Shown: one piece after another, positions 1 to 64,000 of the stretch
How positions within the stretch are numbered: the first letter of the stretch is position 1
Layout of the letters: each line of letters starts with the position of its first letter
DNA from: a virus
Length of the DNA: 64,000 nucleotides
Direction: 5' to 3' (one strand)
UHGV virus genome: UHGV-0091736
Made by a program: the position numbers and the translations under genes
Notes under the pieces: model-generated
Seen by the model: only the letters and a program-made list of their open reading frames with translations
What the model was told of the DNA's origin: nothing
Database searches by the model: none

Positions 1-533
1 GCTTCGAGGGTTTCCCTGTTAACCCCCTACTCCCGCAGGATAGTCTCTACACTTTCCACTTTCGAATCCATCTACAAGCGATTCCAAAGCTCACACCAAA
101 CCTTTCTGCAAGAGCAACACCAGTGCATTCATTGTTAAGCCAGAACTCTTTAGCAGCATCCTGTCTTTCTCTATTTCTGCCAGTGTTTGATTCAATAGCA
201 TGTGCACTACCTTCTAAGATTTCTAGATGGTCAGTATTACAACAAGCTCTATTCTTGCATTTATGGTTAACTTCATAACCGTCAGGAATTTTTCCAAATT
301 CCTCTTCCATGACGTATCTGTGATACATGACCCATTTGCCATTTATCACTTTTCGAAAGTAACCGTCTTTATTTAATTTGTGTGAGATAGGGATGATACA
401 TCCTGTGCTAGTTGTTTCTAGCACTAGATCTTTCTTAGCCATATCACCTCCTAATAGCTTAGCTCGGTATTGCCCTCAACTTAATGGTCGGGTTTCACCG
501 AGTTCACCAACTTTTACATGCACAATGAAGTTT
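1..533 (-). mobile_element. Group I intron, 5' portion (3' end lies beyond window start), inserted in DNA polymerase motif C; hosts an HNH ORF
   Basis: Exon frame stops 9 codons after ..VIDMH. IGS GTGCAT (518-523, minus) pairs with exon end AUGCAU (534-539) with G.U at the splice site. R-like GUGUAGAGACUAUCC at 38-52. Collinear with the helicase intron, including a covarying helix (497-502/463-468). Confidence 0.7.
47..442 (-). CDS. HNH homing endonuclease (intron-encoded)
   Basis: 131 aa. Motif EVNHKCKNRACCNTDHLE. Located between the polymerase exon end and the intron R element. Confidence 0.85.
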   Translation of the reverse strand: MAKKDLVLETTSTGCIIPISHKLNKDGYFRKVINGKWVMYHRYVMEEEFGKIPDGYEVNHKCKNRACCNTDHLEILEGSAHAIESNTGRNRERQDAAKEFWLNNECTGVALAERFGVSFGIACRWIRKWKV

Positions 534-2225
534 ATGCATATCAATTACCTTAGCACAACGAACTCCATCCTTCTCAATCCACTTGTTAAGGAACATCATA
601 GCGTATTTCATAACAACAGCACCAGCACATTGCAGGAGTGTGTTAAGTGCTTTATGAACCATAACTTTACCAGTGGCATCTCGTCTCATTGTAATCTTGC
701 GACCATCAACACCAATCAAGTACCCTTGAGCAGCTTTCTCTGTCATGCGATCAATGAGGATTGCAATACATGGGTTCTCTGCCAAGAAACGTGCTCGCAT
801 CACTGAACCTTCATCAGCCCCGCCACCTACAATTGAACCAAGCTTAGCATCACCAGCACCATAGTTGAATGCATAGATAAATGTCTTAGCATTGTCACGA
901 GTAGGGAGACCAGCAAGTTTCTGGTTGTGGGAGTGGATATCCCCTTCGAGGAGAATATCACGATACATAATAGCAGAAGCTAAACCGCGTTCTGCCAGAG
1001 CTTTCTTAGCTGGATTATTCTCTTCGATTGCTTCAGCAAGCATATCTCTACATTCTTTGATGAGGTAGTGAGCGAGCATACGAAGTTCAAGTCCAGAACC
1101 ATCATACCCTAAGAATACTTCTTTACCAGCGGGTATGTAATATTTGTAAGCACCTACAGGTTTGTCTTTCTTCCCCGGCTTACCTTTCTCGTAAATTACG
1201 TTAGTACCTTTTCGTATATAACAACCATCAGGAACAACGTTAGTAATAACGAAAGGACGAGAGTGATCACTGTCTGAGTTATAGTCAGACTCAAACAAAC
1301 TGCGACACTCGTGACCAAACAAACCACGGGAGGGAATATTAACCACGATACGATGTTTGAATCGAAAAGTCGGCGTAGCGCAGCTGTTAGCTTCTGCCGA
1401 AAGTTTACCATCTTCGCGTTCCTTTGCTATAAGTCCACTGATAAGACCTAGCCTGTGAGCCGCTACAACACGTCTCTTAAGCAAACTTCCAACACTCCCT
1501 AGCTCACCCCCTAACCCTTCTTCAAGAGTCTCCTCGAGGTTTGTAGGAGCTGTAGGCCACTTGTTTGATGTAGCTAGTGCTTTCTTAATCTCATCAAACG
1601 TTACAGGGTTACGGCGATTAGGGTTTAATCCCAAACCAAACACGTAAGCCTTCATGTAATTCTTAGTCTTAAACCTAAAATGCTTTTCTAAGAATTTCTT
1701 GATATCAGCGTCAACCATCTCGGCTGTCTGCTTCTGCTTAGCACTGCCTCTCATCCAAGCAGTGTACCAAGCCTGATATGTTCCATACTTTCGCATGTCT
1801 TTCTTAATTTCGAAAGTATTCCAAGGCTTCTTAGATACGTTAAACTCTGGAGGAAGAAAGCCCTCATCCATAAGAGCTTCTTTAACTCGTGCATCTTTCG
1901 ATGGGTCAAAGTCTACATATTCTACACAGGTGAATGCTCCACCAATGTCTTCTCTCTTCAGCCCAACCCTATCACAATAAGCTTGAGGCCACTTCTGCAA
2001 AGCACCAGACTTCTTAAACGGCTTCATGTAAGTAGAGCCATCTAATCTCATCTTAGGTAAGAGAGGAATCAACTCTCTATCAATATTAACAATAATCTCT
2101 TTAAGGAGGTGAACATACCACCGAGCATTTCTTCGGTTGAAACTCACTCCGTGCTTTGCTTGCTTAGAGATTATATCAGCGACAGTCATCTCTGTCAAAA
2201 ATGGAAGAGCGTCCGGGTTGCTCAC
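534..2225 (-). CDS. DNA polymerase family A, polymerase domain, exon 1 (GTG start; ends at H of motif C HDE)
   Basis: Motif A LGYDGSGLELRMLAHY and motif B RDNAKTFIYAFNYGAG. AAGGAG RBS 7 nt before the GTG. ORF track 504-2225, trimmed to the predicted 5' splice site. Confidence 0.85.
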
Positions 2226-2241
2226 TTTATACTCCTTTGAA

Positions 2242-2646
2242 TTATTGGTAAAGTAAATCTGTAAATGCTTGGTTGTCAGTTATTGCATCTAGGTCATTAT
2301 GAGATACTCGGATAACATTACCTTCAACTCTCCACGGAGTTGGCGTAGGTGAAGACCTAACTTCAAGAGGCTGCTCTCTGACTAAATGGGCCATGACCCT
2401 CTGATTGGCAACTTCCTCTCTTTCTCGAATAGCTCTTTGGATGTAGGCCAGCTTCATGCCCCAAGCTTCTTCAAACTCTTGAGGATGTTTGTCACTGATA
2501 ACCACATACTGACGCTCAGGGATACCAGATCGAATCTCTGATAATAATTCATGGAACAAATCAAGTTCATGTTCAGTGAGATTCATTTCGATATCATCCC
2601 ACTTGAGAACTAAGAAACGGTTTTGATATCTAGTTGGTAATGGCAT
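2242..2646 (-). CDS. hypothetical protein (134 aa)
   Basis: ORF track; ATG start; tightly packed with neighbours. Confidence 0.6.
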   Translation of the reverse strand: MPLPTRYQNRFLVLKWDDIEMNLTEHELDLFHELLSEIRSGIPERQYVVISDKHPQEFEEAWGMKLAYIQRAIREREEVANQRVMAHLVREQPLEVRSSPTPTPWRVEGNVIRVSHNDLDAITDNQAFTDLLYQ

Positions 2647-2649
2647 AGC

Positions 2650-2934
2650 TTAACCTTTTGGGAATGGCATTAAAGACTCCATAGCAGATTTAATTTTGCT
2701 ATTGATTCGAGCATCTCTATAAGAGATAAACTTACCTTTGCTATCTCGTAACATCACATGAGTTCTGGCTGTTGTGTTAGGAAGTAATGTAATCCCAGTT
2801 GGGATATTGTCAACCCCCACAGGGAGTTTGTGAATAGTCTTACTTTCAGTTAATAGGTAAGACCAAGTAATTGGTTTACGATCTGTTCGATTAGGATATG
2901 TGTCTCGAATCTGAACCATAGCTAATTTATTCAT
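2650..2934 (-). CDS. hypothetical protein, paralog of 2936-3187
   Basis: Shares ARTxVxLRxxxGKFISY...PFPKG with the adjacent ORF. Confidence 0.6.
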   Translation of the reverse strand: MNKLAMVQIRDTYPNRTDRKPITWSYLLTESKTIHKLPVGVDNIPTGITLLPNTTARTHVMLRDSKGKFISYRDARINSKIKSAMESLMPFPKG

Positions 2935-2935
2935 A

Positions 2936-3187
2936 TTAAACTCCTTTAGGGAATGGGATGAGGTTTTCTACTGCAACACGAAAAGATTTTTCTACATTCT
3001 TATTCTTATAAGAAATGAATTTACCATCAGCACCACGAAGGATTACGTTAGTACGAGCTGTATTGGAAACTAAAGTGATCATAGAGATGGTGTTATTTTT
3101 TGAGTTGTTGTAGTTGTTATCGAAAGTCCACTTATCCAGACGATCATCCATTACATCAATAATAGTTACAGTTTTTACGATAGACAT
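2936..3187 (-). CDS. hypothetical protein, paralog of 2650-2934
   Basis: Same C-terminal motif (ARTNVILRGADGKFISY..IPFPKG). Confidence 0.6.
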   Translation of the reverse strand: MSIVKTVTIIDVMDDRLDKWTFDNNYNNSKNNTISMITLVSNTARTNVILRGADGKFISYKNKNVEKSFRVAVENLIPFPKGV

Positions 3188-3219
3188 ATTTGTTACCTAA
3201 GAAGTTTAGTTTGGTTTAT

Positions 3220-3250
3220 ATAAAAGAAAAGGCCACCCATTTGGGTAGCC
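3220..3250 (-). terminator. Rho-independent terminator (minus)
   Basis: Minus RNA reads GGCUACCC-AAAU-GGGUGGCC followed by UUUUCUUUU. The mismatch becomes G.U only on the minus strand. Confidence 0.6.
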
Positions 3251-3255
3251 TTATA

Positions 3256-3573
3256 TCATGATGAGCTTAAAGCTCCTTTGCGTGCTCCAGCTGCTTTTCC
3301 AGCTCGATCACCACTTTTGCCGCCGTTTGAACGGTTTGAGCTGACTGATTCAACACGTAAGTTGCTTGACGCATTAGAGCCTCCAGACTTGATAGCTCGT
3401 TTGTGTCCAACGTCTTTACCTCTGACAGCAGCTTTTCCATCGCGCTTTTCAACGATGCGACGTGCACGGTGGCGCTGAGCATCTCCGCTCTTGCTCCCAA
3501 TGCCTGTTTCACCACGGGCAATTGCGGTACGTCTTTCTTGTGCATAATCTCTCTTTCCTACATGGTCTGCCAT
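3256..3573 (-). CDS. basic K/R/G/S-rich small protein (105 aa)
   Basis: AAGGAG RBS 8 nt upstream of ATG. TAATGTATA element 37 nt upstream. A 92-aa alternative-frame ORF is embedded (see findings). Confidence 0.6.
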   Translation of the reverse strand: MADHVGKRDYAQERRTAIARGETGIGSKSGDAQRHRARRIVEKRDGKAAVRGKDVGHKRAIKSGGSNASSNLRVESVSSNRSNGGKSGDRAGKAAGARKGALSSS

Positions 3574-3609
3574 TTAAAACTCCTTAACATATCAGTGTAC
3601 ACTAAGGAG

Positions 3610-3618
3610 TATACATTA
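3610..3618 (-). promoter_or_regulatory. TAATGTATA promoter-like element (phage sigma-type consensus)
   Basis: Exact TAATGTATA on the minus strand, upstream of the 3573 start. Confidence 0.5.
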
Positions 3619-3629
3619 TAAGTTACTGT

Positions 3630-5348
3630 TTAAGCTTTCTTTTCCATTGCTTTAACAATCGCCTTACAGAAACCAGAACGAACAATATCATCTGATTCAC
3701 CATCTACAATCTCAGCAAACTCATACAGATCATGTTCATCAATAAAGTTAGTAGCCCAAGTAAGACCACTCTCACGACCACGCATATCATGCTGGTTAGT
3801 ATCACCCATGCAGAACAGCTGAGAGGTTTCTCCCAATCGAGTCATGATTGAGAAGGCTTCATCTTTAGTTGTGTTCTGGAACTCATCCACGATAACAATG
3901 GCATCATTGAAAGAGCGACCACGGAGATATTCCAGAGGTACAAATTCAATGTTACCATTTCCGATTTGGCATTCATAGAACCCCTTACCATATCGCTGAG
4001 TAATAACATCAATGATAGGCATCAGGTATGGTTCAAACTTCTCACGCATCCCCCCCGGAAGTAACCCAAGAGAGTTACCCATGCCGACCGAAGGGCGACT
4101 CAGAATGATCTTCTGAATCTTACCACTCTTCAGTGCATCAATAACTGTGGAAGTGATTACAAAGGTCTTACCACAGTTACCTGTCACGAAAATGTTATCA
4201 TCTCGACGGAGCAACAGAGCACCTGTTGAGGTTGTAAAGCAATATTTAAAACCATCCTCCGTCTTCATCTTTGTGATCACAGCTTTCCCAGATTGTGGGT
4301 TGTTTGGGGTAATACTGATATGTGTCTGTTTAGAGAAATAAACACGATACTCTAGAGATTTACGAGTATATCCACCATACTCCCGACCAACTCTGTCGTA
4401 AGTTATGATAGATGATTTGTAACCACACTGCATTCCTACAAACTGGATATAGTCTGCATCATCTTTATCGGAAGTAAAGAAAGGTGGTAGTCTATTTCCT
4501 TGTAGGGCAAAACCCCCGTCCCAGAATTTAATCTCATCAAAGATGATTTTAGCATCACTCTTGTTACACAAAGGCCAGTCTTTATACCTTTTAGTCGCAC
4601 CTAGAAGAGAGAAAGATATTACATGAAACCCTGTATCATCTGACTTTTCTGAGTAATCTAAATGGAGAGTATCCAATAACTCTTTGAGTCGAGAAATCTT
4701 CCTCTCTTTCTTTAATCTGAAGACGAATCGCGAGGTGGACTCTGTTTCCAAGTGGGCATCAGCCTTGATGGCAACATGAAGACGTAATTCAGGTTCAGAT
4801 AGACCTAAACTTTTCCCTGAAACAAAGTTGGATGTAGTTTTAATTAGACCCTCAAACCCTATCTTCTTCTTGTGGTGCCTTGAAAGAAGATCAGATACCT
4901 TGATTTTGTTCGCTTTGTCTTTATCTCCCTTACGATAATAAACGACATTATGGTCATCACATAACGCCTGAGATATCCCACGGTATGTTTTAAACAAGTT
5001 CAACTCTTTACACTCTTGTTTAATATAAGCTACAGGTTTTTCTAAATGAGACTCTCCTGTGGTTAAGTTTACTGCTGTTATTAAATCACCTTCCACATAG
5101 TCAGAAATCTTTTTCCATCCAAACTCTGAGAGAAACTCGGTATCCTTATCAACACAGCCCGCAGGAGCGTCTGTGAACACAACTTGTTTAGTCTTAATAG
5201 CATTGAGTAGCTCAGACTGAAACTGGTTCTGAGGGACTACAGGCTTTGCTAAAACCACCTCTTCATACTCTCGCTTACCCTTACGAGTAACAAGTGCTTC
5301 CCGACGAAGGTCTTTCCGTGATTCTTTCCTTGATTGACGACGACTCAT
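3630..5348 (-). CDS. phoH: PhoH-like ATPase precursor containing an intein
   Basis: Walker A is split as ..DAPAG | intein | CGKTFV... The C-terminal part has ILSRP, LLPG, IVIVDEFQN (Walker B) and GD..Q, as in PhoH. Confidence 0.8.
   Translation of the reverse strand: MSRRQSRKESRKDLRREALVTRKGKREYEEVVLAKPVVPQNQFQSELLNAIKTKQVVFTDAPAGCVDKDTEFLSEFGWKKISDYVEGDLITAVNLTTGESHLEKPVAYIKQECKELNLFKTYRGISQALCDDHNVVYYRKGDKDKANKIKVSDLLSRHHKKKIGFEGLIKTTSNFVSGKSLGLSEPELRLHVAIKADAHLETESTSRFVFRLKKERKISRLKELLDTLHLDYSEKSDDTGFHVISFSLLGATKRYKDWPLCNKSDAKIIFDEIKFWDGGFALQGNRLPPFFTSDKDDADYIQFVGMQCGYKSSIITYDRVGREYGGYTRKSLEYRVYFSKQTHISITPNNPQSGKAVITKMKTEDGFKYCFTTSTGALLLRRDDNIFVTGNCGKTFVITSTVIDALKSGKIQKIILSRPSVGMGNSLGLLPGGMREKFEPYLMPIIDVITQRYGKGFYECQIGNGNIEFVPLEYLRGRSFNDAIVIVDEFQNTTKDEAFSIMTRLGETSQLFCMGDTNQHDMRGRESGLTWATNFIDEHDLYEFAEIVDGESDDIVRSGFCKAIVKAMEKKA
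4176..5156 (-). mobile_element. Intein (327 aa) in the PhoH P-loop, with degenerate LAGLIDADG-like endonuclease region
   Basis: Starts CVDKDTEFL (block A-like) and ends ..NIFVTGN followed by +1 Cys. Excision restores APAGCGKT. Candidate dodecapeptides are LHVAIKADAHL and FDEIKFWDGGF. Confidence 0.7.
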
Positions 5349-5530
5349 TTACGCTCTCCAATTTCTTCGTAATGACACTCAGTGGTTAAACAATCTTTAC
5401 AGATTGCTGTGTAAACCCTGACGTTAGTAAATCGTTTGTTCTTCCCTTTGGTTGGAGAGCCTTTGGCAAGCTCTCTGATAACCTTGTTACTTAAATGAAG
5501 GTTTGTTCCTTCACATTTAGAGCACTTCAT
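5345..5530 (-). CDS. small zinc-ribbon protein (61 aa)
   Basis: CSKC...CKDC pairs; overlapping stop/start with neighbours. Confidence 0.55.
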   Translation of the reverse strand: MKCSKCEGTNLHLSNKVIRELAKGSPTKGKNKRFTNVRVYTAICKDCLTTECHYEEIGERK

Positions 5531-5846
5531 GGTTCATATCTTTATGAATCCTGTAAACAGCTGTCGCCATACAAGCAACAGCCTCATTGTGTGGGAGGTG
5601 CATCCCTGTAGAACCATCCCAATCTTTGAACTCATTGTCAAAGACTCCAGTAGGCTCTGGATACAGAGCTTGCAGCTCCACTAGATCATTAGCAACTTGT
5701 TGCCATTTATCATCAGACCAGATAGGGTCATCCAACCAGTAATACAAATAGGAATGGATGATCAATTGCCTTCTGTGCCGATTAATTACTTCAGCGGGAC
5801 TTATTTCACTTCCATTTGAAGTCCTAAATGTATTACTGTCAATCAT
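5517..5846 (-). CDS. hypothetical protein (109 aa)
   Basis: ORF track; ATG start. Confidence 0.55.
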   Translation of the reverse strand: MIDSNTFRTSNGSEISPAEVINRHRRQLIIHSYLYYWLDDPIWSDDKWQQVANDLVELQALYPEPTGVFDNEFKDWDGSTGMHLPHNEAVACMATAVYRIHKDMNHEVL

Positions 5847-6028
5847 TTCACAACCTTAAATTTGAATGTTGTTGGGTGGTAATAGTGCAATCTATTGATA
5901 ATGTGCTTATTCTCATGATAGGTAATACAAGCATGGCACATGGAATGAGTTAAACCAGTTACAGAATTAGGTTTAAAGTTGACAATAGGCTTCTCTTTCT
6001 TACAGAAGCTACACACTTTATGTGTCAT
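5843..6028 (-). CDS. small zinc-finger protein (61 aa from internal ATG)
   Basis: CSFC...CHAC. ATG overlaps the thyX stop (TGATG), with GGAG 5 nt upstream. The ORF track start at 6061 is probably too long. Confidence 0.5.
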   Translation of the reverse strand: MTHKVCSFCKKEKPIVNFKPNSVTGLTHSMCHACITYHENKHIINRLHYYHPTTFKFKVVK

Positions 6029-6684
6029 CAGTTCTCCAAAGTTTTCTTCAGAGCTGCCCATGAGATTGGGTAGAGCTTAGCCATCTCTTCATCCAGAGAT
6101 TGGGCAAACACTCGAACTTCATATTGAGCGTGAGAGGAGAGTCGCTGACGACACAACTCAAACCAGCCATACAAAGAACCGGTCCACACCCACTCAGTGA
6201 TCATTCCCTGAGGAAGAACAAATCGAGCTTGCTCTGGTGCAATAAATTCAATCAACTTGTCATATGCTGCTAGAGAAGCTTCATATGCATCATTAATCAG
6301 CATTAATGCTTCAGCTCGCTCTCCGTCAATGAGTTGAATCCCTGAACCTGCATGGAGGTCCGAAGGTCTCGCAAAAATCTCTTTAGGGATGAAGACTTCA
6401 ACTGCTCCATCTTTATACCGCCGGGACATTTCGTTCCACGAGAATCCAACCTGATGCTTGCCCAACTGTCTCGCAATTGCGATAGGTGCTTTGCATCGGA
6501 AACTGACTTGCGGGTGTCGGAATGGGGTAACATGCTTCTCTCTTGCGAGGAAGTTGATGAGACGTTCATCACGTTCATTTAAATCACCTTCACGGGTTAC
6601 GCCAAAGGAAACTCGAGCTGCGTTTACTACGCTACGATCACTTCCCATAGCTTCGATTAATGTTGCTTGTAGTTGTTCATTCAT
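6028..6684 (-). CDS. thyX: FAD-dependent thymidylate synthase ThyX
   Basis: 218 aa. ThyX signature region ..RHPQ..WNEMSRRY.. with the typical length. Confidence 0.85.
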   Translation of the reverse strand: MNEQLQATLIEAMGSDRSVVNAARVSFGVTREGDLNERDERLINFLAREKHVTPFRHPQVSFRCKAPIAIARQLGKHQVGFSWNEMSRRYKDGAVEVFIPKEIFARPSDLHAGSGIQLIDGERAEALMLINDAYEASLAAYDKLIEFIAPEQARFVLPQGMITEWVWTGSLYGWFELCRQRLSSHAQYEVRVFAQSLDEEMAKLYPISWAALKKTLEN

Positions 6685-6699
6685 CCGTGAATTTCCTTA

Positions 6700-6909
6700 T
6701 TAATATTCTTTTACATAATAAATCACTAAGGTTCCCATCTCTGACAACGTTGATTTATGTAAGCTTATTTTACTATAAATCTTTGGAGCCATCTTAAGAG
6801 ATTTCTTAAAACGGCGAGCATCTTTACGAGTAGCAAAGTGCTCTGTGACAGGTATAGACTGGTCTTGGTGGAGATAATATACCACCGTCCAATATTTTTT
6901 CATAATCAA
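6700..6909 (-). CDS. hypothetical protein (69 aa)
   Basis: ORF track. Confidence 0.5.
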   Translation of the reverse strand: MIMKKYWTVVYYLHQDQSIPVTEHFATRKDARRFKKSLKMAPKIYSKISLHKSTLSEMGTLVIYYVKEY

Positions 6910-7178
6910 ACACCTAGGGCAGTAGTTAAGAATGCTTTCAGGTTTGCTTCGGTCTGCATACCAGAAATGCTGTAGTGTGCACCACTATTACGGTCAGGCA
7001 CAATGAAAGCAGGGATACTTCGTACACCATACTTAACAGCTTGCTCACGACCATCACCTTCAAGGATGTTAATCTCTTCCACTTCTACATCAAACTCCTT
7101 AACAACCTTCTCAAAGGTAGGAGCCATTGCTTTACATGGAGCACACTGATCACTATAAAACTTAATTACTTTAGACAT
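6906..7178 (-). CDS. thioredoxin-like protein (CAPC active site)
   Basis: MSKVIKFYSDQCAPCK..; about 90 aa. ATG at 7178 preferred over the TTG at 7184. Confidence 0.75.
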   Translation of the reverse strand: MSKVIKFYSDQCAPCKAMAPTFEKVVKEFDVEVEEINILEGDGREQAVKYGVRSIPAFIVPDRNSGAHYSISGMQTEANLKAFLTTALGV

Positions 7179-7348
7179 TAACAATCCTCGTTAACAAATT
7201 CTTTAAGGTGGCGTTTTGTGGTAGGGATTACGATGTAATCTTTATACCCTTGAGCTTTGGCTAAATCCTCAGCTATCTTTTTAGTAGCCCCCAATGCCAT
7301 CACACACTGACAAACAATCACCGTGTGAGCTTTGTATTCGTCCTTCAT
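7178..7348 (-). CDS. small hypothetical protein (56 aa)
   Basis: Hand-translated MKDEYKAHTVIVCQCV... Its stop overlaps the thioredoxin ATG (TAATG). Not in the ORF track because it is under 60 aa. Confidence 0.4.
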   Translation of the reverse strand: MKDEYKAHTVIVCQCVMALGATKKIAEDLAKAQGYKDYIVIPTTKRHLKEFVNEDC

Positions 7349-7357
7349 TTAAGAACC

Positions 7358-7537
7358 TTATGCAGTCAGGAGGTGAAGCAGGAACGGGATAACAACAGCT
7401 ACGATAACCATGATAGTTGATGCTGTTTGAATCTCACCTTTCTTATCAGGAGTTTCTTCAATAAGCTTACCAGAAGCCCAATAAATACCACCACCAATAA
7501 AGATAGCCCAAATACCCCATACGATTGCTGATAACAT
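7358..7537 (-). CDS. small membrane protein (59 aa, two hydrophobic helices)
   Basis: Hand-translated MLSAIVWGIWAIFIGGGIYW...IMVIVAVVIPFLLHLL. Confidence 0.45.
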   Translation of the reverse strand: MLSAIVWGIWAIFIGGGIYWASGKLIEETPDKKGEIQTASTIMVIVAVVIPFLLHLLTA

Positions 7538-7593
7538 ACATCGATATCCTTATAAAGATAAAACCCCGTCTATTCCTAGACAGGGTTTGAGTT

Positions 7594-8157
7594 TTAGTAA
7601 GACACATCACCACTTGAATGGGACATGTTGCTCTTGACGAAGTAGCAATACTTGCCAAGACCTTCATTAATTTCTTGAAGCATACTCTGATCGACAGGAT
7701 AGGATGCTAAATCACCATCAAACTCATCCATCTTCTCAATAATACACATCAAGGTCATGCACATATCAGAGAGCATACCATCCATATCTAGGTCAGCATT
7801 ACCCTCTGAGAACCAAGCATGAGAGAGATAGTTAGCTGCTGTAGCATCCACTTTAACACAGTGGTAACGCATACGTTCAGCAATACGATCTCCTACTTGT
7901 CGTGCGTAATCTTCCAGCTCATCAAACATACCATGAACACCCTGAAATCCTGCACCAGAGACGTTCCAGTGGTAGTTTTTAGCTTTGATATGCAAGAGTT
8001 CCATGTTAGCTTGTAAGCAGCTCAGGATGTGTTCTAGGCTGTTTCCACTAATCATACCCTGCATTGTTTCAAGGCGAGAGATTGAAAGCTCAGACCGGTC
8101 TAACATACTATAGCTGTCACGACCAATCTCAGGTAAATCAAAAACATTCTTATGCAT
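7594..8157 (-). CDS. Dps/ferritin-like protein
   Basis: NYHWNVSGAGFQGVHGMFDELEDYARQVGDRIAERM matches the Dps ferroxidase helix pattern. ATG at 8157 has GGAG 9 nt upstream. The ORF track start at 8205 overlaps the upstream gene. Confidence 0.7.
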   Translation of the reverse strand: MHKNVFDLPEIGRDSYSMLDRSELSISRLETMQGMISGNSLEHILSCLQANMELLHIKAKNYHWNVSGAGFQGVHGMFDELEDYARQVGDRIAERMRYHCVKVDATAANYLSHAWFSEGNADLDMDGMLSDMCMTLMCIIEKMDEFDGDLASYPVDQSMLQEINEGLGKYCYFVKSNMSHSSGDVSY

Positions 8158-8479
8158 TTGGATTTTCTCCATCAAGTTCAACTGAGTTAGCAACGTTACG
8201 TGCAATATTATCCATTACCTGCTGGGTAATTACGATGCAGTTCTGTGGGTCTACTGACTTAGAACGCCCCATTTCAGGGTCATACACCTTAACACGCTTA
8301 GCAGTTGAACCTGTAACCTGAAGAACCTTCAACAGATATCCCTGATTACCAATAGACCAAGCAACAACATCACGATTCTTGATAAAGCGACCAAGCATAT
8401 CACGATGATAAAACTGTTGCATCACCTTGGATTTTGTAATCTCTTCAGTGGGCGGGGCCACTTTACTCAAATCTAACAT
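8150..8479 (-). CDS. hypothetical protein (109 aa)
   Basis: ORF track; ATG; AAATGTATA element upstream. Confidence 0.55.
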   Translation of the reverse strand: MLDLSKVAPPTEEITKSKVMQQFYHRDMLGRFIKNRDVVAWSIGNQGYLLKVLQVTGSTAKRVKVYDPEMGRSKSVDPQNCIVITQQVMDNIARNVANSVELDGENPNA

Positions 8480-8519
8480 AACTCTCTCCTGTAAAAATAC
8501 AAATTCTTATTGTACTCTA

Positions 8520-8528
8520 TATACATTT
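8520..8528 (-). promoter_or_regulatory. AAATGTATA promoter-like element
   Basis: 8/9 match to TAATGTATA, 41 nt upstream of the 8479 start. Confidence 0.35.
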
Positions 8529-8552
8529 GAGAGTTACCATATCTACTACCAA

Positions 8553-17122: not shown

Positions 17123-19153
17123 TTAACCTCTATTCAATGAACATTTAGGAGAATTACAATAAACTTGATTCATAGAACCAAGCGTACAACTTTCAGCATC
17201 GCGCCACGGAATCTGCTTAAAACACTCTGAGCAGTATCCGAGGGTTGACCACATGGCTTTGGTGAAGTCAGTGCTTCGGTTTCCGTCGAAGCTGACAACA
17301 GTTTTGCGGAGAGCTGTTCGTGATTCAGGAAACACACCTGCTTTCTCAGCAGGTTCCTCCTTTTTTGGCTTAGTTGAGATTGCAAAAATACTGTTGCTAC
17401 GTTTCTCAACATAAGCATCAACAACATCCTCCAGAGTGATGCCTGTTTGTTTCGCTGAGGAAGGTAATACAGTCATACGACCAATCATTTCTTCAGTTAC
17501 ACGTAAAGCAAACTCAGGACGACGGGTGTTTGTTGTATCTGTTGCTTTAATCCAGACATAACCATCTTTGATCGTAGCATTAGATACTTTCTTCTTTACT
17601 TCTACAGCGCAGACTTTACAGATATCTTCACCACGAAGACGACTAAGTTCATCATCGAACTCATTCTCTGTTTTAACCTCACCACAGATTTCACAAACAC
17701 CAATAGGAGTCTCCTCCTCTTCTTCCTCTTTAGGTTTAGTCAAACTTTCCAGACACTCTGGATGCCAGTAGCATTGATATGCGAAGACTGCTTTAGGTGC
17801 ATCCTTCCAATCAATGTGCTTGTCACAACCACCACAATCACCATGAGAGTGTGCTTCCCAGAATTTACGAGTGATAGTAACGCCATTCTTGTTGACGAAA
17901 CTATCATTCATATCAAAAGGGATATCATCATCAAAATCAGCAGTAGTTGACTCAGGCTCCTTTTTCTCCAGAGATGGGTCAACAAAACGACCTGCTGTGA
18001 TCACTAAACGAACCATAGCATTGACTTCGGAGATGCAGGATACTGTCCCACGGTAAACAATTTTAGGGTCTTTCAGGGCATCCTGATAGGCCTTAATGTC
18101 TACGTTATGAACATCACCTTCGATATACTCTTGAGATTTCTCATCGTAGATATAACCAATCATCTTACCACGAGAAGGGACAGCACCAGAAGTTGCATAA
18201 GGAACAAACTCATGCGGAGTGATTTCCACAGTCATGTCGCGGCGAATATCAATGTTTCGATCGCTTGCGATTTTGTTTTGACTTACCACTGCGTTTCTTC
18301 GACGAACATCTGCCGCCGTCACCCCCGGCTTCGTGTCGTAAGGATTGCTTGTACTGCTTTTTGAGGAGCTTTGATAGTTGCTTTGGCTGTAGTTGTTCGA
18401 GTAGTAACTGGCCCAACGATTGACTACCGTAAAAACCGGAAGCTCATGGGCGACCTCTTCAACCAGTGTCATGCTGTTATTTGACATGTCAAAGATGTAC
18501 TCTGTACCAACCTTACATTCAAAATGCTCATCAATGCGGTTCTTGTGAGACTTCGAACGCTTCAGAATCCACATCAGCATATCTTCTTCAGAAGCACCAA
18601 ACCAATCTTTATTACAACGTGCGAGATGGAAAGGACGTTCTTCGTTACGAATAATATGAAGCCGGTTATCAGAAGCATCATGCCAGATTAAAGTGAAAGC
18701 ACCATCCAACTTTTGAATAGTCTCTGCTGCACCAATGGTGTTAATAGAGTGGCAGATGTTCTCGCTGTCTACCTCGAAGTTTTTACTGTCAGGTAACAGG
18801 TCTTGGTCAATCAAGGTTCCGTTATGAACCAGAGTGATGTTACCGTGTTGGAAAGGATGGGCGTTCTTGGCGTTAACTGCACCTTTCGTTGCATGACGGC
18901 TGTGACCAACAATCCATGAAGGTGCTACAGTGTAAGATGTTTCACCAGTGGTATGCTTCTTATACTCATCTTGTAGGATGAATGCGAAAGAAGGAAGGGC
19001 TTCTTTATAAGTGAAGACCTCCTTAGTGCTCTTACGCTGACCAAAGATACCAGAAGAATGTTGTCCTCGGAATACCCCAGCATAAAAGAGTTGGTTGAAT
19101 ACGTCTAAATCGGTGCTTGACAGATTACCGCCAGCTAATACGATGCCACAAAT
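17123..19153 (-). CDS. class II (Ntn) glutamine amidotransferase fused to a Cys-rich zinc-ribbon C-terminal region; AUU start
   Basis: Frame is open up to the TAG at 19157-19159. N-terminus reads (I)CGIVLAGGN..RGQHSSG..GHSRHATKG..NAHPF..LVHNG. AGGTGG SD 8 nt before ATT-TGT. The ORF track begins only at 18814. Confidence 0.75.
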   Translation of the reverse strand: MCGIVLAGGNLSSTDLDVFNQLFYAGVFRGQHSSGIFGQRKSTKEVFTYKEALPSFAFILQDEYKKHTTGETSYTVAPSWIVGHSRHATKGAVNAKNAHPFQHGNITLVHNGTLIDQDLLPDSKNFEVDSENICHSINTIGAAETIQKLDGAFTLIWHDASDNRLHIIRNEERPFHLARCNKDWFGASEEDMLMWILKRSKSHKNRIDEHFECKVGTEYIFDMSNNSMTLVEEVAHELPVFTVVNRWASYYSNNYSQSNYQSSSKSSTSNPYDTKPGVTAADVRRRNAVVSQNKIASDRNIDIRRDMTVEITPHEFVPYATSGAVPSRGKMIGYIYDEKSQEYIEGDVHNVDIKAYQDALKDPKIVYRGTVSCISEVNAMVRLVITAGRFVDPSLEKKEPESTTADFDDDIPFDMNDSFVNKNGVTITRKFWEAHSHGDCGGCDKHIDWKDAPKAVFAYQCYWHPECLESLTKPKEEEEEETPIGVCEICGEVKTENEFDDELSRLRGEDICKVCAVEVKKKVSNATIKDGYVWIKATDTTNTRRPEFALRVTEEMIGRMTVLPSSAKQTGITLEDVVDAYVEKRSNSIFAISTKPKKEEPAEKAGVFPESRTALRKTVVSFDGNRSTDFTKAMWSTLGYCSECFKQIPWRDAESCTLGSMNQVYCNSPKCSLNRG

Positions 19154-19232
19154 TTTCTAATCCACCTGAAGGGTAAACCCTTTCATCTAATTAACCTTTA
19201 AATTGTGCCCCTTTACCAGAGGCACCCATTGA

Positions 19233-20336
19233 TTACAGCGCTTGTTCTAACTGGTTTTCCAAATGGTCTGGAATGTACCCTGTGATATTGCTATCACTGT
19301 GACCTGACTCACGCAGCAAGTCAAAAATAGCACGGACACGTTGTTCTGGAGCGTGTCTTACTTGAGACAGGTCAGTTGTACTAAGCATAACCAGAATCTC
19401 TTGGTACAAGCTGTTAGCATTCCCTCGAACATATCCAAGGAATCCATAGAAGTCTGGAATAAGACGTAAGTCAACAAGAGCTTCTCCGTTTGGGTTGGTT
19501 CGTCGTAAACGAATACGACCAGACTGCTCTACTTCATGAGAACGGCAATACAAAACATCACGGGCCATACAATATCCTGAATGCAAATCCAACTCATCCA
19601 GATTGTAATCCAGAGGGAGATAAGGGAGCATTGGAGTGAATCGTACAGTATTTAAATGCTCAACAAACTGATCATTGCTCATATCTGCGTTATCTAAAGC
19701 CAGCTTCTTCAACATCAAGAAACGGTTAACCAAATTGAGAAGTTGACCACGTTTCCACTTAGGCTCACTGATACGGAACTCAATCGAACCATATTGGGCA
19801 AGTGGCAGAAGGTTCAGAGATGTGTATTTATCCCATGAACGAACCAGACGGTTGAAGAATTCTTCACCATCGTAGTTAAATGCGTCAGAGGCATTCATCA
19901 CCTGTGCTTGTACCACTGCAAACGCAGGGCAGAAGTTGCTACGGTAACGATGGTAGCCCGAACACTTGAACAACATCTTTTCATAGAAGGTCCAAGCGAG
20001 AATGGTTTTCTTGAGGATATTACTATCAGCATCCCTCATATCCATATGAACGTGAGTAGAGCAACGCCAAGTCCCCTCGGCGTGCGATTCAGCTACTGCT
20101 TCACTCAGGTTGTTGATAGCGTCTAACAACTCCTGTCCATTGTAAGGCCGTGAACATACCATTTCACAACCATTACGCAGGGAACCATCCTCTGTACAAT
20201 CCCACATATCTGCTTCGATATGATCGGAACCTTCGAGTTCAAGTTCAATACCGACACCGCACTGAAGTGCAATTGAACTATGCTCCTCAGTTAAACGACC
20301 TTCTCGATATCCAAAAGTTTGCGCTACAGTTGTCAT
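19233..20336 (-). CDS. amidoligase (glutamine-synthetase-like COOH-NH2 ligase, Amidoligase_2-type)
   Basis: CGVGIELELEG..EDGSLRNGCEMVS..CSTHVHMDM pattern. Confidence 0.65.
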   Translation of the reverse strand: MTTVAQTFGYREGRLTEEHSSIALQCGVGIELELEGSDHIEADMWDCTEDGSLRNGCEMVCSRPYNGQELLDAINNLSEAVAESHAEGTWRCSTHVHMDMRDADSNILKKTILAWTFYEKMLFKCSGYHRYRSNFCPAFAVVQAQVMNASDAFNYDGEEFFNRLVRSWDKYTSLNLLPLAQYGSIEFRISEPKWKRGQLLNLVNRFLMLKKLALDNADMSNDQFVEHLNTVRFTPMLPYLPLDYNLDELDLHSGYCMARDVLYCRSHEVEQSGRIRLRRTNPNGEALVDLRLIPDFYGFLGYVRGNANSLYQEILVMLSTTDLSQVRHAPEQRVRAIFDLLRESGHSDSNITGYIPDHLENQLEQAL

Positions 20337-20950
20337 AACGAATCCACCAACGTAATATTATAATTGCTAAGGTTTTCAGAAATGTGATGAAAGTGTTCCA
20401 GAAGTCGCATCGGTTGCTGACCGTAAGAGTCACGAGGTGCTTCCAGATCTACTTGCCCTACCAGTGCACCTTTATAATGCACCTTACCATCAGTAGGGTT
20501 GATGTAAATATAACGAGTAACCAATCCCTCGAATTCAGGATTGAACAGACTGTAAACCATCTCCCCGGAGATAGCACGACCAACACCCGGAGCATTTCGA
20601 ATCTTGTTACCCATCAAACCCTTTGCTCTCTGACGAACAGGGTTAATATGAGTCCAACTTACAGTGTTACCGTTATGGAACAGATAACCAACATCAGGTG
20701 ATTCAAGAATCAAGGTTGGGTCGAACACTGGAATATTCATCGTAGTGTTTCGAAGGTGCCCTTGCTCATTCTTGTACCACTGCTCTACAACAAAATACAG
20801 AGCCTGCTCTGCTTCGTGAGAGAAGTCATCGCTGCGGAAGTTACCGCTCTGCTCAACACCAATCACAAAACATGGAAGGTTGATATTACCTGCTCGTTTA
20901 GCAATCCATGTACCATTATAGTAATGAGAAAAATCAGCTACTAAGCTCAC
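20333..20950 (-). CDS. hypothetical protein (205 aa), ligase-cluster member
   Basis: ORF track; GTG start; overlaps the next gene by 4 nt. Confidence 0.55.
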   Translation of the reverse strand: MSLVADFSHYYNGTWIAKRAGNINLPCFVIGVEQSGNFRSDDFSHEAEQALYFVVEQWYKNEQGHLRNTTMNIPVFDPTLILESPDVGYLFHNGNTVSWTHINPVRQRAKGLMGNKIRNAPGVGRAISGEMVYSLFNPEFEGLVTRYIYINPTDGKVHYKGALVGQVDLEAPRDSYGQQPMRLLEHFHHISENLSNYNITLVDSL

Positions 20951-20959
20951 GATAACCTC

Positions 20960-21766
20960 TTATGCTACCTGAAGGAGTTTGATCTGCTGGTCCGCTTCTT
21001 TAACGTTGTTGCCGTTAATGATTTCATGAAGCTTCTCAATCGGAAGGCGAGAGTGCAATGCCATCAGAGTGGACATATCACACTGCTGAACAACCTTGTC
21101 AACCTGATCGTAAACAAACTTACGGTTTTCACGATCGCTAATCCAGAAGTTAGACAGCGAACGATATTCGATACCATAGTCTTTATAACGGATTGCAGAT
21201 GCTTTACCGTAGAGTTCTTTACGGCGAGTATCTTTGTCCATAATTACTGCTGGGAGTGATAGGAAGTAGTCACACAGCACACCAAGCATCATCTGAGTTT
21301 GCAGAGTGATATCCAAAGCCCCAACGACACCAAGATGTACGTGACCACCGGCAGTACGAAGTCCCTTATTCTGAGAAGTTGGGGATGGGTTTTTCTGACC
21401 AGTGAAAGCGTTGAAGTCAGGAGTGCATCCAAAGATGAACGCTGATTCATTAAAGGTCTTCATCTCTTCTTCGGTGAAGATGTGAGAGCTGACACCCGGA
21501 GCTGTTTCCATATCCAGTTTGTTCAGGACTTTATTGGTGAGATCAATACCACGTTGCATGTTATCATTAAACGCTTCAAAACCGCTCTGTGGGTCAATAT
21601 CAAACTCAGCCAATACGTTGTCCTCTTGAAGACGAACATCCTTAGCCAGAGCGATCTTATCGTCCTTAGAGCAGCCTAGAAGACCGGCTACAGAGGTGAT
21701 GATGCCGTTGCTAGTACGAACGAAGAGCTCAGGGTCGCTGCCTATTAAGAATTTGCGCTTAGTCAT
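20960..21766 (-). CDS. COOH-NH2 ligase type 2 (phiEco32-like family)
   Basis: N-terminal FLIGSDPELFV and GGHVHLG motifs, recalled as typical of that family. Confidence 0.6.
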   Translation of the reverse strand: MTKRKFLIGSDPELFVRTSNGIITSVAGLLGCSKDDKIALAKDVRLQEDNVLAEFDIDPQSGFEAFNDNMQRGIDLTNKVLNKLDMETAPGVSSHIFTEEEMKTFNESAFIFGCTPDFNAFTGQKNPSPTSQNKGLRTAGGHVHLGVVGALDITLQTQMMLGVLCDYFLSLPAVIMDKDTRRKELYGKASAIRYKDYGIEYRSLSNFWISDRENRKFVYDQVDKVVQQCDMSTLMALHSRLPIEKLHEIINGNNVKEADQQIKLLQVA

Positions 21767-22730
21767 TGTAATACTCCACTAGTTCAGAAAAGAGAGATGA
21801 GATTGTGTTACCAACTTCTTCAAGTGTAAGTCCAGAGCTTGGACCAGTACGTTGAATCAGTCGGGCTGTAAAGTTTTGTACTGTAATGTTTTCCAACTTA
21901 TTGTCTATTGTTTCACGTTTGTGACCATGACAGTTGGACCAGAGTTTTAACCACCCTGACATTGTTTCATACTCGTCTGGGTCTTGATCTTTATCAAGAG
22001 CAAACCCTCGTAAGGCCTCTGGGTTATGGTTACGAACATAACCATTCTCATTGTAACCAACACCGAAGGGGTTTTGAACCCATACTTGCTTCGTGTACTC
22101 ATCAGAGTCTACAACCAAAGGAAGGAATGCTGCTGCTGACATACCATTGTTGATAAGAATGGCTGTGTTCTCTCCACTCCCATTGGGGATTCCTCGTTGA
22201 GACCATCCACCGAAGAAGTCACGACCTAACCCAGCTAACACTAGAGCGATGCCTATGCGTTTACGCTTCAGCCACTCTTCCCTGTCTTCAATTCCTTCTG
22301 CTAGGAAATCCATTCCACGATACTGCCCTTCCAGAATACTACGAAAGAGCATAAGTCCTGTGAAGATCTGATCTGCTGGATGCTCACGAAGGTTGACAGC
22401 AACACTGTTCGCTGAAGTGATAGTAAATACATCACGATAGCAAGACATGGAGTTCATAATGTCTGCTGTTTCAACCAAGATCTTTTCAATCTCAGATGCA
22501 GGGTGATTGTGAAAAGAGTGAGTCCAGTAATTCAACATCTCCAGTTGCAAGTTGATACCACGGTTGAAGCGTTTATGACGCCCATCTTCCATGATATATT
22601 CGCCATTAATGTCAATTAAGAGGTGGCTTTGCATGTAGTTGTGGACACCGAAGCACCCACAACCTAAGAACTTCTGTTCCCCTAAACCCTGTTGAAGATT
22701 TAGAGGCACGATCGTTGTAGAGATTGCCAT
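21759..22730 (-). CDS. hypothetical protein (323 aa), ligase-cluster member
   Basis: ORF track; 8-nt overlap with the downstream gene. Confidence 0.6.
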   Translation of the reverse strand: MAISTTIVPLNLQQGLGEQKFLGCGCFGVHNYMQSHLLIDINGEYIMEDGRHKRFNRGINLQLEMLNYWTHSFHNHPASEIEKILVETADIMNSMSCYRDVFTITSANSVAVNLREHPADQIFTGLMLFRSILEGQYRGMDFLAEGIEDREEWLKRKRIGIALVLAGLGRDFFGGWSQRGIPNGSGENTAILINNGMSAAAFLPLVVDSDEYTKQVWVQNPFGVGYNENGYVRNHNPEALRGFALDKDQDPDEYETMSGWLKLWSNCHGHKRETIDNKLENITVQNFTARLIQRTGPSSGLTLEEVGNTISSLFSELVEYYND

Positions 22731-22740
22731 AACTAACCTT

Positions 22741-23937
22741 TTATTTTCCTAAAAATAATCCGCTCATAATACCATCCCATTCAGAGGATGGAACCACTGA
22801 ATACTCCGAACTTTGGTCCAGAGTTCCACTACTAAATCGCTGAATAATGTTATAGATGTTGAACATATCCTTAGTCTCGATACGATTACCGTAGATTAAT
22901 TTGTCAGCTGTTCTTTCACCTTTAGATGCACGACGGACAAAGTTAACCAGAAGATTATCACATTTAAGTGTTTCTGACCCACTCTCTACTAAATCGGGGT
23001 GCATCACCGGCAAGAACATTGAGTTATTAACTCGTAATTCTGATGTTTCGTTATTTTCATAACTTATCCATCTAAAATCTTCATCACGGAAGTGGCCACA
23101 CCCATCTCTATACGACTGTTGACGCCAAGGCACTTTAAACGCTTCAGCATACTTGTTAGCCATACCAACTGTAAACAGTGATGACGGGAAGATACAAGCA
23201 TCCCAATCATTACCAACCAGAGTTGATTTTGTTTCCCCCAAGAGGTTAGTGTAAGTGCTAACCATTCTGGAGTAAACATAAGCCTGAAGGATTGTCCAGC
23301 CTTCAACCAACCATTTATGAAGGAAGGTTTCGACCTGACTCTCTTCTTCTTCGCAATAGAAGGTTCGATCTAACATTAAATAGAACAGACAACGGTCAGC
23401 ATGAACGTTCTCAGTTGCTACACCCATAAAACCTTTTTCGTGCCAGCGTAAACAGGAGGGACGGTCTTTGTCCACAAATGCTTCCATAGCTTCCAGTACA
23501 GCACGAGGTGTGGTTTGATATTCAGGGTTTTTGTCGTTCCAGCGTTCGATGTTATTTTTAAGCTCACCTTCGTAATCAATAGCACCCCAACCCAACCCTT
23601 TGGTTACGGGTTTTTCATCACGCCAGCTCAGAAAACCTAACATGTCTAAGTGTGTTCCAGAGTTCCAGATATGTTTGATATTGCACATATCCATCTCTCG
23701 ACTCAACAAGAAGTCTTGCCCATCAGCACTACTAATGTTAGATGCTTCGCTCCACACTCGAACGTGCATATTCCACCCATGGGTTGCCTCATAGGTGTTA
23801 GGTTCAAAATATTCATCATATTCCTCATCATCTTCATCAACGCCACCATTATAGTTGCGAAGCTGAAGGAATCCATAGCAAGGAGGATAGACCGTTAAAA
23901 CTTTACCTTCAGTATCTTCTAATGTTACTGGAAACAT
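22741..23937 (-). CDS. hypothetical protein (398 aa), ligase-cluster member
   Basis: ORF track. Confidence 0.6.
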   Translation of the reverse strand: MFPVTLEDTEGKVLTVYPPCYGFLQLRNYNGGVDEDDEEYDEYFEPNTYEATHGWNMHVRVWSEASNISSADGQDFLLSREMDMCNIKHIWNSGTHLDMLGFLSWRDEKPVTKGLGWGAIDYEGELKNNIERWNDKNPEYQTTPRAVLEAMEAFVDKDRPSCLRWHEKGFMGVATENVHADRCLFYLMLDRTFYCEEEESQVETFLHKWLVEGWTILQAYVYSRMVSTYTNLLGETKSTLVGNDWDACIFPSSLFTVGMANKYAEAFKVPWRQQSYRDGCGHFRDEDFRWISYENNETSELRVNNSMFLPVMHPDLVESGSETLKCDNLLVNFVRRASKGERTADKLIYGNRIETKDMFNIYNIIQRFSSGTLDQSSEYSVVPSSEWDGIMSGLFLGK

Positions 23938-23948
23938 TATACCAACCT

Positions 23949-24311
23949 CTATTGGTTTTTAATCAACTCAATTGACTTACGGATATAAAGAATATCTCGG
24001 AAGTTTCTGTAGTTGTTCATAAATTGGTGCTTCTGAAACTCAGCTTCAAGCAGAGATTCTTTAGCACTTTCGTAGTTCTGGCGGGCAAGATGTACAACCC
24101 GCTCTGGTAACGTGTTTGCGCGACGTATGACATACTTGTGAGCTTTCATATTACTTTGCTCACGAGCAATCTTACTTTTCGCTACCGTAATACCATTTGC
24201 AATCCAAGCAAGTTCTTGCTCAAGTTCTTCGTTGGACATACCACCGAGGTTTGATGCAACCTTGTTCAGAGTTTCAATATTAACGTTGCCCTTAATGGGA
24301 CGTGTATTCAT
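23949..24311 (-). CDS. hypothetical coiled-coil protein (120 aa)
   Basis: ORF track. Confidence 0.55.
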   Translation of the reverse strand: MNTRPIKGNVNIETLNKVASNLGGMSNEELEQELAWIANGITVAKSKIAREQSNMKAHKYVIRRANTLPERVVHLARQNYESAKESLLEAEFQKHQFMNNYRNFRDILYIRKSIELIKNQ

Positions 24312-24313
24312 AC

Positions 24314-24466
24314 TTACTCCTGTTGTTTACACTCGTCAATAACCCACTGATAAGTGGATTGCCCAGAAAAGAAACACTGAATAAATCCAGATGTTCTCTG
24401 CGTTACCAGTGCTAGTGCACAAATCACTATAGCTGCTGCTAGCAGTTTTAAATCTAATTTAGACAT
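24314..24466 (-). CDS. small membrane protein (50 aa)
   Basis: Hand-translated MSKLDLKLLAAAIVICALALV... GAGAGGAAAT precedes the ATG. Confidence 0.4.
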   Translation of the reverse strand: MSKLDLKLLAAAIVICALALVTQRTSGFIQCFFSGQSTYQWVIDECKQQE

Positions 24467-24483
24467 ATTTCCTCTCGTTGAAT

Positions 24484-24510
24484 TTAAAAAAGGACTCTCC
24501 GAAAAGAGTC
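24484..24510 (-). terminator. Rho-independent terminator (minus)
   Basis: GACUCUU-UUCG-GAGAGUC followed by CUUUUUU. Confidence 0.6.
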
Positions 24511-24701
24511 AAGCTTTAAACACAAAAAGATATTACCCAATATCTGTGGATAACCTGCTCTTAAAATATCTATCCGACGGATGTTTGAGGAATATCCCTC
24601 GCCCTAGCATCGGCCCCATACGGGAAATATATTAAGGTTAGGTTAGTTGAGTCAGAATAACTCACATAGCCCTCCGAAGAAGGCTATAGGCGTTACTACA
24701 A

Positions 24702-24917
24702 CTAAAAGTCACTTGATTCTACAAAAGCATCACTAAGGATTTCGTCAATTTCTTTGTTAGTCAAATCTTTCCTGAACCAACAACAAGGTACATCCACCCA
24801 TTGACCAGAGTTGTTTTCTACAGAGCATCTATTGCCTGTCTTACTCTTGCATTTATAGGTTTTACCTTTGTCTAGACGGTAGTGTATCCTGTAAACGACC
24901 GACACAAGTGTTATCAT
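24702..24917 (-). CDS. hypothetical protein (71 aa)
   Basis: ORF track. Confidence 0.5.
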   Translation of the reverse strand: MITLVSVVYRIHYRLDKGKTYKCKSKTGNRCSVENNSGQWVDVPCCWFRKDLTNKEIDEILSDAFVESSDF

Positions 24918-25150
24918 TACTCGCCTTTCTTAGCACGATCTTTGGCAGTTTTGCCAGTGCGGATGCGATGAGAAACGTTAACCAGAGTGCCACCATCAAC
25001 TACGGTAACGCTCTTGTTTTTAGCCAGATCAAACACAGTTTTCTCCGTGCCGCCCAAGCGAATTTGCTTAGGCTCACTGAAGGTTTGGGTTGATTTGGAT
25101 TGGAACTGGAACGGTTGACGGATTGCATCGATTGCGCTTACTTTAGACAT
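24917..25150 (-). CDS. hypothetical basic protein (77 aa)
   Basis: ORF track. Confidence 0.5.
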   Translation of the reverse strand: MSKVSAIDAIRQPFQFQSKSTQTFSEPKQIRLGGTEKTVFDLAKNKSVTVVDGGTLVNVSHRIRTGKTAKDRAKKGE

Positions 25151-25383
25151 AGGGGAAATTCCTTAAAAAGTCATGGCTGCGTAGAGGGAATTCCCTACGC
25201 AAATTGGGCCGCCCACAGGGAGGCGTCATAGTACTAAAAGAAGGAGAGAAGAGGGCTTATTTAGCTACCTTTTCTGTCCATTTACAAACCAGATAATCGA
25301 ACCATCAGGCTGTCGTTGACCTAAGCTTTTCTGGTTAATCATATCGTCATAAGAATATGCTTTACGTCTCATTTGTTTTCCTA

Positions 25384-25596
25384 TTAACAGGCGTAGTTAC
25401 TTAGGTATACATGCCGATCTCTCAGCACCTCACCAAGAAAAGATTTGTAATCTTCTGTTATTCCAGAATAAAACTTCTCTTTAGCTTCTTCTTCAGACAC
25501 TTTCCACAACTTAGAAAGTTGATTGAACAAGACTTCCTCAGAGGAGAATAGTAGGTATGCATTCTGGATGAGTATGTCTTTCTCTTCTTGAGTCAT
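25384..25596 (-). CDS. hypothetical protein (70 aa)
   Basis: ORF track. Confidence 0.5.
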   Translation of the reverse strand: MTQEEKDILIQNAYLLFSSEEVLFNQLSKLWKVSEEEAKEKFYSGITEDYKSFLGEVLRDRHVYLSNYAC

Positions 25597-25603
25597 ATAC
25601 CAC

Positions 25604-25852
25604 CTACGGAGTTAAGATAATTTCAGCCTTACTAAACTTCTCACCAACAACCATATCACCAGAGATGACACGTAGTTCTCCCGTGCCCAAGTTAACAGCT
25701 CCAGCAGGTTGGAAACCTCTGCTCTTTGCTGTCAGCATGTAAGTCTTTTGAAGATGGCACTCTTGGAGAGTGAACACATCTGACATATTTAGGTCTTTAA
25801 CACGGAGGACTGTTTCCTCTTTGCTCTTAACTTTAACATGAATAGTGCTCAT
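25604..25852 (-). CDS. small-protein family member (82 aa)
   Basis: ..VKDLNMSDVFTL.. ..VNLGTGE... Shares the 9-member family pattern. Confidence 0.55.
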   Translation of the reverse strand: MSTIHVKVKSKEETVLRVKDLNMSDVFTLQECHLQKTYMLTAKSRGFQPAGAVNLGTGELRVISGDMVVGEKFSKAEIILTP

Positions 25853-25854
25853 AA

Positions 25855-26100
25855 TTACTCCTGAACCACTGACATACGAATTACTTCAACTGGGGTATCA
25901 CTTTTCATAACACCCAGTACGCCAGTAAGAAGATTAACGGTCGTAATCCAACCCTCTTCTACAGAGATTTTGTTGGATACATTATTAACACGGATGTGGT
26001 ACTGAGGAGTTGCTGTTCCTCTCTGAACTACGAAAGGGTTTCCGGGAATAATTGTAGCCAGTGAAACAGTGTTATCTTTAATCTTTGGGATGATTTTCAT
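25855..26100 (-). CDS. small-protein family member (81 aa)
   Basis: MKIIPKIK..LATIIPGNPFVV..VNLLTGV. Confidence 0.55.
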   Translation of the reverse strand: MKIIPKIKDNTVSLATIIPGNPFVVQRGTATPQYHIRVNNVSNKISVEEGWITTVNLLTGVLGVMKSDTPVEVIRMSVVQE

Positions 26101-26348
26101 TGCGTATTATCCACCAAAAGTTCTGCTGATACAGGAACAACCTGACAACGACCAAGAGGGGCTGAAACAACCCCATCACCTAGCCGGAGAGTAGGTATCC
26201 GGTTATCTGGGATTTTGATGTTAGGACTTAAGGTAACAATTCCTTTCACATAAAGATCTTCATTGTGTGGGAATTTAAACACAGAACCATTAGCTAGAGA
26301 GCTTAGCTCTACTGCTTCTACTTCCTCTTTCTTATATGTGATTTTCAT
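26097..26348 (-). CDS. small-protein family member (83 aa)
   Basis: MKITYKK..LSSLANGSVFKF.. Confidence 0.55.
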   Translation of the reverse strand: MKITYKKEEVEAVELSSLANGSVFKFPHNEDLYVKGIVTLSPNIKIPDNRIPTLRLGDGVVSAPLGRCQVVPVSAELLVDNTQ

Positions 26349-26356
26349 ATTGATTC

Positions 26357-26668
26357 CTATTTAAGTTTGAGGCTAATGTTAAGGTGCATACATGCCCTGT
26401 TCTGTACAGCAGCATAACTTCTACCGAGCATGTCAGCCATTCTCTGAATAGACATGAACCCAGCATTACGGATAAGGAACTGGTCTTCTTCTTTAGACCA
26501 CTTAACTCGGATTGAAGCTCTTGATATTCCGAATTTAGTACAAGCTGTGTTAACTGCATTCTCCGTTACATTCATAATCTGAGCAACTTCTTGAACCGAG
26601 TACTCTTTGATTAGTCTCCGAAGATTTTCAATCTGCATCGGAGTCCATATAGTTCTTCGAGCTTTCAT
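26357..26668 (-). CDS. DNA-binding protein with two tandem Myb/SANT- or sigma-region-4-like HTH repeats
   Basis: Internal duplication: WTPMQIENLRRLIKEYSVQEVAQIMNVTENAV / WSKEEDQFLIRNAGFMSIQRMADMLGRSYAAV. Confidence 0.55.
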   Translation of the reverse strand: MKARRTIWTPMQIENLRRLIKEYSVQEVAQIMNVTENAVNTACTKFGISRASIRVKWSKEEDQFLIRNAGFMSIQRMADMLGRSYAAVQNRACMHLNISLKLK

Positions 26669-26688
26669 ACATCCTCCAATTAAACATT

Positions 26689-26718
26689 TATATAAGACTT
26701 GCTTAGATAAAGATTCAA
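26689..26718 (-). promoter_or_regulatory. putative sigma70 promoter (TTGAAT-N17/18-TATATA)
   Basis: Read on the minus strand, upstream of the 26668 start. Confidence 0.4.
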
Positions 26719-26983
26719 TAAAATAGGGGGAGGGGACGAATCCTCCCTTATCCTATTAGTCAATATTGCATGTAAGATCTAACAATCGGTTGCCTTTGTA
26801 GGAATAAGCGTTATGCTAATCCAGCACTAAACTCCCGCCCCCTTAGTGGGCTGGGTTATTAAAGGGTAACGCCCTTATGGGCTAGTTACATGAATGTTAG
26901 TTTGATAGGAGATCTGAAGTCCTATCTCAAAGGACTCTCGTAAGAATCCTTCACGATAGTCACGCTTTGAGCGTGGTAGCTCC

Positions 26984-27205
26984 TTAGTAAACTAAACCTA
27001 CAGCCTTAGCATCAGGCTGAGGGACCACCTTTGCGCTAGGGCGATAACCATCCACTGAACCATTCCAAAGATTGACACAGGTGATATATCCATCGTTTAT
27101 GATGTCTGTTTTAATCCAGAAGTGTTTATCATGACCAAAAATACTTCCGTTTGGCAGTGTGGACAGCTCAACGGTTTTAAGTGACTGCTTAGAGTCTAGT
27201 TTCAT
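26984..27205 (-). CDS. small-protein family member (73 aa)
   Basis: ..LSTLPNGSIFGH..FWIKTD..VNLWNGS.. Confidence 0.55.
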   Translation of the reverse strand: MKLDSKQSLKTVELSTLPNGSIFGHDKHFWIKTDIINDGYITCVNLWNGSVDGYRPSAKVVPQPDAKAVGLVY

Positions 27206-27212
27206 AATAACC

Positions 27213-27461
27213 TCAATCGTCGTAGCATGTATCCCAATACATGTAGTTAACGTACGTTCTCGGTTTGAGTCCGTACATGATAAAGTGAGTCTTCTTAATT
27301 CTTTCCTTCAAGGTATAATAAAGACCATCACTGAAGTTACCAATCTTTACTTGGAAGCGTAAGGAGCGAGCATCCATTCGAAGCATAGAGATTAGCTGTA
27401 CTCTACTGCCCCCAGCCATCTCTTCCAGAAGCTTCTTTGTGTTCCAATAATGAGCTGTCAT
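27213..27461 (-). CDS. hypothetical protein (82 aa from ATG at 27461)
   Basis: AAGGAG RBS before the internal ATG. The ORF track start at 27518 overlaps the upstream gene. Confidence 0.45.
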   Translation of the reverse strand: MTAHYWNTKKLLEEMAGGSRVQLISMLRMDARSLRFQVKIGNFSDGLYYTLKERIKKTHFIMYGLKPRTYVNYMYWDTCYDD

Positions 27462-27462
27462 A

Positions 27463-27762
27463 TTACCACTCCTTACCGGTTGTAATCGTAGAACCACCAC
27501 ACCATAAGGCTGTATCAATCACAACATTGTCTGGCGTAGACTTCTCTTCATTGATAGAAGGATTAGCATTAGAACAGGTTGCTCCGTTCCATCGCATATC
27601 AATTTCACCAGAAGGAACCTTCTCACCCTTATGCCAGCGAGATACACAAATACCATCCACTGCTACTGCACACCATCCATCAGGACGGCTCTGTACGCAG
27701 CCTGTAAGGGCCACACAGACAAGGAAGATACAGATTAAGGATATTACACCACCCCAACTCAT
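27463..27762 (-). CDS. putative lipoprotein (Cys-rich, 99 aa)
   Basis: Signal peptide plus lipobox LTGC: MSWGGVISLICIFLVCVALTG|C. Confidence 0.6.
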   Translation of the reverse strand: MSWGGVISLICIFLVCVALTGCVQSRPDGWCAVAVDGICVSRWHKGEKVPSGEIDMRWNGATCSNANPSINEEKSTPDNVVIDTALWCGGSTITTGKEW

Positions 27763-27781
27763 AACTACCTCCTATTTGATT

Positions 27782-27858
27782 TGGCGCACCGTGTAGGACT
27801 CCAACCTACAACCTATTTCTTAGAAGGAAATTGCTCTCTGCAATTGAGCTAACGGCGC
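27782..27858 (-). tRNA. tRNA-Arg (anticodon UCU), CCA encoded
   Basis: Hand-folded cloverleaf: GCGCCGT/ACGGTGC acceptor, GCTC/GAGC D stem, ATTTC-CTTCTAA-GAAAT anticodon arm, GTAGG-TTGGAGT-CCTAC T arm, G, CCA. 77 nt. Confidence 0.85.
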
Positions 27859-27867
27859 TTATTTCAG

Positions 27868-28032
27868 TTAGATCATATCTCGCTTTTTGATACGACCACA
27901 TATTTTACATCGAAGTATATAACGAGTTCCAGTACCTTCCAGACTACCAAAAACTCCATATTTTCTTAAAGGGTTAGATTTGATTATCTCCCATTCGTGG
28001 AGATGGAAGAGATGTTTAAACCACTTGAACAC
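27868..28032 (-). CDS. small hypothetical protein (about 54 aa, GTG start) with HxH/CxxC
   Basis: GAGG 6 nt before the GTG. The ORF track version (to 28092) overlaps the upstream gene. Confidence 0.35.
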   Translation of the reverse strand: MFKWFKHLFHLHEWEIIKSNPLRKYGVFGSLEGTGTRYILRCKICGRIKKRDMI

Positions 28033-28039
28033 ATTAACC

Positions 28040-28291
28040 TCAAGCACAAGCAGGGAGAGTGATGATTTTATACCGACCTTCAAACTCTCCAAACAAACCT
28101 AAGAATGTAGGACTGTAAGTTCCAGTGCAAACAAACTCATCAAACAACTCATTATAGCTAGGCTTAATTTTCCAAGCCCATACATAACCCATCTTGTCAA
28201 TTGCAATGTAACGGGTGTTCAGAGGAACAGTCATCATTACACCATCAACTTCGATCACTTTAGTTATTGGTGCAGCTTGGAAGTTTTTCAT
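28040..28291 (-). CDS. hypothetical protein (83 aa)
   Basis: An internal ATG after the upstream stop is preferred (ATGA overlap). Confidence 0.45.
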   Translation of the reverse strand: MKNFQAAPITKVIEVDGVMMTVPLNTRYIAIDKMGYVWAWKIKPSYNELFDEFVCTGTYSPTFLGLFGEFEGRYKIITLPACA

Positions 28292-28512
28292 CCTACTCTC
28301 CTGACGTTTAGGGTAGCTTGATAAAATTTGACAGGACAACTTCTATCAAATGTAAATCTTGTTTCAGGGTTATTTATACAGATAGCATGTCTGTGCATAA
28401 CCTTCATATATAAAGGAGGTTTTGTATCCCCGTCTATCTCTAGAGAGAATACATCACCATTGCGGAGGCTGCCAAAAGTGTTATCTTTAGGCTCAGAGCG
28501 AACGATAATCAT
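28288..28512 (-). CDS. small-protein family member (74 aa)
   Basis: ..FGSLRNGDVFSL..LYMKV.. Confidence 0.55.
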   Translation of the reverse strand: MIIVRSEPKDNTFGSLRNGDVFSLEIDGDTKPPLYMKVMHRHAICINNPETRFTFDRSCPVKFYQATLNVRRVG

Positions 28513-28685
28513 ACTTTACCTTTAATGAAAATATCATTACCACAGACACAGCATGAACGAACAACAGTAGCGCCACGCTGAACAATACGAACCTCTTCCT
28601 TAATCAGACTAATACGAGCACCGCAGCAAGGGGAGTTGACATAAGAGTAACCAGCTTGCGTATGTTTGATTGTTTGCTTAGACAT
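28509..28685 (-). CDS. small zinc-ribbon protein (58 aa)
   Basis: Hand-translated MSKQTIKHTQ..SPCCGAR..SCCVCGN... ATGA overlap with the next gene. Confidence 0.45.
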   Translation of the reverse strand: MSKQTIKHTQAGYSYVNSPCCGARISLIKEEVRIVQRGATVVRSCCVCGNDIFIKGKV

Positions 28686-28784
28686 TTTAGCTTCCTCTTG
28701 TTAGTTTAGGTAAACCACCCCCCAATCACTGCTACACTCATTCATGTGGAATGCAGATGGGAAAAGCAATTAAAGGTGATTTAC

Positions 28785-28817
28785 CTAAAACAACAAAGGC
28801 CACCCGATTGGGCAGCC
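28785..28817 (-). terminator. Rho-independent terminator (minus)
   Basis: GGCUGCCC-AAUC-GGGUGGCC then UUUGUUGUUUU. Two positions are G.U only on the minus strand. Confidence 0.55.
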
Positions 28818-28823
28818 TTTTAT

Positions 28824-29075
28824 TTATCGATTTACTTCACGAAGTAAGATAACCTGTAAGTATGTATCATCTGCATTTGACAGAAATGCAAAGTACAACT
28901 CTTTTGCTGTATCTATTGAGCAATTAAGACATTTGGATATCTGAAGAAGCTGGATACTTCGTTCAGTGTTATCCAGAATAGCAATGCGAATAATTTCTCG
29001 CATACCGATTACATGGGTATTTTTAACCTTCATAGGTCCAATTGCCTTGCTTGTTACGGATGGCTGACATTGCAT
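28824..29075 (-). CDS. hypothetical protein (start uncertain)
   Basis: ORF track. A 46-codon ORF from 29163 overlaps it in another frame. Confidence 0.35.
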   Translation of the reverse strand: MQCQPSVTSKAIGPMKVKNTHVIGMREIIRIAILDNTERSIQLLQISKCLNCSIDTAKELYFAFLSNADDTYLQVILLREVNR

Positions 29076-29521
29076 GAATCCAGAAGCCTTCCAGTTTCAG
29101 AGCACCGTTAGCTACTGCATCCATACGTTCAGGGCGGTTCATACGTTTGGTTGATACTTTCATACCTATCTCTCTTTGTTAGTGGAGGCATTATTGCCAG
29201 TTGATATAAGGGATAGCCCTAGTCAGGAGACTAATTCTGACCGCGTACTCATTGCCGACCTTCTCTGCCTAAGAGTTCAGGTTCTAGAGCTATCTCTTAT
29301 TCCAACTGGTGAAGACTTCCTACCCCTAGGAAGCCTCCTGAATCCCAAACCAATACGTACCCCTACATATCGGAAAGTCTTTCGAAAATTAACAGGTTTT
29401 AGTCTAACACCGGATGTTCGAGCAAGCTCTCCCTAGCGGTGTGGCATATGCCTGAATTAATAAGTTAATGAGGAACACCCTCACATAGCCCTCTGATAAA
29501 CACAAGGGCTATAAGTCGATG

Positions 29522-29740
29522 TTACTTTTGAGTCAAATACAAATCAGGACGAGGCATAACAGTGGTTGATGGATTGAAGTTACCAACATAACCGGTGCTT
29601 AGATTAGCAGCCCTACGTAGTCCATTAGAGAGGTCATCATCCAGCATCAGCCAGAATTTTTGATCATAAGAGAAAACATCACCACTCTTAACATCTTCCA
29701 CAGTTGCATATTTAGGAGTATCAACTACTTTAATTTCCAT
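29522..29740 (-). CDS. small-protein family member (72 aa)
   Basis: ..VEDVKSGDVFSY..FWLMLD..ANLSTGY.. Confidence 0.55.
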   Translation of the reverse strand: MEIKVVDTPKYATVEDVKSGDVFSYDQKFWLMLDDDLSNGLRRAANLSTGYVGNFNPSTTVMPRPDLYLTQK

Positions 29741-29998
29741 TTACTTACCTTTATTAGTAATAACAACGTCATGAAGAAGAACAACCTTGCTCTTCGAGCT
29801 GAGCTTAATGACTTGTTTGTTTGTTAGACTGAGAACGACACAACCACCATCAGAAGGTTTGGTCTCCTCGATCTGCGATTTAAACAGTTGAACAACCATG
29901 TAGAAATCTGCTCGTGTTTCCCTGATTTGGAATACATCTCCAAGTTCAAGATCACCAACACACAAAGATGGTTCGTTTACCTTCAAATCAATCTTCAT
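29741..29998 (-). CDS. small-protein family member (85 aa)
   Basis: ..VGDLELGDVFQI..FYMVV.. Confidence 0.55.
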   Translation of the reverse strand: MKIDLKVNEPSLCVGDLELGDVFQIRETRADFYMVVQLFKSQIEETKPSDGGCVVLSLTNKQVIKLSSKSKVVLLHDVVITNKGK

Positions 29999-30224
29999 CT
30001 TTAACCTCTATGTTAGTTATGTGGAGATCACTGCGTACTTGGCAAACTTCATCACGATCAAAAGGGATAACCTTTCCAGTGACCACATTAACACAATTTA
30101 CACCATTTTCTGCGTATCGTGTGTCGGTTCTAATGTAAAGAGTGTCTTTACGCTCAAACAGAACCCCCGGCTTCATGTTATTTAATCGAATCATCGTACG
30201 ATCAGATTTAATATTAACTTTCAC
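29988..30224 (-). CDS. small-protein family member (78 aa)
   Basis: ..LNNMKPGVLFER..LYIRTD..VNVVTGK.. Confidence 0.55.
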   Translation of the reverse strand: MKVNIKSDRTMIRLNNMKPGVLFERKDTLYIRTDTRYAENGVNCVNVVTGKVIPFDRDEVCQVRSDLHITNIEVKDED

Positions 30225-30226
30225 TG

Positions 30227-30487
30227 TTAATCCACCTTATCAGTAAGTCGAGCATTGTTAATCTTCTTAACAATCACACTATGTCGATCTGCTGAGATCA
30301 CACCGTTTGAGAGGTTCATGTAGTTTCTACAACCATCTGATTTGTTAAATCTACAGGAAGCCATGTAAAAATCATCAGAGTTCACAAGGAATTGGAACAC
30401 ATCACCTGAATCGAGATCCCCAAGAGTTAGCTTCTTTGGTGGATGGTTCATGTCAATTATCACTGTTAATCTCCTGCTGCTTAGCAA
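30227..30487 (-). CDS. small-protein family member (86 aa)
   Basis: ..LGDLDSGDVFQF..FYMAS..MNLSNGV.. Confidence 0.55.
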   Translation of the reverse strand: MLSSRRLTVIIDMNHPPKKLTLGDLDSGDVFQFLVNSDDFYMASCRFNKSDGCRNYMNLSNGVISADRHSVIVKKINNARLTDKVD

Positions 30488-30749
30488 TAGCTACTCGCAA
30501 GTCTTCATTAGCACGAGCAAGGCGCAACACTTCATGATTGAGATTCTGAAGACGCTTGTTTCTGTCCTCTACTTGCATAATAAGATCGTTGAGTGTTACT
30601 TTAACTTTCTCATTATACATCTCATCCACTCGGACTAGGGATTTATACATTCTCTCCCAGCTTGCTGCTTTGTTTCTGAGAACAATAAATCCTATAACGC
30701 TGATAGTTAAACAGCTTACAAAAAGGAATTTATATACTTCTAAAGTCAT
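30453..30749 (-). CDS. membrane-anchored coiled-coil protein (98 aa)
   Basis: N-terminal hydrophobic helix FLFVSCLTISVIGFIVL followed by a heptad-rich region. Confidence 0.5.
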   Translation of the reverse strand: MTLEVYKFLFVSCLTISVIGFIVLRNKAASWERMYKSLVRVDEMYNEKVKVTLNDLIMQVEDRNKRLQNLNHEVLRLARANEDLRVAIAKQQEINSDN

Positions 30750-30949
30750 ATCATTTTACCCTTTATCAGAGATTAAAAGTAATATTATTTAAGTAAGTTA
30801 TATTTAGTAAACTTATTTTCTAAGAAATTTTCAAAGGGTCTATATACAGAGCATTACCCATAGTCCCAGAATACTACCATCTTTTTCAATAAATTTACTA
30901 AGTGGTTGGTTTATAAAGGAATTTAGTTTGTCAAATCTGGCACTAGTGA

Positions 30950-31339
30950 TTATTCCCTAGAGCTATTATCGAACACTAAATCACCACAATACATAGGATT
31001 GGCATACCATTTTGGCACCCCTTCGCTCTTACTCTGAAAGTAAGTCCCACTGTACAGCGGAACATAATTCTTCTTAAGGGCACGTTTAGCTAGCCTCTCG
31101 CTTTCTCCAATGGCTTGCTTAGTCATCGGATTTTTATCACGAATCAGCTTTACATAACGTTTATAAGGTTTCTCCTGTTTTAATAGTACCGGAATCCACT
31201 CAAACTGGTTCTTTTGTCTTATCACCTGTTCAGCGGTCAGTTTTCGTTGAGCCATTCTATTTATCACGGTATCCGCAACTAAAGCCTTACATGCGGTTGG
31301 CTGATTCCCTGCCTCATAATAAATAGTCAATGTCAACAT
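30950..31339 (-). CDS. SleB-like cell-wall hydrolase (Hydrolase_2-type)
   Basis: LTIYYEAGNQP..VADTVINRM..KNQFEW.. pattern. Confidence 0.6.
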   Translation of the reverse strand: MLTLTIYYEAGNQPTACKALVADTVINRMAQRKLTAEQVIRQKNQFEWIPVLLKQEKPYKRYVKLIRDKNPMTKQAIGESERLAKRALKKNYVPLYSGTYFQSKSEGVPKWYANPMYCGDLVFDNSSRE

Positions 31340-31384
31340 TAGCTGTGCCGTTGTTATCAGAACTTGATACCTCCTGTTTTACGG

Positions 31385-31413
31385 GCATAAAAAAGCCCCA
31401 GCCGTAGCCGGGG
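31385..31413 (-). terminator. Rho-independent terminator (minus)
   Basis: ACCCCGGC-UACG-GCUGGGGC then UUUUUUAU. Confidence 0.6.
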
Positions 31414-31473
31414 TAAACCTGAAAGCAACACATGACCGTTGCTATAAATACACTCGTAAATGCACTTATAGCA

Positions 31474-31499
31474 ACGCAAAAAGCCGCTCAAAGGCGGCT
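31474..31499 (-). terminator. Rho-independent terminator (minus)
   Basis: AGCCGC-CUUUGA-GCGGCU then UUUUGCGUU. Confidence 0.55.
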
Positions 31500-31579
31500 A
31501 TGCGGAAGCTTCAAATGGGAAGAGGGCACGACGCGACAGAAAGAGCGTCATAGTACTAAAAGAGGGGGATATATTCCTA

Positions 31580-32023
31580 CTACTTAACTCTTGCCTCTTT
31601 GATAGGGTCAATGTATTTCCCAACACCCCACTTGTGTTTACTATCTGCGTAGAAAACATCAGGTGCACACTGGCTTGTCTTAGGGAAAGCCTGCGGGTCT
31701 TTCGTGCTACCCTTAAACTTCTGTTTACCACGGGTGCGACCATTACAGAAGATTTCTAACTTCTTCTCTTCTTCTGTTTTAGCGCCCCCGCTCTGTAACA
31801 AAGAACGTTTATGATCAGCTAACAACAACGCATCAGCACGATGGACACGATGGCCTACACGTTTTGCCACACTAGAAGGGATATGAGATTCAGCTTCAGC
31901 CTTTGCAGCACGACGTTTTAAACTGCGCTTGCTGACGTGATTGGTTGCCTTTGGCTTCTCTTTCTCCAGTTCAGAGATAGAAAAACAACGCCCGCCCTTC
32001 ATGCTGATTTTAGATTTAGCCAC
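31580..32023 (-). CDS. highly basic hypothetical protein (147 aa)
   Basis: ORF track; K/R-rich. Confidence 0.55.
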   Translation of the reverse strand: MAKSKISMKGGRCFSISELEKEKPKATNHVSKRSLKRRAAKAEAESHIPSSVAKRVGHRVHRADALLLADHKRSLLQSGGAKTEEEKKLEIFCNGRTRGKQKFKGSTKDPQAFPKTSQCAPDVFYADSKHKWGVGKYIDPIKEARVK

Positions 32024-32092
32024 AATCTTATTCCTTTCAGTGATAAGTTATATCGGGCAAGCCCATCAAGGCGATAGGCTTGAACAAATAAC

Positions 32093-32302
32093 TTAATCGA
32101 GTAAACTAAATGACTTCCAACTGCGTAGCAGGATTGTACCGTCATCCATAGTCACACACAGCTTTAGTAGTTTCTTATTAGCACTGCTTACTGTTGTAAT
32201 TCGTCCGATTGTGCATTTACCCTTATTACTATAAAGATACACTACACGACGACCTAACAAACGAGAGGGAGCTTTCTTAAACTCTGAAAGATTAGTGATC
32301 AT
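32093..32302 (-). CDS. hypothetical protein (69 aa)
   Basis: ORF track. Confidence 0.5.
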   Translation of the reverse strand: MITNLSEFKKAPSRLLGRRVVYLYSNKGKCTIGRITTVSSANKKLLKLCVTMDDGTILLRSWKSFSLLD

Positions 32303-32520
32303 TATCCGTAAAACTCCAAATGGTTAGCACGTTTATCTTTAAAGTAGGAGCATTCGATACCCCTTGCTTTTATCTCTTCTTTGCGCTGGTTAGTATGTAC
32401 AGTATCCCAATGCTCACTATTACGTCGGCGCTGTAGTATCTTACTACATTTGCGATGGTTTCCGGTGCTGCGATGTTTCTCACAAATAGGACACTTACCA
32501 AAATTACTACTGAATATCAT
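32302..32520 (-). CDS. small zinc-finger protein (72 aa)
   Basis: CPICEKH..H..C. Confidence 0.5.
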   Translation of the reverse strand: MIFSSNFGKCPICEKHRSTGNHRKCSKILQRRRNSEHWDTVHTNQRKEEIKARGIECSYFKDKRANHLEFYG

Positions 32521-32744
32521 TTTCTCAATCCTAGCTTACGTAATACACGGCCCAAAATTGTTTCTTGCGTGATGATATAACTAATCGCTTCACGTTCTAA
32601 CGTCTCAATTTTCATTGGCGACGGATACCATTCACCGGTAAGAATACACTTACATTCAACGCCATACTTTTTAGACAGGCGGTAATGTTGACCGTTACGA
32701 AGGTTTCTGTAGATCGTGGTATGTGTAGTTAACATAATCATCAC
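32517..32744 (-). CDS. hypothetical protein (75 aa)
   Basis: ORF track. Confidence 0.5.
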   Translation of the reverse strand: MMIMLTTHTTIYRNLRNGQHYRLSKKYGVECKCILTGEWYPSPMKIETLEREAISYIITQETILGRVLRKLGLRK

Positions 32745-32789
32745 CTTTGATTAGATTCTTTGATGAGCACACTGAATCAATGCACTGAT

Positions 32790-32824
32790 AAAAGAAAAGG
32801 CGCTACCCGTTAAGATAGCGCCTT
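32790..32824 (-). terminator. Rho-independent terminator (minus; symmetric hairpin)
   Basis: AAGGCGCUA-N10-UAGCGCCUU then UUCUUUU. Confidence 0.6.
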
Positions 32825-32846
32825 ATATTTATTCAAATTGTCTTAC

Positions 32847-33746
32847 TTATGCCGCTTGACGTGCTGCCATAATCTCAGCTGCCTTGCGTAATACTTCTTC
32901 TTCTTCTGCTTTCGCCGCTTGTTCAGTACGGGTAGCAACCGTTGAAGAGATACGACCGCGCAGGTTATCTAACTTCTCCTGCATAGCTGAAACAGCTTTT
33001 TCCATTTCATCAGCATAGGAGTCTAGAGATTCCAGTTCCTTGCTTGATGCGTTCATCAGATAATCATCGGAGATCGCTACCGTTGAAGCCGTAACTTTCT
33101 TGATGAGTGAGTCGAAAGACTTTTTAACCTTCCCAACTTCTTCACTCAAGGCAATAGTGTTATCGCTAGTTGCGCCGTTGCGCTCATCTGCCAGCAATTT
33201 AGATTCAATACGGATGGCATTCAAGCGTTCAACCAAAGCGTAAATATCTTGGTTAAAATCTTCCTTGTTTTTCGCCGGAATTTGCAGGTGTGCCGCCACG
33301 TTGTCATTGCAACCTTTGTAGAAGTTAGGATTATCCACTTCAATTGCACGACCTAAAGCAAAGTTTTCGAAAGCATTTGACCAGCGAGCGCGGTTTTGTT
33401 CCATTTTGGTTTTAATTTGCGCTTCTTTCGCATCTTCTTTCGCTTTCGCTTCACCTTCCAGATTAATCCACTTCTTACGACCGTTCGCCGCATCAGTGTT
33501 AAACTTGATAGGAGTTAAGAAAGTGATCGCGGTAGAAATAACATCCATATCGCGGAAACGTTCAGTTAACAGAAAATCAACAGCCGCTTGTAATACGTCC
33601 AGCTTCTTACCGTTGCTGCGGAAGTGCTGTAAGTGCCCTAACAGGAAGTTAGAAACATCTTGCTTAATCGCTGCGTTATTGCTGCGGATGTTGTTAGCCA
33701 GAGCGTTAAAACCAGATTCGTTAACCAGATTAAAGATTTTAGCCAT
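32847..33746 (-). CDS. hypothetical helical protein (299 aa); first gene after the long leader
   Basis: AAGGTG SD 7 nt before the ATG at 33746. The ORF track GTG at 33755 lies inside the SD. Confidence 0.6.
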   Translation of the reverse strand: MAKIFNLVNESGFNALANNIRSNNAAIKQDVSNFLLGHLQHFRSNGKKLDVLQAAVDFLLTERFRDMDVISTAITFLTPIKFNTDAANGRKKWINLEGEAKAKEDAKEAQIKTKMEQNRARWSNAFENFALGRAIEVDNPNFYKGCNDNVAAHLQIPAKNKEDFNQDIYALVERLNAIRIESKLLADERNGATSDNTIALSEEVGKVKKSFDSLIKKVTASTVAISDDYLMNASSKELESLDSYADEMEKAVSAMQEKLDNLRGRISSTVATRTEQAAKAEEEEVLRKAAEIMAARQAA

Positions 33747-34568
33747 GATATTCACCTTTCAATTGTAAGGGCGCTATTGCCCCGCTCTCTATGAGCTTGT
33801 TTAAGTCACTATTAACTTAACTCTAACCACTCACTTTTTAAGTAGTTACAGGTAAGCGGGGCGGTCTTATCAGGAGTTAACCTTGCCGCCCCCTTATCCG
33901 TGATGTTTCATCTGGTATCTTTAATTAGTCGCTATAAATAAAGCCGACCTGATAGCGATGATCAATCATCACAATAAGGCAGTGCGTCCGACTCTAATTA
34001 GTTACGTTTATTGTAACCGTCGGCAATATCGTCTACTTTGCTTTCGCTCTCGCCTATCCTTTTGTATTAACTCTCAATCGCTAGTCATCGCCCACTACGG
34101 GATACTATTGCGAAAGAGTCATTAACCGTCTAATATTCCGACGTTTTATATCTTTCAGCGAGTTTACTACATAAACCGACTATGTACTTTCATCATAAGA
34201 CGAATCTCAAGCCGTTCACATCGTAAACGTTCACACTAAACCTTATTGTTAAATAGCAATTTGCCACTTTTTAACCGCTCCCCGCCGCCCTCAATTGGGC
34301 GTTAATTTGTCGGACTTGTCTACCCTGATTAACTTCTTTCACTGTAGCGCCTTGTTAGCGATGACCGCCGCTACCCTTAACCGTGGGCGATTAGCTTAAG
34401 CCTTTGCGTGCACTCAGTGAATCCGTTTATCAGTGGTGACGTTTCCAGTAAGGGATTGCAAGACTGTTTCCTCTGATAGTTTAGAGAGCCTTACATCGTT
34501 TTATCTGGTACGCTTTCCGATGGTTATTATCATCAAGCATATTCAACCGATATAGAAGAACGTTTAAA

Positions 34569-34582
34569 TTGTTAAAGAGCGG
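34569..34582 (-). promoter_or_regulatory. boxA-like antitermination element 1 (CCGCTCTTTAACAA)
   Basis: GCTCTTTAACAATTTA is a 16-nt identity to the E. coli rrn leader boxA region as I recall it. Preceded by hairpin AGCGTG-AGTAAA-CACGCT. Confidence 0.6.
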
Positions 34583-34671
34583 TAAATCTATCAGCGTGTT
34601 TACTCACGCTATGCAACTGTTAGCCGTTGTCTCGCTTTTCACTTAAGCGGTGATTTGCTTAGTGAGTGCTC

Positions 34672-34700
34672 ATTATGAATCATGTTGTTTTAGCTGTCAA
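34672..34700 (-). promoter_or_regulatory. strong sigma70 promoter (TTGACA-N17-CATAAT)
   Basis: -35 at 34695-34700 and -10 at 34672-34677, read on the minus strand. Confidence 0.7.
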
Positions 34701-34802
34701 CCACTTTTTTAATCTTTTTCGTCGTTCCCATTATCGGGAGGATATACCAATCAGCTTTATTTGATTGGAGATTAAGCGGTGATGCTTAACTTATGATTCA
34801 TA

Positions 34803-34816
34803 TTGTTAAAGAGCGG
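34803..34816 (-). promoter_or_regulatory. boxA-like element 2 (CCGCTCTTTAACAA)
   Basis: Exact repeat of element 1. Preceded by hairpin AGCTAACAC-GAT-GTGTTAAGCT. Confidence 0.6.
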
Positions 34817-34932
34817 TTACTACATTCACAGCTTAACACATCGTGTTAGCTTGTCAACTCTTTCTATCGTCTTCTTTTTCTCTCTCTCCCTCTGTCTCGC
34901 GTGAATCTATGCGAAAGGGCAAGACGATCAGT

Positions 34933-34946
34933 TTTTAAAGAGCGGG
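34933..34946 (-). promoter_or_regulatory. boxA-like element 3 (CCCGCTCTTTAAAAA)
   Basis: About 25-35 nt downstream of the predicted TSS of the 34978-35006 promoter. Confidence 0.55.
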
Positions 34947-34977
34947 GATTTTTTAAGTCATCGCTGACTGAGTGCTC

Positions 34978-35006
34978 ATTATGAATCAGGCTTTTTCCGG
35001 TGTCAA
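34978..35006 (-). promoter_or_regulatory. strong sigma70 promoter (TTGACA-N17-CATAAT), near-duplicate of 34672-34700
   Basis: -35 at 35001-35006 and -10 at 34978-34983. Shares GATTCATAATGAGCACTCA with the other copy. Confidence 0.7.
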
Positions 35007-35042
35007 TACTCTTTTTAAGAATATTTTCACTTTTTAGCCTGA

Positions 35043-35056
35043 TTTTTAAGGAGCGG
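35043..35056 (-). promoter_or_regulatory. boxA-like element 4 (CCGCTCCTTAAAAA, degenerate)
   Basis: One substitution in the core relative to GCTCTTTAA. Confidence 0.4.
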
Positions 35057-35232
35057 TTGAAGTCTCTCTCTTCACGGGGTATTGCGTAGTTCCCAACGTT
35101 CTCTGCCACCGCGCTATAGGTAGTGGCTTAGTATCCGACAATCAGACCTTCTTCACTCGGTGAAGCCCGGCCCCTCAATTTACTGTTAGTGAGGCGGTTA
35201 CAGTGTACCTGCTACCGATTCCGTGGTGGCGT

Positions 35233-35260
35233 CTTACTGCTTGTTGCTTACTGCTTACTA
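35233..35260 (-). repeat. four tandem heptamers (minus: TAGTAAG CAGTAAG CAACAAG CAGTAAG)
   Basis: Plus strand reads CTTACTG CTTGTTG CTTACTG CTTACTA. Starts at the predicted TSS of the 35269-35296 promoter. Confidence 0.6.
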
Positions 35261-35268
35261 CGGGATTC

Positions 35269-35296
35269 ATATTACTATACAGGAAAACCCTGTCAA
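35269..35296 (-). promoter_or_regulatory. sigma70 promoter (TTGACA-N16-TAATAT)
   Basis: Read on the minus strand. Confidence 0.55.
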
Positions 35297-35382
35297 TACC
35301 CTTTTTTCAAATTATTTTTCATCTCACTGTTTTCTAAAGGAATTTATTTTATTGTCAGTAGGACACCGGAAGGAATCAGGAG

Positions 35383-35395
35383 GTAAAAGAGCGGG
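35383..35395 (-). promoter_or_regulatory. boxA-like element 5 (CCCGCTCTTTTAC; lambda-nut-like CGCTCTTxxAC)
   Basis: Read on the minus strand. Lies between the 35.5-kb terminator and the 35.29-kb promoter. Confidence 0.35.
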
Positions 35396-35493
35396 AGCGC
35401 GTGATACATCACAGGAAACGGCTTGTAAAGCAGTAATAAGCGTCCTAAAACGCATCACAACGAGCTAAAAGGGAGTAAGGCATACAATCACCT

Positions 35494-35524
35494 TAGAAAA
35501 TAGAAAAGCCTCTTAATGAGGCTT
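35494..35524 (-). terminator. Rho-independent terminator (minus)
   Basis: AAGCCUC-AUUAA-GAGGCUU then UUCUAUUUUC. Follows the 35601 stop. Confidence 0.6.
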
Positions 35525-35600
35525 ACAGGAAGGATTTAAAGCATCAGATAGATTATGACCATAGGCATGACCACGGCACAATACAGGAGAAAGATTAAGC

Positions 35601-35966
35601 CTATGGATTTACACATTGACCGTTACCGGATTCTACTTCGTTCATGGACTCATCAAAGAGTGTCAACGATGAGCGCATCAGGTGATCGACCGTGATTTGT
35701 TTACCAGTGGTTTCATTTACTAATAGAATAGTTTTACTATCTGATTGCACATGTTCGAAATCATTTACATGTAAAATAATAACTTTAGGTGACTTTTTAC
35801 CAGTGTCATAATTCTCAATCAAATAGGTGCACTGTAAACCGTCAACCGTAGCAGGGGAAAACGTTGCAGCCCTTACGCTACCCAAAGATGATAGCAGGAC
35901 ACCTAACAGGAGAACAACCAGAAAGAAGCCTACAACCATTTTAACTAAGAATTTAATAAACCACAT
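35601..35966 (-). CDS. secreted/membrane-anchored hypothetical protein (121 aa from MWFIKF..)
   Basis: N-terminal hydrophobic segment VVGFFLVVLLLGVLLSSLGSVRA. The ORF track start at 36053 is less likely. Confidence 0.5.
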   Translation of the reverse strand: MWFIKFLVKMVVGFFLVVLLLGVLLSSLGSVRAATFSPATVDGLQCTYLIENYDTGKKSPKVIILHVNDFEHVQSDSKTILLVNETTGKQITVDHLMRSSLTLFDESMNEVESGNGQCVNP

Positions 35967-36059
35967 AGCAATCAACCTTTTAGTTAAAGAACGTAAGAGT
36001 AAAGCATATCGGCGACGAATAGCGCCACTGTAGCAACGAATAAACACCGCCAAAAATAA

Positions 36060-36323
36060 TCATTCTTCATCATTGCCTTTACCTTCAAAGAGTGATACTC
36101 TAAGCAATTTAATTTCTTCCAGTGACAGAAGAATCCCACGTTGCGCCAGATAATGACCAGCTTTAACATCATCCATAATTAGAGCGACGGCAGGAAATTC
36201 TACCGCATTAATATTATCGCCACCAACAAACAAGATCAGACACTTGTCAGAATTGTCAGTATATGAGAAATCAATATCCCCATAGTTATGAGTAGGGATA
36301 GTGTAACTATGTTCTTTAGCCAT
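36060..36323 (-). CDS. hypothetical protein (87 aa)
   Basis: ORF track. Confidence 0.5.
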   Translation of the reverse strand: MAKEHSYTIPTHNYGDIDFSYTDNSDKCLILFVGGDNINAVEFPAVALIMDDVKAGHYLAQRGILLSLEEIKLLRVSLFEGKGNDEE

Positions 36324-36333
36324 GTATTAATCC

Positions 36334-37206
36334 TTACTTATTAGCCTTAATGCAGTTGGCTAGATTAACGTGAACAGTATAAACAGCATTATCAGCGTTA
36401 TTATAAACGGTAGTGGCGATCATCGACTCCTTAACCGGACCATAACTCACTAGATTGGTTACAGCTTTAACGTCTTCATAACGTTGTACAGTACCAAATG
36501 TCACCATATCCGCATCATTATCAGTGCGCTTAAGCACCAAATCATTGTTAGGCTGATTATCTAGTGTTTTAGACTGAAAGAGAACGCCTTCATTTGTTAC
36601 GTTGCTAAACTTCATTTTTAAGACAATAGTATTGCCGTCACTATCCGCACCGTTGCAAATCATCCAACCTTTATTGATGGAACTAGAGAAGACACTAGCC
36701 GCATCAGTTGCAGGAGCAGGACTAGCAACAGCCTTATCAGAAAGAGATGTGACCAGTGCACTAACACCGATCGCTGCAACCAGTGCATAACTTGCCAGAT
36801 TAACAGACTTCATAATCTTACTTGCAACAGTAGGCTTGATTGGCTGTTTCTTGTTTTTCTTGTTCCATGCTTCAACCATGACAGACAAGCGGGATAATTC
36901 AGCTTTCACATCACGGCATGACTCAGGCCAATCTTTCTGATTCCAGCTATCTAAATTTGCTTGAATGTAGCAATTAATAGCGTCCTGCATATCGGTAAAA
37001 CCGTTCTCTTTGAACGTGCTTTCATCTTCACACTGTAAAGCGTTCGCAGTAGAGTTAATGATCAAGCAAGCCAGCATTACAGAGTTTTTGAATCCTTTAC
37101 GTGCACTTTCGTTTTCCATCCACGCATCAGGACTACCAACGGTTAAGCCTAAAGATGAAAGGTTTTCGTTTGCTTTGTTCAAGTGGTTAATTGCTACTTT
37201 AGACAT
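36334..37206 (-). CDS. hypothetical protein with central transmembrane helix (290 aa)
   Basis: ORF track. SYALVAAIGVSALVTSL hydrophobic stretch. First gene of the minus arm. Confidence 0.6.
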   Translation of the reverse strand: MSKVAINHLNKANENLSSLGLTVGSPDAWMENESARKGFKNSVMLACLIINSTANALQCEDESTFKENGFTDMQDAINCYIQANLDSWNQKDWPESCRDVKAELSRLSVMVEAWNKKNKKQPIKPTVASKIMKSVNLASYALVAAIGVSALVTSLSDKAVASPAPATDAASVFSSSINKGWMICNGADSDGNTIVLKMKFSNVTNEGVLFQSKTLDNQPNNDLVLKRTDNDADMVTFGTVQRYEDVKAVTNLVSYGPVKESMIATTVYNNADNAVYTVHVNLANCIKANK

Positions 37207-37250
37207 TTGATATTCCTTATGGTTGATGAAAACTACAAACTACAATCGCA

Positions 37251-37278
37251 ACTATATAATAAAGGAAAAGGCTGTCAA
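37251..37278 (-). promoter_or_regulatory. sigma70 promoter (TTGACA-N16-TATAGT) for the leftward early operon
   Basis: -35 at 37273-37278 and -10 at 37251-37256 on the minus strand, about 40 nt upstream of the 37206 ATG. Confidence 0.65.
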
Positions 37279-37424
37279 CCATTTATTTTCTAACTTTCCT
37301 ATAACTTACTGAAAACTAAAGGAATTTAATTTACTAAACTTTCCATACTCAGAGAATCAGCTTACTGGATATTGTTACTTTATAACACTAATCCTACGGG
37401 TAACAGACCAACAGACCAGGGCAA

Positions 37425-37849
37425 ACGGGGAACACACAACCGCAGGATAGACCACGGGGAAACATAGCCAGATAGTGCGGTAGTAATATACCACTTAAAT
37501 AATTAGTTAACTATTAATAGCATTACTCAAACATCAAAGACCATTCGCTACGCTCATGCACGCTGAAAAAGAAAAGAATAAAAAGAATATAATAACCATC
37601 AAACATAATCTTTCCACTTAATTAATACATATATCATTATTGCACTCATAATAACAACTATTGAAACTATTTACACTCAAACTATGGGGGATGGGATGGT
37701 TACTATACGGTATTATTAGACCTGTTATTATCACGCCTTAACAGAGTCTAGCCTTTCATCCACTCAGTAAAGGGGAACTAAATAAACGGGTAGGTAATGT
37801 AATAGATGACATATACGGGGAAAGAATAACGGGGAGTAGGCACGGGGAA
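37425..37849 (+). repeat. ACGGGGAA iteron-like repeats (at least 5 copies) flanking an AT-rich core (about 37490-37680)
   Basis: Copies at 37425, 37454, 37815, 37829 (ACGGGGAG) and 37842, plus AAGGGGAA at 37770. Confidence 0.6.
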
Positions 37850-38000
37850 GGTTAGAACGTGGGAGGAGGTGTAAAGGCATTGCCAATAACCCTTTTTTAA
37901 ATGAGGACTCCCCCTTTTTAGGAATTCGTCGCAGAGCGCCTAGCCCCACTCGGTCAAATCAGAATTTTAAACTCTTATATATAAGGTTGAAAGAGAACTT

Positions 38001-38165
38001 ATGTGGAAAATTAAGTTAATCATTAAGCAATTCAAATGTGATCATGAGTACTATCGGATACGCAAAGCTTACGGGGATGAAAGAGTTCACTCCCTTTATA
38101 AGTCCACTTGGAGATGTAGTGAATGTGGTAAGCTTAAGCACAGCACATGGATGGATAGGCCTTAA
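38001..38165 (+). CDS. small zinc-ribbon protein (54 aa)
   Basis: Hand-translated MWKIKLIIKQFKCDHEYY..WRCSECGKLKH... Not in the ORF track because it is under 60 aa. Confidence 0.35.
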   Translation: MWKIKLIIKQFKCDHEYYRIRKAYGDERVHSLYKSTWRCSECGKLKHSTWMDRP

Positions 38166-38395
38166 CGTGACATGGCCTTTATGGGGGTGCCTTAATGTGA
38201 AGTCCCTTTTATGTTTTAACTTTTATCAGAGGGATGTATGACTGAAGATGAATATGGTAGCTTCTCTGAAGAAGACTACGAAAATGAATACAGGTATACT
38301 CACGGGTGTTAATGTGAGGTGGCCTTTACGGGTTAGATAGCCATCAAAGATGACGATATGACTAGCCCTTTATACTTTACTCAGAGGACAAAAGT

Positions 38396-38506
38396 ATGGG
38401 ATGGTTCCTGTTGGTTTTAATTCTTTTTACCACTGTTCCTATTGTTGCTGTGTTTGGTTGCATAGCCGCTGACTTATTAGGAATAAAGAAAGGAGATGAT
38501 TTATGA
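38396..38506 (+). CDS. small hydrophobic peptide (36 aa)
   Basis: MGWFLLVLILFTTVPIVAVFGCIAADLLG... ATGA overlap with the next gene. Confidence 0.3.
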   Translation: MGWFLLVLILFTTVPIVAVFGCIAADLLGIKKGDDL

Positions 38507-38859
38507 GGTTGGATTTAAGAGGTTGTACTAGGTCAGTTATATTGTTCAGAGGTTATGCTATCAAGATTCCTACTTTTAAATCTTGGAAGCTTTTCTTAAA
38601 AGGGATTCTTGCTAATCTACAAGAGAGACATTTCTCTGAGATGAAAGACCCCAACCTTTGTCCTGTAGTCTTCTCTGATAAGTTAGGTTTCTTAGTAATA
38701 ATGAAGAGGTGTAAAGAGGTTGAGCACATAGGATTGTGGATGGCAGAGATTCACACCTTGAAAGGTTCCCTTCCTAAAGAATTTTACCTGTCAGATCTTA
38801 AGCCAGAAAATTATGGATACCTAGGCGGGCGGTTGGTTAAATTAGATTATGGAGATTGA
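38503..38859 (+). CDS. minimal protein-kinase-like protein (118 aa)
   Basis: YAIKIP (VAIK-like), LQER (helix C Glu), LVIMKR (hinge-like), SDLKPENYG (catalytic loop), KLDYG (DFG-like). Ends one residue after DYG. Confidence 0.5.
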   Translation: MRLDLRGCTRSVILFRGYAIKIPTFKSWKLFLKGILANLQERHFSEMKDPNLCPVVFSDKLGFLVIMKRCKEVEHIGLWMAEIHTLKGSLPKEFYLSDLKPENYGYLGGRLVKLDYGD

Positions 38860-39083
38860 TCATGAATTTAATACTAGACTTTTTATCAGAGTTGGTGCCT
38901 CGGTTCAGAACAGAAACTTGTGCCTTTGTTAAGATATCCCCTGAAGAATTAGAATGCATCGGTCGTCTGGTTGACTTGGATGATGATGAAGAATTTGATG
39001 CAACGATGGAAGTTAGTAGCCTAGGATGGTTATTCTTCCGAGCGTTCACCACTATCAAACCACACACTTATAAGGAATATTAA
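38856..39083 (+). CDS. hypothetical acidic protein (75 aa)
   Basis: ORF track; ATGA overlap. Confidence 0.5.
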   Translation: MIMNLILDFLSELVPRFRTETCAFVKISPEELECIGRLVDLDDDEEFDATMEVSSLGWLFFRAFTTIKPHTYKEY

Positions 39084-39086
39084 TTT

Positions 39087-39488
39087 ATGTTAGACTTAAT
39101 CCACACTACTCGCCCTAATTCTAAAACTAAAACACAACCATCTACTCTGGAAGTAGTTGAATATGAATCTACTAAACATGACCACCTCCCTGACTATGCT
39201 CGTGCAATGATTGAGATGATTGAAGAAGCTGAATATGAAATGCTCCATGATTACATTACCTCCAAAGATGAATGGCATCGTGATGTTCGAATAGAAGAGG
39301 ATGGTACAGAAACAATTACGTGGATTCACAAGAGTGAGCTAGTAGACGACGCACTGCGAGACTACGAAAAATTTTTGGTCGACGGCTCTATTCTTTTAGA
39401 GGAAGGGAAGGGTGCAGAACTTCCGTGGGAAGGCGAGACGATTGCTCTTGGTAAGATGTTTAACCTGTCCGTTGGTGATTGTAAGTAA
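39087..39488 (+). CDS. hypothetical protein (133 aa)
   Basis: ORF track. Confidence 0.55.
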   Translation: MLDLIHTTRPNSKTKTQPSTLEVVEYESTKHDHLPDYARAMIEMIEEAEYEMLHDYITSKDEWHRDVRIEEDGTETITWIHKSELVDDALRDYEKFLVDGSILLEEGKGAELPWEGETIALGKMFNLSVGDCK

Positions 39489-39493
39489 TATTT

Positions 39494-39516
39494 GCCTCCG
39501 TTGGGAGGCTTTTTGT
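39494..39516 (+). terminator. Rho-independent terminator (plus)
   Basis: GCCUCC-GUUG-GGAGGC then UUUUUGUG. Confidence 0.65.
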
Positions 39517-39524
39517 GTTGTTGA

Positions 39525-39533
39525 TAATGTAGA
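39525..39533 (+). promoter_or_regulatory. TAATGTAGA promoter-like element
   Basis: 8/9 match to TAATGTATA, 12 nt before the 39545 ATG region. Confidence 0.4.
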
Positions 39534-39544
39534 AGGAGTATAAA

Positions 39545-40018
39545 ATGTTTGGAGAAAACGGAGAACTCACGCCTGCACAGGTAGCTGAGATTACAGGAAG
39601 ATTACCCGGAGTAACGGAAGAACTTGAAGGCCGTGGTATGAACCCAAGCAATGGGAAGTTTCAAAAGGGGAATAAATTCGGACGACCCAAAGGTAGTAGA
39701 GGTAAACTGACACAATTAATGTTGGACCGTGTTGCTGCAAGTCATTTGTCTCCTGATGAAGTGTTAATTCAAATTTACGAAGATCCTAATATTCCACCTG
39801 ATCTTAGATTCAAGGCTGCATCAAAAGTTGCAGATCTGGTATATCCTAAGGCGGCCTCCGTTGAAGTTAAGATTGAGGAAGAGAATGTAATCAACGAAGA
39901 ATCATTGAATGCACAAATCAAGGACTTCTTGACTGGAGCACTTGGTATCGACGTTATGCCTCCAGAAGAAGACAACTCTGAGGACGCTGAAAAGGGGGAG
40001 GAAGCGGACGAGAGTTAA
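39545..40018 (+). CDS. putative small terminase subunit
   Basis: Located immediately upstream of terL. GNKFGRPKGSRGK basic motif, acidic tail. Confidence 0.45.
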   Translation: MFGENGELTPAQVAEITGRLPGVTEELEGRGMNPSNGKFQKGNKFGRPKGSRGKLTQLMLDRVAASHLSPDEVLIQIYEDPNIPPDLRFKAASKVADLVYPKAASVEVKIEEENVINEESLNAQIKDFLTGALGIDVMPPEEDNSEDAEKGEEADES

Positions 40019-40087
40019 GTAAAGGAAAGAAGGGGAGGTTCTTTGACGAAGGGACTTTCCCTTTTCTATTTTTAAACTGGAGGAAGT

Positions 40088-40690
40088 ATGTCACTAGATA
40101 AACAAATTTATGAAGCTCTAACTGGTAACAATCTTAGTGTAGATGAAAAGAAAGCACTATTGAATATGTTGAAAGAGCGTGACCAATGGAGGAAGTATAA
40201 TAGGATTTTGTCTTTCAAGGCGTATGACTTCCAAAAGAAATTTTATGCAGCAGGATTGAAGCATAGGTTCAGGTTTCTCTGTGCGGCTAACCGAGTTGGG
40301 AAAAGTTACAGTGAAGCGTACGAATTCGCATGCCACGTTACCGGAAGATATCCAACATGGTGGACCGGTCATAAGTTTAAGAGGCCAATACTTGCGTGGG
40401 CTGTAGGGATTACAGGGGACTCAACAAGGAAAGTATTGCAAAAAGAATTATTTGGTACACCAATTGGAAAGGACACTAATCTGCTAGGTACTGGAGTTAT
40501 TCCACGAGATGCAATAGTAATAGATACTATAGAAAGGGATGGTAATAAGCTACAGATAGTACAGATTAAGCACCAGAATGAAAGGGGTGAGTTTGATGGA
40601 TTAAGTACGTTAGAATTTCGATCAACACAACAGGGTGAACATACACTGATGGGTGCTACTGTTGATTATATATGGCTGGATGAAGAGGAT
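40088..40690 (+). CDS. terL: terminase large subunit, exon 1 (ATPase through Walker B)
   Basis: CAANRVGKS (Walker A-like) and VDYIWLDEED (Walker B). The ORF then stops after 2 more codons. Confidence 0.8.
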
Positions 40691-40784
40691 TGTATATAAC
40701 ATAGCTAGAAGTGTTGGTCCTCTATAAACTCGGTGAATTGCTGGAACCTCTGACCCTTAAGTGGAAGACAATCAGCAGCGAAGA

Positions 40785-40793
40785 TAATGTATA
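40785..40793 (+). promoter_or_regulatory. TAATGTATA promoter-like element inside the terL intron, upstream of the HNH ORF
   Basis: Exact consensus, 85 nt before the 40878 start. Confidence 0.45.
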
Positions 40794-40877
40794 ACTTACT
40801 CATGATACATTATAACGTTCAACGACTATCGAAAGCATAGCCCGTATGGGTGAAGAAGCAAGTAGAGTAGATACCAA

Positions 40878-41456
40878 GTGGTATCGAAGTGCCGAGCAAA
40901 ACTAAGGAGTGATACATTGGGTAGACCTAACAAATCATTAGATTCAACCAAAACATGTTCAGTGTGCTCTGTAACAAAAGACATAGAATCTTTTGCAATA
41001 AGAACAAGAGCAATATCCACTGGAGAGGTTAGAATCTACCGTAAGTCTCAATGCAAAGAGTGCATGGCTGAGATGAGAAGGGATTGGGGTAAGAATAATC
41101 CAGATAAGATTCGTGAGAATAATAATTCTCCAAATAAGAGAGCTTGCGATAATGCAAGACGGGCTGGATTAGAAACTGCTTCTATTATCAGAGATGATGA
41201 GTATAATAAATTTGTTATGGAAGAAATGTATGAACTTCGAAATCTTAGAACAAAGGAAACTGGATTTCAATGGCATGTAGATCACATAATCCCTTTAAAA
41301 GGTAATAACGTATGTGGTTTTCATGTCTGGTATAACTTGCAGGTAGTTCCTGCTGTTTTCAACCTATCTAAGAGTAATAGTTTTGATGATATAGTCTGCT
41401 CTGCATGGAAACATGCAGCTGGAGAAATCCGGGATGAGATTAACGATCTTGTCTGA
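40878..41456 (+). CDS. HNH homing endonuclease (intron-encoded)
   Basis: [37 protein letters not shown]-terminal Cys pairs CSVC..CKEC. Confidence 0.85.
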
Positions 41457-41464
41457 ACAACACG

Positions 41465-42403
41465 CCATATGAGTCTATGGCTATATTCGCACAGTGCGTC
41501 ACACGTACACTCACAACTAAAGGTCTAGTTACAATTACAGCTACACCAGAGAACGGTTTAACTGAACTGGTAGATAAATTTATGAAAGGTGAAGGGGATG
41601 AGAACACAGGTTCTCTATATTTCCAGAATGCTTCTTGGTGGGATGCTCATGCAGACCTAGGTGGACATATCACTGACCAAGATATAAAAGATATGACTGA
41701 AGGTATTCCAGCGTGGCAGTTAGAGATGCGTTCGAAAGGTATGCCATTGTTAGGAAGTGGTTTGATATATGATGTATCGGATGACACAATTAAATGTGAA
41801 CCATTCGAAATTCCTGATACGTGGAAACGTGTCTGTGCAATTGATATTGGTATTGATCACCCAACTGCTGCTGTTTGGACAGCTTACGATGCAAACACGG
41901 ATACTGTCTATGTTTACGACTCATATAAAGAAGGTGGCTTTACTCCAGTGTATCATGCTCCAGCTATTAATGGTCGTGGTCAGTGGATTCCTGTCATCCT
42001 ACCGCATGATGCGGACAATATTGAGAAAGGTAGTGGATCATCTGTTGCTCAATTCTATAAGAATGCAGGAGTTAATGTACAGAGTGAGACCTTCTACAAC
42101 AAAATTGGAATGGATGGTAAAAAGAACTTCTTTGTAGAACCCGGAATCACAGATATCCGAGAAAGAATGATGAGTGGACGCTTTAAAATCTTTAACACAG
42201 CTGCTAACGCTAAGCTATTCGAAGAGAAAGCTAGATATCACCGCAAGGTTGGTAAGATTATTAAAGAACATGATGACTTAATGGATGCAATGCGCTATTC
42301 AGCGTGCTCTGTTACACATCGTGGTCGCTCTAAGCATGACGTTAGCTACGGAAGTGCTTCTCTGTATGAGGCAAACGTAAGCAGATGGAATCAGAGTTAC
42401 TAA
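41465..42403 (+). CDS. terL: terminase large subunit, exon 2 (ATPase C-motif and nuclease domain)
   Basis: ..TRTLTTKGLVTITATPENG.. (coupling motif) and CAIDIGIDHP.. (RNase H-like nuclease). Confidence 0.8.
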   Translation, partial: PYESMAIFAQCVTRTLTTKGLVTITATPENGLTELVDKFMKGEGDENTGSLYFQNASWWDAHADLGGHITDQDIKDMTEGIPAWQLEMRSKGMPLLGSGLIYDVSDDTIKCEPFEIPDTWKRVCAIDIGIDHPTAAVWTAYDANTDTVYVYDSYKEGGFTPVYHAPAINGRGQWIPVILPHDADNIEKGSGSSVAQFYKNAGVNVQSETFYNKIGMDGKKNFFVEPGITDIRERMMSGRFKIFNTAANAKLFEEKARYHRKVGKIIKEHDDLMDAMRYSACSVTHRGRSKHDVSYGSASLYEANVSRWNQSY

Positions 42404-42408
42404 AGTAA

Positions 42409-42438
42409 GGGGGAGGTTTGTCCTCCCTTCTTTTATTT
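42409..42438 (+). terminator. Rho-independent terminator (plus)
   Basis: GGGGGAGG-UUUGU-CCUCCCUU then CUUUUAUUU. Confidence 0.6.
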
Positions 42439-42464
42439 AAGCTATCAACCGAGGGAGAGAATCG

Positions 42465-44708
42465 ATGGCTAAGCAAAAATATAGTGAAGAGGTGTTGGAC
42501 GAGTTACGTGTTGACCTTCAACGTCGTTTTAATTACGCTCAAGGCTACGTGGACATGGCTGTTAAGGGCTATGCTCGTGAAGCTTGGGAATATTTCTATG
42601 GTAACTTACCTGCACCAGTAACTGCTGGCAGCTCTAGTTGGGTAGATCGTACTGTTTGGGAATCTGTTAACGGTACATTGCAAGATATTATTAACGTATT
42701 CTGTTCTGGTGATGAAGCAGTTACTTTCGTAGCTGACAACCAACAGGATTCTGATGCTGCTGATGTAGCAACTAAATTAGTCAACCAAATTCTTCTGCGT
42801 GACAATCCGGGATACAATATTATCTCTTCTGCTGCACAAGAATGTCTGGTTACTCGTAACTCTTTTATCAAATATTATTGGGATGAGCACACTTCTACTC
42901 AAACTGAAGAAGCTGAAGGTGTACCACCGGAAGCATTGGCTGCATATGTTCAGGGATTAGAAGCTGGTGGACTCAAGAATCTGGAAATCTTCACTGAAGA
43001 TAATGAAGACGGTACAGTAGATGTTAAAGTTACTTATGAACAAACTGTTAAACGTGTGAAAGTTGAATATGTTCCTTCAGAGCAAATCTTTGTTGATGAA
43101 CATGCTACCTCTTTTGCAGATGCACAATACTTCTGTCATCGTGTACGTCGTTCTAAAGAAGATCTGGTTGCTATGGGCTTCCCTAAAGATGAGATTGAAG
43201 CATTCAACGACTGGACAGACACGATGGACACCACTCAATCTACAGTTGCTTGGTCTCGTACTGACTGGCGTCAGGATATTGATGCTGATATTGGTACAGA
43301 TACCGAAGATATCGCTTCTATGGTTTGGGTTTATGAGCACTACATCCGTACTGGTGTTCTAGATAAGAATAAAGAGTCTAAACTCTATCAGGTTATTCAA
43401 GCTGGTGAGCATATCCTTCACACTGAAGAAGTAACTCACATTCCGTTTGTAACCTTCTGCCCGTATCCGATTCCGGGTTCCTTCTATGGTCAATCGGTCT
43501 ATGACATTACGAAAGATATTCAAGATTTACGTACCGCGTTAGTTCGTGGTTATATTGATAACGTCAACAATGCTAACTATGGTCGATACAAAGCTCTTGT
43601 TGGTGCATACGATCGTCGCTCTCTGCTTGATAACCGTCCCGGTGGAGTGGTTGAAATGGAACGTCAGGACGCTATTGACCTGTTCCCATACCATAACCTA
43701 CCTCAAGGTATTGACGGCCTCCTAGGCATGTCTGAGGAGCTTAAAGAGACACGTACAGGTGTAACCAAACTAGGCATGGGTATCAACCCTGATGTGTTTA
43801 AGAATGATAACGCTTATGCAACCGTAGGCTTGATGATGAATGCTGCACAGAACCGTCTCCGTATGGTATGTCGTAACATTGCTCACAATGGTATGGTTGA
43901 ATTGATGCGTGGTATTTACAGTCTTATCAGAGAAAACGGTGAAGTTCCTATTGAGGTACAAACACCTCGTGGTATGGTTCAGGTTAACCCTAAACAATTA
44001 CCAGCTCGTCATAATCTTCAAGTTGTTGTAGCTATCTCTCCTAATGAGAAAGCAGAACGTGCACAGAAACTGATTAGCTTGAAACAGCTGATTGCAGCAG
44101 ATGCACAGTTAGCACCTCTCTTTGGTTTGGAGCAAGATCGTTACATGACTGCACAGATCTTTGAGTTGATGGGTATTAAGGACACTCACAAATACCTTCT
44201 GCCTCTGGAACAGTATCAGCCTCCAGAACCTTCTCCGATGGAAATCCTCCAGCTCGAGATGACTAAAGCACAGGTTGAGAACGTACAGGCTTCTTCTCAG
44301 AAGATGATTGCTGATGCATTCGACCAACGTGAACGTACTACATTTGAACAGCAGAAAGCTGCGGATGAATTGAGTCTGCGTCAGGAAGAGTTGCAGTTCA
44401 AGCAAGAAAATGCAGCAGATGTTATGACTCTGGAAAACCGTAAAGAAGATAACAGCGCTACTCTGGAACAAGCTAAGCACAAGTTAGCTCTTATGCAACA
44501 GCAGGTCCGTCAATATGAATCTGTACTGAAAGAGTTGCAGATGGTTATGGAACATCAGGTTGACCAAGAGAAGCTTAATGAACAATCACGCATTCAAAAC
44601 AAGACTTTGGAACTCCAAAAGAAAGAAGCTAATGTAACTAAGAAAGAGCAACAAGCTTCTCTCAAAGATTCACGGATTCCAGGCAAACGTCTTGGAAGTA
44701 AAAAGTAA
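42465..44708 (+). CDS. portal protein (747 aa) with long C-terminal coiled coil
   Basis: Size and position after terL. Coiled-coil tail rich in Q/E/K. Confidence 0.7.
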   Translation: MAKQKYSEEVLDELRVDLQRRFNYAQGYVDMAVKGYAREAWEYFYGNLPAPVTAGSSSWVDRTVWESVNGTLQDIINVFCSGDEAVTFVADNQQDSDAADVATKLVNQILLRDNPGYNIISSAAQECLVTRNSFIKYYWDEHTSTQTEEAEGVPPEALAAYVQGLEAGGLKNLEIFTEDNEDGTVDVKVTYEQTVKRVKVEYVPSEQIFVDEHATSFADAQYFCHRVRRSKEDLVAMGFPKDEIEAFNDWTDTMDTTQSTVAWSRTDWRQDIDADIGTDTEDIASMVWVYEHYIRTGVLDKNKESKLYQVIQAGEHILHTEEVTHIPFVTFCPYPIPGSFYGQSVYDITKDIQDLRTALVRGYIDNVNNANYGRYKALVGAYDRRSLLDNRPGGVVEMERQDAIDLFPYHNLPQGIDGLLGMSEELKETRTGVTKLGMGINPDVFKNDNAYATVGLMMNAAQNRLRMVCRNIAHNGMVELMRGIYSLIRENGEVPIEVQTPRGMVQVNPKQLPARHNLQVVVAISPNEKAERAQKLISLKQLIAADAQLAPLFGLEQDRYMTAQIFELMGIKDTHKYLLPLEQYQPPEPSPMEILQLEMTKAQVENVQASSQKMIADAFDQRERTTFEQQKAADELSLRQEELQFKQENAADVMTLENRKEDNSATLEQAKHKLALMQQQVRQYESVLKELQMVMEHQVDQEKLNEQSRIQNKTLELQKKEANVTKKEQQASLKDSRIPGKRLGSKK

Positions 44709-44717
44709 GGACGTCGA

Positions 44718-44954
44718 ATGAACATTAGGCATCAATTCAATAAAGAGCACGCCGCCGCTTTGGCGGCTCTCAATCTTAACGGCAGTCTTGACGCAGCATT
44801 AGAGGCATTGAAAGAAAGACTCATGACAGAGATAGTTCAAACAGAACCTCATGAGAATAAGAAACGCGAAGATTGTTATCAAAAGTATAAAATGGTGGGT
44901 AGCTTAAAAGAGGTCATAAAAGCTGCTATCAATAGTGCAGGAGATGTTTCATAA
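44718..44954 (+). CDS. hypothetical head-associated protein (78 aa)
   Basis: ORF track; synteny. Confidence 0.5.
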   Translation: MNIRHQFNKEHAAALAALNLNGSLDAALEALKERLMTEIVQTEPHENKKREDCYQKYKMVGSLKEVIKAAINSAGDVS

Positions 44955-46039
44955 TGCCACAAGATAATTATATTGACCCGAACGATTTTAAATCTTTCCT
45001 CCAACTGGATGACCTGAAAGGTTCTTTCAAAGAAGAACTCGGTCGATTAGAATCTGAACAAGAACCAGAAGTGGACATTGACGATGAGTTCCCGGAAAAA
45101 GACGGTGACGATTTCGACTTTGATACCGACCTTCTCGGTGAAAGCGATGAGCTTAAGTTCGAAGATGAAGATGGTTGGGAAGATCGTGAAGAGGAAGGCG
45201 AAGTCGAAGAAGATGAGGAAGAATTTGATGAATCAGATGAAAACTCTGAAGCAGATGAGGACGACTCAAGCGATGCAGGATATGAAGATGATTCTGCTGA
45301 CGGTGAAGGTGAAGTCTTTGATGTAGACTACGAAACCGTTATCACCCTTCCTGATGGACGTGAGATGACTATTGAAGAACTTTCTAATGGCTATCTTACT
45401 GGTGCTGATATGACAGAACGAGAATCAACTCTTCAGCGTCATATGGAAGCATTTGAGGAACGTGTAGTAGGTTTGAAGGATGTATTAGAACTAGCGTCTT
45501 TAGAAGCAGACCGAGTAATTGAAGATTATAACGGTTTTGATTGGGACAAGCTTGCAGTAGAAGATCCTCAAGCATATGTTGAAAACAAACGTTTCCTAGA
45601 GAAGTACACAGCTCGCCGTCAACAGCTTGAACAGGCTCAGGTCCGTGTTAAGCAGGAAGCAGCAGCTAAAGAACAGGAAGCTTTCCAAGCCAAGAGCATT
45701 GAATGTGTTAATATTCTGAAACGTGAGATTCCAAATTGGGATGAAAACTTATATCAAAACTTAATGCAATACGCAATTGACTTAGGTGCTACTGAAGAAG
45801 AAGTATTGAAGGAAAACCGTCCGTCTATTTTCCTAGCTCTCCATAAAGCATACCAATTTGATAAAGGTAAGCAACAGGTGATGGCTAAGATTAAACGTCC
45901 CGGTGCTCCACGCAAGGTTGTGAAGTCTGATGCTGCAAAGTCTCGCACTTCCAATAAGCCCGACAACGCTAAGGTTGCCAAGGCATTCGCAGAGGGTCGC
46001 GTTAGTCACGAAGACGCATTCAAATTCCTCGTAGATTAA
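44954..46039 (+). CDS. putative scaffolding protein (acidic N-terminus, coiled coil)
   Basis: Sits between portal and capsid. D/E-rich region and helical C-terminal half. Confidence 0.6.
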   Translation: MPQDNYIDPNDFKSFLQLDDLKGSFKEELGRLESEQEPEVDIDDEFPEKDGDDFDFDTDLLGESDELKFEDEDGWEDREEEGEVEEDEEEFDESDENSEADEDDSSDAGYEDDSADGEGEVFDVDYETVITLPDGREMTIEELSNGYLTGADMTERESTLQRHMEAFEERVVGLKDVLELASLEADRVIEDYNGFDWDKLAVEDPQAYVENKRFLEKYTARRQQLEQAQVRVKQEAAAKEQEAFQAKSIECVNILKREIPNWDENLYQNLMQYAIDLGATEEEVLKENRPSIFLALHKAYQFDKGKQQVMAKIKRPGAPRKVVKSDAAKSRTSNKPDNAKVAKAFAEGRVSHEDAFKFLVD

Positions 46040-46079
46040 TCGACAAATTAATTATTAATAGTATAGGAGCTAACATAAC

Positions 46080-47138
46080 ATGGCTAATCCAACTTTATTT
46101 GTATCGTATGACCAGAATGGTAAAAAACTTTCTTTTGCTAACTGGATTTCTGTTCTGTCCCCTCAGGATACCCCGTTCGTATCCATGACCGGTAAAGAGT
46201 CTATCAACCAGACTATCTTTAGCTGGCAGACCGATGCACTGGCAAGCGTTGACGGTAATAACGCACACGTCGAAGGCTCTCGTGCTGAAGACGGCGAAAT
46301 GAAACCGACTGTTATCAAGTCTAACGTTACTCAGATTCTGCGTAAGGTTGTTCGTGTTTCTGATACTGCTAACACCACCGCTAACTACGGTCGTGGTCGT
46401 GAACTGATGTATCAGCTGGAGAAGAAAGGTAAAGAGATCAAGCGTGACCTCGAGAAAATCCTTCTGTCCGGTCAGGCTCGTACCGACGTTCTGGCTGACC
46501 AGTACCTGACTAACTCTGCAACTGATCCTGCTGTTGTTGGTCTGAATGACACCCATGCAGCTCGTAAGACTGGTGCATTCCAGTTCCTGTGTGCTCACGG
46601 TGGTCTGGCTGGTGGTGTTGTTGACAAGACCAAGAATGGTCCTGCTGACCCGGATACTGGTGCAGTAACTGTTAAAGTTGCACAGAATGCTTCTAACCTG
46701 ACCACTAACATTGGTTTCGACGAAGCTGATATCTTTGATATGACTCTGCAACTGTATACCGCTGGTTCTGAAGCAGATATCATCATGATTAACCCGGCTC
46801 ATGCTAAGATCTTCGCTGGTCTGCAAGAAAATACTCAGGGTTCACGTAAGCGTATCTTTGAGAACACCAAGCAGTTCATCTACGAAGTTAACAGCATCAC
46901 TGACCCGCTGGGTCAGAGCTACAAAATCATCGTTAACCGTTGGATGCCTACCGATGCAGTTTACTTCTTCCGTAGCGCTGACTGGACTCAGATGGTTCTC
47001 CGTGCTCCGAAACGTACTGAACTGGCTAAGGACGGTTCTTACGAGAAGTGGATGATTGAAATGGAAGTTGGTCTGCGTCACCGCAACCCATATGCTTCCG
47101 GCGTTCTGTTCACTGCTGCGGGAAAGGTGGCGGCGTAA
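46080..47138 (+). CDS. major capsid protein (352 aa, zero-frame product)
   Basis: Strong codon bias, GGAG RBS, and position. N-terminus MANPTLFVSYDQNGKK..SWQTD resembles capsid proteins of related podophages (memory). Confidence 0.75.
   Translation: MANPTLFVSYDQNGKKLSFANWISVLSPQDTPFVSMTGKESINQTIFSWQTDALASVDGNNAHVEGSRAEDGEMKPTVIKSNVTQILRKVVRVSDTANTTANYGRGRELMYQLEKKGKEIKRDLEKILLSGQARTDVLADQYLTNSATDPAVVGLNDTHAARKTGAFQFLCAHGGLAGGVVDKTKNGPADPDTGAVTVKVAQNASNLTTNIGFDEADIFDMTLQLYTAGSEADIIMINPAHAKIFAGLQENTQGSRKRIFENTKQFIYEVNSITDPLGQSYKIIVNRWMPTDAVYFFRSADWTQMVLRAPKRTELAKDGSYEKWMIEMEVGLRHRNPYASGVLFTAAGKVAA
47120..47126 (+). promoter_or_regulatory. -1 programmed frameshift slippery heptamer G GGA AAG
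   Basis: In-phase X XXY YYZ in the capsid frame, 12 nt before the capsid stop. The -1 frame is open into the Big_2 ORF. Confidence 0.65.
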
Positions 47139-47662
47139 CAGTAGACAGTGTGACTGTTAGCCCTGCGTCTTTAGCAAGTCTAGAGACAGGGGCTACTCGG
47201 CAGTTCACTGCAAGCGCGGAGAAAAGTGATGGTTCTACCGAAACAACTGGCTTTACTTGGTCAGTGACAGGAGGTGGTTCTATCACTCAGTCGGGTTTGT
47301 ATACTGCTCCGAGTGCGTCTCAATCCACTGATGTATCCATTACTGCAACTTTAGAAGGTGTTTCTGGTACAGCAACCATTTCTGAAATTGTTGCTCCTGC
47401 TCCTACTATTGTGAGTCGTGGGCCAATTACAGGTAAAGTAGGTGGTACTACCACTAACTTCAACACCATGTTTACTGTAACTAATTCTATTGCTGATGAT
47501 TATACACTTGTTGTAACTCCCGCAGAAGCTGGTACAATAAGCGCTAATAATTCGTTAAAATTAGATGCTGCTGCAAGTGGCGAAGTTACTGTTCAAGCTA
47601 GTTTGACAGCCACTCCGTCTATCAATGCAACATGCACTTTTACTGGTGTAACACCTGCTTAA
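47126..47662 (+). CDS. Ig-like (Big_2) domain extension, expressed as a capsid -1 frameshift fusion (about 527 aa total)
   Basis: -1 frame reads GKGGGVTVDSVTVSPASLASLETGATRQFTA... No SD precedes the GTG at 47150. Confidence 0.6.
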   Translation, partial: GGGVTVDSVTVSPASLASLETGATRQFTASAEKSDGSTETTGFTWSVTGGGSITQSGLYTAPSASQSTDVSITATLEGVSGTATISEIVAPAPTIVSRGPITGKVGGTTTNFNTMFTVTNSIADDYTLVVTPAEAGTISANNSLKLDAAASGEVTVQASLTATPSINATCTFTGVTPA

Positions 47663-47669
47663 AACTAGA

Positions 47670-47697
47670 CCCTGCCTTCGGGCGGGGTTTTTCGTTT
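47670..47697 (+). terminator. Rho-independent terminator (plus)
   Basis: CCCUGCC-UUCG-GGCGGGG then UUUUUCGUUUU. Confidence 0.7.
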
Positions 47698-47720
47698 TAA
47701 GACCTATACAAGCTAGTGTG

Positions 47721-47729
47721 TAATGTATA
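47721..47729 (+). promoter_or_regulatory. TAATGTATA promoter-like element
   Basis: Exact consensus, 34 nt before the 47763 ATG and just after the terminator. Confidence 0.55.
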
Positions 47730-47762
47730 TTCTTTGTCTACATATAACAAGGAGGACAACCT

Positions 47763-48515
47763 ATGGCAATGCCAGACGTTCAAAACCCAATCAATACCTA
47801 CGGATGGCTTAAGAAGGCTGTGTCCCTCTGGGCTGACCGTGATGACTCTGAATTTATCAATCAAATTCCAAACTTTATTAATTTTGCAGAGAAAGAGATT
47901 TATCGTAACTTACGTATTCCTCCTCTGGAAAAAGAAGTCTATCTAGGGATTAAAGATGGTATAGCTTATATTCCACCAGATTATCTAGAGGCTCAATGGA
48001 TGATGAGAGCTGTGGATGGTTCAATATTTCAAGTGACTTCTCCAGAAGAGATAAGCTATCGAAGACAGCATGGGGCTATTAACTCTTCACATTGGAATAA
48101 CCAACCTGTTAATTTTGCACGGTTTGGAGCACGCTTCTTATTCTACCCTAGAATCAATGCAGATGTTCCACATTACCCTGATGATGGTAGTCCGATTGTT
48201 CCAGCAGAGAACTCCGTAATTTTAAGCTATTATGCAGATCCTCCGGAGTTTCATGAAGATGGTGATACAAGTGCGATTCTCACTATTGCACCAGAACTTC
48301 TTTTGTATTTTACTCTGAGGCATGCATGTTTATTTGTTCAAGATGATAATGGGGTTCAAAAGTGGTCTGCTTTAGGTAAGGCTATTCTTGATGAGCTAGT
48401 AGAACAAAGTAAGAAACAAGAATACTCTGGTTCTCCAATTGCTATACCTAATAACATGTCTAGGCTCCAGAGCAGCTTGCCAGATGTTTATGGAATACGT
48501 ACCTCACGAATATAA
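47763..48515 (+). CDS. putative head-tail adaptor/connector protein (250 aa)
   Basis: Position after the capsid module. Functional call is tentative. Confidence 0.4.
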   Translation: MAMPDVQNPINTYGWLKKAVSLWADRDDSEFINQIPNFINFAEKEIYRNLRIPPLEKEVYLGIKDGIAYIPPDYLEAQWMMRAVDGSIFQVTSPEEISYRRQHGAINSSHWNNQPVNFARFGARFLFYPRINADVPHYPDDGSPIVPAENSVILSYYADPPEFHEDGDTSAILTIAPELLLYFTLRHACLFVQDDNGVQKWSALGKAILDELVEQSKKQEYSGSPIAIPNNMSRLQSSLPDVYGIRTSRI

Positions 48516-48524
48516 GGAGATTTT

Positions 48525-51500
48525 ATGATCAGTTATAACAACTCAGCACCTACATCTGTTAACAACGTAGGTCAGTTTGGTGCTACGGAAGGTTCTATTG
48601 GTGCTTATAAGTCAGCAGCTGAGTATGCGGCTGATGCTAAATATTGGGCGCTTCTCTCACAGACTAAGTATTCATCTGTAGAAGATATTCTAGCCGAAGT
48701 GGAACGTCTTTATGCTCAAGGACAGTTACTTGAGAGTGATATTAAACAGCTTAGAGATGACTTTGAAGCACAGGAACAAGTACTCTTAGGTTTGATTCAA
48801 TCCACAGGGACTGCAATTGACAATACCAATGCAGCTACAGAACTATCTAGAGAAGCTACACAAGAAGTACTTGCTCAGTTAGATATCATCTCTAACATGA
48901 CAGTTCAGACTGCACTACTCCCTCCGGGAAGCTTAGCAACTGGTTCCTATGATAACTCAACAGGCGTCTTTACTTTTGGTATTCCAGAAGGGCAACCCGG
49001 CCGTGATGGTACTGATGGAACAGTTAGCGATATTGGAAATGTTCCCGTTGGTGTTCCAGTTGTTGATGACTATGGATTCTATGTAGACAAGGACGACGGT
49101 GGGTTATACAGAGCTAATATGTCAGATATTGCCAATCTTGTTCCTTCTATCAGATCTATCTCTATCAATGGCGGCGCTGAGCAAACAGGTTCAGTGGTTT
49201 TTGATTCTGTCTCCACATTCAATGGACGTAAGGGTGCTGTAGTTCCTGCTACTGGAGACTACACAGCTGCTCAAGTGGGAGCTTTTAGTGTAACTAATAA
49301 CCTATCCGAAATAACCGACACAAGTGCAGCTATTACAAATATTGGACTCGCTGAGTATGGGATTGGTAGCCCTACCTTAACCACAGTGGAGGCTCTGGAC
49401 TGGCAAACATTTAATTTTGTCAATGGAGGTAACTATTCAACATTAATGTCGAATATTACAAATGCCCCTGCTGAGATAGCATATCCTGCCAATTTTGGGT
49501 TATATATTGAAGTCATTGGCGTACTTACAGGAGGAGGTGAGGTACGAGTGGTGCCACGGACAAACAATAATAACTACTACTCAGTTTTCTCTGTAAGGTG
49601 GACTGGAATAGTTGGTTCCCGAGTATTTACAGTACGAGAAGAGCTGTCTTCCGCTCGCCCTGTGACTATCTCTCAGGGTGGCACTGGATCTACTTCAGCA
49701 GAGAATGCTCGACTAGCTCTAGTTGCTGCAAAGAGTGGAGATAACTCTGATATCACCTCTATGACTAACAAGGTTACTTTCACACAACCTCCAGTGGTTC
49801 CCGATGCTGTAGATGATAATAATGCAGTTACTTTGAGACAATTGCGTAATAGTAGCGATTCTGATGGAGTCATAGCTAACAAACAAGCCATTGCCCGTAA
49901 GTTTGGTGTTGAGCAATCAGAGGTTGTTTACTTCTCCGCAGGAGCTGCACTAAGCGGCTATAAAGTCATCTATGACAAAGAGTCACAGAAGGCTTATTCT
50001 TTACCTACTGACCTTGATTCAGATGTTACTGCTATTAGTCTTAGTACTGCTGGGGTGCTAGTTCATTCTGCTGGTAATGTGGACTTGGGTGGATTAGCAG
50101 TTACTCGTGAAGAGTATGTTACTTTACCAGGTTCATTTTCTACCGGGGTAACTGTTAATACTAAGAACGAGTTGGTTGTGTTTACTGATGGTAAATATCG
50201 TTGGGAAGGTACTTTACCTAAAGTGGTTGCTGCTGGTTCAACTCCTGCATCAACGGGGGGTGTTGGTTCTGGTGCTTGGGTCAGTGTTGGTGTTATTTCA
50301 CTAAGAACAACGATTTCTTCCACTACAGGTTCCACACTAGTTGGATATAAATATAAGTTGGAAAATTCTGCAAGTATCCGTAATGTTGCTGATGTTCTAA
50401 ATGAACGGGTCAGTCTTTGGGATTTCCACTGTGACTCATCGGGTAATATTATTCAGCCGGGACCTTCCATTGACAGTCGCCCGTATTTGCAGAATGCAAT
50501 TGATTTTGTTAGTTCTGTTGGTGGGGGTACTTTACTCATTCCTCAGGGTTACACTTGGTATCTGAATAGCATTAGCACAGGCCCCGTCTCTGGGCATAGC
50601 GGACTCATCCAGCTTAAGAGCAATGTAAGCATCAAGCTGGACGGCACAGTTAAAGTAGGTCCTGCCTTAGCTAACAGTTCCTTCCAAGTCTTCGTGGGAT
50701 TCACTGATGGTAATCCAGCTAACTCTGGTAACCTAGATAACTGCCATATATTTGGTGAAGGTAGTATTGACTTCGGGGGTTATGACTTCGCTGACGCAGG
50801 TCACTTGCGTAATGGTATCGCGTTTGGTAAGGGGTACAACTGTTCAGTAGACGGTATTACGTTCGTTAACGGTGACGTTACATGGGGTATAACTCTTGGA
50901 TGGAACGGTTACGGTTCAGACTCGCACGTCCGCAACTGCCGCTTCATTAACCTTATCCAGAGTGAAGTTAACCGTGACCATAGTACTGTTTACGTTAACT
51001 GCCCATTCAGTGGAGTTAGCAACTGCACATTCCGTGCAAGCTCTGCGCGTGCCAAGGTAATTGCGTGTACGGTGGAACTGCATCAGCAGAACACCTACTA
51101 CCGCAACAGTATCATCTCAGGTTATACACGTGGATGTTATGTAGCCCTGCATGGTGCTGAGTCTGCTGGTGCAGGTGCCTATCTGTATAATGCCGAAGTA
51201 TCTGGGGTCATCGGAGATATCTCTGGTCAGGCTGTCATATTAGCGGCAGGCCCAGATGATACAGCTACTACATACATTAATGGTCTTACGGTATCTAACT
51301 GTCGATTCACTGCTGGAAACCACCCGGGTATGTGCAGCTTCATCGACTTCTTCCAAGACGATAACTCTGACTCAAGTCAGTACCGCATCAATCACGTTAC
51401 GGTTAAAGGGTGCAGCTTCATTGTCGATAGGGGCCGTTCTCTTAGTGCAGCCATTACCCTGAACGGTAGCATTCAAGGCATCACCTTCCAGGATAACTTC

Positions 51501-52091
51501 TTCGATGTTAAGCAGGCTATGGTATCAGAACTCCCTAGCGGACGCACTGTACAGTTAGAACGCTTTAACTGGGATGCCAGCAATATCATCGGCGACGATA
51601 ACACTGGTACTCGTACTGGCCTGAACCTGTTTGAGACTCAGAGAGTATCCAGTATGTCGCGCTGTAACATTCAGGTGCATATGCGACAGCCTAGTTCGGA
51701 CCTGTACTGCTTTATGTATTTCAGGCCAAATGATACAACATTCAGTGACTGTACCTTTGAGGTATTGCCATATAATTGGTCTTGTACATCTGGTAATCCT
51801 ATATTTTTTGGCAGTACAGGCGTCCCAGCGTCTGGAATGCGCGTCAGGTTTCCTAAACAAATTTCGTTCACGTTGTCAGCCGGGAGTAACGTCCAACGCG
51901 TTACTGCTTCGGGAAGTTATGCTTGGGTGGCCCGGGCGGATGCTCTTGACCCCCGCAGTATTTCTGGGCAATTTGATGCTCCCGCATCATATACGGGGGC
52001 AAATAACGGGCAGTTGGTAGGTCTAGGCTGGCAGCTTGACGGTATAGAGCATGTTTATGATCATAATGTGTATCTTCAGAATTTCAACTGA
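48525..52091 (+). CDS. tail fiber/tailspike (1188 aa) with probable beta-helix (depolymerase-like) C-terminal half
   Basis: Collagen-like GQPGRDGTDG. The C-terminal half shows repetitive Gly/Asn/Ser-rich strands typical of right-handed beta-helices. Confidence 0.6.
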   Translation: MISYNNSAPTSVNNVGQFGATEGSIGAYKSAAEYAADAKYWALLSQTKYSSVEDILAEVERLYAQGQLLESDIKQLRDDFEAQEQVLLGLIQSTGTAIDNTNAATELSREATQEVLAQLDIISNMTVQTALLPPGSLATGSYDNSTGVFTFGIPEGQPGRDGTDGTVSDIGNVPVGVPVVDDYGFYVDKDDGGLYRANMSDIANLVPSIRSISINGGAEQTGSVVFDSVSTFNGRKGAVVPATGDYTAAQVGAFSVTNNLSEITDTSAAITNIGLAEYGIGSPTLTTVEALDWQTFNFVNGGNYSTLMSNITNAPAEIAYPANFGLYIEVIGVLTGGGEVRVVPRTNNNNYYSVFSVRWTGIVGSRVFTVREELSSARPVTISQGGTGSTSAENARLALVAAKSGDNSDITSMTNKVTFTQPPVVPDAVDDNNAVTLRQLRNSSDSDGVIANKQAIARKFGVEQSEVVYFSAGAALSGYKVIYDKESQKAYSLPTDLDSDVTAISLSTAGVLVHSAGNVDLGGLAVTREEYVTLPGSFSTGVTVNTKNELVVFTDGKYRWEGTLPKVVAAGSTPASTGGVGSGAWVSVGVISLRTTISSTTGSTLVGYKYKLENSASIRNVADVLNERVSLWDFHCDSSGNIIQPGPSIDSRPYLQNAIDFVSSVGGGTLLIPQGYTWYLNSISTGPVSGHSGLIQLKSNVSIKLDGTVKVGPALANSSFQVFVGFTDGNPANSGNLDNCHIFGEGSIDFGGYDFADAGHLRNGIAFGKGYNCSVDGITFVNGDVTWGITLGWNGYGSDSHVRNCRFINLIQSEVNRDHSTVYVNCPFSGVSNCTFRASSARAKVIACTVELHQQNTYYRNSIISGYTRGCYVALHGAESAGAGAYLYNAEVSGVIGDISGQAVILAAGPDDTATTYINGLTVSNCRFTAGNHPGMCSFIDFFQDDNSDSSQYRINHVTVKGCSFIVDRGRSLSAAITLNGSIQGITFQDNFFDVKQAMVSELPSGRTVQLERFNWDASNIIGDDNTGTRTGLNLFETQRVSSMSRCNIQVHMRQPSSDLYCFMYFRPNDTTFSDCTFEVLPYNWSCTSGNPIFFGSTGVPASGMRVRFPKQISFTLSAGSNVQRVTASGSYAWVARADALDPRSISGQFDAPASYTGANNGQLVGLGWQLDGIEHVYDHNVYLQNFN

Positions 52092-52101
52092 TAATATAAA
52101 A

Positions 52102-52123
52102 ACCCCGCTTCGGCGGGGGTTTA
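52102..52123 (+). terminator. putative terminator (weak U-tract)
   Basis: CCCCGC-UUCG-GCGGGG then GUUUAG. Confidence 0.4.
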
Positions 52124-52186
52124 GTAGTAAGTGTGTTCAAGAAGTAATGAAACTAGTATATCACAAAAGGAATACACATAGGAGAT

Positions 52187-52411
52187 ATGAAGATGAAAAT
52201 GATGAAACAAATCAGTTATGGATTAGCTTGTGTTGCTACTGGTTTTGCTGTGTCAGTGGCTGTTCCTGTTAACGCAGTGCATCCTCTGGCAACGCAACCT
52301 GCACCAGTTGAGAAATTGAGTGCATCCTGTAAGCAGCGTACAATTCAAAATAATCTTGTGGTTATTTGTCCGGACTCTGATTCTAGTGCTCTGAGAAATA
52401 TGCTTCAGTAA
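52187..52411 (+). CDS. small secreted protein (signal peptide ..VPVNA|VHP), lysis-region
   Basis: MKMKMMKQISYGLACVATGFAVSVAVPVNA. Adjacent to the endolysin. Confidence 0.5.
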   Translation: MKMKMMKQISYGLACVATGFAVSVAVPVNAVHPLATQPAPVEKLSASCKQRTIQNNLVVICPDSDSSALRNMLQ

Positions 52412-52441
52412 TTTAGGGCTGGCTAGAAAGGGAGGTGAAAG

Positions 52442-52933
52442 ATGGATAATGTCGCATTGCCGCCGATACAACGGAGCTTAAGCCCAGAAGGGATGGAATT
52501 CATCATGAAGCATGAAGGCATGAGAACTCGTGCTTACCAAGATTCCGCAGGTATCTGGACAATATGTGTTGGGGCTACGCGCGATATGAATGGGTATCCA
52601 GTTAGACAAGGATTAACGTATTCTATAGAGGATTGTCTAGCTCTGCTAGATAGAGACACACAAGACTCTGTTCGTGCTACTCAAAAGAACATAAAGGTTC
52701 CTTTACTAATGCATGAGTTTGATGCACTCACTTCTTTCAACTTCAATGTTGGCAGTGGGGCTTTGAGCACATCTAAGTTAAGGAAGGTTATCAATGGAGA
52801 AGTGAAAGGAGATGTTTATTCAGAATTTCTTCGTTGGGATAAAATCACGGTTAAAGGGGAGAAACGGAGAAGTCAGGGTCTTCATAACAGAAGGGTTGCA
52901 GAAGCCGATCTTTATACCGAAGCTAAATATTAA
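52442..52933 (+). CDS. endolysin, GH24 lysozyme-like
   Basis: ..MKHEGMRTRAYQDSAGIWTICVG.. (E/D/T catalytic pattern). Confidence 0.8.
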   Translation: MDNVALPPIQRSLSPEGMEFIMKHEGMRTRAYQDSAGIWTICVGATRDMNGYPVRQGLTYSIEDCLALLDRDTQDSVRATQKNIKVPLLMHEFDALTSFNFNVGSGALSTSKLRKVINGEVKGDVYSEFLRWDKITVKGEKRRSQGLHNRRVAEADLYTEAKY

Positions 52934-52945
52934 TGGAGGTGCCTC

Positions 52946-53749
52946 TTGGCTATTGAAACTAATGCGGTAGTAGTTACCGACTTAAACCCTCTCTATCCTC
53001 GTGATAGAGATTATATTTATGAGGGTGCAGCTCAGCTGCGCCTAGTTAAACAGGTGTTACAAAACACTTTTCCTAATCTGACAGAGCCTATGACTGTTGA
53101 TTCTGATACTCTAGCCGCCATCTCTGACAAAATCTCTTTTGCTGGAGATTATATGGACGTTGGCGGTCTTATGATTAAGAATGGTACAGCGGGTACTGGT
53201 AATAATGACTTTACCACCAAAGCTCAAATGGAATCTTTTATGCTCAACTGGATGCAAAACAAGATCTATAGGGTTGGCTCTTATTACATCACTGAGGAAG
53301 ACATTAACCCGGGAGATTCTACATCTTTAGGATTCGGTATATGGACAGCTGTTACTGGTGTTATCATGGGTGCTGGGGTTGTGAACCCTGATGGAACAGT
53401 TCCTAATGCTCAACGTGTGGAATTTACTGCTGGTGCTACCGGTGGTCGTGTTTACAATACAGTTAAGACAGAGAACCTGCCTTTAACTACAATCTCTGGT
53501 TCTAGTTTCTCTCTTTCTAATTACACACACTCCCACACAACAACGTTTGGACGGGGGGATGCTAGTGGTCATAACAGCTCACCTAACTGGTACAGCCCGG
53601 GTAGTGGATATTCTGCTGTTACAAGTTCTGATACTCACACCCACTCTATCACGGGCAGTGCAACATTTGGTTATGATGACGTATCTCGTCAACCTATAAA
53701 TACGTTACCACCTTTCCGTGCAGCATATATCTGGAGACGTATTAGTTAA
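52946..53749 (+). CDS. tail fiber-like protein with HxH repeats (TTG start)
   Basis: NYTHSHTTT..DTHTHSITG. GGAGGTG SD 5 nt upstream of the TTG. Confidence 0.55.
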   Translation: MAIETNAVVVTDLNPLYPRDRDYIYEGAAQLRLVKQVLQNTFPNLTEPMTVDSDTLAAISDKISFAGDYMDVGGLMIKNGTAGTGNNDFTTKAQMESFMLNWMQNKIYRVGSYYITEEDINPGDSTSLGFGIWTAVTGVIMGAGVVNPDGTVPNAQRVEFTAGATGGRVYNTVKTENLPLTTISGSSFSLSNYTHSHTTTFGRGDASGHNSSPNWYSPGSGYSAVTSSDTHTHSITGSATFGYDDVSRQPINTLPPFRAAYIWRRIS

Positions 53750-53758
53750 GGAGGAAGT

Positions 53759-56716
53759 ATGGCTCTCTACCCAATAAAATCTTTGGGTGCGGTTGGTGTT
53801 ATTGCCGACCAATCTCCTACGGATCTGGCTCCTAATGCATTTACCAATGCAATCAACGCTCGGTTTGTAGAACAACGTGTTTTTAAAACGGGGGGCTCTG
53901 CCCCTCTTTCTTACGTCGAGAGTGATAAAGAAATAAAACCATTATCATTCACTTCAATGCCTTTTGACTACTTCAGTGCTAACAATAGTTTCTTACTGGT
54001 AGGTACAGATAAGAGTATTTTTAGATTAAATAATGAATCTATGGTTGATGTTAGTCGAAGAGTGGCTACAGTCACCAAAAAAGCCGTGTCTTATATTAAG
54101 ATAAATCCTGTATTAACAGAGATTGTCCCTAAAGAAACATCTGTCATTATGAATTTTAATGAAAGCAAGGTTCTCGAGGTATCTCTTCTTCCAGAGGGTG
54201 TTACTACTCCATCTCTTGTGTGGGAGGTTAGTAACCCTTCTTATGGCTCAATACTAGTTGATCCTGATGACAGTAAGAAAGCTACATTGAGTGTCTTGTC
54301 TAATGAGGGAAGTTTCACTGTCACTGTCTCCAATGAAGATGAATCTGTGACTGCCAGTATTTCTATAAAGGTAGTTGATTCAGATTCTGGTATCTTCCTT
54401 AATCGAGACTCTGTCCAACTCCGGAAAGGTGGAACAACCACACTTACAGCAACAACAAGTAAGACCCCTCTGACGTGGACTTCTTCTAACCCAGCTATTA
54501 TCTCTGTATCACCTAATGGGGATACTACTACGGCTGTACTTACTGCTCAGGGGGTTGGAAACGCTCTTATTACTGTAAGCAACGGTTCCAAAACCTCAGA
54601 ATGCTCTGTTATCGTTATTAATCAGATTGACAGTATCTCTTTGAGCCAAACAGATTTACAAATTAACCGAGGGACGTCTTATGTCCTATACGCTAGTCTA
54701 ACTCCATCAAATGCTGCAAATCAGAAGATAACTTGGACTTCTTCTAACCCCAATATTGCCACTGTTTCAGGAACGGGTCTTCAAGGCACTGTTTCTGGTC
54801 TCACAGCCGGGTATACAGTTATAACAGCAACTACTGAAGAAGGTGAAAGGACAGCCACCTGTACTGTTAGGGTTGATTTATCAAGCAGGATGCTTTTTGC
54901 TGCTGCATCAGTTCCTTCTGAAGAACCAAGTTCTATGAATTCAGATATTGACACTTCGGCTATGTCAGAGGGAAACTCTTTTTATGACTACTCTATGGTT
55001 GATGGTGTCGAAGCCTATTCCATAAACGAAGTCATGTCAAGATCTACTCAACTCGAAACACTAACTTTAGACATTGTGGATACTGAAATTAATGTTGGAG
55101 ACGAGCTAGTGATAACCGCAACAGCGGCCCCTGAAGGGGATTACCTTTATACTTGGGTTGTTGATCAACCGGGGTATATATCTTCAACTTCTACTACAGA
55201 TTCTTCTTTTACTTTAACTGCTATTAAGACTGGTAAGGTGAAAATAACCTGCACTGCTAGTCAAGTGGCCCAGAGGGATTATGAAGCTTTTGAGGAGTAC
55301 CCTTGGTATAATACGATTATTTCTAACTGCGCTGTATTCACTACTCACTATGAAACTCCTCAGGTAAAAGAGTTTGCCTCTGAGTATTTCACAGATCTTC
55401 CGGGGTGGGGAGAACAGACGATAGTTGATGCTGATGGGAACCCATCTGTTGTGAAGTACAATTGGAAATGTGAAAGGGTTCGTGCTTTTAACAATCGCCT
55501 ATTTGCTCTTAATATGCGAGAGTCTAATGCATCAGGGGTTACCACTCATTACCCTCTTCGCCTTCGCTGGTCTAACTATGCTAATGAGAATAAGGCACCT
55601 ACCTTATGGGATGATTTTGCTTACGATAGGTATGTGACTTCAGACTTAGCGGCAAATGTTGTAGGACAAACTGAGGCTCTAGAAAATGGATATGCTGGGT
55701 ATATAGACTTAGCTGATTCAAACGGAAGTTTAGTTGAAGTTCTTCCTCTTAAGGATTACCTGTTTATCTATACAGAGTTTGAAACTTACATCGGATCCCC
55801 AACTAACAACACATATCAGCCTTTAATGTTCAAGAAGCTTTTCAACGATTCTGGAATCTTAGCACCTGAGTGCGTAGTTGAAGTTGAGAGTGGTCATTTT
55901 GTGGTTACTCAGAACGATGTTATTCTACACAATGGAGCAACCAAGAAATCTATTGCATCAAACAGGGTTAAGAATCTTCTCATTAATGAGGTGTGCTTAG
56001 TAAACCCTTTGGCTACTAAAGTTCATCTTCACCAAGACAAGAAGGAAGTGTGGATTCTTTATGTAGGACCCGGAGAACCTGCTGGGAGCTTTGCTTGTAC
56101 GAAAGCCGCTGTATGGAACTATGAGTTTGATACGTGGTCTTTCCGTACAATCCCATTCTCTCATTGTATTGGTTTAGTCGATCCTCCTACTTTAGAGAAA
56201 GGTCCTACTTGGGTTGATTTCCAAGAGTACACTTGGGATGACCCTTCAATCAGTGAACTTGTGTGGAGAAAGGATTCTACTAACTTCCGTCAGAGAGTTA
56301 CTGTAGTAGGTTCTTGGATGAAAGGTTTTTACCAAGTGGACATAGGTCCTTATGACTACTCTTATGATAGGCTGAATGATATTGTTGTCAAAAAGCCTCT
56401 AGAGATGAGACTGGAAAGAACTGGTATAGATTTTGACAACGTAACTAATGAATGGAATCAAAAGCACATAAACCGATTCCGTCCACAAGTAACAGGGTCA
56501 GGTACCTATATATTTCAAGCTGGTGGTAGTCAGTATTCTGATCAGGAAGATAGACATATTCACAGTGAAAAGTCTTATACAATTGGTGTGGACAGACATG
56601 TAGGTGTCCGACTGAACCATCCGTATCTATTCTATAATGTTATAGATAATGATGTTAACAGTAATGCAGCTATCAATGGTCTAACTATTGAGTTTGCTGT
56701 TGGCGGGCGAAGATAA
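53759..56716 (+). CDS. large virion/tail protein with tandem Big_2 Ig-like domains (985 aa)
   Basis: Repeated ..L..G.T..LTA...P.....V.W.SSNP..A.V...G.. units around aa 120-370. Confidence 0.6.
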   Translation: MALYPIKSLGAVGVIADQSPTDLAPNAFTNAINARFVEQRVFKTGGSAPLSYVESDKEIKPLSFTSMPFDYFSANNSFLLVGTDKSIFRLNNESMVDVSRRVATVTKKAVSYIKINPVLTEIVPKETSVIMNFNESKVLEVSLLPEGVTTPSLVWEVSNPSYGSILVDPDDSKKATLSVLSNEGSFTVTVSNEDESVTASISIKVVDSDSGIFLNRDSVQLRKGGTTTLTATTSKTPLTWTSSNPAIISVSPNGDTTTAVLTAQGVGNALITVSNGSKTSECSVIVINQIDSISLSQTDLQINRGTSYVLYASLTPSNAANQKITWTSSNPNIATVSGTGLQGTVSGLTAGYTVITATTEEGERTATCTVRVDLSSRMLFAAASVPSEEPSSMNSDIDTSAMSEGNSFYDYSMVDGVEAYSINEVMSRSTQLETLTLDIVDTEINVGDELVITATAAPEGDYLYTWVVDQPGYISSTSTTDSSFTLTAIKTGKVKITCTASQVAQRDYEAFEEYPWYNTIISNCAVFTTHYETPQVKEFASEYFTDLPGWGEQTIVDADGNPSVVKYNWKCERVRAFNNRLFALNMRESNASGVTTHYPLRLRWSNYANENKAPTLWDDFAYDRYVTSDLAANVVGQTEALENGYAGYIDLADSNGSLVEVLPLKDYLFIYTEFETYIGSPTNNTYQPLMFKKLFNDSGILAPECVVEVESGHFVVTQNDVILHNGATKKSIASNRVKNLLINEVCLVNPLATKVHLHQDKKEVWILYVGPGEPAGSFACTKAAVWNYEFDTWSFRTIPFSHCIGLVDPPTLEKGPTWVDFQEYTWDDPSISELVWRKDSTNFRQRVTVVGSWMKGFYQVDIGPYDYSYDRLNDIVVKKPLEMRLERTGIDFDNVTNEWNQKHINRFRPQVTGSGTYIFQAGGSQYSDQEDRHIHSEKSYTIGVDRHVGVRLNHPYLFYNVIDNDVNSNAAINGLTIEFAVGGRR

Positions 56717-56720
56717 TACT

Positions 56721-56750
56721 AAGGGAGCTTCGTGCTCCCTTTTCTTGTTT
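56721..56750 (+). terminator. Rho-independent terminator (plus)
   Basis: AAGGGAGC-UUCGU-GCUCCCUU then UUCUUGUUU. Confidence 0.65.
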
Positions 56751-56766
56751 ATAAGAAGGAGGTTAT

Positions 56767-57735
56767 ATGGGTGCTGGTGGCTTTCGTAAGAATACCGGAA
56801 GAAACAACACAACACAACCTTATAGTGTGGGTTTTCTAAACACCTCTGAGAGTGTAGAAACTAATAACGTTGCGATATATGATGAACTTCAGAATATTAG
56901 TACTGCAACTAATCAAATGTTCCAAGCTATAGATGAAATTCATGAGGAGATTGATGTTCGTATTAAAGCTCTTCATGCTATGAATTTACAATTCGACGAA
57001 CTAGAGAATCGTGTTACGACAGAGATTGAGACTGCCATTGCAGATATCATAACACAAATGGGTAATCTATCCACTGATGATATTTGGGATAACTCTGTTC
57101 AGCCTCCTGTTAAGTTAGATTCAACTATGTCTGGTATTAAGACTTCTATAGAAGGCAATACAGCATCTATTCAAACTGTCGAAGGCATTGTCAATGATCA
57201 AGGACAAGAGATTGCCCTTATTCAGTCTGATTTAACTAACGGGACAGGTAGTGCTTCTCAATATATGAAACTCACTGAATATGAAGCTACTTGGGGAGTA
57301 AATTCCACAGTAAATGGAAAGACAGCAGGGGTAAAACTGACAAATAATGGTTCTATAAGCCAATTCCAAGTCACAGCTGATAAGTTTGTGGTATCTGATG
57401 GCACATCAGGAAGTACTCCCTTCAAGGTTGAGAATGGAAGGGCTGTTATGGAGTTTGCTGATATTACTAATGTCAATATTACAACAGCTCAAATAGCAAC
57501 AGCTAGGATTGAATGGGCACAGATTGATAATGTCAGTATAACAAATGCACAAATCACAAGTCTCTCCGCTGATAAGATAACGGCTGGTTCTATGTCAGGA
57601 ACTAACTGGCGTCTTACAGTTGGTGGTGACTTTGTTTTAGGTGGTACAGGTGGGGCGCAGTTGTGGATGAATGGTAACAGAATAGACTTCTATGATGGAA
57701 GTGGTGCTCTGAGAATTAGAATAGGGAGTTGGTAA
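56767..57735 (+). CDS. tail fiber/host-recognition-like protein (322 aa)
   Basis: Coiled-coil N-terminus. ..ADKFVVSDG.. and ..SADKITAGSM.. motifs are common in phage fiber proteins. Confidence 0.45.
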   Translation: MGAGGFRKNTGRNNTTQPYSVGFLNTSESVETNNVAIYDELQNISTATNQMFQAIDEIHEEIDVRIKALHAMNLQFDELENRVTTEIETAIADIITQMGNLSTDDIWDNSVQPPVKLDSTMSGIKTSIEGNTASIQTVEGIVNDQGQEIALIQSDLTNGTGSASQYMKLTEYEATWGVNSTVNGKTAGVKLTNNGSISQFQVTADKFVVSDGTSGSTPFKVENGRAVMEFADITNVNITTAQIATARIEWAQIDNVSITNAQITSLSADKITAGSMSGTNWRLTVGGDFVLGGTGGAQLWMNGNRIDFYDGSGALRIRIGSW

Positions 57736-57736
57736 T

Positions 57737-58768
57737 ATGGCATATGGAATATGGTGTCAACCTGTAGGGCCGGGGCCAGCAACCCCCGCTCCCTTGTTTA
57801 TTGATAGCGGAAGTACTTTCCCTCAGTTCAAGAACAGCATAAGAGGAAGTTTTAACTTTAATGGGGCTGGAAGATCCTTCCCTATTAATGGGTGGGATGG
57901 TAGTGGTCAGATAGTTATTGTTCCTACCGGTTCTTTATGTTGGCAGTGGGAAGTCCCTCCTAACTTAGTTCCTGATGTTTATTGTGTGAATAACATCTAC
58001 GTAGAAAACAACTCCTCTTTTAGAGTTACTCTGAATCAGAACCCTGGCAGTAACCCATTATTCGACTGTGGGTTCAACGTATACCAAATATGGCCTAGAG
58101 CAGATAGGAATTATGGAATTACCTTTTCCAATACAGCAGACTACTTCTCAATATCTGATAGTGGGGTCGTCGGTCAATGTATTTGGGCTTGGCAGGGAAC
58201 TATAGGTAACTCCCTTCAAATACCAAATATTGGTGGTTTTAATATGGCTAATGCTGTTGTGTTTGCCAACTGGTCTGATGGAGGGATAGGACTATCTTAC
58301 ACATCCGATGACAGAATTATTCGCGTCTATCAGAATAGACCTTATGTCAATGGAAACACTAATGAAGGAGGGTCTGTCTTTGCGAGGGTTGCCGTATTCT
58401 GTAATGGAGCTGGTGTTCCTGAGCATAATGGAGGTTTGAATATTTACTCTCCGGGTACCACTCAATGCGTCTTCTCTACTAACAGAACACCTTTCACTGT
58501 GGATACTTTTATAGGCTCAGGAGGTGGTGACACTGGAATGTCATACCCTATGATACCTCTTACTTCTGGAATAGGTGCAATAAAAGGGCGAGGCAGTGGA
58601 TGGAGATATCAGCAAATGAGATCTCACACAATGAGTGGTTCTACGATAGGAACTGGCTATGGAAGGTATTTGTTTCAGTGGGATCAAAATTATGACCTAG
58701 GAGCTGATACTGTAGTTAATTTATCAGTTCCTGTAATAAATGCAGCTAAGGTTTTTGCTGGACTATAA
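57737..58768 (+). CDS. structural hypothetical protein (343 aa)
   Basis: ORF track; synteny. Confidence 0.5.
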   Translation: MAYGIWCQPVGPGPATPAPLFIDSGSTFPQFKNSIRGSFNFNGAGRSFPINGWDGSGQIVIVPTGSLCWQWEVPPNLVPDVYCVNNIYVENNSSFRVTLNQNPGSNPLFDCGFNVYQIWPRADRNYGITFSNTADYFSISDSGVVGQCIWAWQGTIGNSLQIPNIGGFNMANAVVFANWSDGGIGLSYTSDDRIIRVYQNRPYVNGNTNEGGSVFARVAVFCNGAGVPEHNGGLNIYSPGTTQCVFSTNRTPFTVDTFIGSGGGDTGMSYPMIPLTSGIGAIKGRGSGWRYQQMRSHTMSGSTIGTGYGRYLFQWDQNYDLGADTVVNLSVPVINAAKVFAGL

Positions 58769-58780
58769 CAAGGAGATATT

Positions 58781-59563
58781 ATGGCAATTAAGATGGGTAT
58801 TGAAGAACTAGACCCAATGGTTCAACAGGCTTCAAAGAAGTATGGGATTCCTGCTGCTTTGATTCATGCTGTAATCCAAAGAGAGTCTAGTGGTCGTCCT
58901 ACAGTAGCCTCTGGAACTGGTCCTGTAGGTTTAATGCAAATCAGTAAAGGGTTGGCTAAAGACTATGGTTACAAATTAGAAGACAGACTTGACCCAGCAA
59001 AGAATATTGATATGGGTGCTCGTTATATTCGAGATAACTTAAAGGCTTTTAATGGTGATGTTAAGAAAGCAATGGTTGGTTACTCAGAAGGTATCGGCGG
59101 AGCTAAGCAAATGTTCGCTGGTAAAAAGGGATTTACACCTCAAGCCCTTGACTCAATGAACAACAAACACTTTCTCCCTTTCTATGGTGATGCAGCTTCT
59201 CAGATTGCTAACCCTGTTGGAGCTTTGCAAGCTGTTCAACCAGTCAATCAGTTTAGTCCTGACTTGTTAGATAGAGAGAAGGCCGCACAAGCTCCAACTC
59301 AGGCAGAGATTGCTGCTTCTAAGACCGGTGCTTTAGGTGGTAATCCAGTAGAGTTTTACTCTGATGAAGTACAGGAAGGTGAAAACCAGAAACCTCAACA
59401 GAACTTTGGTAATGCAGTATTAGGGGTAGCTGCTATGCTTGCTGGTAAACCTCCTACTTCTCAAACAGTTCAGAGGGCGAGTGCACCACATGCAGCAGGT
59501 TCTCAGTACAGTCTACAAACACAAGCAGTGCTCAGACGTTTGGCTAGCATTGGTGTAAAGTAA
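58781..59563 (+). CDS. virion-associated lytic transglycosylase (SLT domain)
   Basis: AVIQRESSGRP..GPVGLMQI motif. Confidence 0.75.
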   Translation: MAIKMGIEELDPMVQQASKKYGIPAALIHAVIQRESSGRPTVASGTGPVGLMQISKGLAKDYGYKLEDRLDPAKNIDMGARYIRDNLKAFNGDVKKAMVGYSEGIGGAKQMFAGKKGFTPQALDSMNNKHFLPFYGDAASQIANPVGALQAVQPVNQFSPDLLDREKAAQAPTQAEIAASKTGALGGNPVEFYSDEVQEGENQKPQQNFGNAVLGVAAMLAGKPPTSQTVQRASAPHAAGSQYSLQTQAVLRRLASIGVK

Positions 59564-59582
59564 TAATCTTTAAGGAGGACTT

Positions 59583-60635
59583 ATGTCTTTATTTGGAAAA
59601 TCAGCTTCTAGCAAAACCACAGTGGCCCCTTCCTCTCAGGTTGATGCCCTGCTGAAGCAGATTGTTGCTAATGCTCAGAATATGCAGAACAACGATCCGG
59701 GATTCATCTCCCAACAGCTGGCTGGGTTCAATGGCAACCAACAGGGTGCTCTGAATAACTTAGCGGCTTCTACAACTCAGAAGCAATTAGCTGATATGTA
59801 CACTCCTCGTACACAGCAAGGGTTGGACCAATTAAACTCTCTTGCACAACAGTATCAGAATATTGTCAATGGTGGTGGTCTAACTGCTGATGGTGTTAAT
59901 AACTTCAGTAAAGGATTGAATAGCTCAGCTCTTGCTCAAGCGACTAGTAAGGCAGCTTCCAATGTATCTCTCGGAAATGGTTCTGATTCAGGCTCTCTCC
60001 GTAGAGCTGCTGCTCAAGGTGCTGCTTTGAACAGTGCTAATACAAACTTAGCTCGTACTATCAGTGGCAAGAATATGGGAATCAGTGCTCTTCAACAAGA
60101 CCAAAACTTCCAGAGGGGCTTACTTGGTGCTCAGTCAGGGTTGGCTGGACAGAACCTCAACCTAGGTGCTCAAGGTGTTCAGGCAACTCAACAAGCTATC
60201 CAGAATCAACTCATGGCTGGTAATCTACAACAGCAACAAGCTCAAGCTCAAGCTGATATTAATTGGCAGAACGCTATTGGCTCTCAGCAGTATGGGTGGA
60301 ATCAGCTTAACAACCAACTTAATGTATTAAATAGTGTAAGCCCAATGGCTGGGTACACGATTAAGAATGCTGCTCCGGGGGTTAATACTGGACAACAGCT
60401 CCTAGGTGCTGGTATCACTGGATTAGGTATTGCAGGGCGTATGGGTGCTTTCTCTCCTAATCAACAGACTCAGAATGCTTGGAGTTCCTATAACAACTCA
60501 GGTGGGCAATCTGGAATGGCTGGACCTATGATTGGAGGTTCTAATCTTTCTCAACAGAGAGGTCAGTCTAACTGGTTATCCACAGCAGGTAGTAATATCT
60601 TAGGTGGTGTCTTAGGGGCATTTGGAGCAAACTAA
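59583..60635 (+). CDS. Q/N/G-rich internal virion protein, paralog A
   Basis: Starts MSLFGK. Conserved ..GFNGNQQGALNNLA.. and ..GWNQLNNQL... Confidence 0.55.
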   Translation: MSLFGKSASSKTTVAPSSQVDALLKQIVANAQNMQNNDPGFISQQLAGFNGNQQGALNNLAASTTQKQLADMYTPRTQQGLDQLNSLAQQYQNIVNGGGLTADGVNNFSKGLNSSALAQATSKAASNVSLGNGSDSGSLRRAAAQGAALNSANTNLARTISGKNMGISALQQDQNFQRGLLGAQSGLAGQNLNLGAQGVQATQQAIQNQLMAGNLQQQQAQAQADINWQNAIGSQQYGWNQLNNQLNVLNSVSPMAGYTIKNAAPGVNTGQQLLGAGITGLGIAGRMGAFSPNQQTQNAWSSYNNSGGQSGMAGPMIGGSNLSQQRGQSNWLSTAGSNILGGVLGAFGAN

Positions 60636-60647
60636 AGGAGAATATCT

Positions 60648-61616
60648 ATGTCACTTTTTGGTGGAGGCGGAAGTAAAACTACTTCCCAAATGATTCGCCC
60701 TGAATACATTCAACAGTATATTGACCAGCTTAACCAACAGATTGGTAATACTAGTTCAGGGGATTATGTTTATCGAGATAATGTAGGGTTTAATAACAAC
60801 CAGACAGAGGCACTTAACAACTTAGCACAATCTGGTGCTCTAGGAACTCTCTCACAGCAATACATGGATGCAGCAGGTCAAGGCTTGGGTTATCTAGATA
60901 ATGCCTATAAAGGCTATCAGAGCCTATCTGGACAAGGTGGGATTACTGGAGAACAGATTGGTGCTCTCGCTGGTCAACTGTATGATGATGACGCTGTGCA
61001 AGCAGCCATTACAGCTAATAATGAACAAGTTCAACAGAACTTGGCACGTAATGCTCTTCCTCAGTTGGCTCAGCAGTATGCTGGTCAGCAAGGTTCAGGT
61101 GCTCGTATGGCTAAGTCTTTTGCCCAAGGCGATGCTCTGAATCAGATGCAAGGTCAAGCAACAGATATTACCAACAGTGCCTATAACTCAGCTATTAGTC
61201 AAGCTGAAAGCATTCTCTCTGGTAATAGACAGAATCAGGCAGCTGCTCTTTCTGGTCTTTCTAATATTGGTTCTAACCTTTCTAACCTAGGTCAGCAGGG
61301 TGCTAATTTGTCTCAACAGCAAATAATGAATCAATGGAATGCAGGGTTGCAGCAACAACAGCAACAACAGAATGAATATGACAATGCCTACCAGAATGCT
61401 CAGAACGCAGCTAATTGGGGATGGCAAGATATCAATAACCAACTCGGTGCAGCAGGTGTGCTTAACGGCGCTCTCGGACAAACCACAACTACTAAAACAT
61501 CTGGTGGCAAAGGTGGTTTCCTTGGTGGAGCTATGAGTGGTGCAGCAGCTGGCTCCTCCTTTGGGCCTTGGGGTGCATTAGCTGGGGGTGTAATCGGTGG
61601 GTTGGCTAGTACTTAA
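60648..61616 (+). CDS. Q/N/G-rich internal virion protein, paralog B
   Basis: Starts MSLFGG. ..GFNNNQTEALNNLA.. and ..GWQDINNQL... Confidence 0.55.
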   Translation: MSLFGGGGSKTTSQMIRPEYIQQYIDQLNQQIGNTSSGDYVYRDNVGFNNNQTEALNNLAQSGALGTLSQQYMDAAGQGLGYLDNAYKGYQSLSGQGGITGEQIGALAGQLYDDDAVQAAITANNEQVQQNLARNALPQLAQQYAGQQGSGARMAKSFAQGDALNQMQGQATDITNSAYNSAISQAESILSGNRQNQAAALSGLSNIGSNLSNLGQQGANLSQQQIMNQWNAGLQQQQQQQNEYDNAYQNAQNAANWGWQDINNQLGAAGVLNGALGQTTTTKTSGGKGGFLGGAMSGAAAGSSFGPWGALAGGVIGGLAST

Positions 61617-61629
61617 TTAGGAGATAAAT

Positions 61630-63285
61630 ATGCAACAGACAACTTACGCTCAGGTCAGAAGTCGTGACCCGAGAAATACTTTCTATGGTATTAATCCGGG
61701 AGCGGCTTCGGCCTCTCCTTATATGGCTAGACCTACTCAGACAGCGGATGTTTCTATGTACCAACGTCCTGCTGTACCTTCATCTCTTGCGGGTCTTGTC
61801 TCTCAGGCAGAAGAAGATCAGAATGCTATGGTTAATCCGGGATTCCAGCAACGTCTTATGGAACAGCAGAATCAAGGAACTCCTACAAGTCTTCAGGGTA
61901 TTGATATTGGAGCACCGGCCCCTGTAGTGGCTAACCCTAACCTATCCACTGATCAAGGTTTACAGGATGCTGGACTTATGCCTAGTGACCCTCTTCCGGT
62001 AACACCTCCTACTAAACCATTAGAAGCTGGCCCTATGGAGTTTACTCCTTCTCAAGTGGAACAGGCACAGGGTGTTATTAATACTCTTGCTCAAGGTCAG
62101 GATACTGGTGATGGAATGACTGCTGCTACTCGTGCTAAAGATCAGGAACGTGTTAACTCTGATATTGTGCAAGTTGCGAAAGCTAAAGACCCTTCAGAAG
62201 CTTGGAACAAACTACAGAAAGAACCATTCTATCAGAACTCTAGCTTCTATACAGGTTTGATGGGTGTAGGTCTTTCAATCATGTCAGGTAAGTCTCCTAT
62301 CGAAGCTTTCCAGATTGGTCAGGGAATGGCTAATCAAGATGAGACTAAGAAGCAATTGGAAGCTAACCGTGATGCTCTGATTGAACAAGGTTTCTCTCAA
62401 GACTCAATCGCAGCTGCTATTGCTAACGGAGACCCATCCCTGCTGAAGATGAAAGCTGTAGACCCTGCTCAGAAAGAGGCGTTGTATGCTGCTCGTGAAG
62501 AACGGCAGAATGCTGAATGGGATAGACGTCAACAGATTCAAGAGCAATCTATGCGTGAACGTGCCGAGGAGACTCGTCGTGCCGCTGAAAAGAGGACTGA
62601 CATGAACTTTGAACGTCAGAAAGAGTTGATTAGTTATCGTGATAAGGTTAAGGCTGAACGTGCTGAACAAGCTGCTCAGAGTTTTAACTTTAACCCGAAA
62701 GAAGTTCGTCTTGCTCAGAACACAGCTGAAGGTACGGTTGCTAAGCAGTGGGCAGAGAAAGGTGGTCTGTTTAATCAGTCCAACAAAGACTTGGATTTGG
62801 CTGACAAAGCAGTTAAAGAGAAAGACTATCAGACAGCTCGCTCTGCTTACATGCAGGCTATCATGAACTCCGCAAGGGCTGAAATCGGTGCTACTCGTTC
62901 TCTTACTGAAGAAGACTTGGGACATTTTGCAGAAGACCCATCAATCTTTGTTCGTGTTGGTAACAAGTTTGCGCTGAAGTCAGGATGGCGTCCTACTGAT
63001 GCTGCTCTTTCTTATGCTCGTAAGCAGGCTAACGTTGGTCACACCTCTGCAATGAAAGGTGTTTCTGATGCTAAGAAAGCTACTATCGAAGCGTACATCG
63101 GTTCTGGTATGGATAAGAAGAGAGCTACTGCATTGGTTAACCGTGCGATTCCTTCTGGTGGTTTCTATGATCCTCTAGGAGTTTTCTCTGAACAAGCGGA
63201 AGAATCCGTTGGTGGTGCAGCAACCAATCCTAAGCTTAATGGTGCTTTATCAGCTGTCGAAGATACTAGCTGGTTCGCCCAATAA
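61630..63285 (+). CDS. internal virion/ejection protein (551 aa)
   Basis: ORF track; synteny; coiled-coil centre. Confidence 0.5.
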   Translation: MQQTTYAQVRSRDPRNTFYGINPGAASASPYMARPTQTADVSMYQRPAVPSSLAGLVSQAEEDQNAMVNPGFQQRLMEQQNQGTPTSLQGIDIGAPAPVVANPNLSTDQGLQDAGLMPSDPLPVTPPTKPLEAGPMEFTPSQVEQAQGVINTLAQGQDTGDGMTAATRAKDQERVNSDIVQVAKAKDPSEAWNKLQKEPFYQNSSFYTGLMGVGLSIMSGKSPIEAFQIGQGMANQDETKKQLEANRDALIEQGFSQDSIAAAIANGDPSLLKMKAVDPAQKEALYAAREERQNAEWDRRQQIQEQSMRERAEETRRAAEKRTDMNFERQKELISYRDKVKAERAEQAAQSFNFNPKEVRLAQNTAEGTVAKQWAEKGGLFNQSNKDLDLADKAVKEKDYQTARSAYMQAIMNSARAEIGATRSLTEEDLGHFAEDPSIFVRVGNKFALKSGWRPTDAALSYARKQANVGHTSAMKGVSDAKKATIEAYIGSGMDKKRATALVNRAIPSGGFYDPLGVFSEQAEESVGGAATNPKLNGALSAVEDTSWFAQ

Positions 63286-63292
63286 GACCTAA

Positions 63293-63337
63293 GTCCTGCC
63301 TTCTATAATGTATATAGGGGGTAGGACATTTTTATTT
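63293..63337 (+). terminator. Rho-independent terminator whose loop contains TAATGTATA
   Basis: GUCCUGCC-N19-GGGUAGGAC then AUUUUUAUUU. Loop spans 63301-63319. Confidence 0.55.
63306..63314 (+). promoter_or_regulatory. TAATGTATA promoter-like element
   Basis: Exact consensus, 39 nt before the 63353 ATG. Confidence 0.5.
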
Positions 63338-63352
63338 ATAAAAGGAGACGTT

Positions 63353-64000
63353 ATGGCTAACATTAAACCGTGGGAAGAAGCTTCCAAAGCTCCTGCGTAT
63401 CTGAATGCCTCTCCGGAGCAACAAGCTCGAATGAGAGAACAATATAAGGCAGCAGGTGGCTCTATTCCTGAGGAACAGCCAGTAGCACAACCACAACAAG
63501 AAGAACGTGGTGCTATAGGTGAGTTTGCTCAAGGTGTGTCAAATGCTCTTCAATCTGGTGGTGCAAATATTGCAGCTAGTGCTGCTAAAGGTATTGGTGG
63601 TTTAGTTGAGATTGGTGAGAATCTAGCTGGAACACAAACTAGTTATGGTAAGCGTATCCAAGAGAACTCTCAGAACCTTCTGAAAGAACGTATGGAGAAG
63701 ATTGAGGACGGGATTGGTAAATCTGCTGGTCAGTACGCTGGAGTGGCTGCCGATATCGGTTTGACTGTTGCTAACCCATTAGCTGCCGCTGCTATCATCG
63801 CAGGTCGTGAGACAGGTCGTGCATATGCGGACCAAACCCCTGAAGATGGAGAAGATAAGTCTATCCTAGATGCAGCCTTAGTTGGTGGTGCTAACTATGC
63901 GGCTCAGAGAATCCTTCCGGGTGCTGTTGGTACAGCTGAGTCCGCACTTGGACGTATCGGTCAGAACGTTGCTAGTAACGCAGTGGCTGGTGCTAAAGGT
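63353..64000 (+). CDS. large internal virion protein, N-terminal part (runs off window end)
   Basis: AAGGAG RBS. Hand-checked open frame MANIKPWEEASKAPAYLNASPEQQ... through 64000. Not in the ORF track because it is unterminated. Confidence 0.65.
   Translation, partial: MANIKPWEEASKAPAYLNASPEQQARMREQYKAAGGSIPEEQPVAQPQQEERGAIGEFAQGVSNALQSGGANIAASAAKGIGGLVEIGENLAGTQTSYGKRIQENSQNLLKERMEKIEDGIGKSAGQYAGVAADIGLTVANPLAAAAIIAGRETGRAYADQTPEDGEDKSILDAALVGGANYAAQRILPGAVGTAESALGRIGQNVASNAVAGAKG

Follow-up and report, generated by a model that had tools for sequence, protein, structure and literature searches.

The stretch of DNA under study, called the window in what follows, consists of 64,000 nucleotides of the virus genome UHGV-0091736. 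Compared over 1.76 kb around the locus described here, for which there are 126 matching phage records, the window is a Kuravirus (Gordonclarkvirinae), that is, a phiEco32-like podophage of E. coli, and the matching Kuravirus phages are podophages with prolate heads. Identity over this locus is highest with vB_EcoP_DE5 (98.7%), followed by ES17 (98.2%), phiEco32 (97.1%) and SU10 (96.2%); the 75 nucleotides around the slip site discussed below are identical in the window and in phiEco32. The portal gene, at 42465-44708, is followed by a small open reading frame, then by the scaffold gene (44954-46039), which lies 5' of the major capsid gene.

The major capsid gene occupies positions 46080..47138 of the + strand. 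A Shine-Dalgarno motif, AGGAG, can be read from the sequence at 46065..46069 (+), 10 nucleotides 5' of the ATG, and the zero frame encodes a protein of 352 amino acids (38.7 kDa), up to the TAA at 47136-47138. This protein is a member of the Pfam family SU10_MCP (PF17236), with a score of 257.8 bits for a cut-off of 24.1 and an E-value of 2e-76. Its residues 1-352 match the solved capsid protein of SU10 (7Z45, E-value 2.2e-234), and its identity to SU10 is 98.9% by tblastn.

The last codons of the zero frame are ACT GCT GCG GGA AAG GTG GCG GCG TAA. They contain the slippery heptamer G GGA AAG, at 47120..47126 (+), in the X XXY YYZ phase that the first-pass annotation had described, with Gly348 and Lys349 as slip codons. 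This heptamer is the sole in-phase XXXYYYZ motif in the 352 codons of the capsid gene, and 9 nucleotides separate it from the stop. Starting at 47126, the -1 frame reads GGT GGC GGC GTA ACA GTA GAC AGT GTG, the peptide starts with GGGVTVDSVTVSPASL, and the frame continues without a stop into an Ig-like open reading frame, as had been claimed: it counts 178 codons before the TAA at 47660-47662. We refer to the segment 47126..47662 (+) as the extension, which would be read only as the C-terminus of a fusion. The predicted junction is ..GVLFTAAGK-GGGVTVDSVTVSPASL, or TAAGK-GGGVTVDS around the slip, and the predicted fusion has 349 + 178 = 527 amino acids for a computed mass of 55.9 kDa, in agreement with the initial prediction of a 352-residue capsid protein accompanied by a fusion of about 527 residues and about 55 kDa.

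A strong intrinsic terminator is located at 47667..47700 (+): its stem of 10 base pairs, six of them G-C, is followed by a T-rich tract, and the SU10 record annotates the equivalent element as a terminator. Since it lies directly 3' of the extension, the capsid gene and the extension share one transcript. The adaptor gene (47763-48515) is found 3' of the terminator. A scan of the whole window against Rfam returned no match.

What does the extension encode? The first-pass annotation saw in it a single Ig-like domain of the Big_2 type. The fold withstands closer analysis; the number of domains does not, since there are two, and neither reaches the Big_2 threshold of Pfam. Domain 1, at 47141..47380 (+), covers residues 6-85 or so of the extension and is a divergent Big_2: the match to PF02368 spans profile positions 2-75 of 79, and scores 18.8 bits for the domain and 16.2 for the whole extension, below the gathering threshold of 22.8. 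Domain 2, at 47405..47653 (+), covers residues 94-176 or so, and is without Pfam match; no Pfam family reaches its threshold anywhere on the extension. The extension also matches PHROG 13745, labeled 'Ig domain containing protein', with an E-value of 6e-75, and distant cellular homologues that carry PF02368 align to it from SVTVSPAS on.

The AlphaFold model of the extension, built on 25 sequences, has a pLDDT of 96.5 and presents two beta-sandwich domains, the second of which stays above 95 throughout. The best Foldseek match of the two-domain model in the PDB is Leptospira LigA, with its own tandem Ig-like domains (8GYR, E-value 2e-11), and weaker matches include a Big_2-CBM56 structure (7R3T), LigB, the phi29 prohead (6QVK), T5 pb6 and Hoc; no PDB structure of the extension itself was found. 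The modeled structure confirms that the extension is predicted to consist of two tandem Ig-like domains, with a bacterial Ig-like fold that resembles solved Big_2 domains.

Nearly all GenBank and RefSeq Kuravirus records annotate the capsid gene and the Ig-like reading frame as two genes. Taken at face value, these records suggest a separate gene starting at the GTG of position 47150, whose product would be a free protein of 170 amino acids (16.8 kDa), attached to the head non-covalently in the manner of Hoc, while GGGAAAG would be incidental. The authors of the SU10 cryo-EM study indeed considered a separate gp10, perhaps lost during purification (PMC9509320). Two other observations go in the same direction: the codon equivalent to the GTG is an ATG in O18-011, and the extension has a weak PHROG match to Hoc-like head decoration proteins (E-value 7e-4).

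However, the start itself is a poor candidate. The GTG, which opens the 170-residue reading frame called by program in the -1 frame, is codon 9 of the extension; no Shine-Dalgarno motif is found in the 20 nucleotides 5' of it, as the first-pass annotation had remarked, and the codon varies among relatives. GTA stands in its place in KBNP1711, EK010 and the metagenomic contig L019, and ATA in contig L018; in these four, the next usable start is 15-46 codons downstream, inside the domain, and in Privateer the first usable start of the -1 frame is 60 codons downstream. Among relatives, the first possible start lies anywhere between codons 8 and 60 after the slip. The predicted proteins of gene callers thus have scattered, truncated starts (MTVSP.., MASL.., MSDGS.., MYTAP..): since the start codon is not conserved, the callers pick inconsistent positions that truncate the domain.

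Moreover, part of what is conserved lies upstream of any such start. The motif G-G-x-V-T-V-D-S, encoded 5' of the possible starts, is conserved in relatives, and the coding sequence of the predicted tryptic peptide GGGVTVDSVTVSPASLASLETGATR lies partly upstream of the GTG. The first strand of domain 1 (residues 6-12 of the extension) and the Big_2 match, which begins at residue 6, also precede it, so that a complete domain needs ribosomes coming from the capsid gene. With a separate gene, finally, the invariant in-phase heptamer stays unexplained. We consider this alternative improbable.

The fusion of the two frames by a -1 frameshift can also be judged on its conservation in relatives, a check that had been proposed at the outset. 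We compared the loci of 16 annotated phages and 19 IMG/VR contigs. The heptamer GGGAAAG is invariant in 14 loci of Gordonclarkvirinae, the window excluded, and in Privateer and vB_CsaP_009. Heptamer, phase and open -1 frame are found together in ShigP1, phiEco32, MN05, O18-011, 101114BS3 and ManiMatter, in KBNP1711 (Nieuwekanaalvirus), EK010 (Suseptimavirus) and the IMG/VR contigs L017-L020, and are kept in the two members of Privateervirus, Privateer and vB_CsaP_009, at a capsid identity of 57%. In loci with GGGAAAG, the length of the open -1 frame ranges from 178 to 370 codons, the longest being the 370 amino acids of EK010; for YF01, an extension of about 540 amino acids has been reported (PMC9965538). 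The heptamer and its relation to the open frame thus hold down to 57% capsid identity, with a sole exception among the fetched Gordonclarkvirinae: in the deposited sequence of SU10, the heptamer is intact and an indel of one nucleotide, already pointed out in PMC9965538, limits the -1 frame to 11 codons.

Changes around the junction leave the -1 frame continuous. In contig L018, three nucleotides are inserted 3' of the heptamer; in ManiMatter, the zero frame lacks its usual stop and ends six codons past the Lys. In both, the -1 frame goes on. The zero-frame tails after the Lys differ from one relative to the next (VAA, AAA, AGA, VEA, AVAA, LDPQQ), and the -1 peptide GGxVTVDS is the conserved one.

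The extension evolves and recombines much faster than the capsid gene. With respect to relatives, dN/dS is 0.22-0.58 for the extension and 0.08-0.15 for the capsid gene; in contig L018, dS is 0.165 in the capsid gene versus 1.19 in the extension, a contrast suggesting that the Ig module was apparently exchanged at the junction. The values of dN/dS in the extension indicate that the -1 frame is coding and under purifying selection, and this frame is still open in lineages between which dS reaches 1.2-1.6. Codon usage changes over the junction: Fop, which at 0.79 is higher in the capsid gene than in the neighboring genes, drops to 0.61 in the extension, and CTG accounts for 19 of the 24 leucine codons of the capsid gene versus none of 8 in the extension. 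This lower codon bias fits a low level of translation, by few ribosomes.

These data bear on a second alternative, according to which the heptamer and the open frame are juxtaposed by chance, or the extension is an untranslated remnant in decay. The motif is indeed at chance frequency in the window, with 9 copies of GGGAAAG for 7.4 expected, and the sequence of SU10 shows that loss of the extension does not kill the phage. The case for a frameshift, however, comes from phase, position and open frame, and not from the motif count: among the 47 in-phase heptamers present in the window's reading frames of at least 120 amino acids, the -1 run of 178 codons is by far the longest, the median being 4 and the next real case 34. 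Detection by mass spectrometry, reported in relatives (PMC4281155, PMC7881722), also speaks against a remnant. A frame kept open at a dN/dS below 1 in lineages that far apart, a confidently predicted Ig fold, and a heptamer conserved at 57% capsid identity make chance or decay very improbable.

A fused product of about the same size could also come from slippage of the RNA polymerase during transcription, or from other recoding, such as a +1 or -2 shift or readthrough of the stop. These routes have no specific support: transcriptional slippage needs a homopolymer of roughly 8-9 nucleotides, and the runs at the site have only 3; readthrough of the TAA remains in the zero frame and meets a TAG two codons on (TAA CAG TAG); and every relative has its Ig frame at precisely -1, behind a heptamer that is a canonical tandem-slip site, so that we give these routes hardly any credence.

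A programmed -1 ribosomal frameshift at G GGA AAG, which adds the Ig extension to the capsid protein, is thus very probably the correct reading. Phase, a selected open frame, the Ig fold, the want of an independent start, conservation and the literature all support it, as they support the first-pass annotation that put it forward. Most ribosomes would translate three more codons of the zero frame (V A A) and stop, yielding the 352-residue capsid protein. A minority would slip back by one base while tRNA-Gly is on GGA and tRNA-Lys on AAG, the two tRNAs re-pairing with GGG and AAA; reading would then resume in the -1 frame with GGT GGC GGC GTA, and produce the fusion of 527 residues, a capsid fold followed by two C-terminal Ig-like domains. 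This fusion would be a minor subunit that co-assembles into the prolate head, with its Ig domains on the surface.

The first-pass annotation also suggested a search for a hairpin or a pseudoknot downstream of the site. A stimulator of this kind, 5-9 nucleotides past the heptamer, or an element like a Shine-Dalgarno motif 5' of it, often accompanies -1 sites but is not obligatory. Hairpins can be drawn, and they are weak. The first candidate, at 47136..47158 (+), is an A/U-rich stem of 7 base pairs (UAACAGU/ACUGUUA), a putative stimulator with a spacer of 9 nucleotides; its fold has a z-score of -1.3, which is not significant. The columns of this stem are invariant in relatives save for the closing base, a C in ManiMatter, the third codon positions vary in the loop, no covariation is seen among the aligned relatives, and the insertion of L018 alters the spacing. 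The second candidate, at 47146..47210 (+), is a long irregular hairpin with a minimum free energy of -36.8 kcal/mol and a z-score of -2.4. In the RNAalifold consensus, three of its pairs have double changes and some are broken, for a covariation term of -0.19; its start, 19 nucleotides past the slip site, is more distant than that of a classical stimulator would be. The two hairpins are mutually exclusive, and neither stands out thermodynamically.

More generally, no significant stimulatory structure was found 3' of the site: folds of 44 and 70 nucleotides have z-scores of -1.3, and the consensus fold has almost no covariation. Nor does the sequence 5' of the heptamer contain an element that resembles a Shine-Dalgarno motif. 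The SU10 paper proposes a stem-loop (CTGCTGC...GCGGCGG), which we rejected as a stimulator: it encloses the slip site, and would already be unwound by a ribosome sitting there. With no significant stimulator and little covariation, the efficiency of the frameshift is probably low.

How many fusions would a head contain? The SU10 head is reported to have 715 capsid subunits. A frameshift efficiency of a few percent, assumed by analogy with the identical heptamer of lambda G/GT, would yield tens of fusion copies among these 715 subunits and, if the range is widened from a few percent to 10%, roughly 25-70 per head. The fusion would thereby put tens of Ig-like domains on the prolate head; these would probably sit at the surface, and may serve to bind glycans or cell surfaces weakly. 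According to the literature, virions of near-identical phages contain both protein forms.

In phages of the same capsid family, the C-terminus of the capsid protein may be joined to Ig domains in several ways. At the place equivalent to the heptamer, E. coli phage PJNS034, at 42% identity, has CCCAAAA and a -1 extension of 132 codons. Lahexavirus-like phages and three metagenomic contigs have, at the equivalent position, the non-canonical and unannotated G GUA AAG, which is one base off GGGAAAG, and their -1 frame is open into complete Ig domains; the predicted -1 junction of LAh_6 is ..VLKVK-ALTPPVVTTQPA. In the three contigs (L021-L023), a spacer of 6 nucleotides separates G GUA AAG from a GC-rich hairpin; two of them were folded, with z-scores of -5.0 (L021) and -3.1 (L022). 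In Salmonella 7-11-like phages there are two capsid genes, and the Ig domains are in frame with one of them. At least four candidate routes can be listed in this capsid family: GGGAAAG, CCCAAAA, G GUA AAG, and a duplicated capsid gene with in-frame fusion.

It is tempting to regard the Ig extension as a swappable surface module, with a recombination boundary at the slip site, in a capsid family that would have at least four routes to a minor capsid protein tipped with Ig domains. We hold this broader reading to be possible but rather doubtful. If true, the extension could aid adherence to mucin or glycans in gut Kuraviruses such as ES17, which is 98% identical to the window at this locus, and whose mucin and glycan adherence has so far been ascribed solely to the tail fibre. 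The biological implications of a capsid that bears Ig domains are not new in principle; they concern adherence to mucus or cell surfaces, phages that are candidates for therapy (ES17, SU10-like phages), and the use of the capsid C-terminus for display. The main value of the analysis lies in annotation: almost all Kuravirus records contain separate Ig genes whose arbitrary starts cut the domain short, and the trans-frame capsid protein of 527 residues should be a joined CDS, following the Privateer record.

We now turn to the comparison with known systems. Podophages T7 (10A/10B) and T3 (gene 10) also have a -1 shift near the end of the capsid gene, which gives rise to a minor, longer protein that co-assembles. 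They differ from the window by their capsid families and by their slippery sequences, G GUU UUC in T7 and C CCA AAG in T3; the extension of T7 10B is short, about 50 amino acids, and is not a two-domain Ig module. Slippage in gene 10 of T7 and T3 is about 10%, as quoted in PMC9965538. With lambda G/GT, the window has in common the identical heptamer G GGA AAG and, probably, a low efficiency, but the lambda site is in the gene of a tail assembly chaperone rather than in a capsid gene, and its product is not a component of the virion. Lambda G/GT is not known to need a strong downstream structure, which agrees with the weak candidates seen in the window. Its efficiency is quoted as about 3.5% in PMC9965538.

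Ig-like domains of phages, of the Big_2 and I-set types, are displayed on the surface of virions, often by way of programmed frameshifts, and are proposed to be weak carbohydrate binders (Fraser et al. 2006, J Mol Biol 359:496, as cited in PMC9965538). Hoc is a separate protein located at the centre of hexamers, whereas the Ig domains of the window are predicted to be covalently attached to a subset of capsid subunits.

The frameshift at the end of the capsid gene is itself already known, in phiEco32, SU10, Privateer and YF01 (PMC4281155, PMC7881722, PMC9965538). The SU10 genome paper names GGGAAAG as a 'potential ribosomal slippage' by which, 'as in phage phiEco32', the head protein is fused to the Ig-like CDS10, and reports both the 38.5 and the 55.4 kDa forms by mass spectrometry (PMC4281155). 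The cryo-EM study of SU10 has neither density for the extension nor a larger band (PMC9509320); the absent density can be explained by the indel of SU10, by flexibility of the domains or by low occupancy. For phiEco32, the frameshift and both protein forms are cited second-hand, from PMC4281155 and PMC7881722; the latter states that the product was observed in phiEco32 and in SU10, and the detections in phiEco32, SU10 and Privateer were by mass spectrometry or SDS-PAGE. The YF01 paper presents the slippage as common to the Kuravirus-like group as a whole (PMC9965538).

In Privateer virions, the frameshifted minor capsid protein was detected by mass spectrometry (PMC7881722), and the GenBank record has it as a joined CDS. 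As in the window, the capsid gene, homologous at 57% identity, ends with GGGAAAG and leads to a -1 fusion, found there in virions; however, the heptamer of Privateer abuts the stop directly (GGGAAAG TAA), and its extension, made of an I-set and a Big_2 domain, apparently has no domain-for-domain correspondence to that of the window. The likeness is closest with gp11/gp12 of phiEco32, gp9/gp10 of SU10 and gp8 of YF01, whose gene, heptamer, phase and Ig extension are those of the window. The -1 frame of the window is intact where that of the deposited SU10 is closed; otherwise we see no substantive difference from these loci, and the window represents another isolate, or a species-level variant, of the same system.

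The Ig-like extension that the -1 frame would append to the capsid protein in the window (47126-47662) can be compared with its counterpart in the IMG/VR contig L018 (4547-5086). The two capsid genes differ by a dS of 0.165 and their products are 98% identical in amino acids; for the extensions, dS reaches 1.19 and amino acid identity is 66%. Because the extension has diverged far more than the capsid gene to which it is attached, the comparison points to the Ig module having been swapped by recombination, and to an edge of the exchanged segment that lies on the slip site G GGA AAG or close to it.

A canonical XXXYYYZ site is absent from the capsid loci of five relatives with 58-66% capsid identity: Aeromonas phage LAh_6 (L007), L025, and the IMG/VR contigs L021-L023. 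At the position homologous to the slip site, all of them carry G GUA AAG, from which the -1 frame is open into complete Ig domains (3912-4187 in the LAh_6 locus, 4412-4930 in contigs L021-L023). This frame covers positions 2-88 of the 90 of the I-set profile in LAh_6, and holds two Big_2 domains, scoring 119 bits, in L021. On the 3' side of the heptamer in L021-L023, a spacer of 6 nt precedes the hairpin GCGCCC-CUAC-GGGCGU and a second long hairpin; the fold has a z-score of -5.0 in L021 and -3.1 in L022, the two contigs of this group that were folded. The GenBank annotation here consists only of a short, truncated "putative tail protein". These loci probably use G GUA AAG for a -1 frameshift that is non-canonical and has escaped annotation.

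Escherichia phage PJNS034, a distant relative with 42% capsid identity, has the heptamer C CCA AAA 10 nt upstream of the stop, followed by a -1 extension of 132 amino acids that is I-set-like and is annotated as a hypothetical protein of its own (L008, 3885-4289). About 15 nt downstream lies a very stable hairpin (z-score of -3.1), and none of 200 shuffled sequences folds as well.

Salmonella phage pSal-SNUABM-01 has no slippery site at its capsid locus. It carries tandem capsid genes (L006, 1982-4794), a short one of 312 amino acids and a long one of 597 in which three Big_2 stretches are fused in frame. The related contigs L028 and L034 have the same long in-frame form, of 585 amino acids, in a comparison that covers the long gene only. 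The arrangement in pSal-SNUABM-01 is a gene duplication as an alternative to frameshifting.

In phage SU10, the deposited sequence (KM044272, near 8,390-8,440; L002, 1622-1680) differs from all other Kuraviruses by an indel of 1 nt immediately 3' of the slip site, reading GACACTGTCTACTG against GACAGTGTGACTG, and the -1 frame therefore closes after 11 codons. This is consistent with the cryo-EM result of 2022 (PMC9509320) and at odds with the 55.4-kDa form reported from MS in 2014 (PMC4281155). Either an error in sequencing or a mutation that arose in the laboratory could account for the indel.

Elsewhere in the window, the second-longest real -1 run starts from an in-phase A AAG GGG (39991-39997), 25 nt upstream of the stop in an ORF of 157 amino acids (39545-40018). 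The run of 34 codons, which extends 27 codons beyond the stop, is probably due to chance. A single tRNA gene, tRNA-Arg (anticodon TCT), lies on the minus strand at 27782-27858, and an Rfam scan of the whole window returned no family at the gathering threshold.

The extension at 47126-47662 is homologous to that of phage ES17 (MN508615), with 98.2% identity at the locus. A study of the binding of ES17 to mucin and heparan sulfate (PMC7885116) ascribes the adherence to the tail fibre, described there as having no Ig-like fold; its searched passages contain no discussion of frameshift-appended capsid Ig domains at this locus.

Follow-up and report, generated by a model that had tools for sequence, protein, structure and literature searches.

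A recurrent 9-mer in a phiEco32-like coliphage marks probable gp36-dependent promoters and recurs inside a predicted terL intron

The closest described system is that of coliphage phiEco32, for which four later papers citing Pavlova 2012, our source for the promoter positions, give six experimentally mapped gp36-dependent promoters, those of genes 6, 13, 26, 40, 58 and 68, which carry tAATGTAtA and start transcription 6–8 bp downstream (PMC4331800, PMC8948821, PMC4281155, PMC12276001). The experiments behind these assignments comprise primer extension, in vitro transcription and a cryo-EM open complex (PMC12276001, PMC8948821, PMC4331800). In Table S3 of PMC8948821, P6 is TAATGTAgA, P13, P26, P40 and P58 are TAATGTATA and P68 is aAATGTATA, and the same promoter set is predicted in NJ01, ECBP2, KBNP1711, SU10 and 172-1. 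Cryo-EM work from 2025 on the open complex that gp36 and gp79 form at P68 found base-specific contacts at A-14, A-13, T-12 and G-11 and further showed that activity needs -37G and -34A, which gp36 R187 and Y186 contact (PMC12276001). The same work reports that the gp36 holoenzyme transcribes P26 and P68 in vitro and that gp79, an RNA polymerase-binding protein that silences sigma-70 transcription while activating the gp36 holoenzyme, stimulates P26 4-fold (PMC12276001). We number promoter positions as published, with the motif at -15 to -7.

Other phages offer partial parallels. Phage 7-11, from a related group, also places a phage-encoded sigma factor on the host core enzyme and has promoters at equivalent genome positions, but its gp47 late promoters are clearly bipartite (GTAAtg-(16)-aCTA; PMC8948821). 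The consensus sequence differs from that of phiEco32; phage 7-11 lacks both a gp79 homolog and a middle class, and its sigma factor is only ~15% identical to gp36. The late promoters of T4 have the sequence TATAAATA, are read by gp55 and are activated through the sliding clamp. In both T4 late and gp36 promoters, specific recognition by a phage-encoded sigma-like factor depends mostly on short -10-type elements; gp55 and gp36 are unrelated proteins, and gp36 promoters additionally use a -35 contact. Finally, T4 introns contain internal middle or late promoters for their intron endonucleases (PMC2988022).

The window analyzed here, a stretch of 64,000 nucleotides from virus genome UHGV-0091736, derives from a phiEco32-like coliphage of the genus Kuravirus whose closest GenBank relatives are ~93% identical. 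It is colinear with phiEco32 in permuted order at 73–98% nucleotide identity, and a gene-by-gene tblastn map agrees (Table 1). The equivalent of phiEco32 26.7–39.2 kb, the segment that holds the gp36 sigma gene, is absent from the window. An exact look-up of the gp25-homolog protein led to a 76.6-kb metagenomic contig (ENA ERZ28589921, scaffold_19) that matches window positions 51630-64000 at 100% identity over 12,371 bp (0 mismatches, 0 gaps), and a second look-up joined the window's other side, giving an assembled genome of 76,558 bp. The 12.6 kb beyond the window hold both P40 and the sigma gene. The earlier note had recognized no sigma-like gene in the window and had presumed one elsewhere, which proved right: tblastn finds no gp36 homolog in the window (E>1), and a gp36 ortholog lies 7.5 kb past its right end. 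This protein is identical to phiEco32 gp36 at 211/214 residues (98.6%) and keeps 10/10 published DNA-contact residues (W90, Y83, R84, N95, S91, S94, E79, H80, R187 and Y186); gp79 is 100% identical. We compared promoters across GenBank records and introns across a large protein and contig index; IMG/VR yielded very few Kuravirus contigs. Rfam at gathering level gave no match over the whole window, missing even the tRNA-Arg(tct) that ARAGORN places at 27782-27858(-), the counterpart of phiEco32 tRNA-Arg, and the introns described below were picked up afterward by local permissive scans.

Table 1. Features of the window and the assembled genome. Positions refer to the window unless stated otherwise; transcription start sites (TSSs) are predicted, as is the assignment of genes to promoters.
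Feature	Position (strand)	Elements	-38 to -33	Remarks
Minus-strand genes	1-37924			= phiEco32 39.2-77.5 kb
Plus-strand genes	37750-64000			= phiEco32 1-26.7 kb
P58 ortholog (middle)	3610-3618(-)	TAATGTATA, -15 to -7	AAGAAA	predicted TSS ~3603
Gene-58 homolog	3256-3573(-)			putatively driven by P58; terminator 3252-3229 after gene
P68 ortholog (middle)	8520-8551(-)	AAATGTATA 8520-8528 + TGGTAG 8546-8551	TGGTAG	predicted TSS ~8513
Gene-68 homolog	8150-8479(-)			putatively driven by P68 ortholog
gp79 ortholog	15228-15476(-)			82/82 residues identical to phiEco32 gp79 (tblastn, 15231-15476)
P6 ortholog (late)	39494-39533(+)	TGGGAG 39502-39507 + TAATGTAGA 39525-39533	TGGGAG	predicted TSS ~39540
terL exon 1	40088-40690			
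Predicted group I intron in terL	40691-41464(+)			774 bp; after TerL residue 201
Candidate intron-internal gp36 promoter	40762-40793(+)	TGGAAG 40762-40767 + TAATGTATA 40785-40793	TGGAAG	
HNH-type homing endonuclease ORF	40917-41456(+)	AAGGAG RBS		in intron
terL exon 2	41465-42403			
P13 ortholog (late)	47667-47729(+)	TAAGACCTA 47698-47706 + TAATGTATA 47721-47729	TAAGAC (full shared block TAAGACCTA, -38 to -30)	predicted TSS ~47736
Gene-13 homolog	47763-48515			putatively driven by P13 ortholog
P26 ortholog (late)	63283-63327(+)	TAAGACCTA 63283-63291 + TAATGTATA 63306-63314	TAAGAC (full shared block TAAGACCTA, -38 to -30)	predicted TSS ~63321
gp36 ortholog	genome 71524-72168(-); L050 19895-20539(-)			214 aa; 7.5 kb past window's right end
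P40	genome 73989-73997(-)	TAATGTATA		outside window
Seventh site	genome 74179-74187(+); L052 15018-15026, minus strand; phiEco32 (L001) 36704-36712(+)	TAATGTATA	TGGTAG	outside window

Five motif sites in the window are base-for-base orthologs of published promoters, each with the published sequence variant. All five occupy intergenic DNA in the direction of transcription and immediately precede the orthologs of genes 6, 13, 26, 58 and 68, the downstream genes on which orthology is anchored, at distances of 12–41 nt from the start codons; for example, the site at 3610(-) is the ortholog of phiEco32 42937-42945(-), upstream of phi32_58. Nothing substantive sets the five apart from phiEco32, which has the same element, per-site variant, downstream genes and strand arrangement (middle on minus, late on plus). 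AATGTA is invariant at the five positions in phiEco32, SU10, ES17, Paul, NJ01, ECBP2 and KBNP1711; the one exception is ES17, in which an HNH gene immediately before gene 58 accounts for the lack of a recovered P58 copy. We read the motif as the recognition element of gp36 promoters and the five window sites as P58, P68, P6, P13 and P26, with a probability of about 0.93. This reading is supported by identity and synteny with validated promoters, by conservation across the family and by a genome that encodes both protein factors, and we infer start sites and gp36 dependence in the present phage by analogy with phiEco32. The consensus that the earlier note gave for these promoters, tAATGTAtA, matches the published one and Table S3 of PMC8948821. 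The motif and the six promoter positions, including predictions in relatives, are already published phage biology; the intron-borne copy, a conserved divergent site beside P40 and a generalized -35 signature are unreported.

On the gp36 reading, the motif would act as a -10-like element (-15 to -7) for the E. coli RNA polymerase core carrying gp36. According to the published phiEco32 work, the N-terminal domain of gp36 reads A-14, A-13, T-12 and G-11, with DNA melting from -11, its C-terminal domain contacts the -35 region at -37 and -34, and gp79 displaces sigma-70 and stabilizes gp36. Here, transcription would start 6–8 bp downstream of the motif, from two middle promoters on the minus arm, P58 (3610) and P68 (8520), and three late promoters on the plus arm, P6 (39525), P13 (47721) and P26 (63306).

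The five sites occupy varied local contexts. At P58, unrelated upstream DNA (3–4 contexts in different phages) joins a conserved block that begins at the motif; the upstream sequence is the stop codon of a PhoH-like gene here and gene 59 in phiEco32. In two more distant relatives from IMG/VR (L040 and L041), the P58-equivalent position reads TATTGTATAC in place of TAATGTATAC, an A-14 to T change that hints at shifted sigma specificity in that lineage. P68 differs from its phiEco32 counterpart only in the spacer and at -40, and here has an HNH gene nearby: a free-standing HNH_3 endonuclease ORF (8748-9272(-)) replaces part of the phiEco32 gene 69-71 region upstream. Across 8 genomes the P13 promoter block hardly varies; the terminator stem upstream of it does vary in sequence, and its pairing is kept. 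The claim that several copies immediately follow intrinsic terminators holds for P6, directly after a terminator at 39494-39509, and for P13, directly after one at 47667-47690, but not for 63306, where the motif lies inside a hairpin. There, the P26 element is embedded in the loop and stem of a 15-pair terminator-like hairpin (63293-63327) followed by a ATTTTTATTT T-tract, and the predicted start at ~63321 falls within the 3′ arm, so that transcripts from it would not include the 5′ arm; the same hairpin could terminate read-through from gene 25. The P26 element and its -38 to -30 block are identical to those of phiEco32, the TAA within the block is the gene-25 stop codon, and the gene-26 homolog starts at 63353. 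At P6, the Shine-Dalgarno sequence of gene 6 (AGGAG, 39534-39538) precedes the predicted start, which lies 5 nt before the ATG at 39545, so gene 6 would be nearly leaderless on P6 transcripts if the published 6–8 bp spacing applies.

Exact copies of the motif are overrepresented and confined to non-coding DNA in the window. The four exact copies of TAATGTATA (3610-3618(-), 40785-40793(+), 47721-47729(+) and 63306-63314(+)), all present as first listed, compare with 0.61 expected (at least 4 in 0/100 shuffles); with 1000 dinucleotide shuffles the expectation is 0.81, and 4 copies were reached in 7/1000. All four lie in the non-coding 11.4% of the window and all four are co-oriented with local transcription. 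A count over the complete reassembled genome, which the earlier note had proposed as a check, gives 6 exact copies against 0.86 expected (0/500 shuffles), and 8 of the 9 genome-wide matches to the published degenerate consensus [TA]AATGTA[TG]A fall in the non-coding 10.2%. Looser matches behave differently: one-mismatch copies in the window are not enriched (19 vs 21.8 expected), 11/15 one-mismatch matches are within coding sequence, and the AATGTA hexamer overall shows no enrichment (44 vs 47 expected), while copies of AATGTA that are both non-coding and co-oriented do exceed expectation (8 vs 2.5, P = 0.003). Because the one-mismatch class overall is at chance level, the motif alone predicts poorly outside intergenic DNA. 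Intergenic enrichment and a sigma-like gene, the absence of either of which had been named as grounds against the promoter interpretation and both of which could be computed, favor it.

The sites also share a weak -35 signature. R-37 R-36 N A-34 fits all five window sites and every independent context (4 unrelated P58 upstream regions and 2 P40 versions), and agrees with -37 and -34, the positions critical in the cryo-EM study; TGGTAG at P68 includes both -37G and -34A. Because the signature fits every independent context, the description of the consensus as single-element, taken over in the earlier note, is outdated: it fits the view of 2012–2022, but the 2025 structure shows a required -35 contact. 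TGGNAG-N18-AATGTA occurs 4 times genome-wide against 0.066 expected and TAAGAC-N18-AATGTA twice in the window against 0.017 expected, counts to be read with the patterns having been chosen partly post hoc from the same data. P13 and P26 have TAAGACCTA in common, 14 nt from the motif in both and invariant in all relatives examined, and this block may be an extra element at -38 to -30. P6 lacks it despite being late. We dropped the idea of class-specific (middle or late) -35 elements, since P6 (late) and P68 (middle) both carry TGGNAG and TAAGACCTA occurs only at P13 and P26.

Beyond these promoters, further matches were considered one by one. Eight sites had been proposed as promoters, of which the five orthologs stand, 30644(-) and 37794(+) are at chance level and the intron copy is a candidate only. 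The one-mismatch sites at 39525 (TAATGTAGA), 8520-8528(-) (AAATGTATA) and 30644-30652(-) (GAATGTATA) are as listed, while the one given as 37794 with a single mismatch is actually 37795-37803, TAATGTAAT, with two. We rejected 30644(-) (GAATGTATA), which is inside the gene-116 homolog and kept only as coding sequence; 37795(+), whose core is broken (TAATG-AAT) in phiEco32, SU10, ES17 and NJ01, 4/5 relatives; and 34821(-), which falls within the early-promoter tract. For scoring, a full-width 43-column weight matrix (12 sequences) was discarded as overfit and penalizing the spacer, in favor of an informative-column matrix trained only on published-position promoters. The ninth-best score in the genome (16.3 vs 17.7 for P58) belongs to TAATGTATT at 60320-60328(+), with TGGAAT at -38 to -33, inside the gene-23 homolog and 320 nt upstream of gene 24; this match is probably due to chance. 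Outside the window, a seventh site combines an exact TAATGTATA with TGGTAG at -38 to -33 (Table 1). It occupies a ~594-bp non-coding stretch that separates the gene-40 homolog from the gene-41 homolog, on the strand opposite all neighboring genes and divergent from P40. It is absent from the six published promoters, is kept in phiEco32, SU10, ES17, Paul and the present genome, and could make an antisense, non-coding or origin-priming RNA.

The remaining exact copy lies within an insert in terL, for which the label of intron is supported. The insert scores 45 bits over the full length of RF00028 (local E 4.7e-10), below the gathering score of 50; the last nucleotide is U in exon 1 and G in the intron, and predicted splicing restores DEED/PYES as in phiEco32 TerL. 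The intron 3′ core is 84–88% similar to T4-type td and DNA-polymerase introns. The endonuclease ORF has no Pfam match above cutoff but shows an HVDHIIP...N motif, and PF01844 (HNH) is present in distant homologs. The intron, and with it the extra motif copy, is absent from phiEco32, as it is from all 50,697 GenBank phage records searched, in which only the 3′ core matches T4-type introns. By contrast, homologous introns occupy the same terL site in ~22 further contigs of the large contig index. The intron is common in uncultured Kuravirus-sized contigs and falls into two clades (36 and 19 endonuclease sequences) that invariably share one terL insertion site; IMG/VR yielded only distant homologs of the endonuclease.

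Other genes of this phage are also interrupted. The gp75 homolog (primase/helicase) is split into residues 1-516 at 14090-12543 and residues 509-596 at 11946-11683 by an insert (11947-12542(-)) that contains an HNH_3 ORF (12113-12448) and matches the group I intron model below gathering (40.6 bits, E 8e-9); no TAATGTATA-like element is found in it. The DNA polymerase gene is likewise split, with its N-terminal part at 504-2225(-), an HNH_3 ORF at 47-442(-) and a 51-aa C-terminal exon outside the window, and the group I intron match in this region (window 1-533 and, beyond the left edge, L052 12143-12718) is weak (27.5 bits, E 6e-5). The PhoH-like protein (3630-5348(-)) measures 572 aa rather than 247 aa owing to an in-frame insert of ~324 aa in the P-loop with intein-like junctions (APAG/C...GN/CGKT); Pfam detects no intein domain in it at E<=0.01.

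Sequence of promoter grade in the terL intron is clade-specific. Under the informative-column matrix the intron copy ranks joint first in the genome, on a par with validated promoters, and 0.47% of positions match its -35 score. Among 23 copies compared, all 11 in the window's clade keep TAATGTATA and TGG[A/T]AG. The same 9-mer forms the 5′ arm of an 8–9 bp stem whose 3′ arm is ATACATTA at 40805-40812, and the single stem change within the clade is a C to T in the 3′ arm that gives G.U (L055). All 11 copies of the sister clade instead read TAATGGATA with 3′ arm ATTCATTA, through a T-10 to G change and a partner change of A to T: a G.U pair is kept and the AATGTA core is broken (AATGGA), while promoter P6 in these contigs is normal (TAATGTAGA). 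One distant intron copy (L049) has an unrelated stem sequence. Transcription is predicted to start at ~40800, within the loop of the hairpin and 117 nt before the endonuclease start codon. RNA folding gives an RBS unpaired probability of 0.33 in the pre-mRNA context and 0.57 in a transcript from 40800, a weak difference, with the start codon mostly paired in both.

Alternative explanations for the motif set as a whole fare poorly at the five orthologous sites. One possibility is that the host sigma-70 holoenzyme reads the sites, with or without gp36, the motif being an unusual -10 element. A sigma-70-like match (9/12 positions, TTGGGA-16-GATAAT) does overlap P6, so that some sites could serve both holoenzymes, and the SU10 genome paper suggests possible dual recognition of some middle promoters (PMC4281155). 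A scan for TTGACA-(16-18)-TATAAT, however, finds no such match over P13, P26, P58 or P68 and no enrichment in these regions; transcription from P26 and P68 is gp36-dependent, gp79 inhibits the sigma-70 holoenzyme, and the cryo-EM structure has gp36 reading A-14 to G-11 (PMC12276001). We regard this sigma-70 reading of the sites as very improbable. A compositional or chance recurrence without function would account for the AATGTA total (44 vs 47) and the one-mismatch set, both at chance level, and for 30644(-) and 37795(+), which behave as chance matches. The count, placement, orientation, orthology and conservation of the exact copies all oppose it, making it the least credible reading of the set; chance is ruled out for the five orthologous sites and remains only for 30644(-), 37795(+) and 34821(-).

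For the intron copy, we tentatively propose, at a little short of even odds, that in one clade of the terL intron, which would have spread among uncultured phiEco32-like phages, a P6-type stem arm has turned into a gp36 promoter (TGGAAG-N17-TAATGTATA), a proposal that carries with it the conserved divergent site (TGGTAG-N17-TAATGTATA) and the shared TAAGACCTA. The competing view, which applies to this copy only and which we find about equally plausible, is that TAATGTATA at 40785 is merely the 5′ arm of a P6a/P6b-like structural stem, that its likeness to a promoter is coincidental and that terL pre-mRNA or the excised intron serves as the message for the endonuclease. Pairing between the 9-mer and 40805-40812 is perfect, and cmscan puts the 9-mer in the extension of stem P6. 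In the 11 sister-clade copies the pair is kept as G.U while AATGTA is broken, with promoter P6 normal there; because pairing persists despite loss of the core, the stem is certainly under selection for RNA structure. The stem sequence of L049 is unrelated. Conservation of TGGAAG at -38 to -33 extends to the clade that lacks the core, so this hexamer may be part of the conserved core of the intron and not of a promoter, and since terL is already transcribed late from P6, a separate late promoter is not obviously needed. A coincidence is harder to square with the ~0.001 exact sense-strand 9-mers expected by chance in the ~226 nt upstream of the ORF, with the joint-first matrix rank of the site, or with retention of the 9-mer in 11/11 copies of the window's clade, where the one change to the stem affects the opposite arm (L055). 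No such motif occurs in the genome's two other intron-like inserts, and T4 introns provide a precedent for internal late promoters (PMC2988022). Because the sister clade keeps the stem and breaks the motif, we put promoter function at 40785, where the site may serve as a gp36 promoter for the homing endonuclease, at about even odds.

The candidate intron promoter resembles an arrangement known from T4. As in the T4 td, nrdB and nrdD-type introns, a group I intron (here a predicted one) in a phage gene contains an endonuclease ORF, with a promoter-like element for the phage's late machinery inside the intron and upstream of the ORF, placed so that a short transcript would lack the 5′ intron structure. 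The sigma system differs (gp36 here, gp55/gp33 in T4), and here the element doubles as an intron stem. Sequestration of the RBS by 5′ structure, a feature of the T4 introns, is not convincingly predicted here, and because terL is itself late, the rationale cannot be T4-type temporal separation from an early gene.

Together, our results show that a tool-free reading of raw sequence found a real regulatory system. For synthetic biology, gp36 with its promoter is of interest as an orthogonal sigma/promoter pair. In annotation, the motif is a reliable marker of middle and late transcription units across a phage group that includes phage-therapy candidates such as ES17, and the generalization of P68-type -35 contacts to all promoters of the family would bear on the distinction between middle and late classes. 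If the intron copy is indeed a promoter, the endonuclease would be made from a separate late transcript unable to splice, the solution of the T4 introns reached with an unrelated sigma system.
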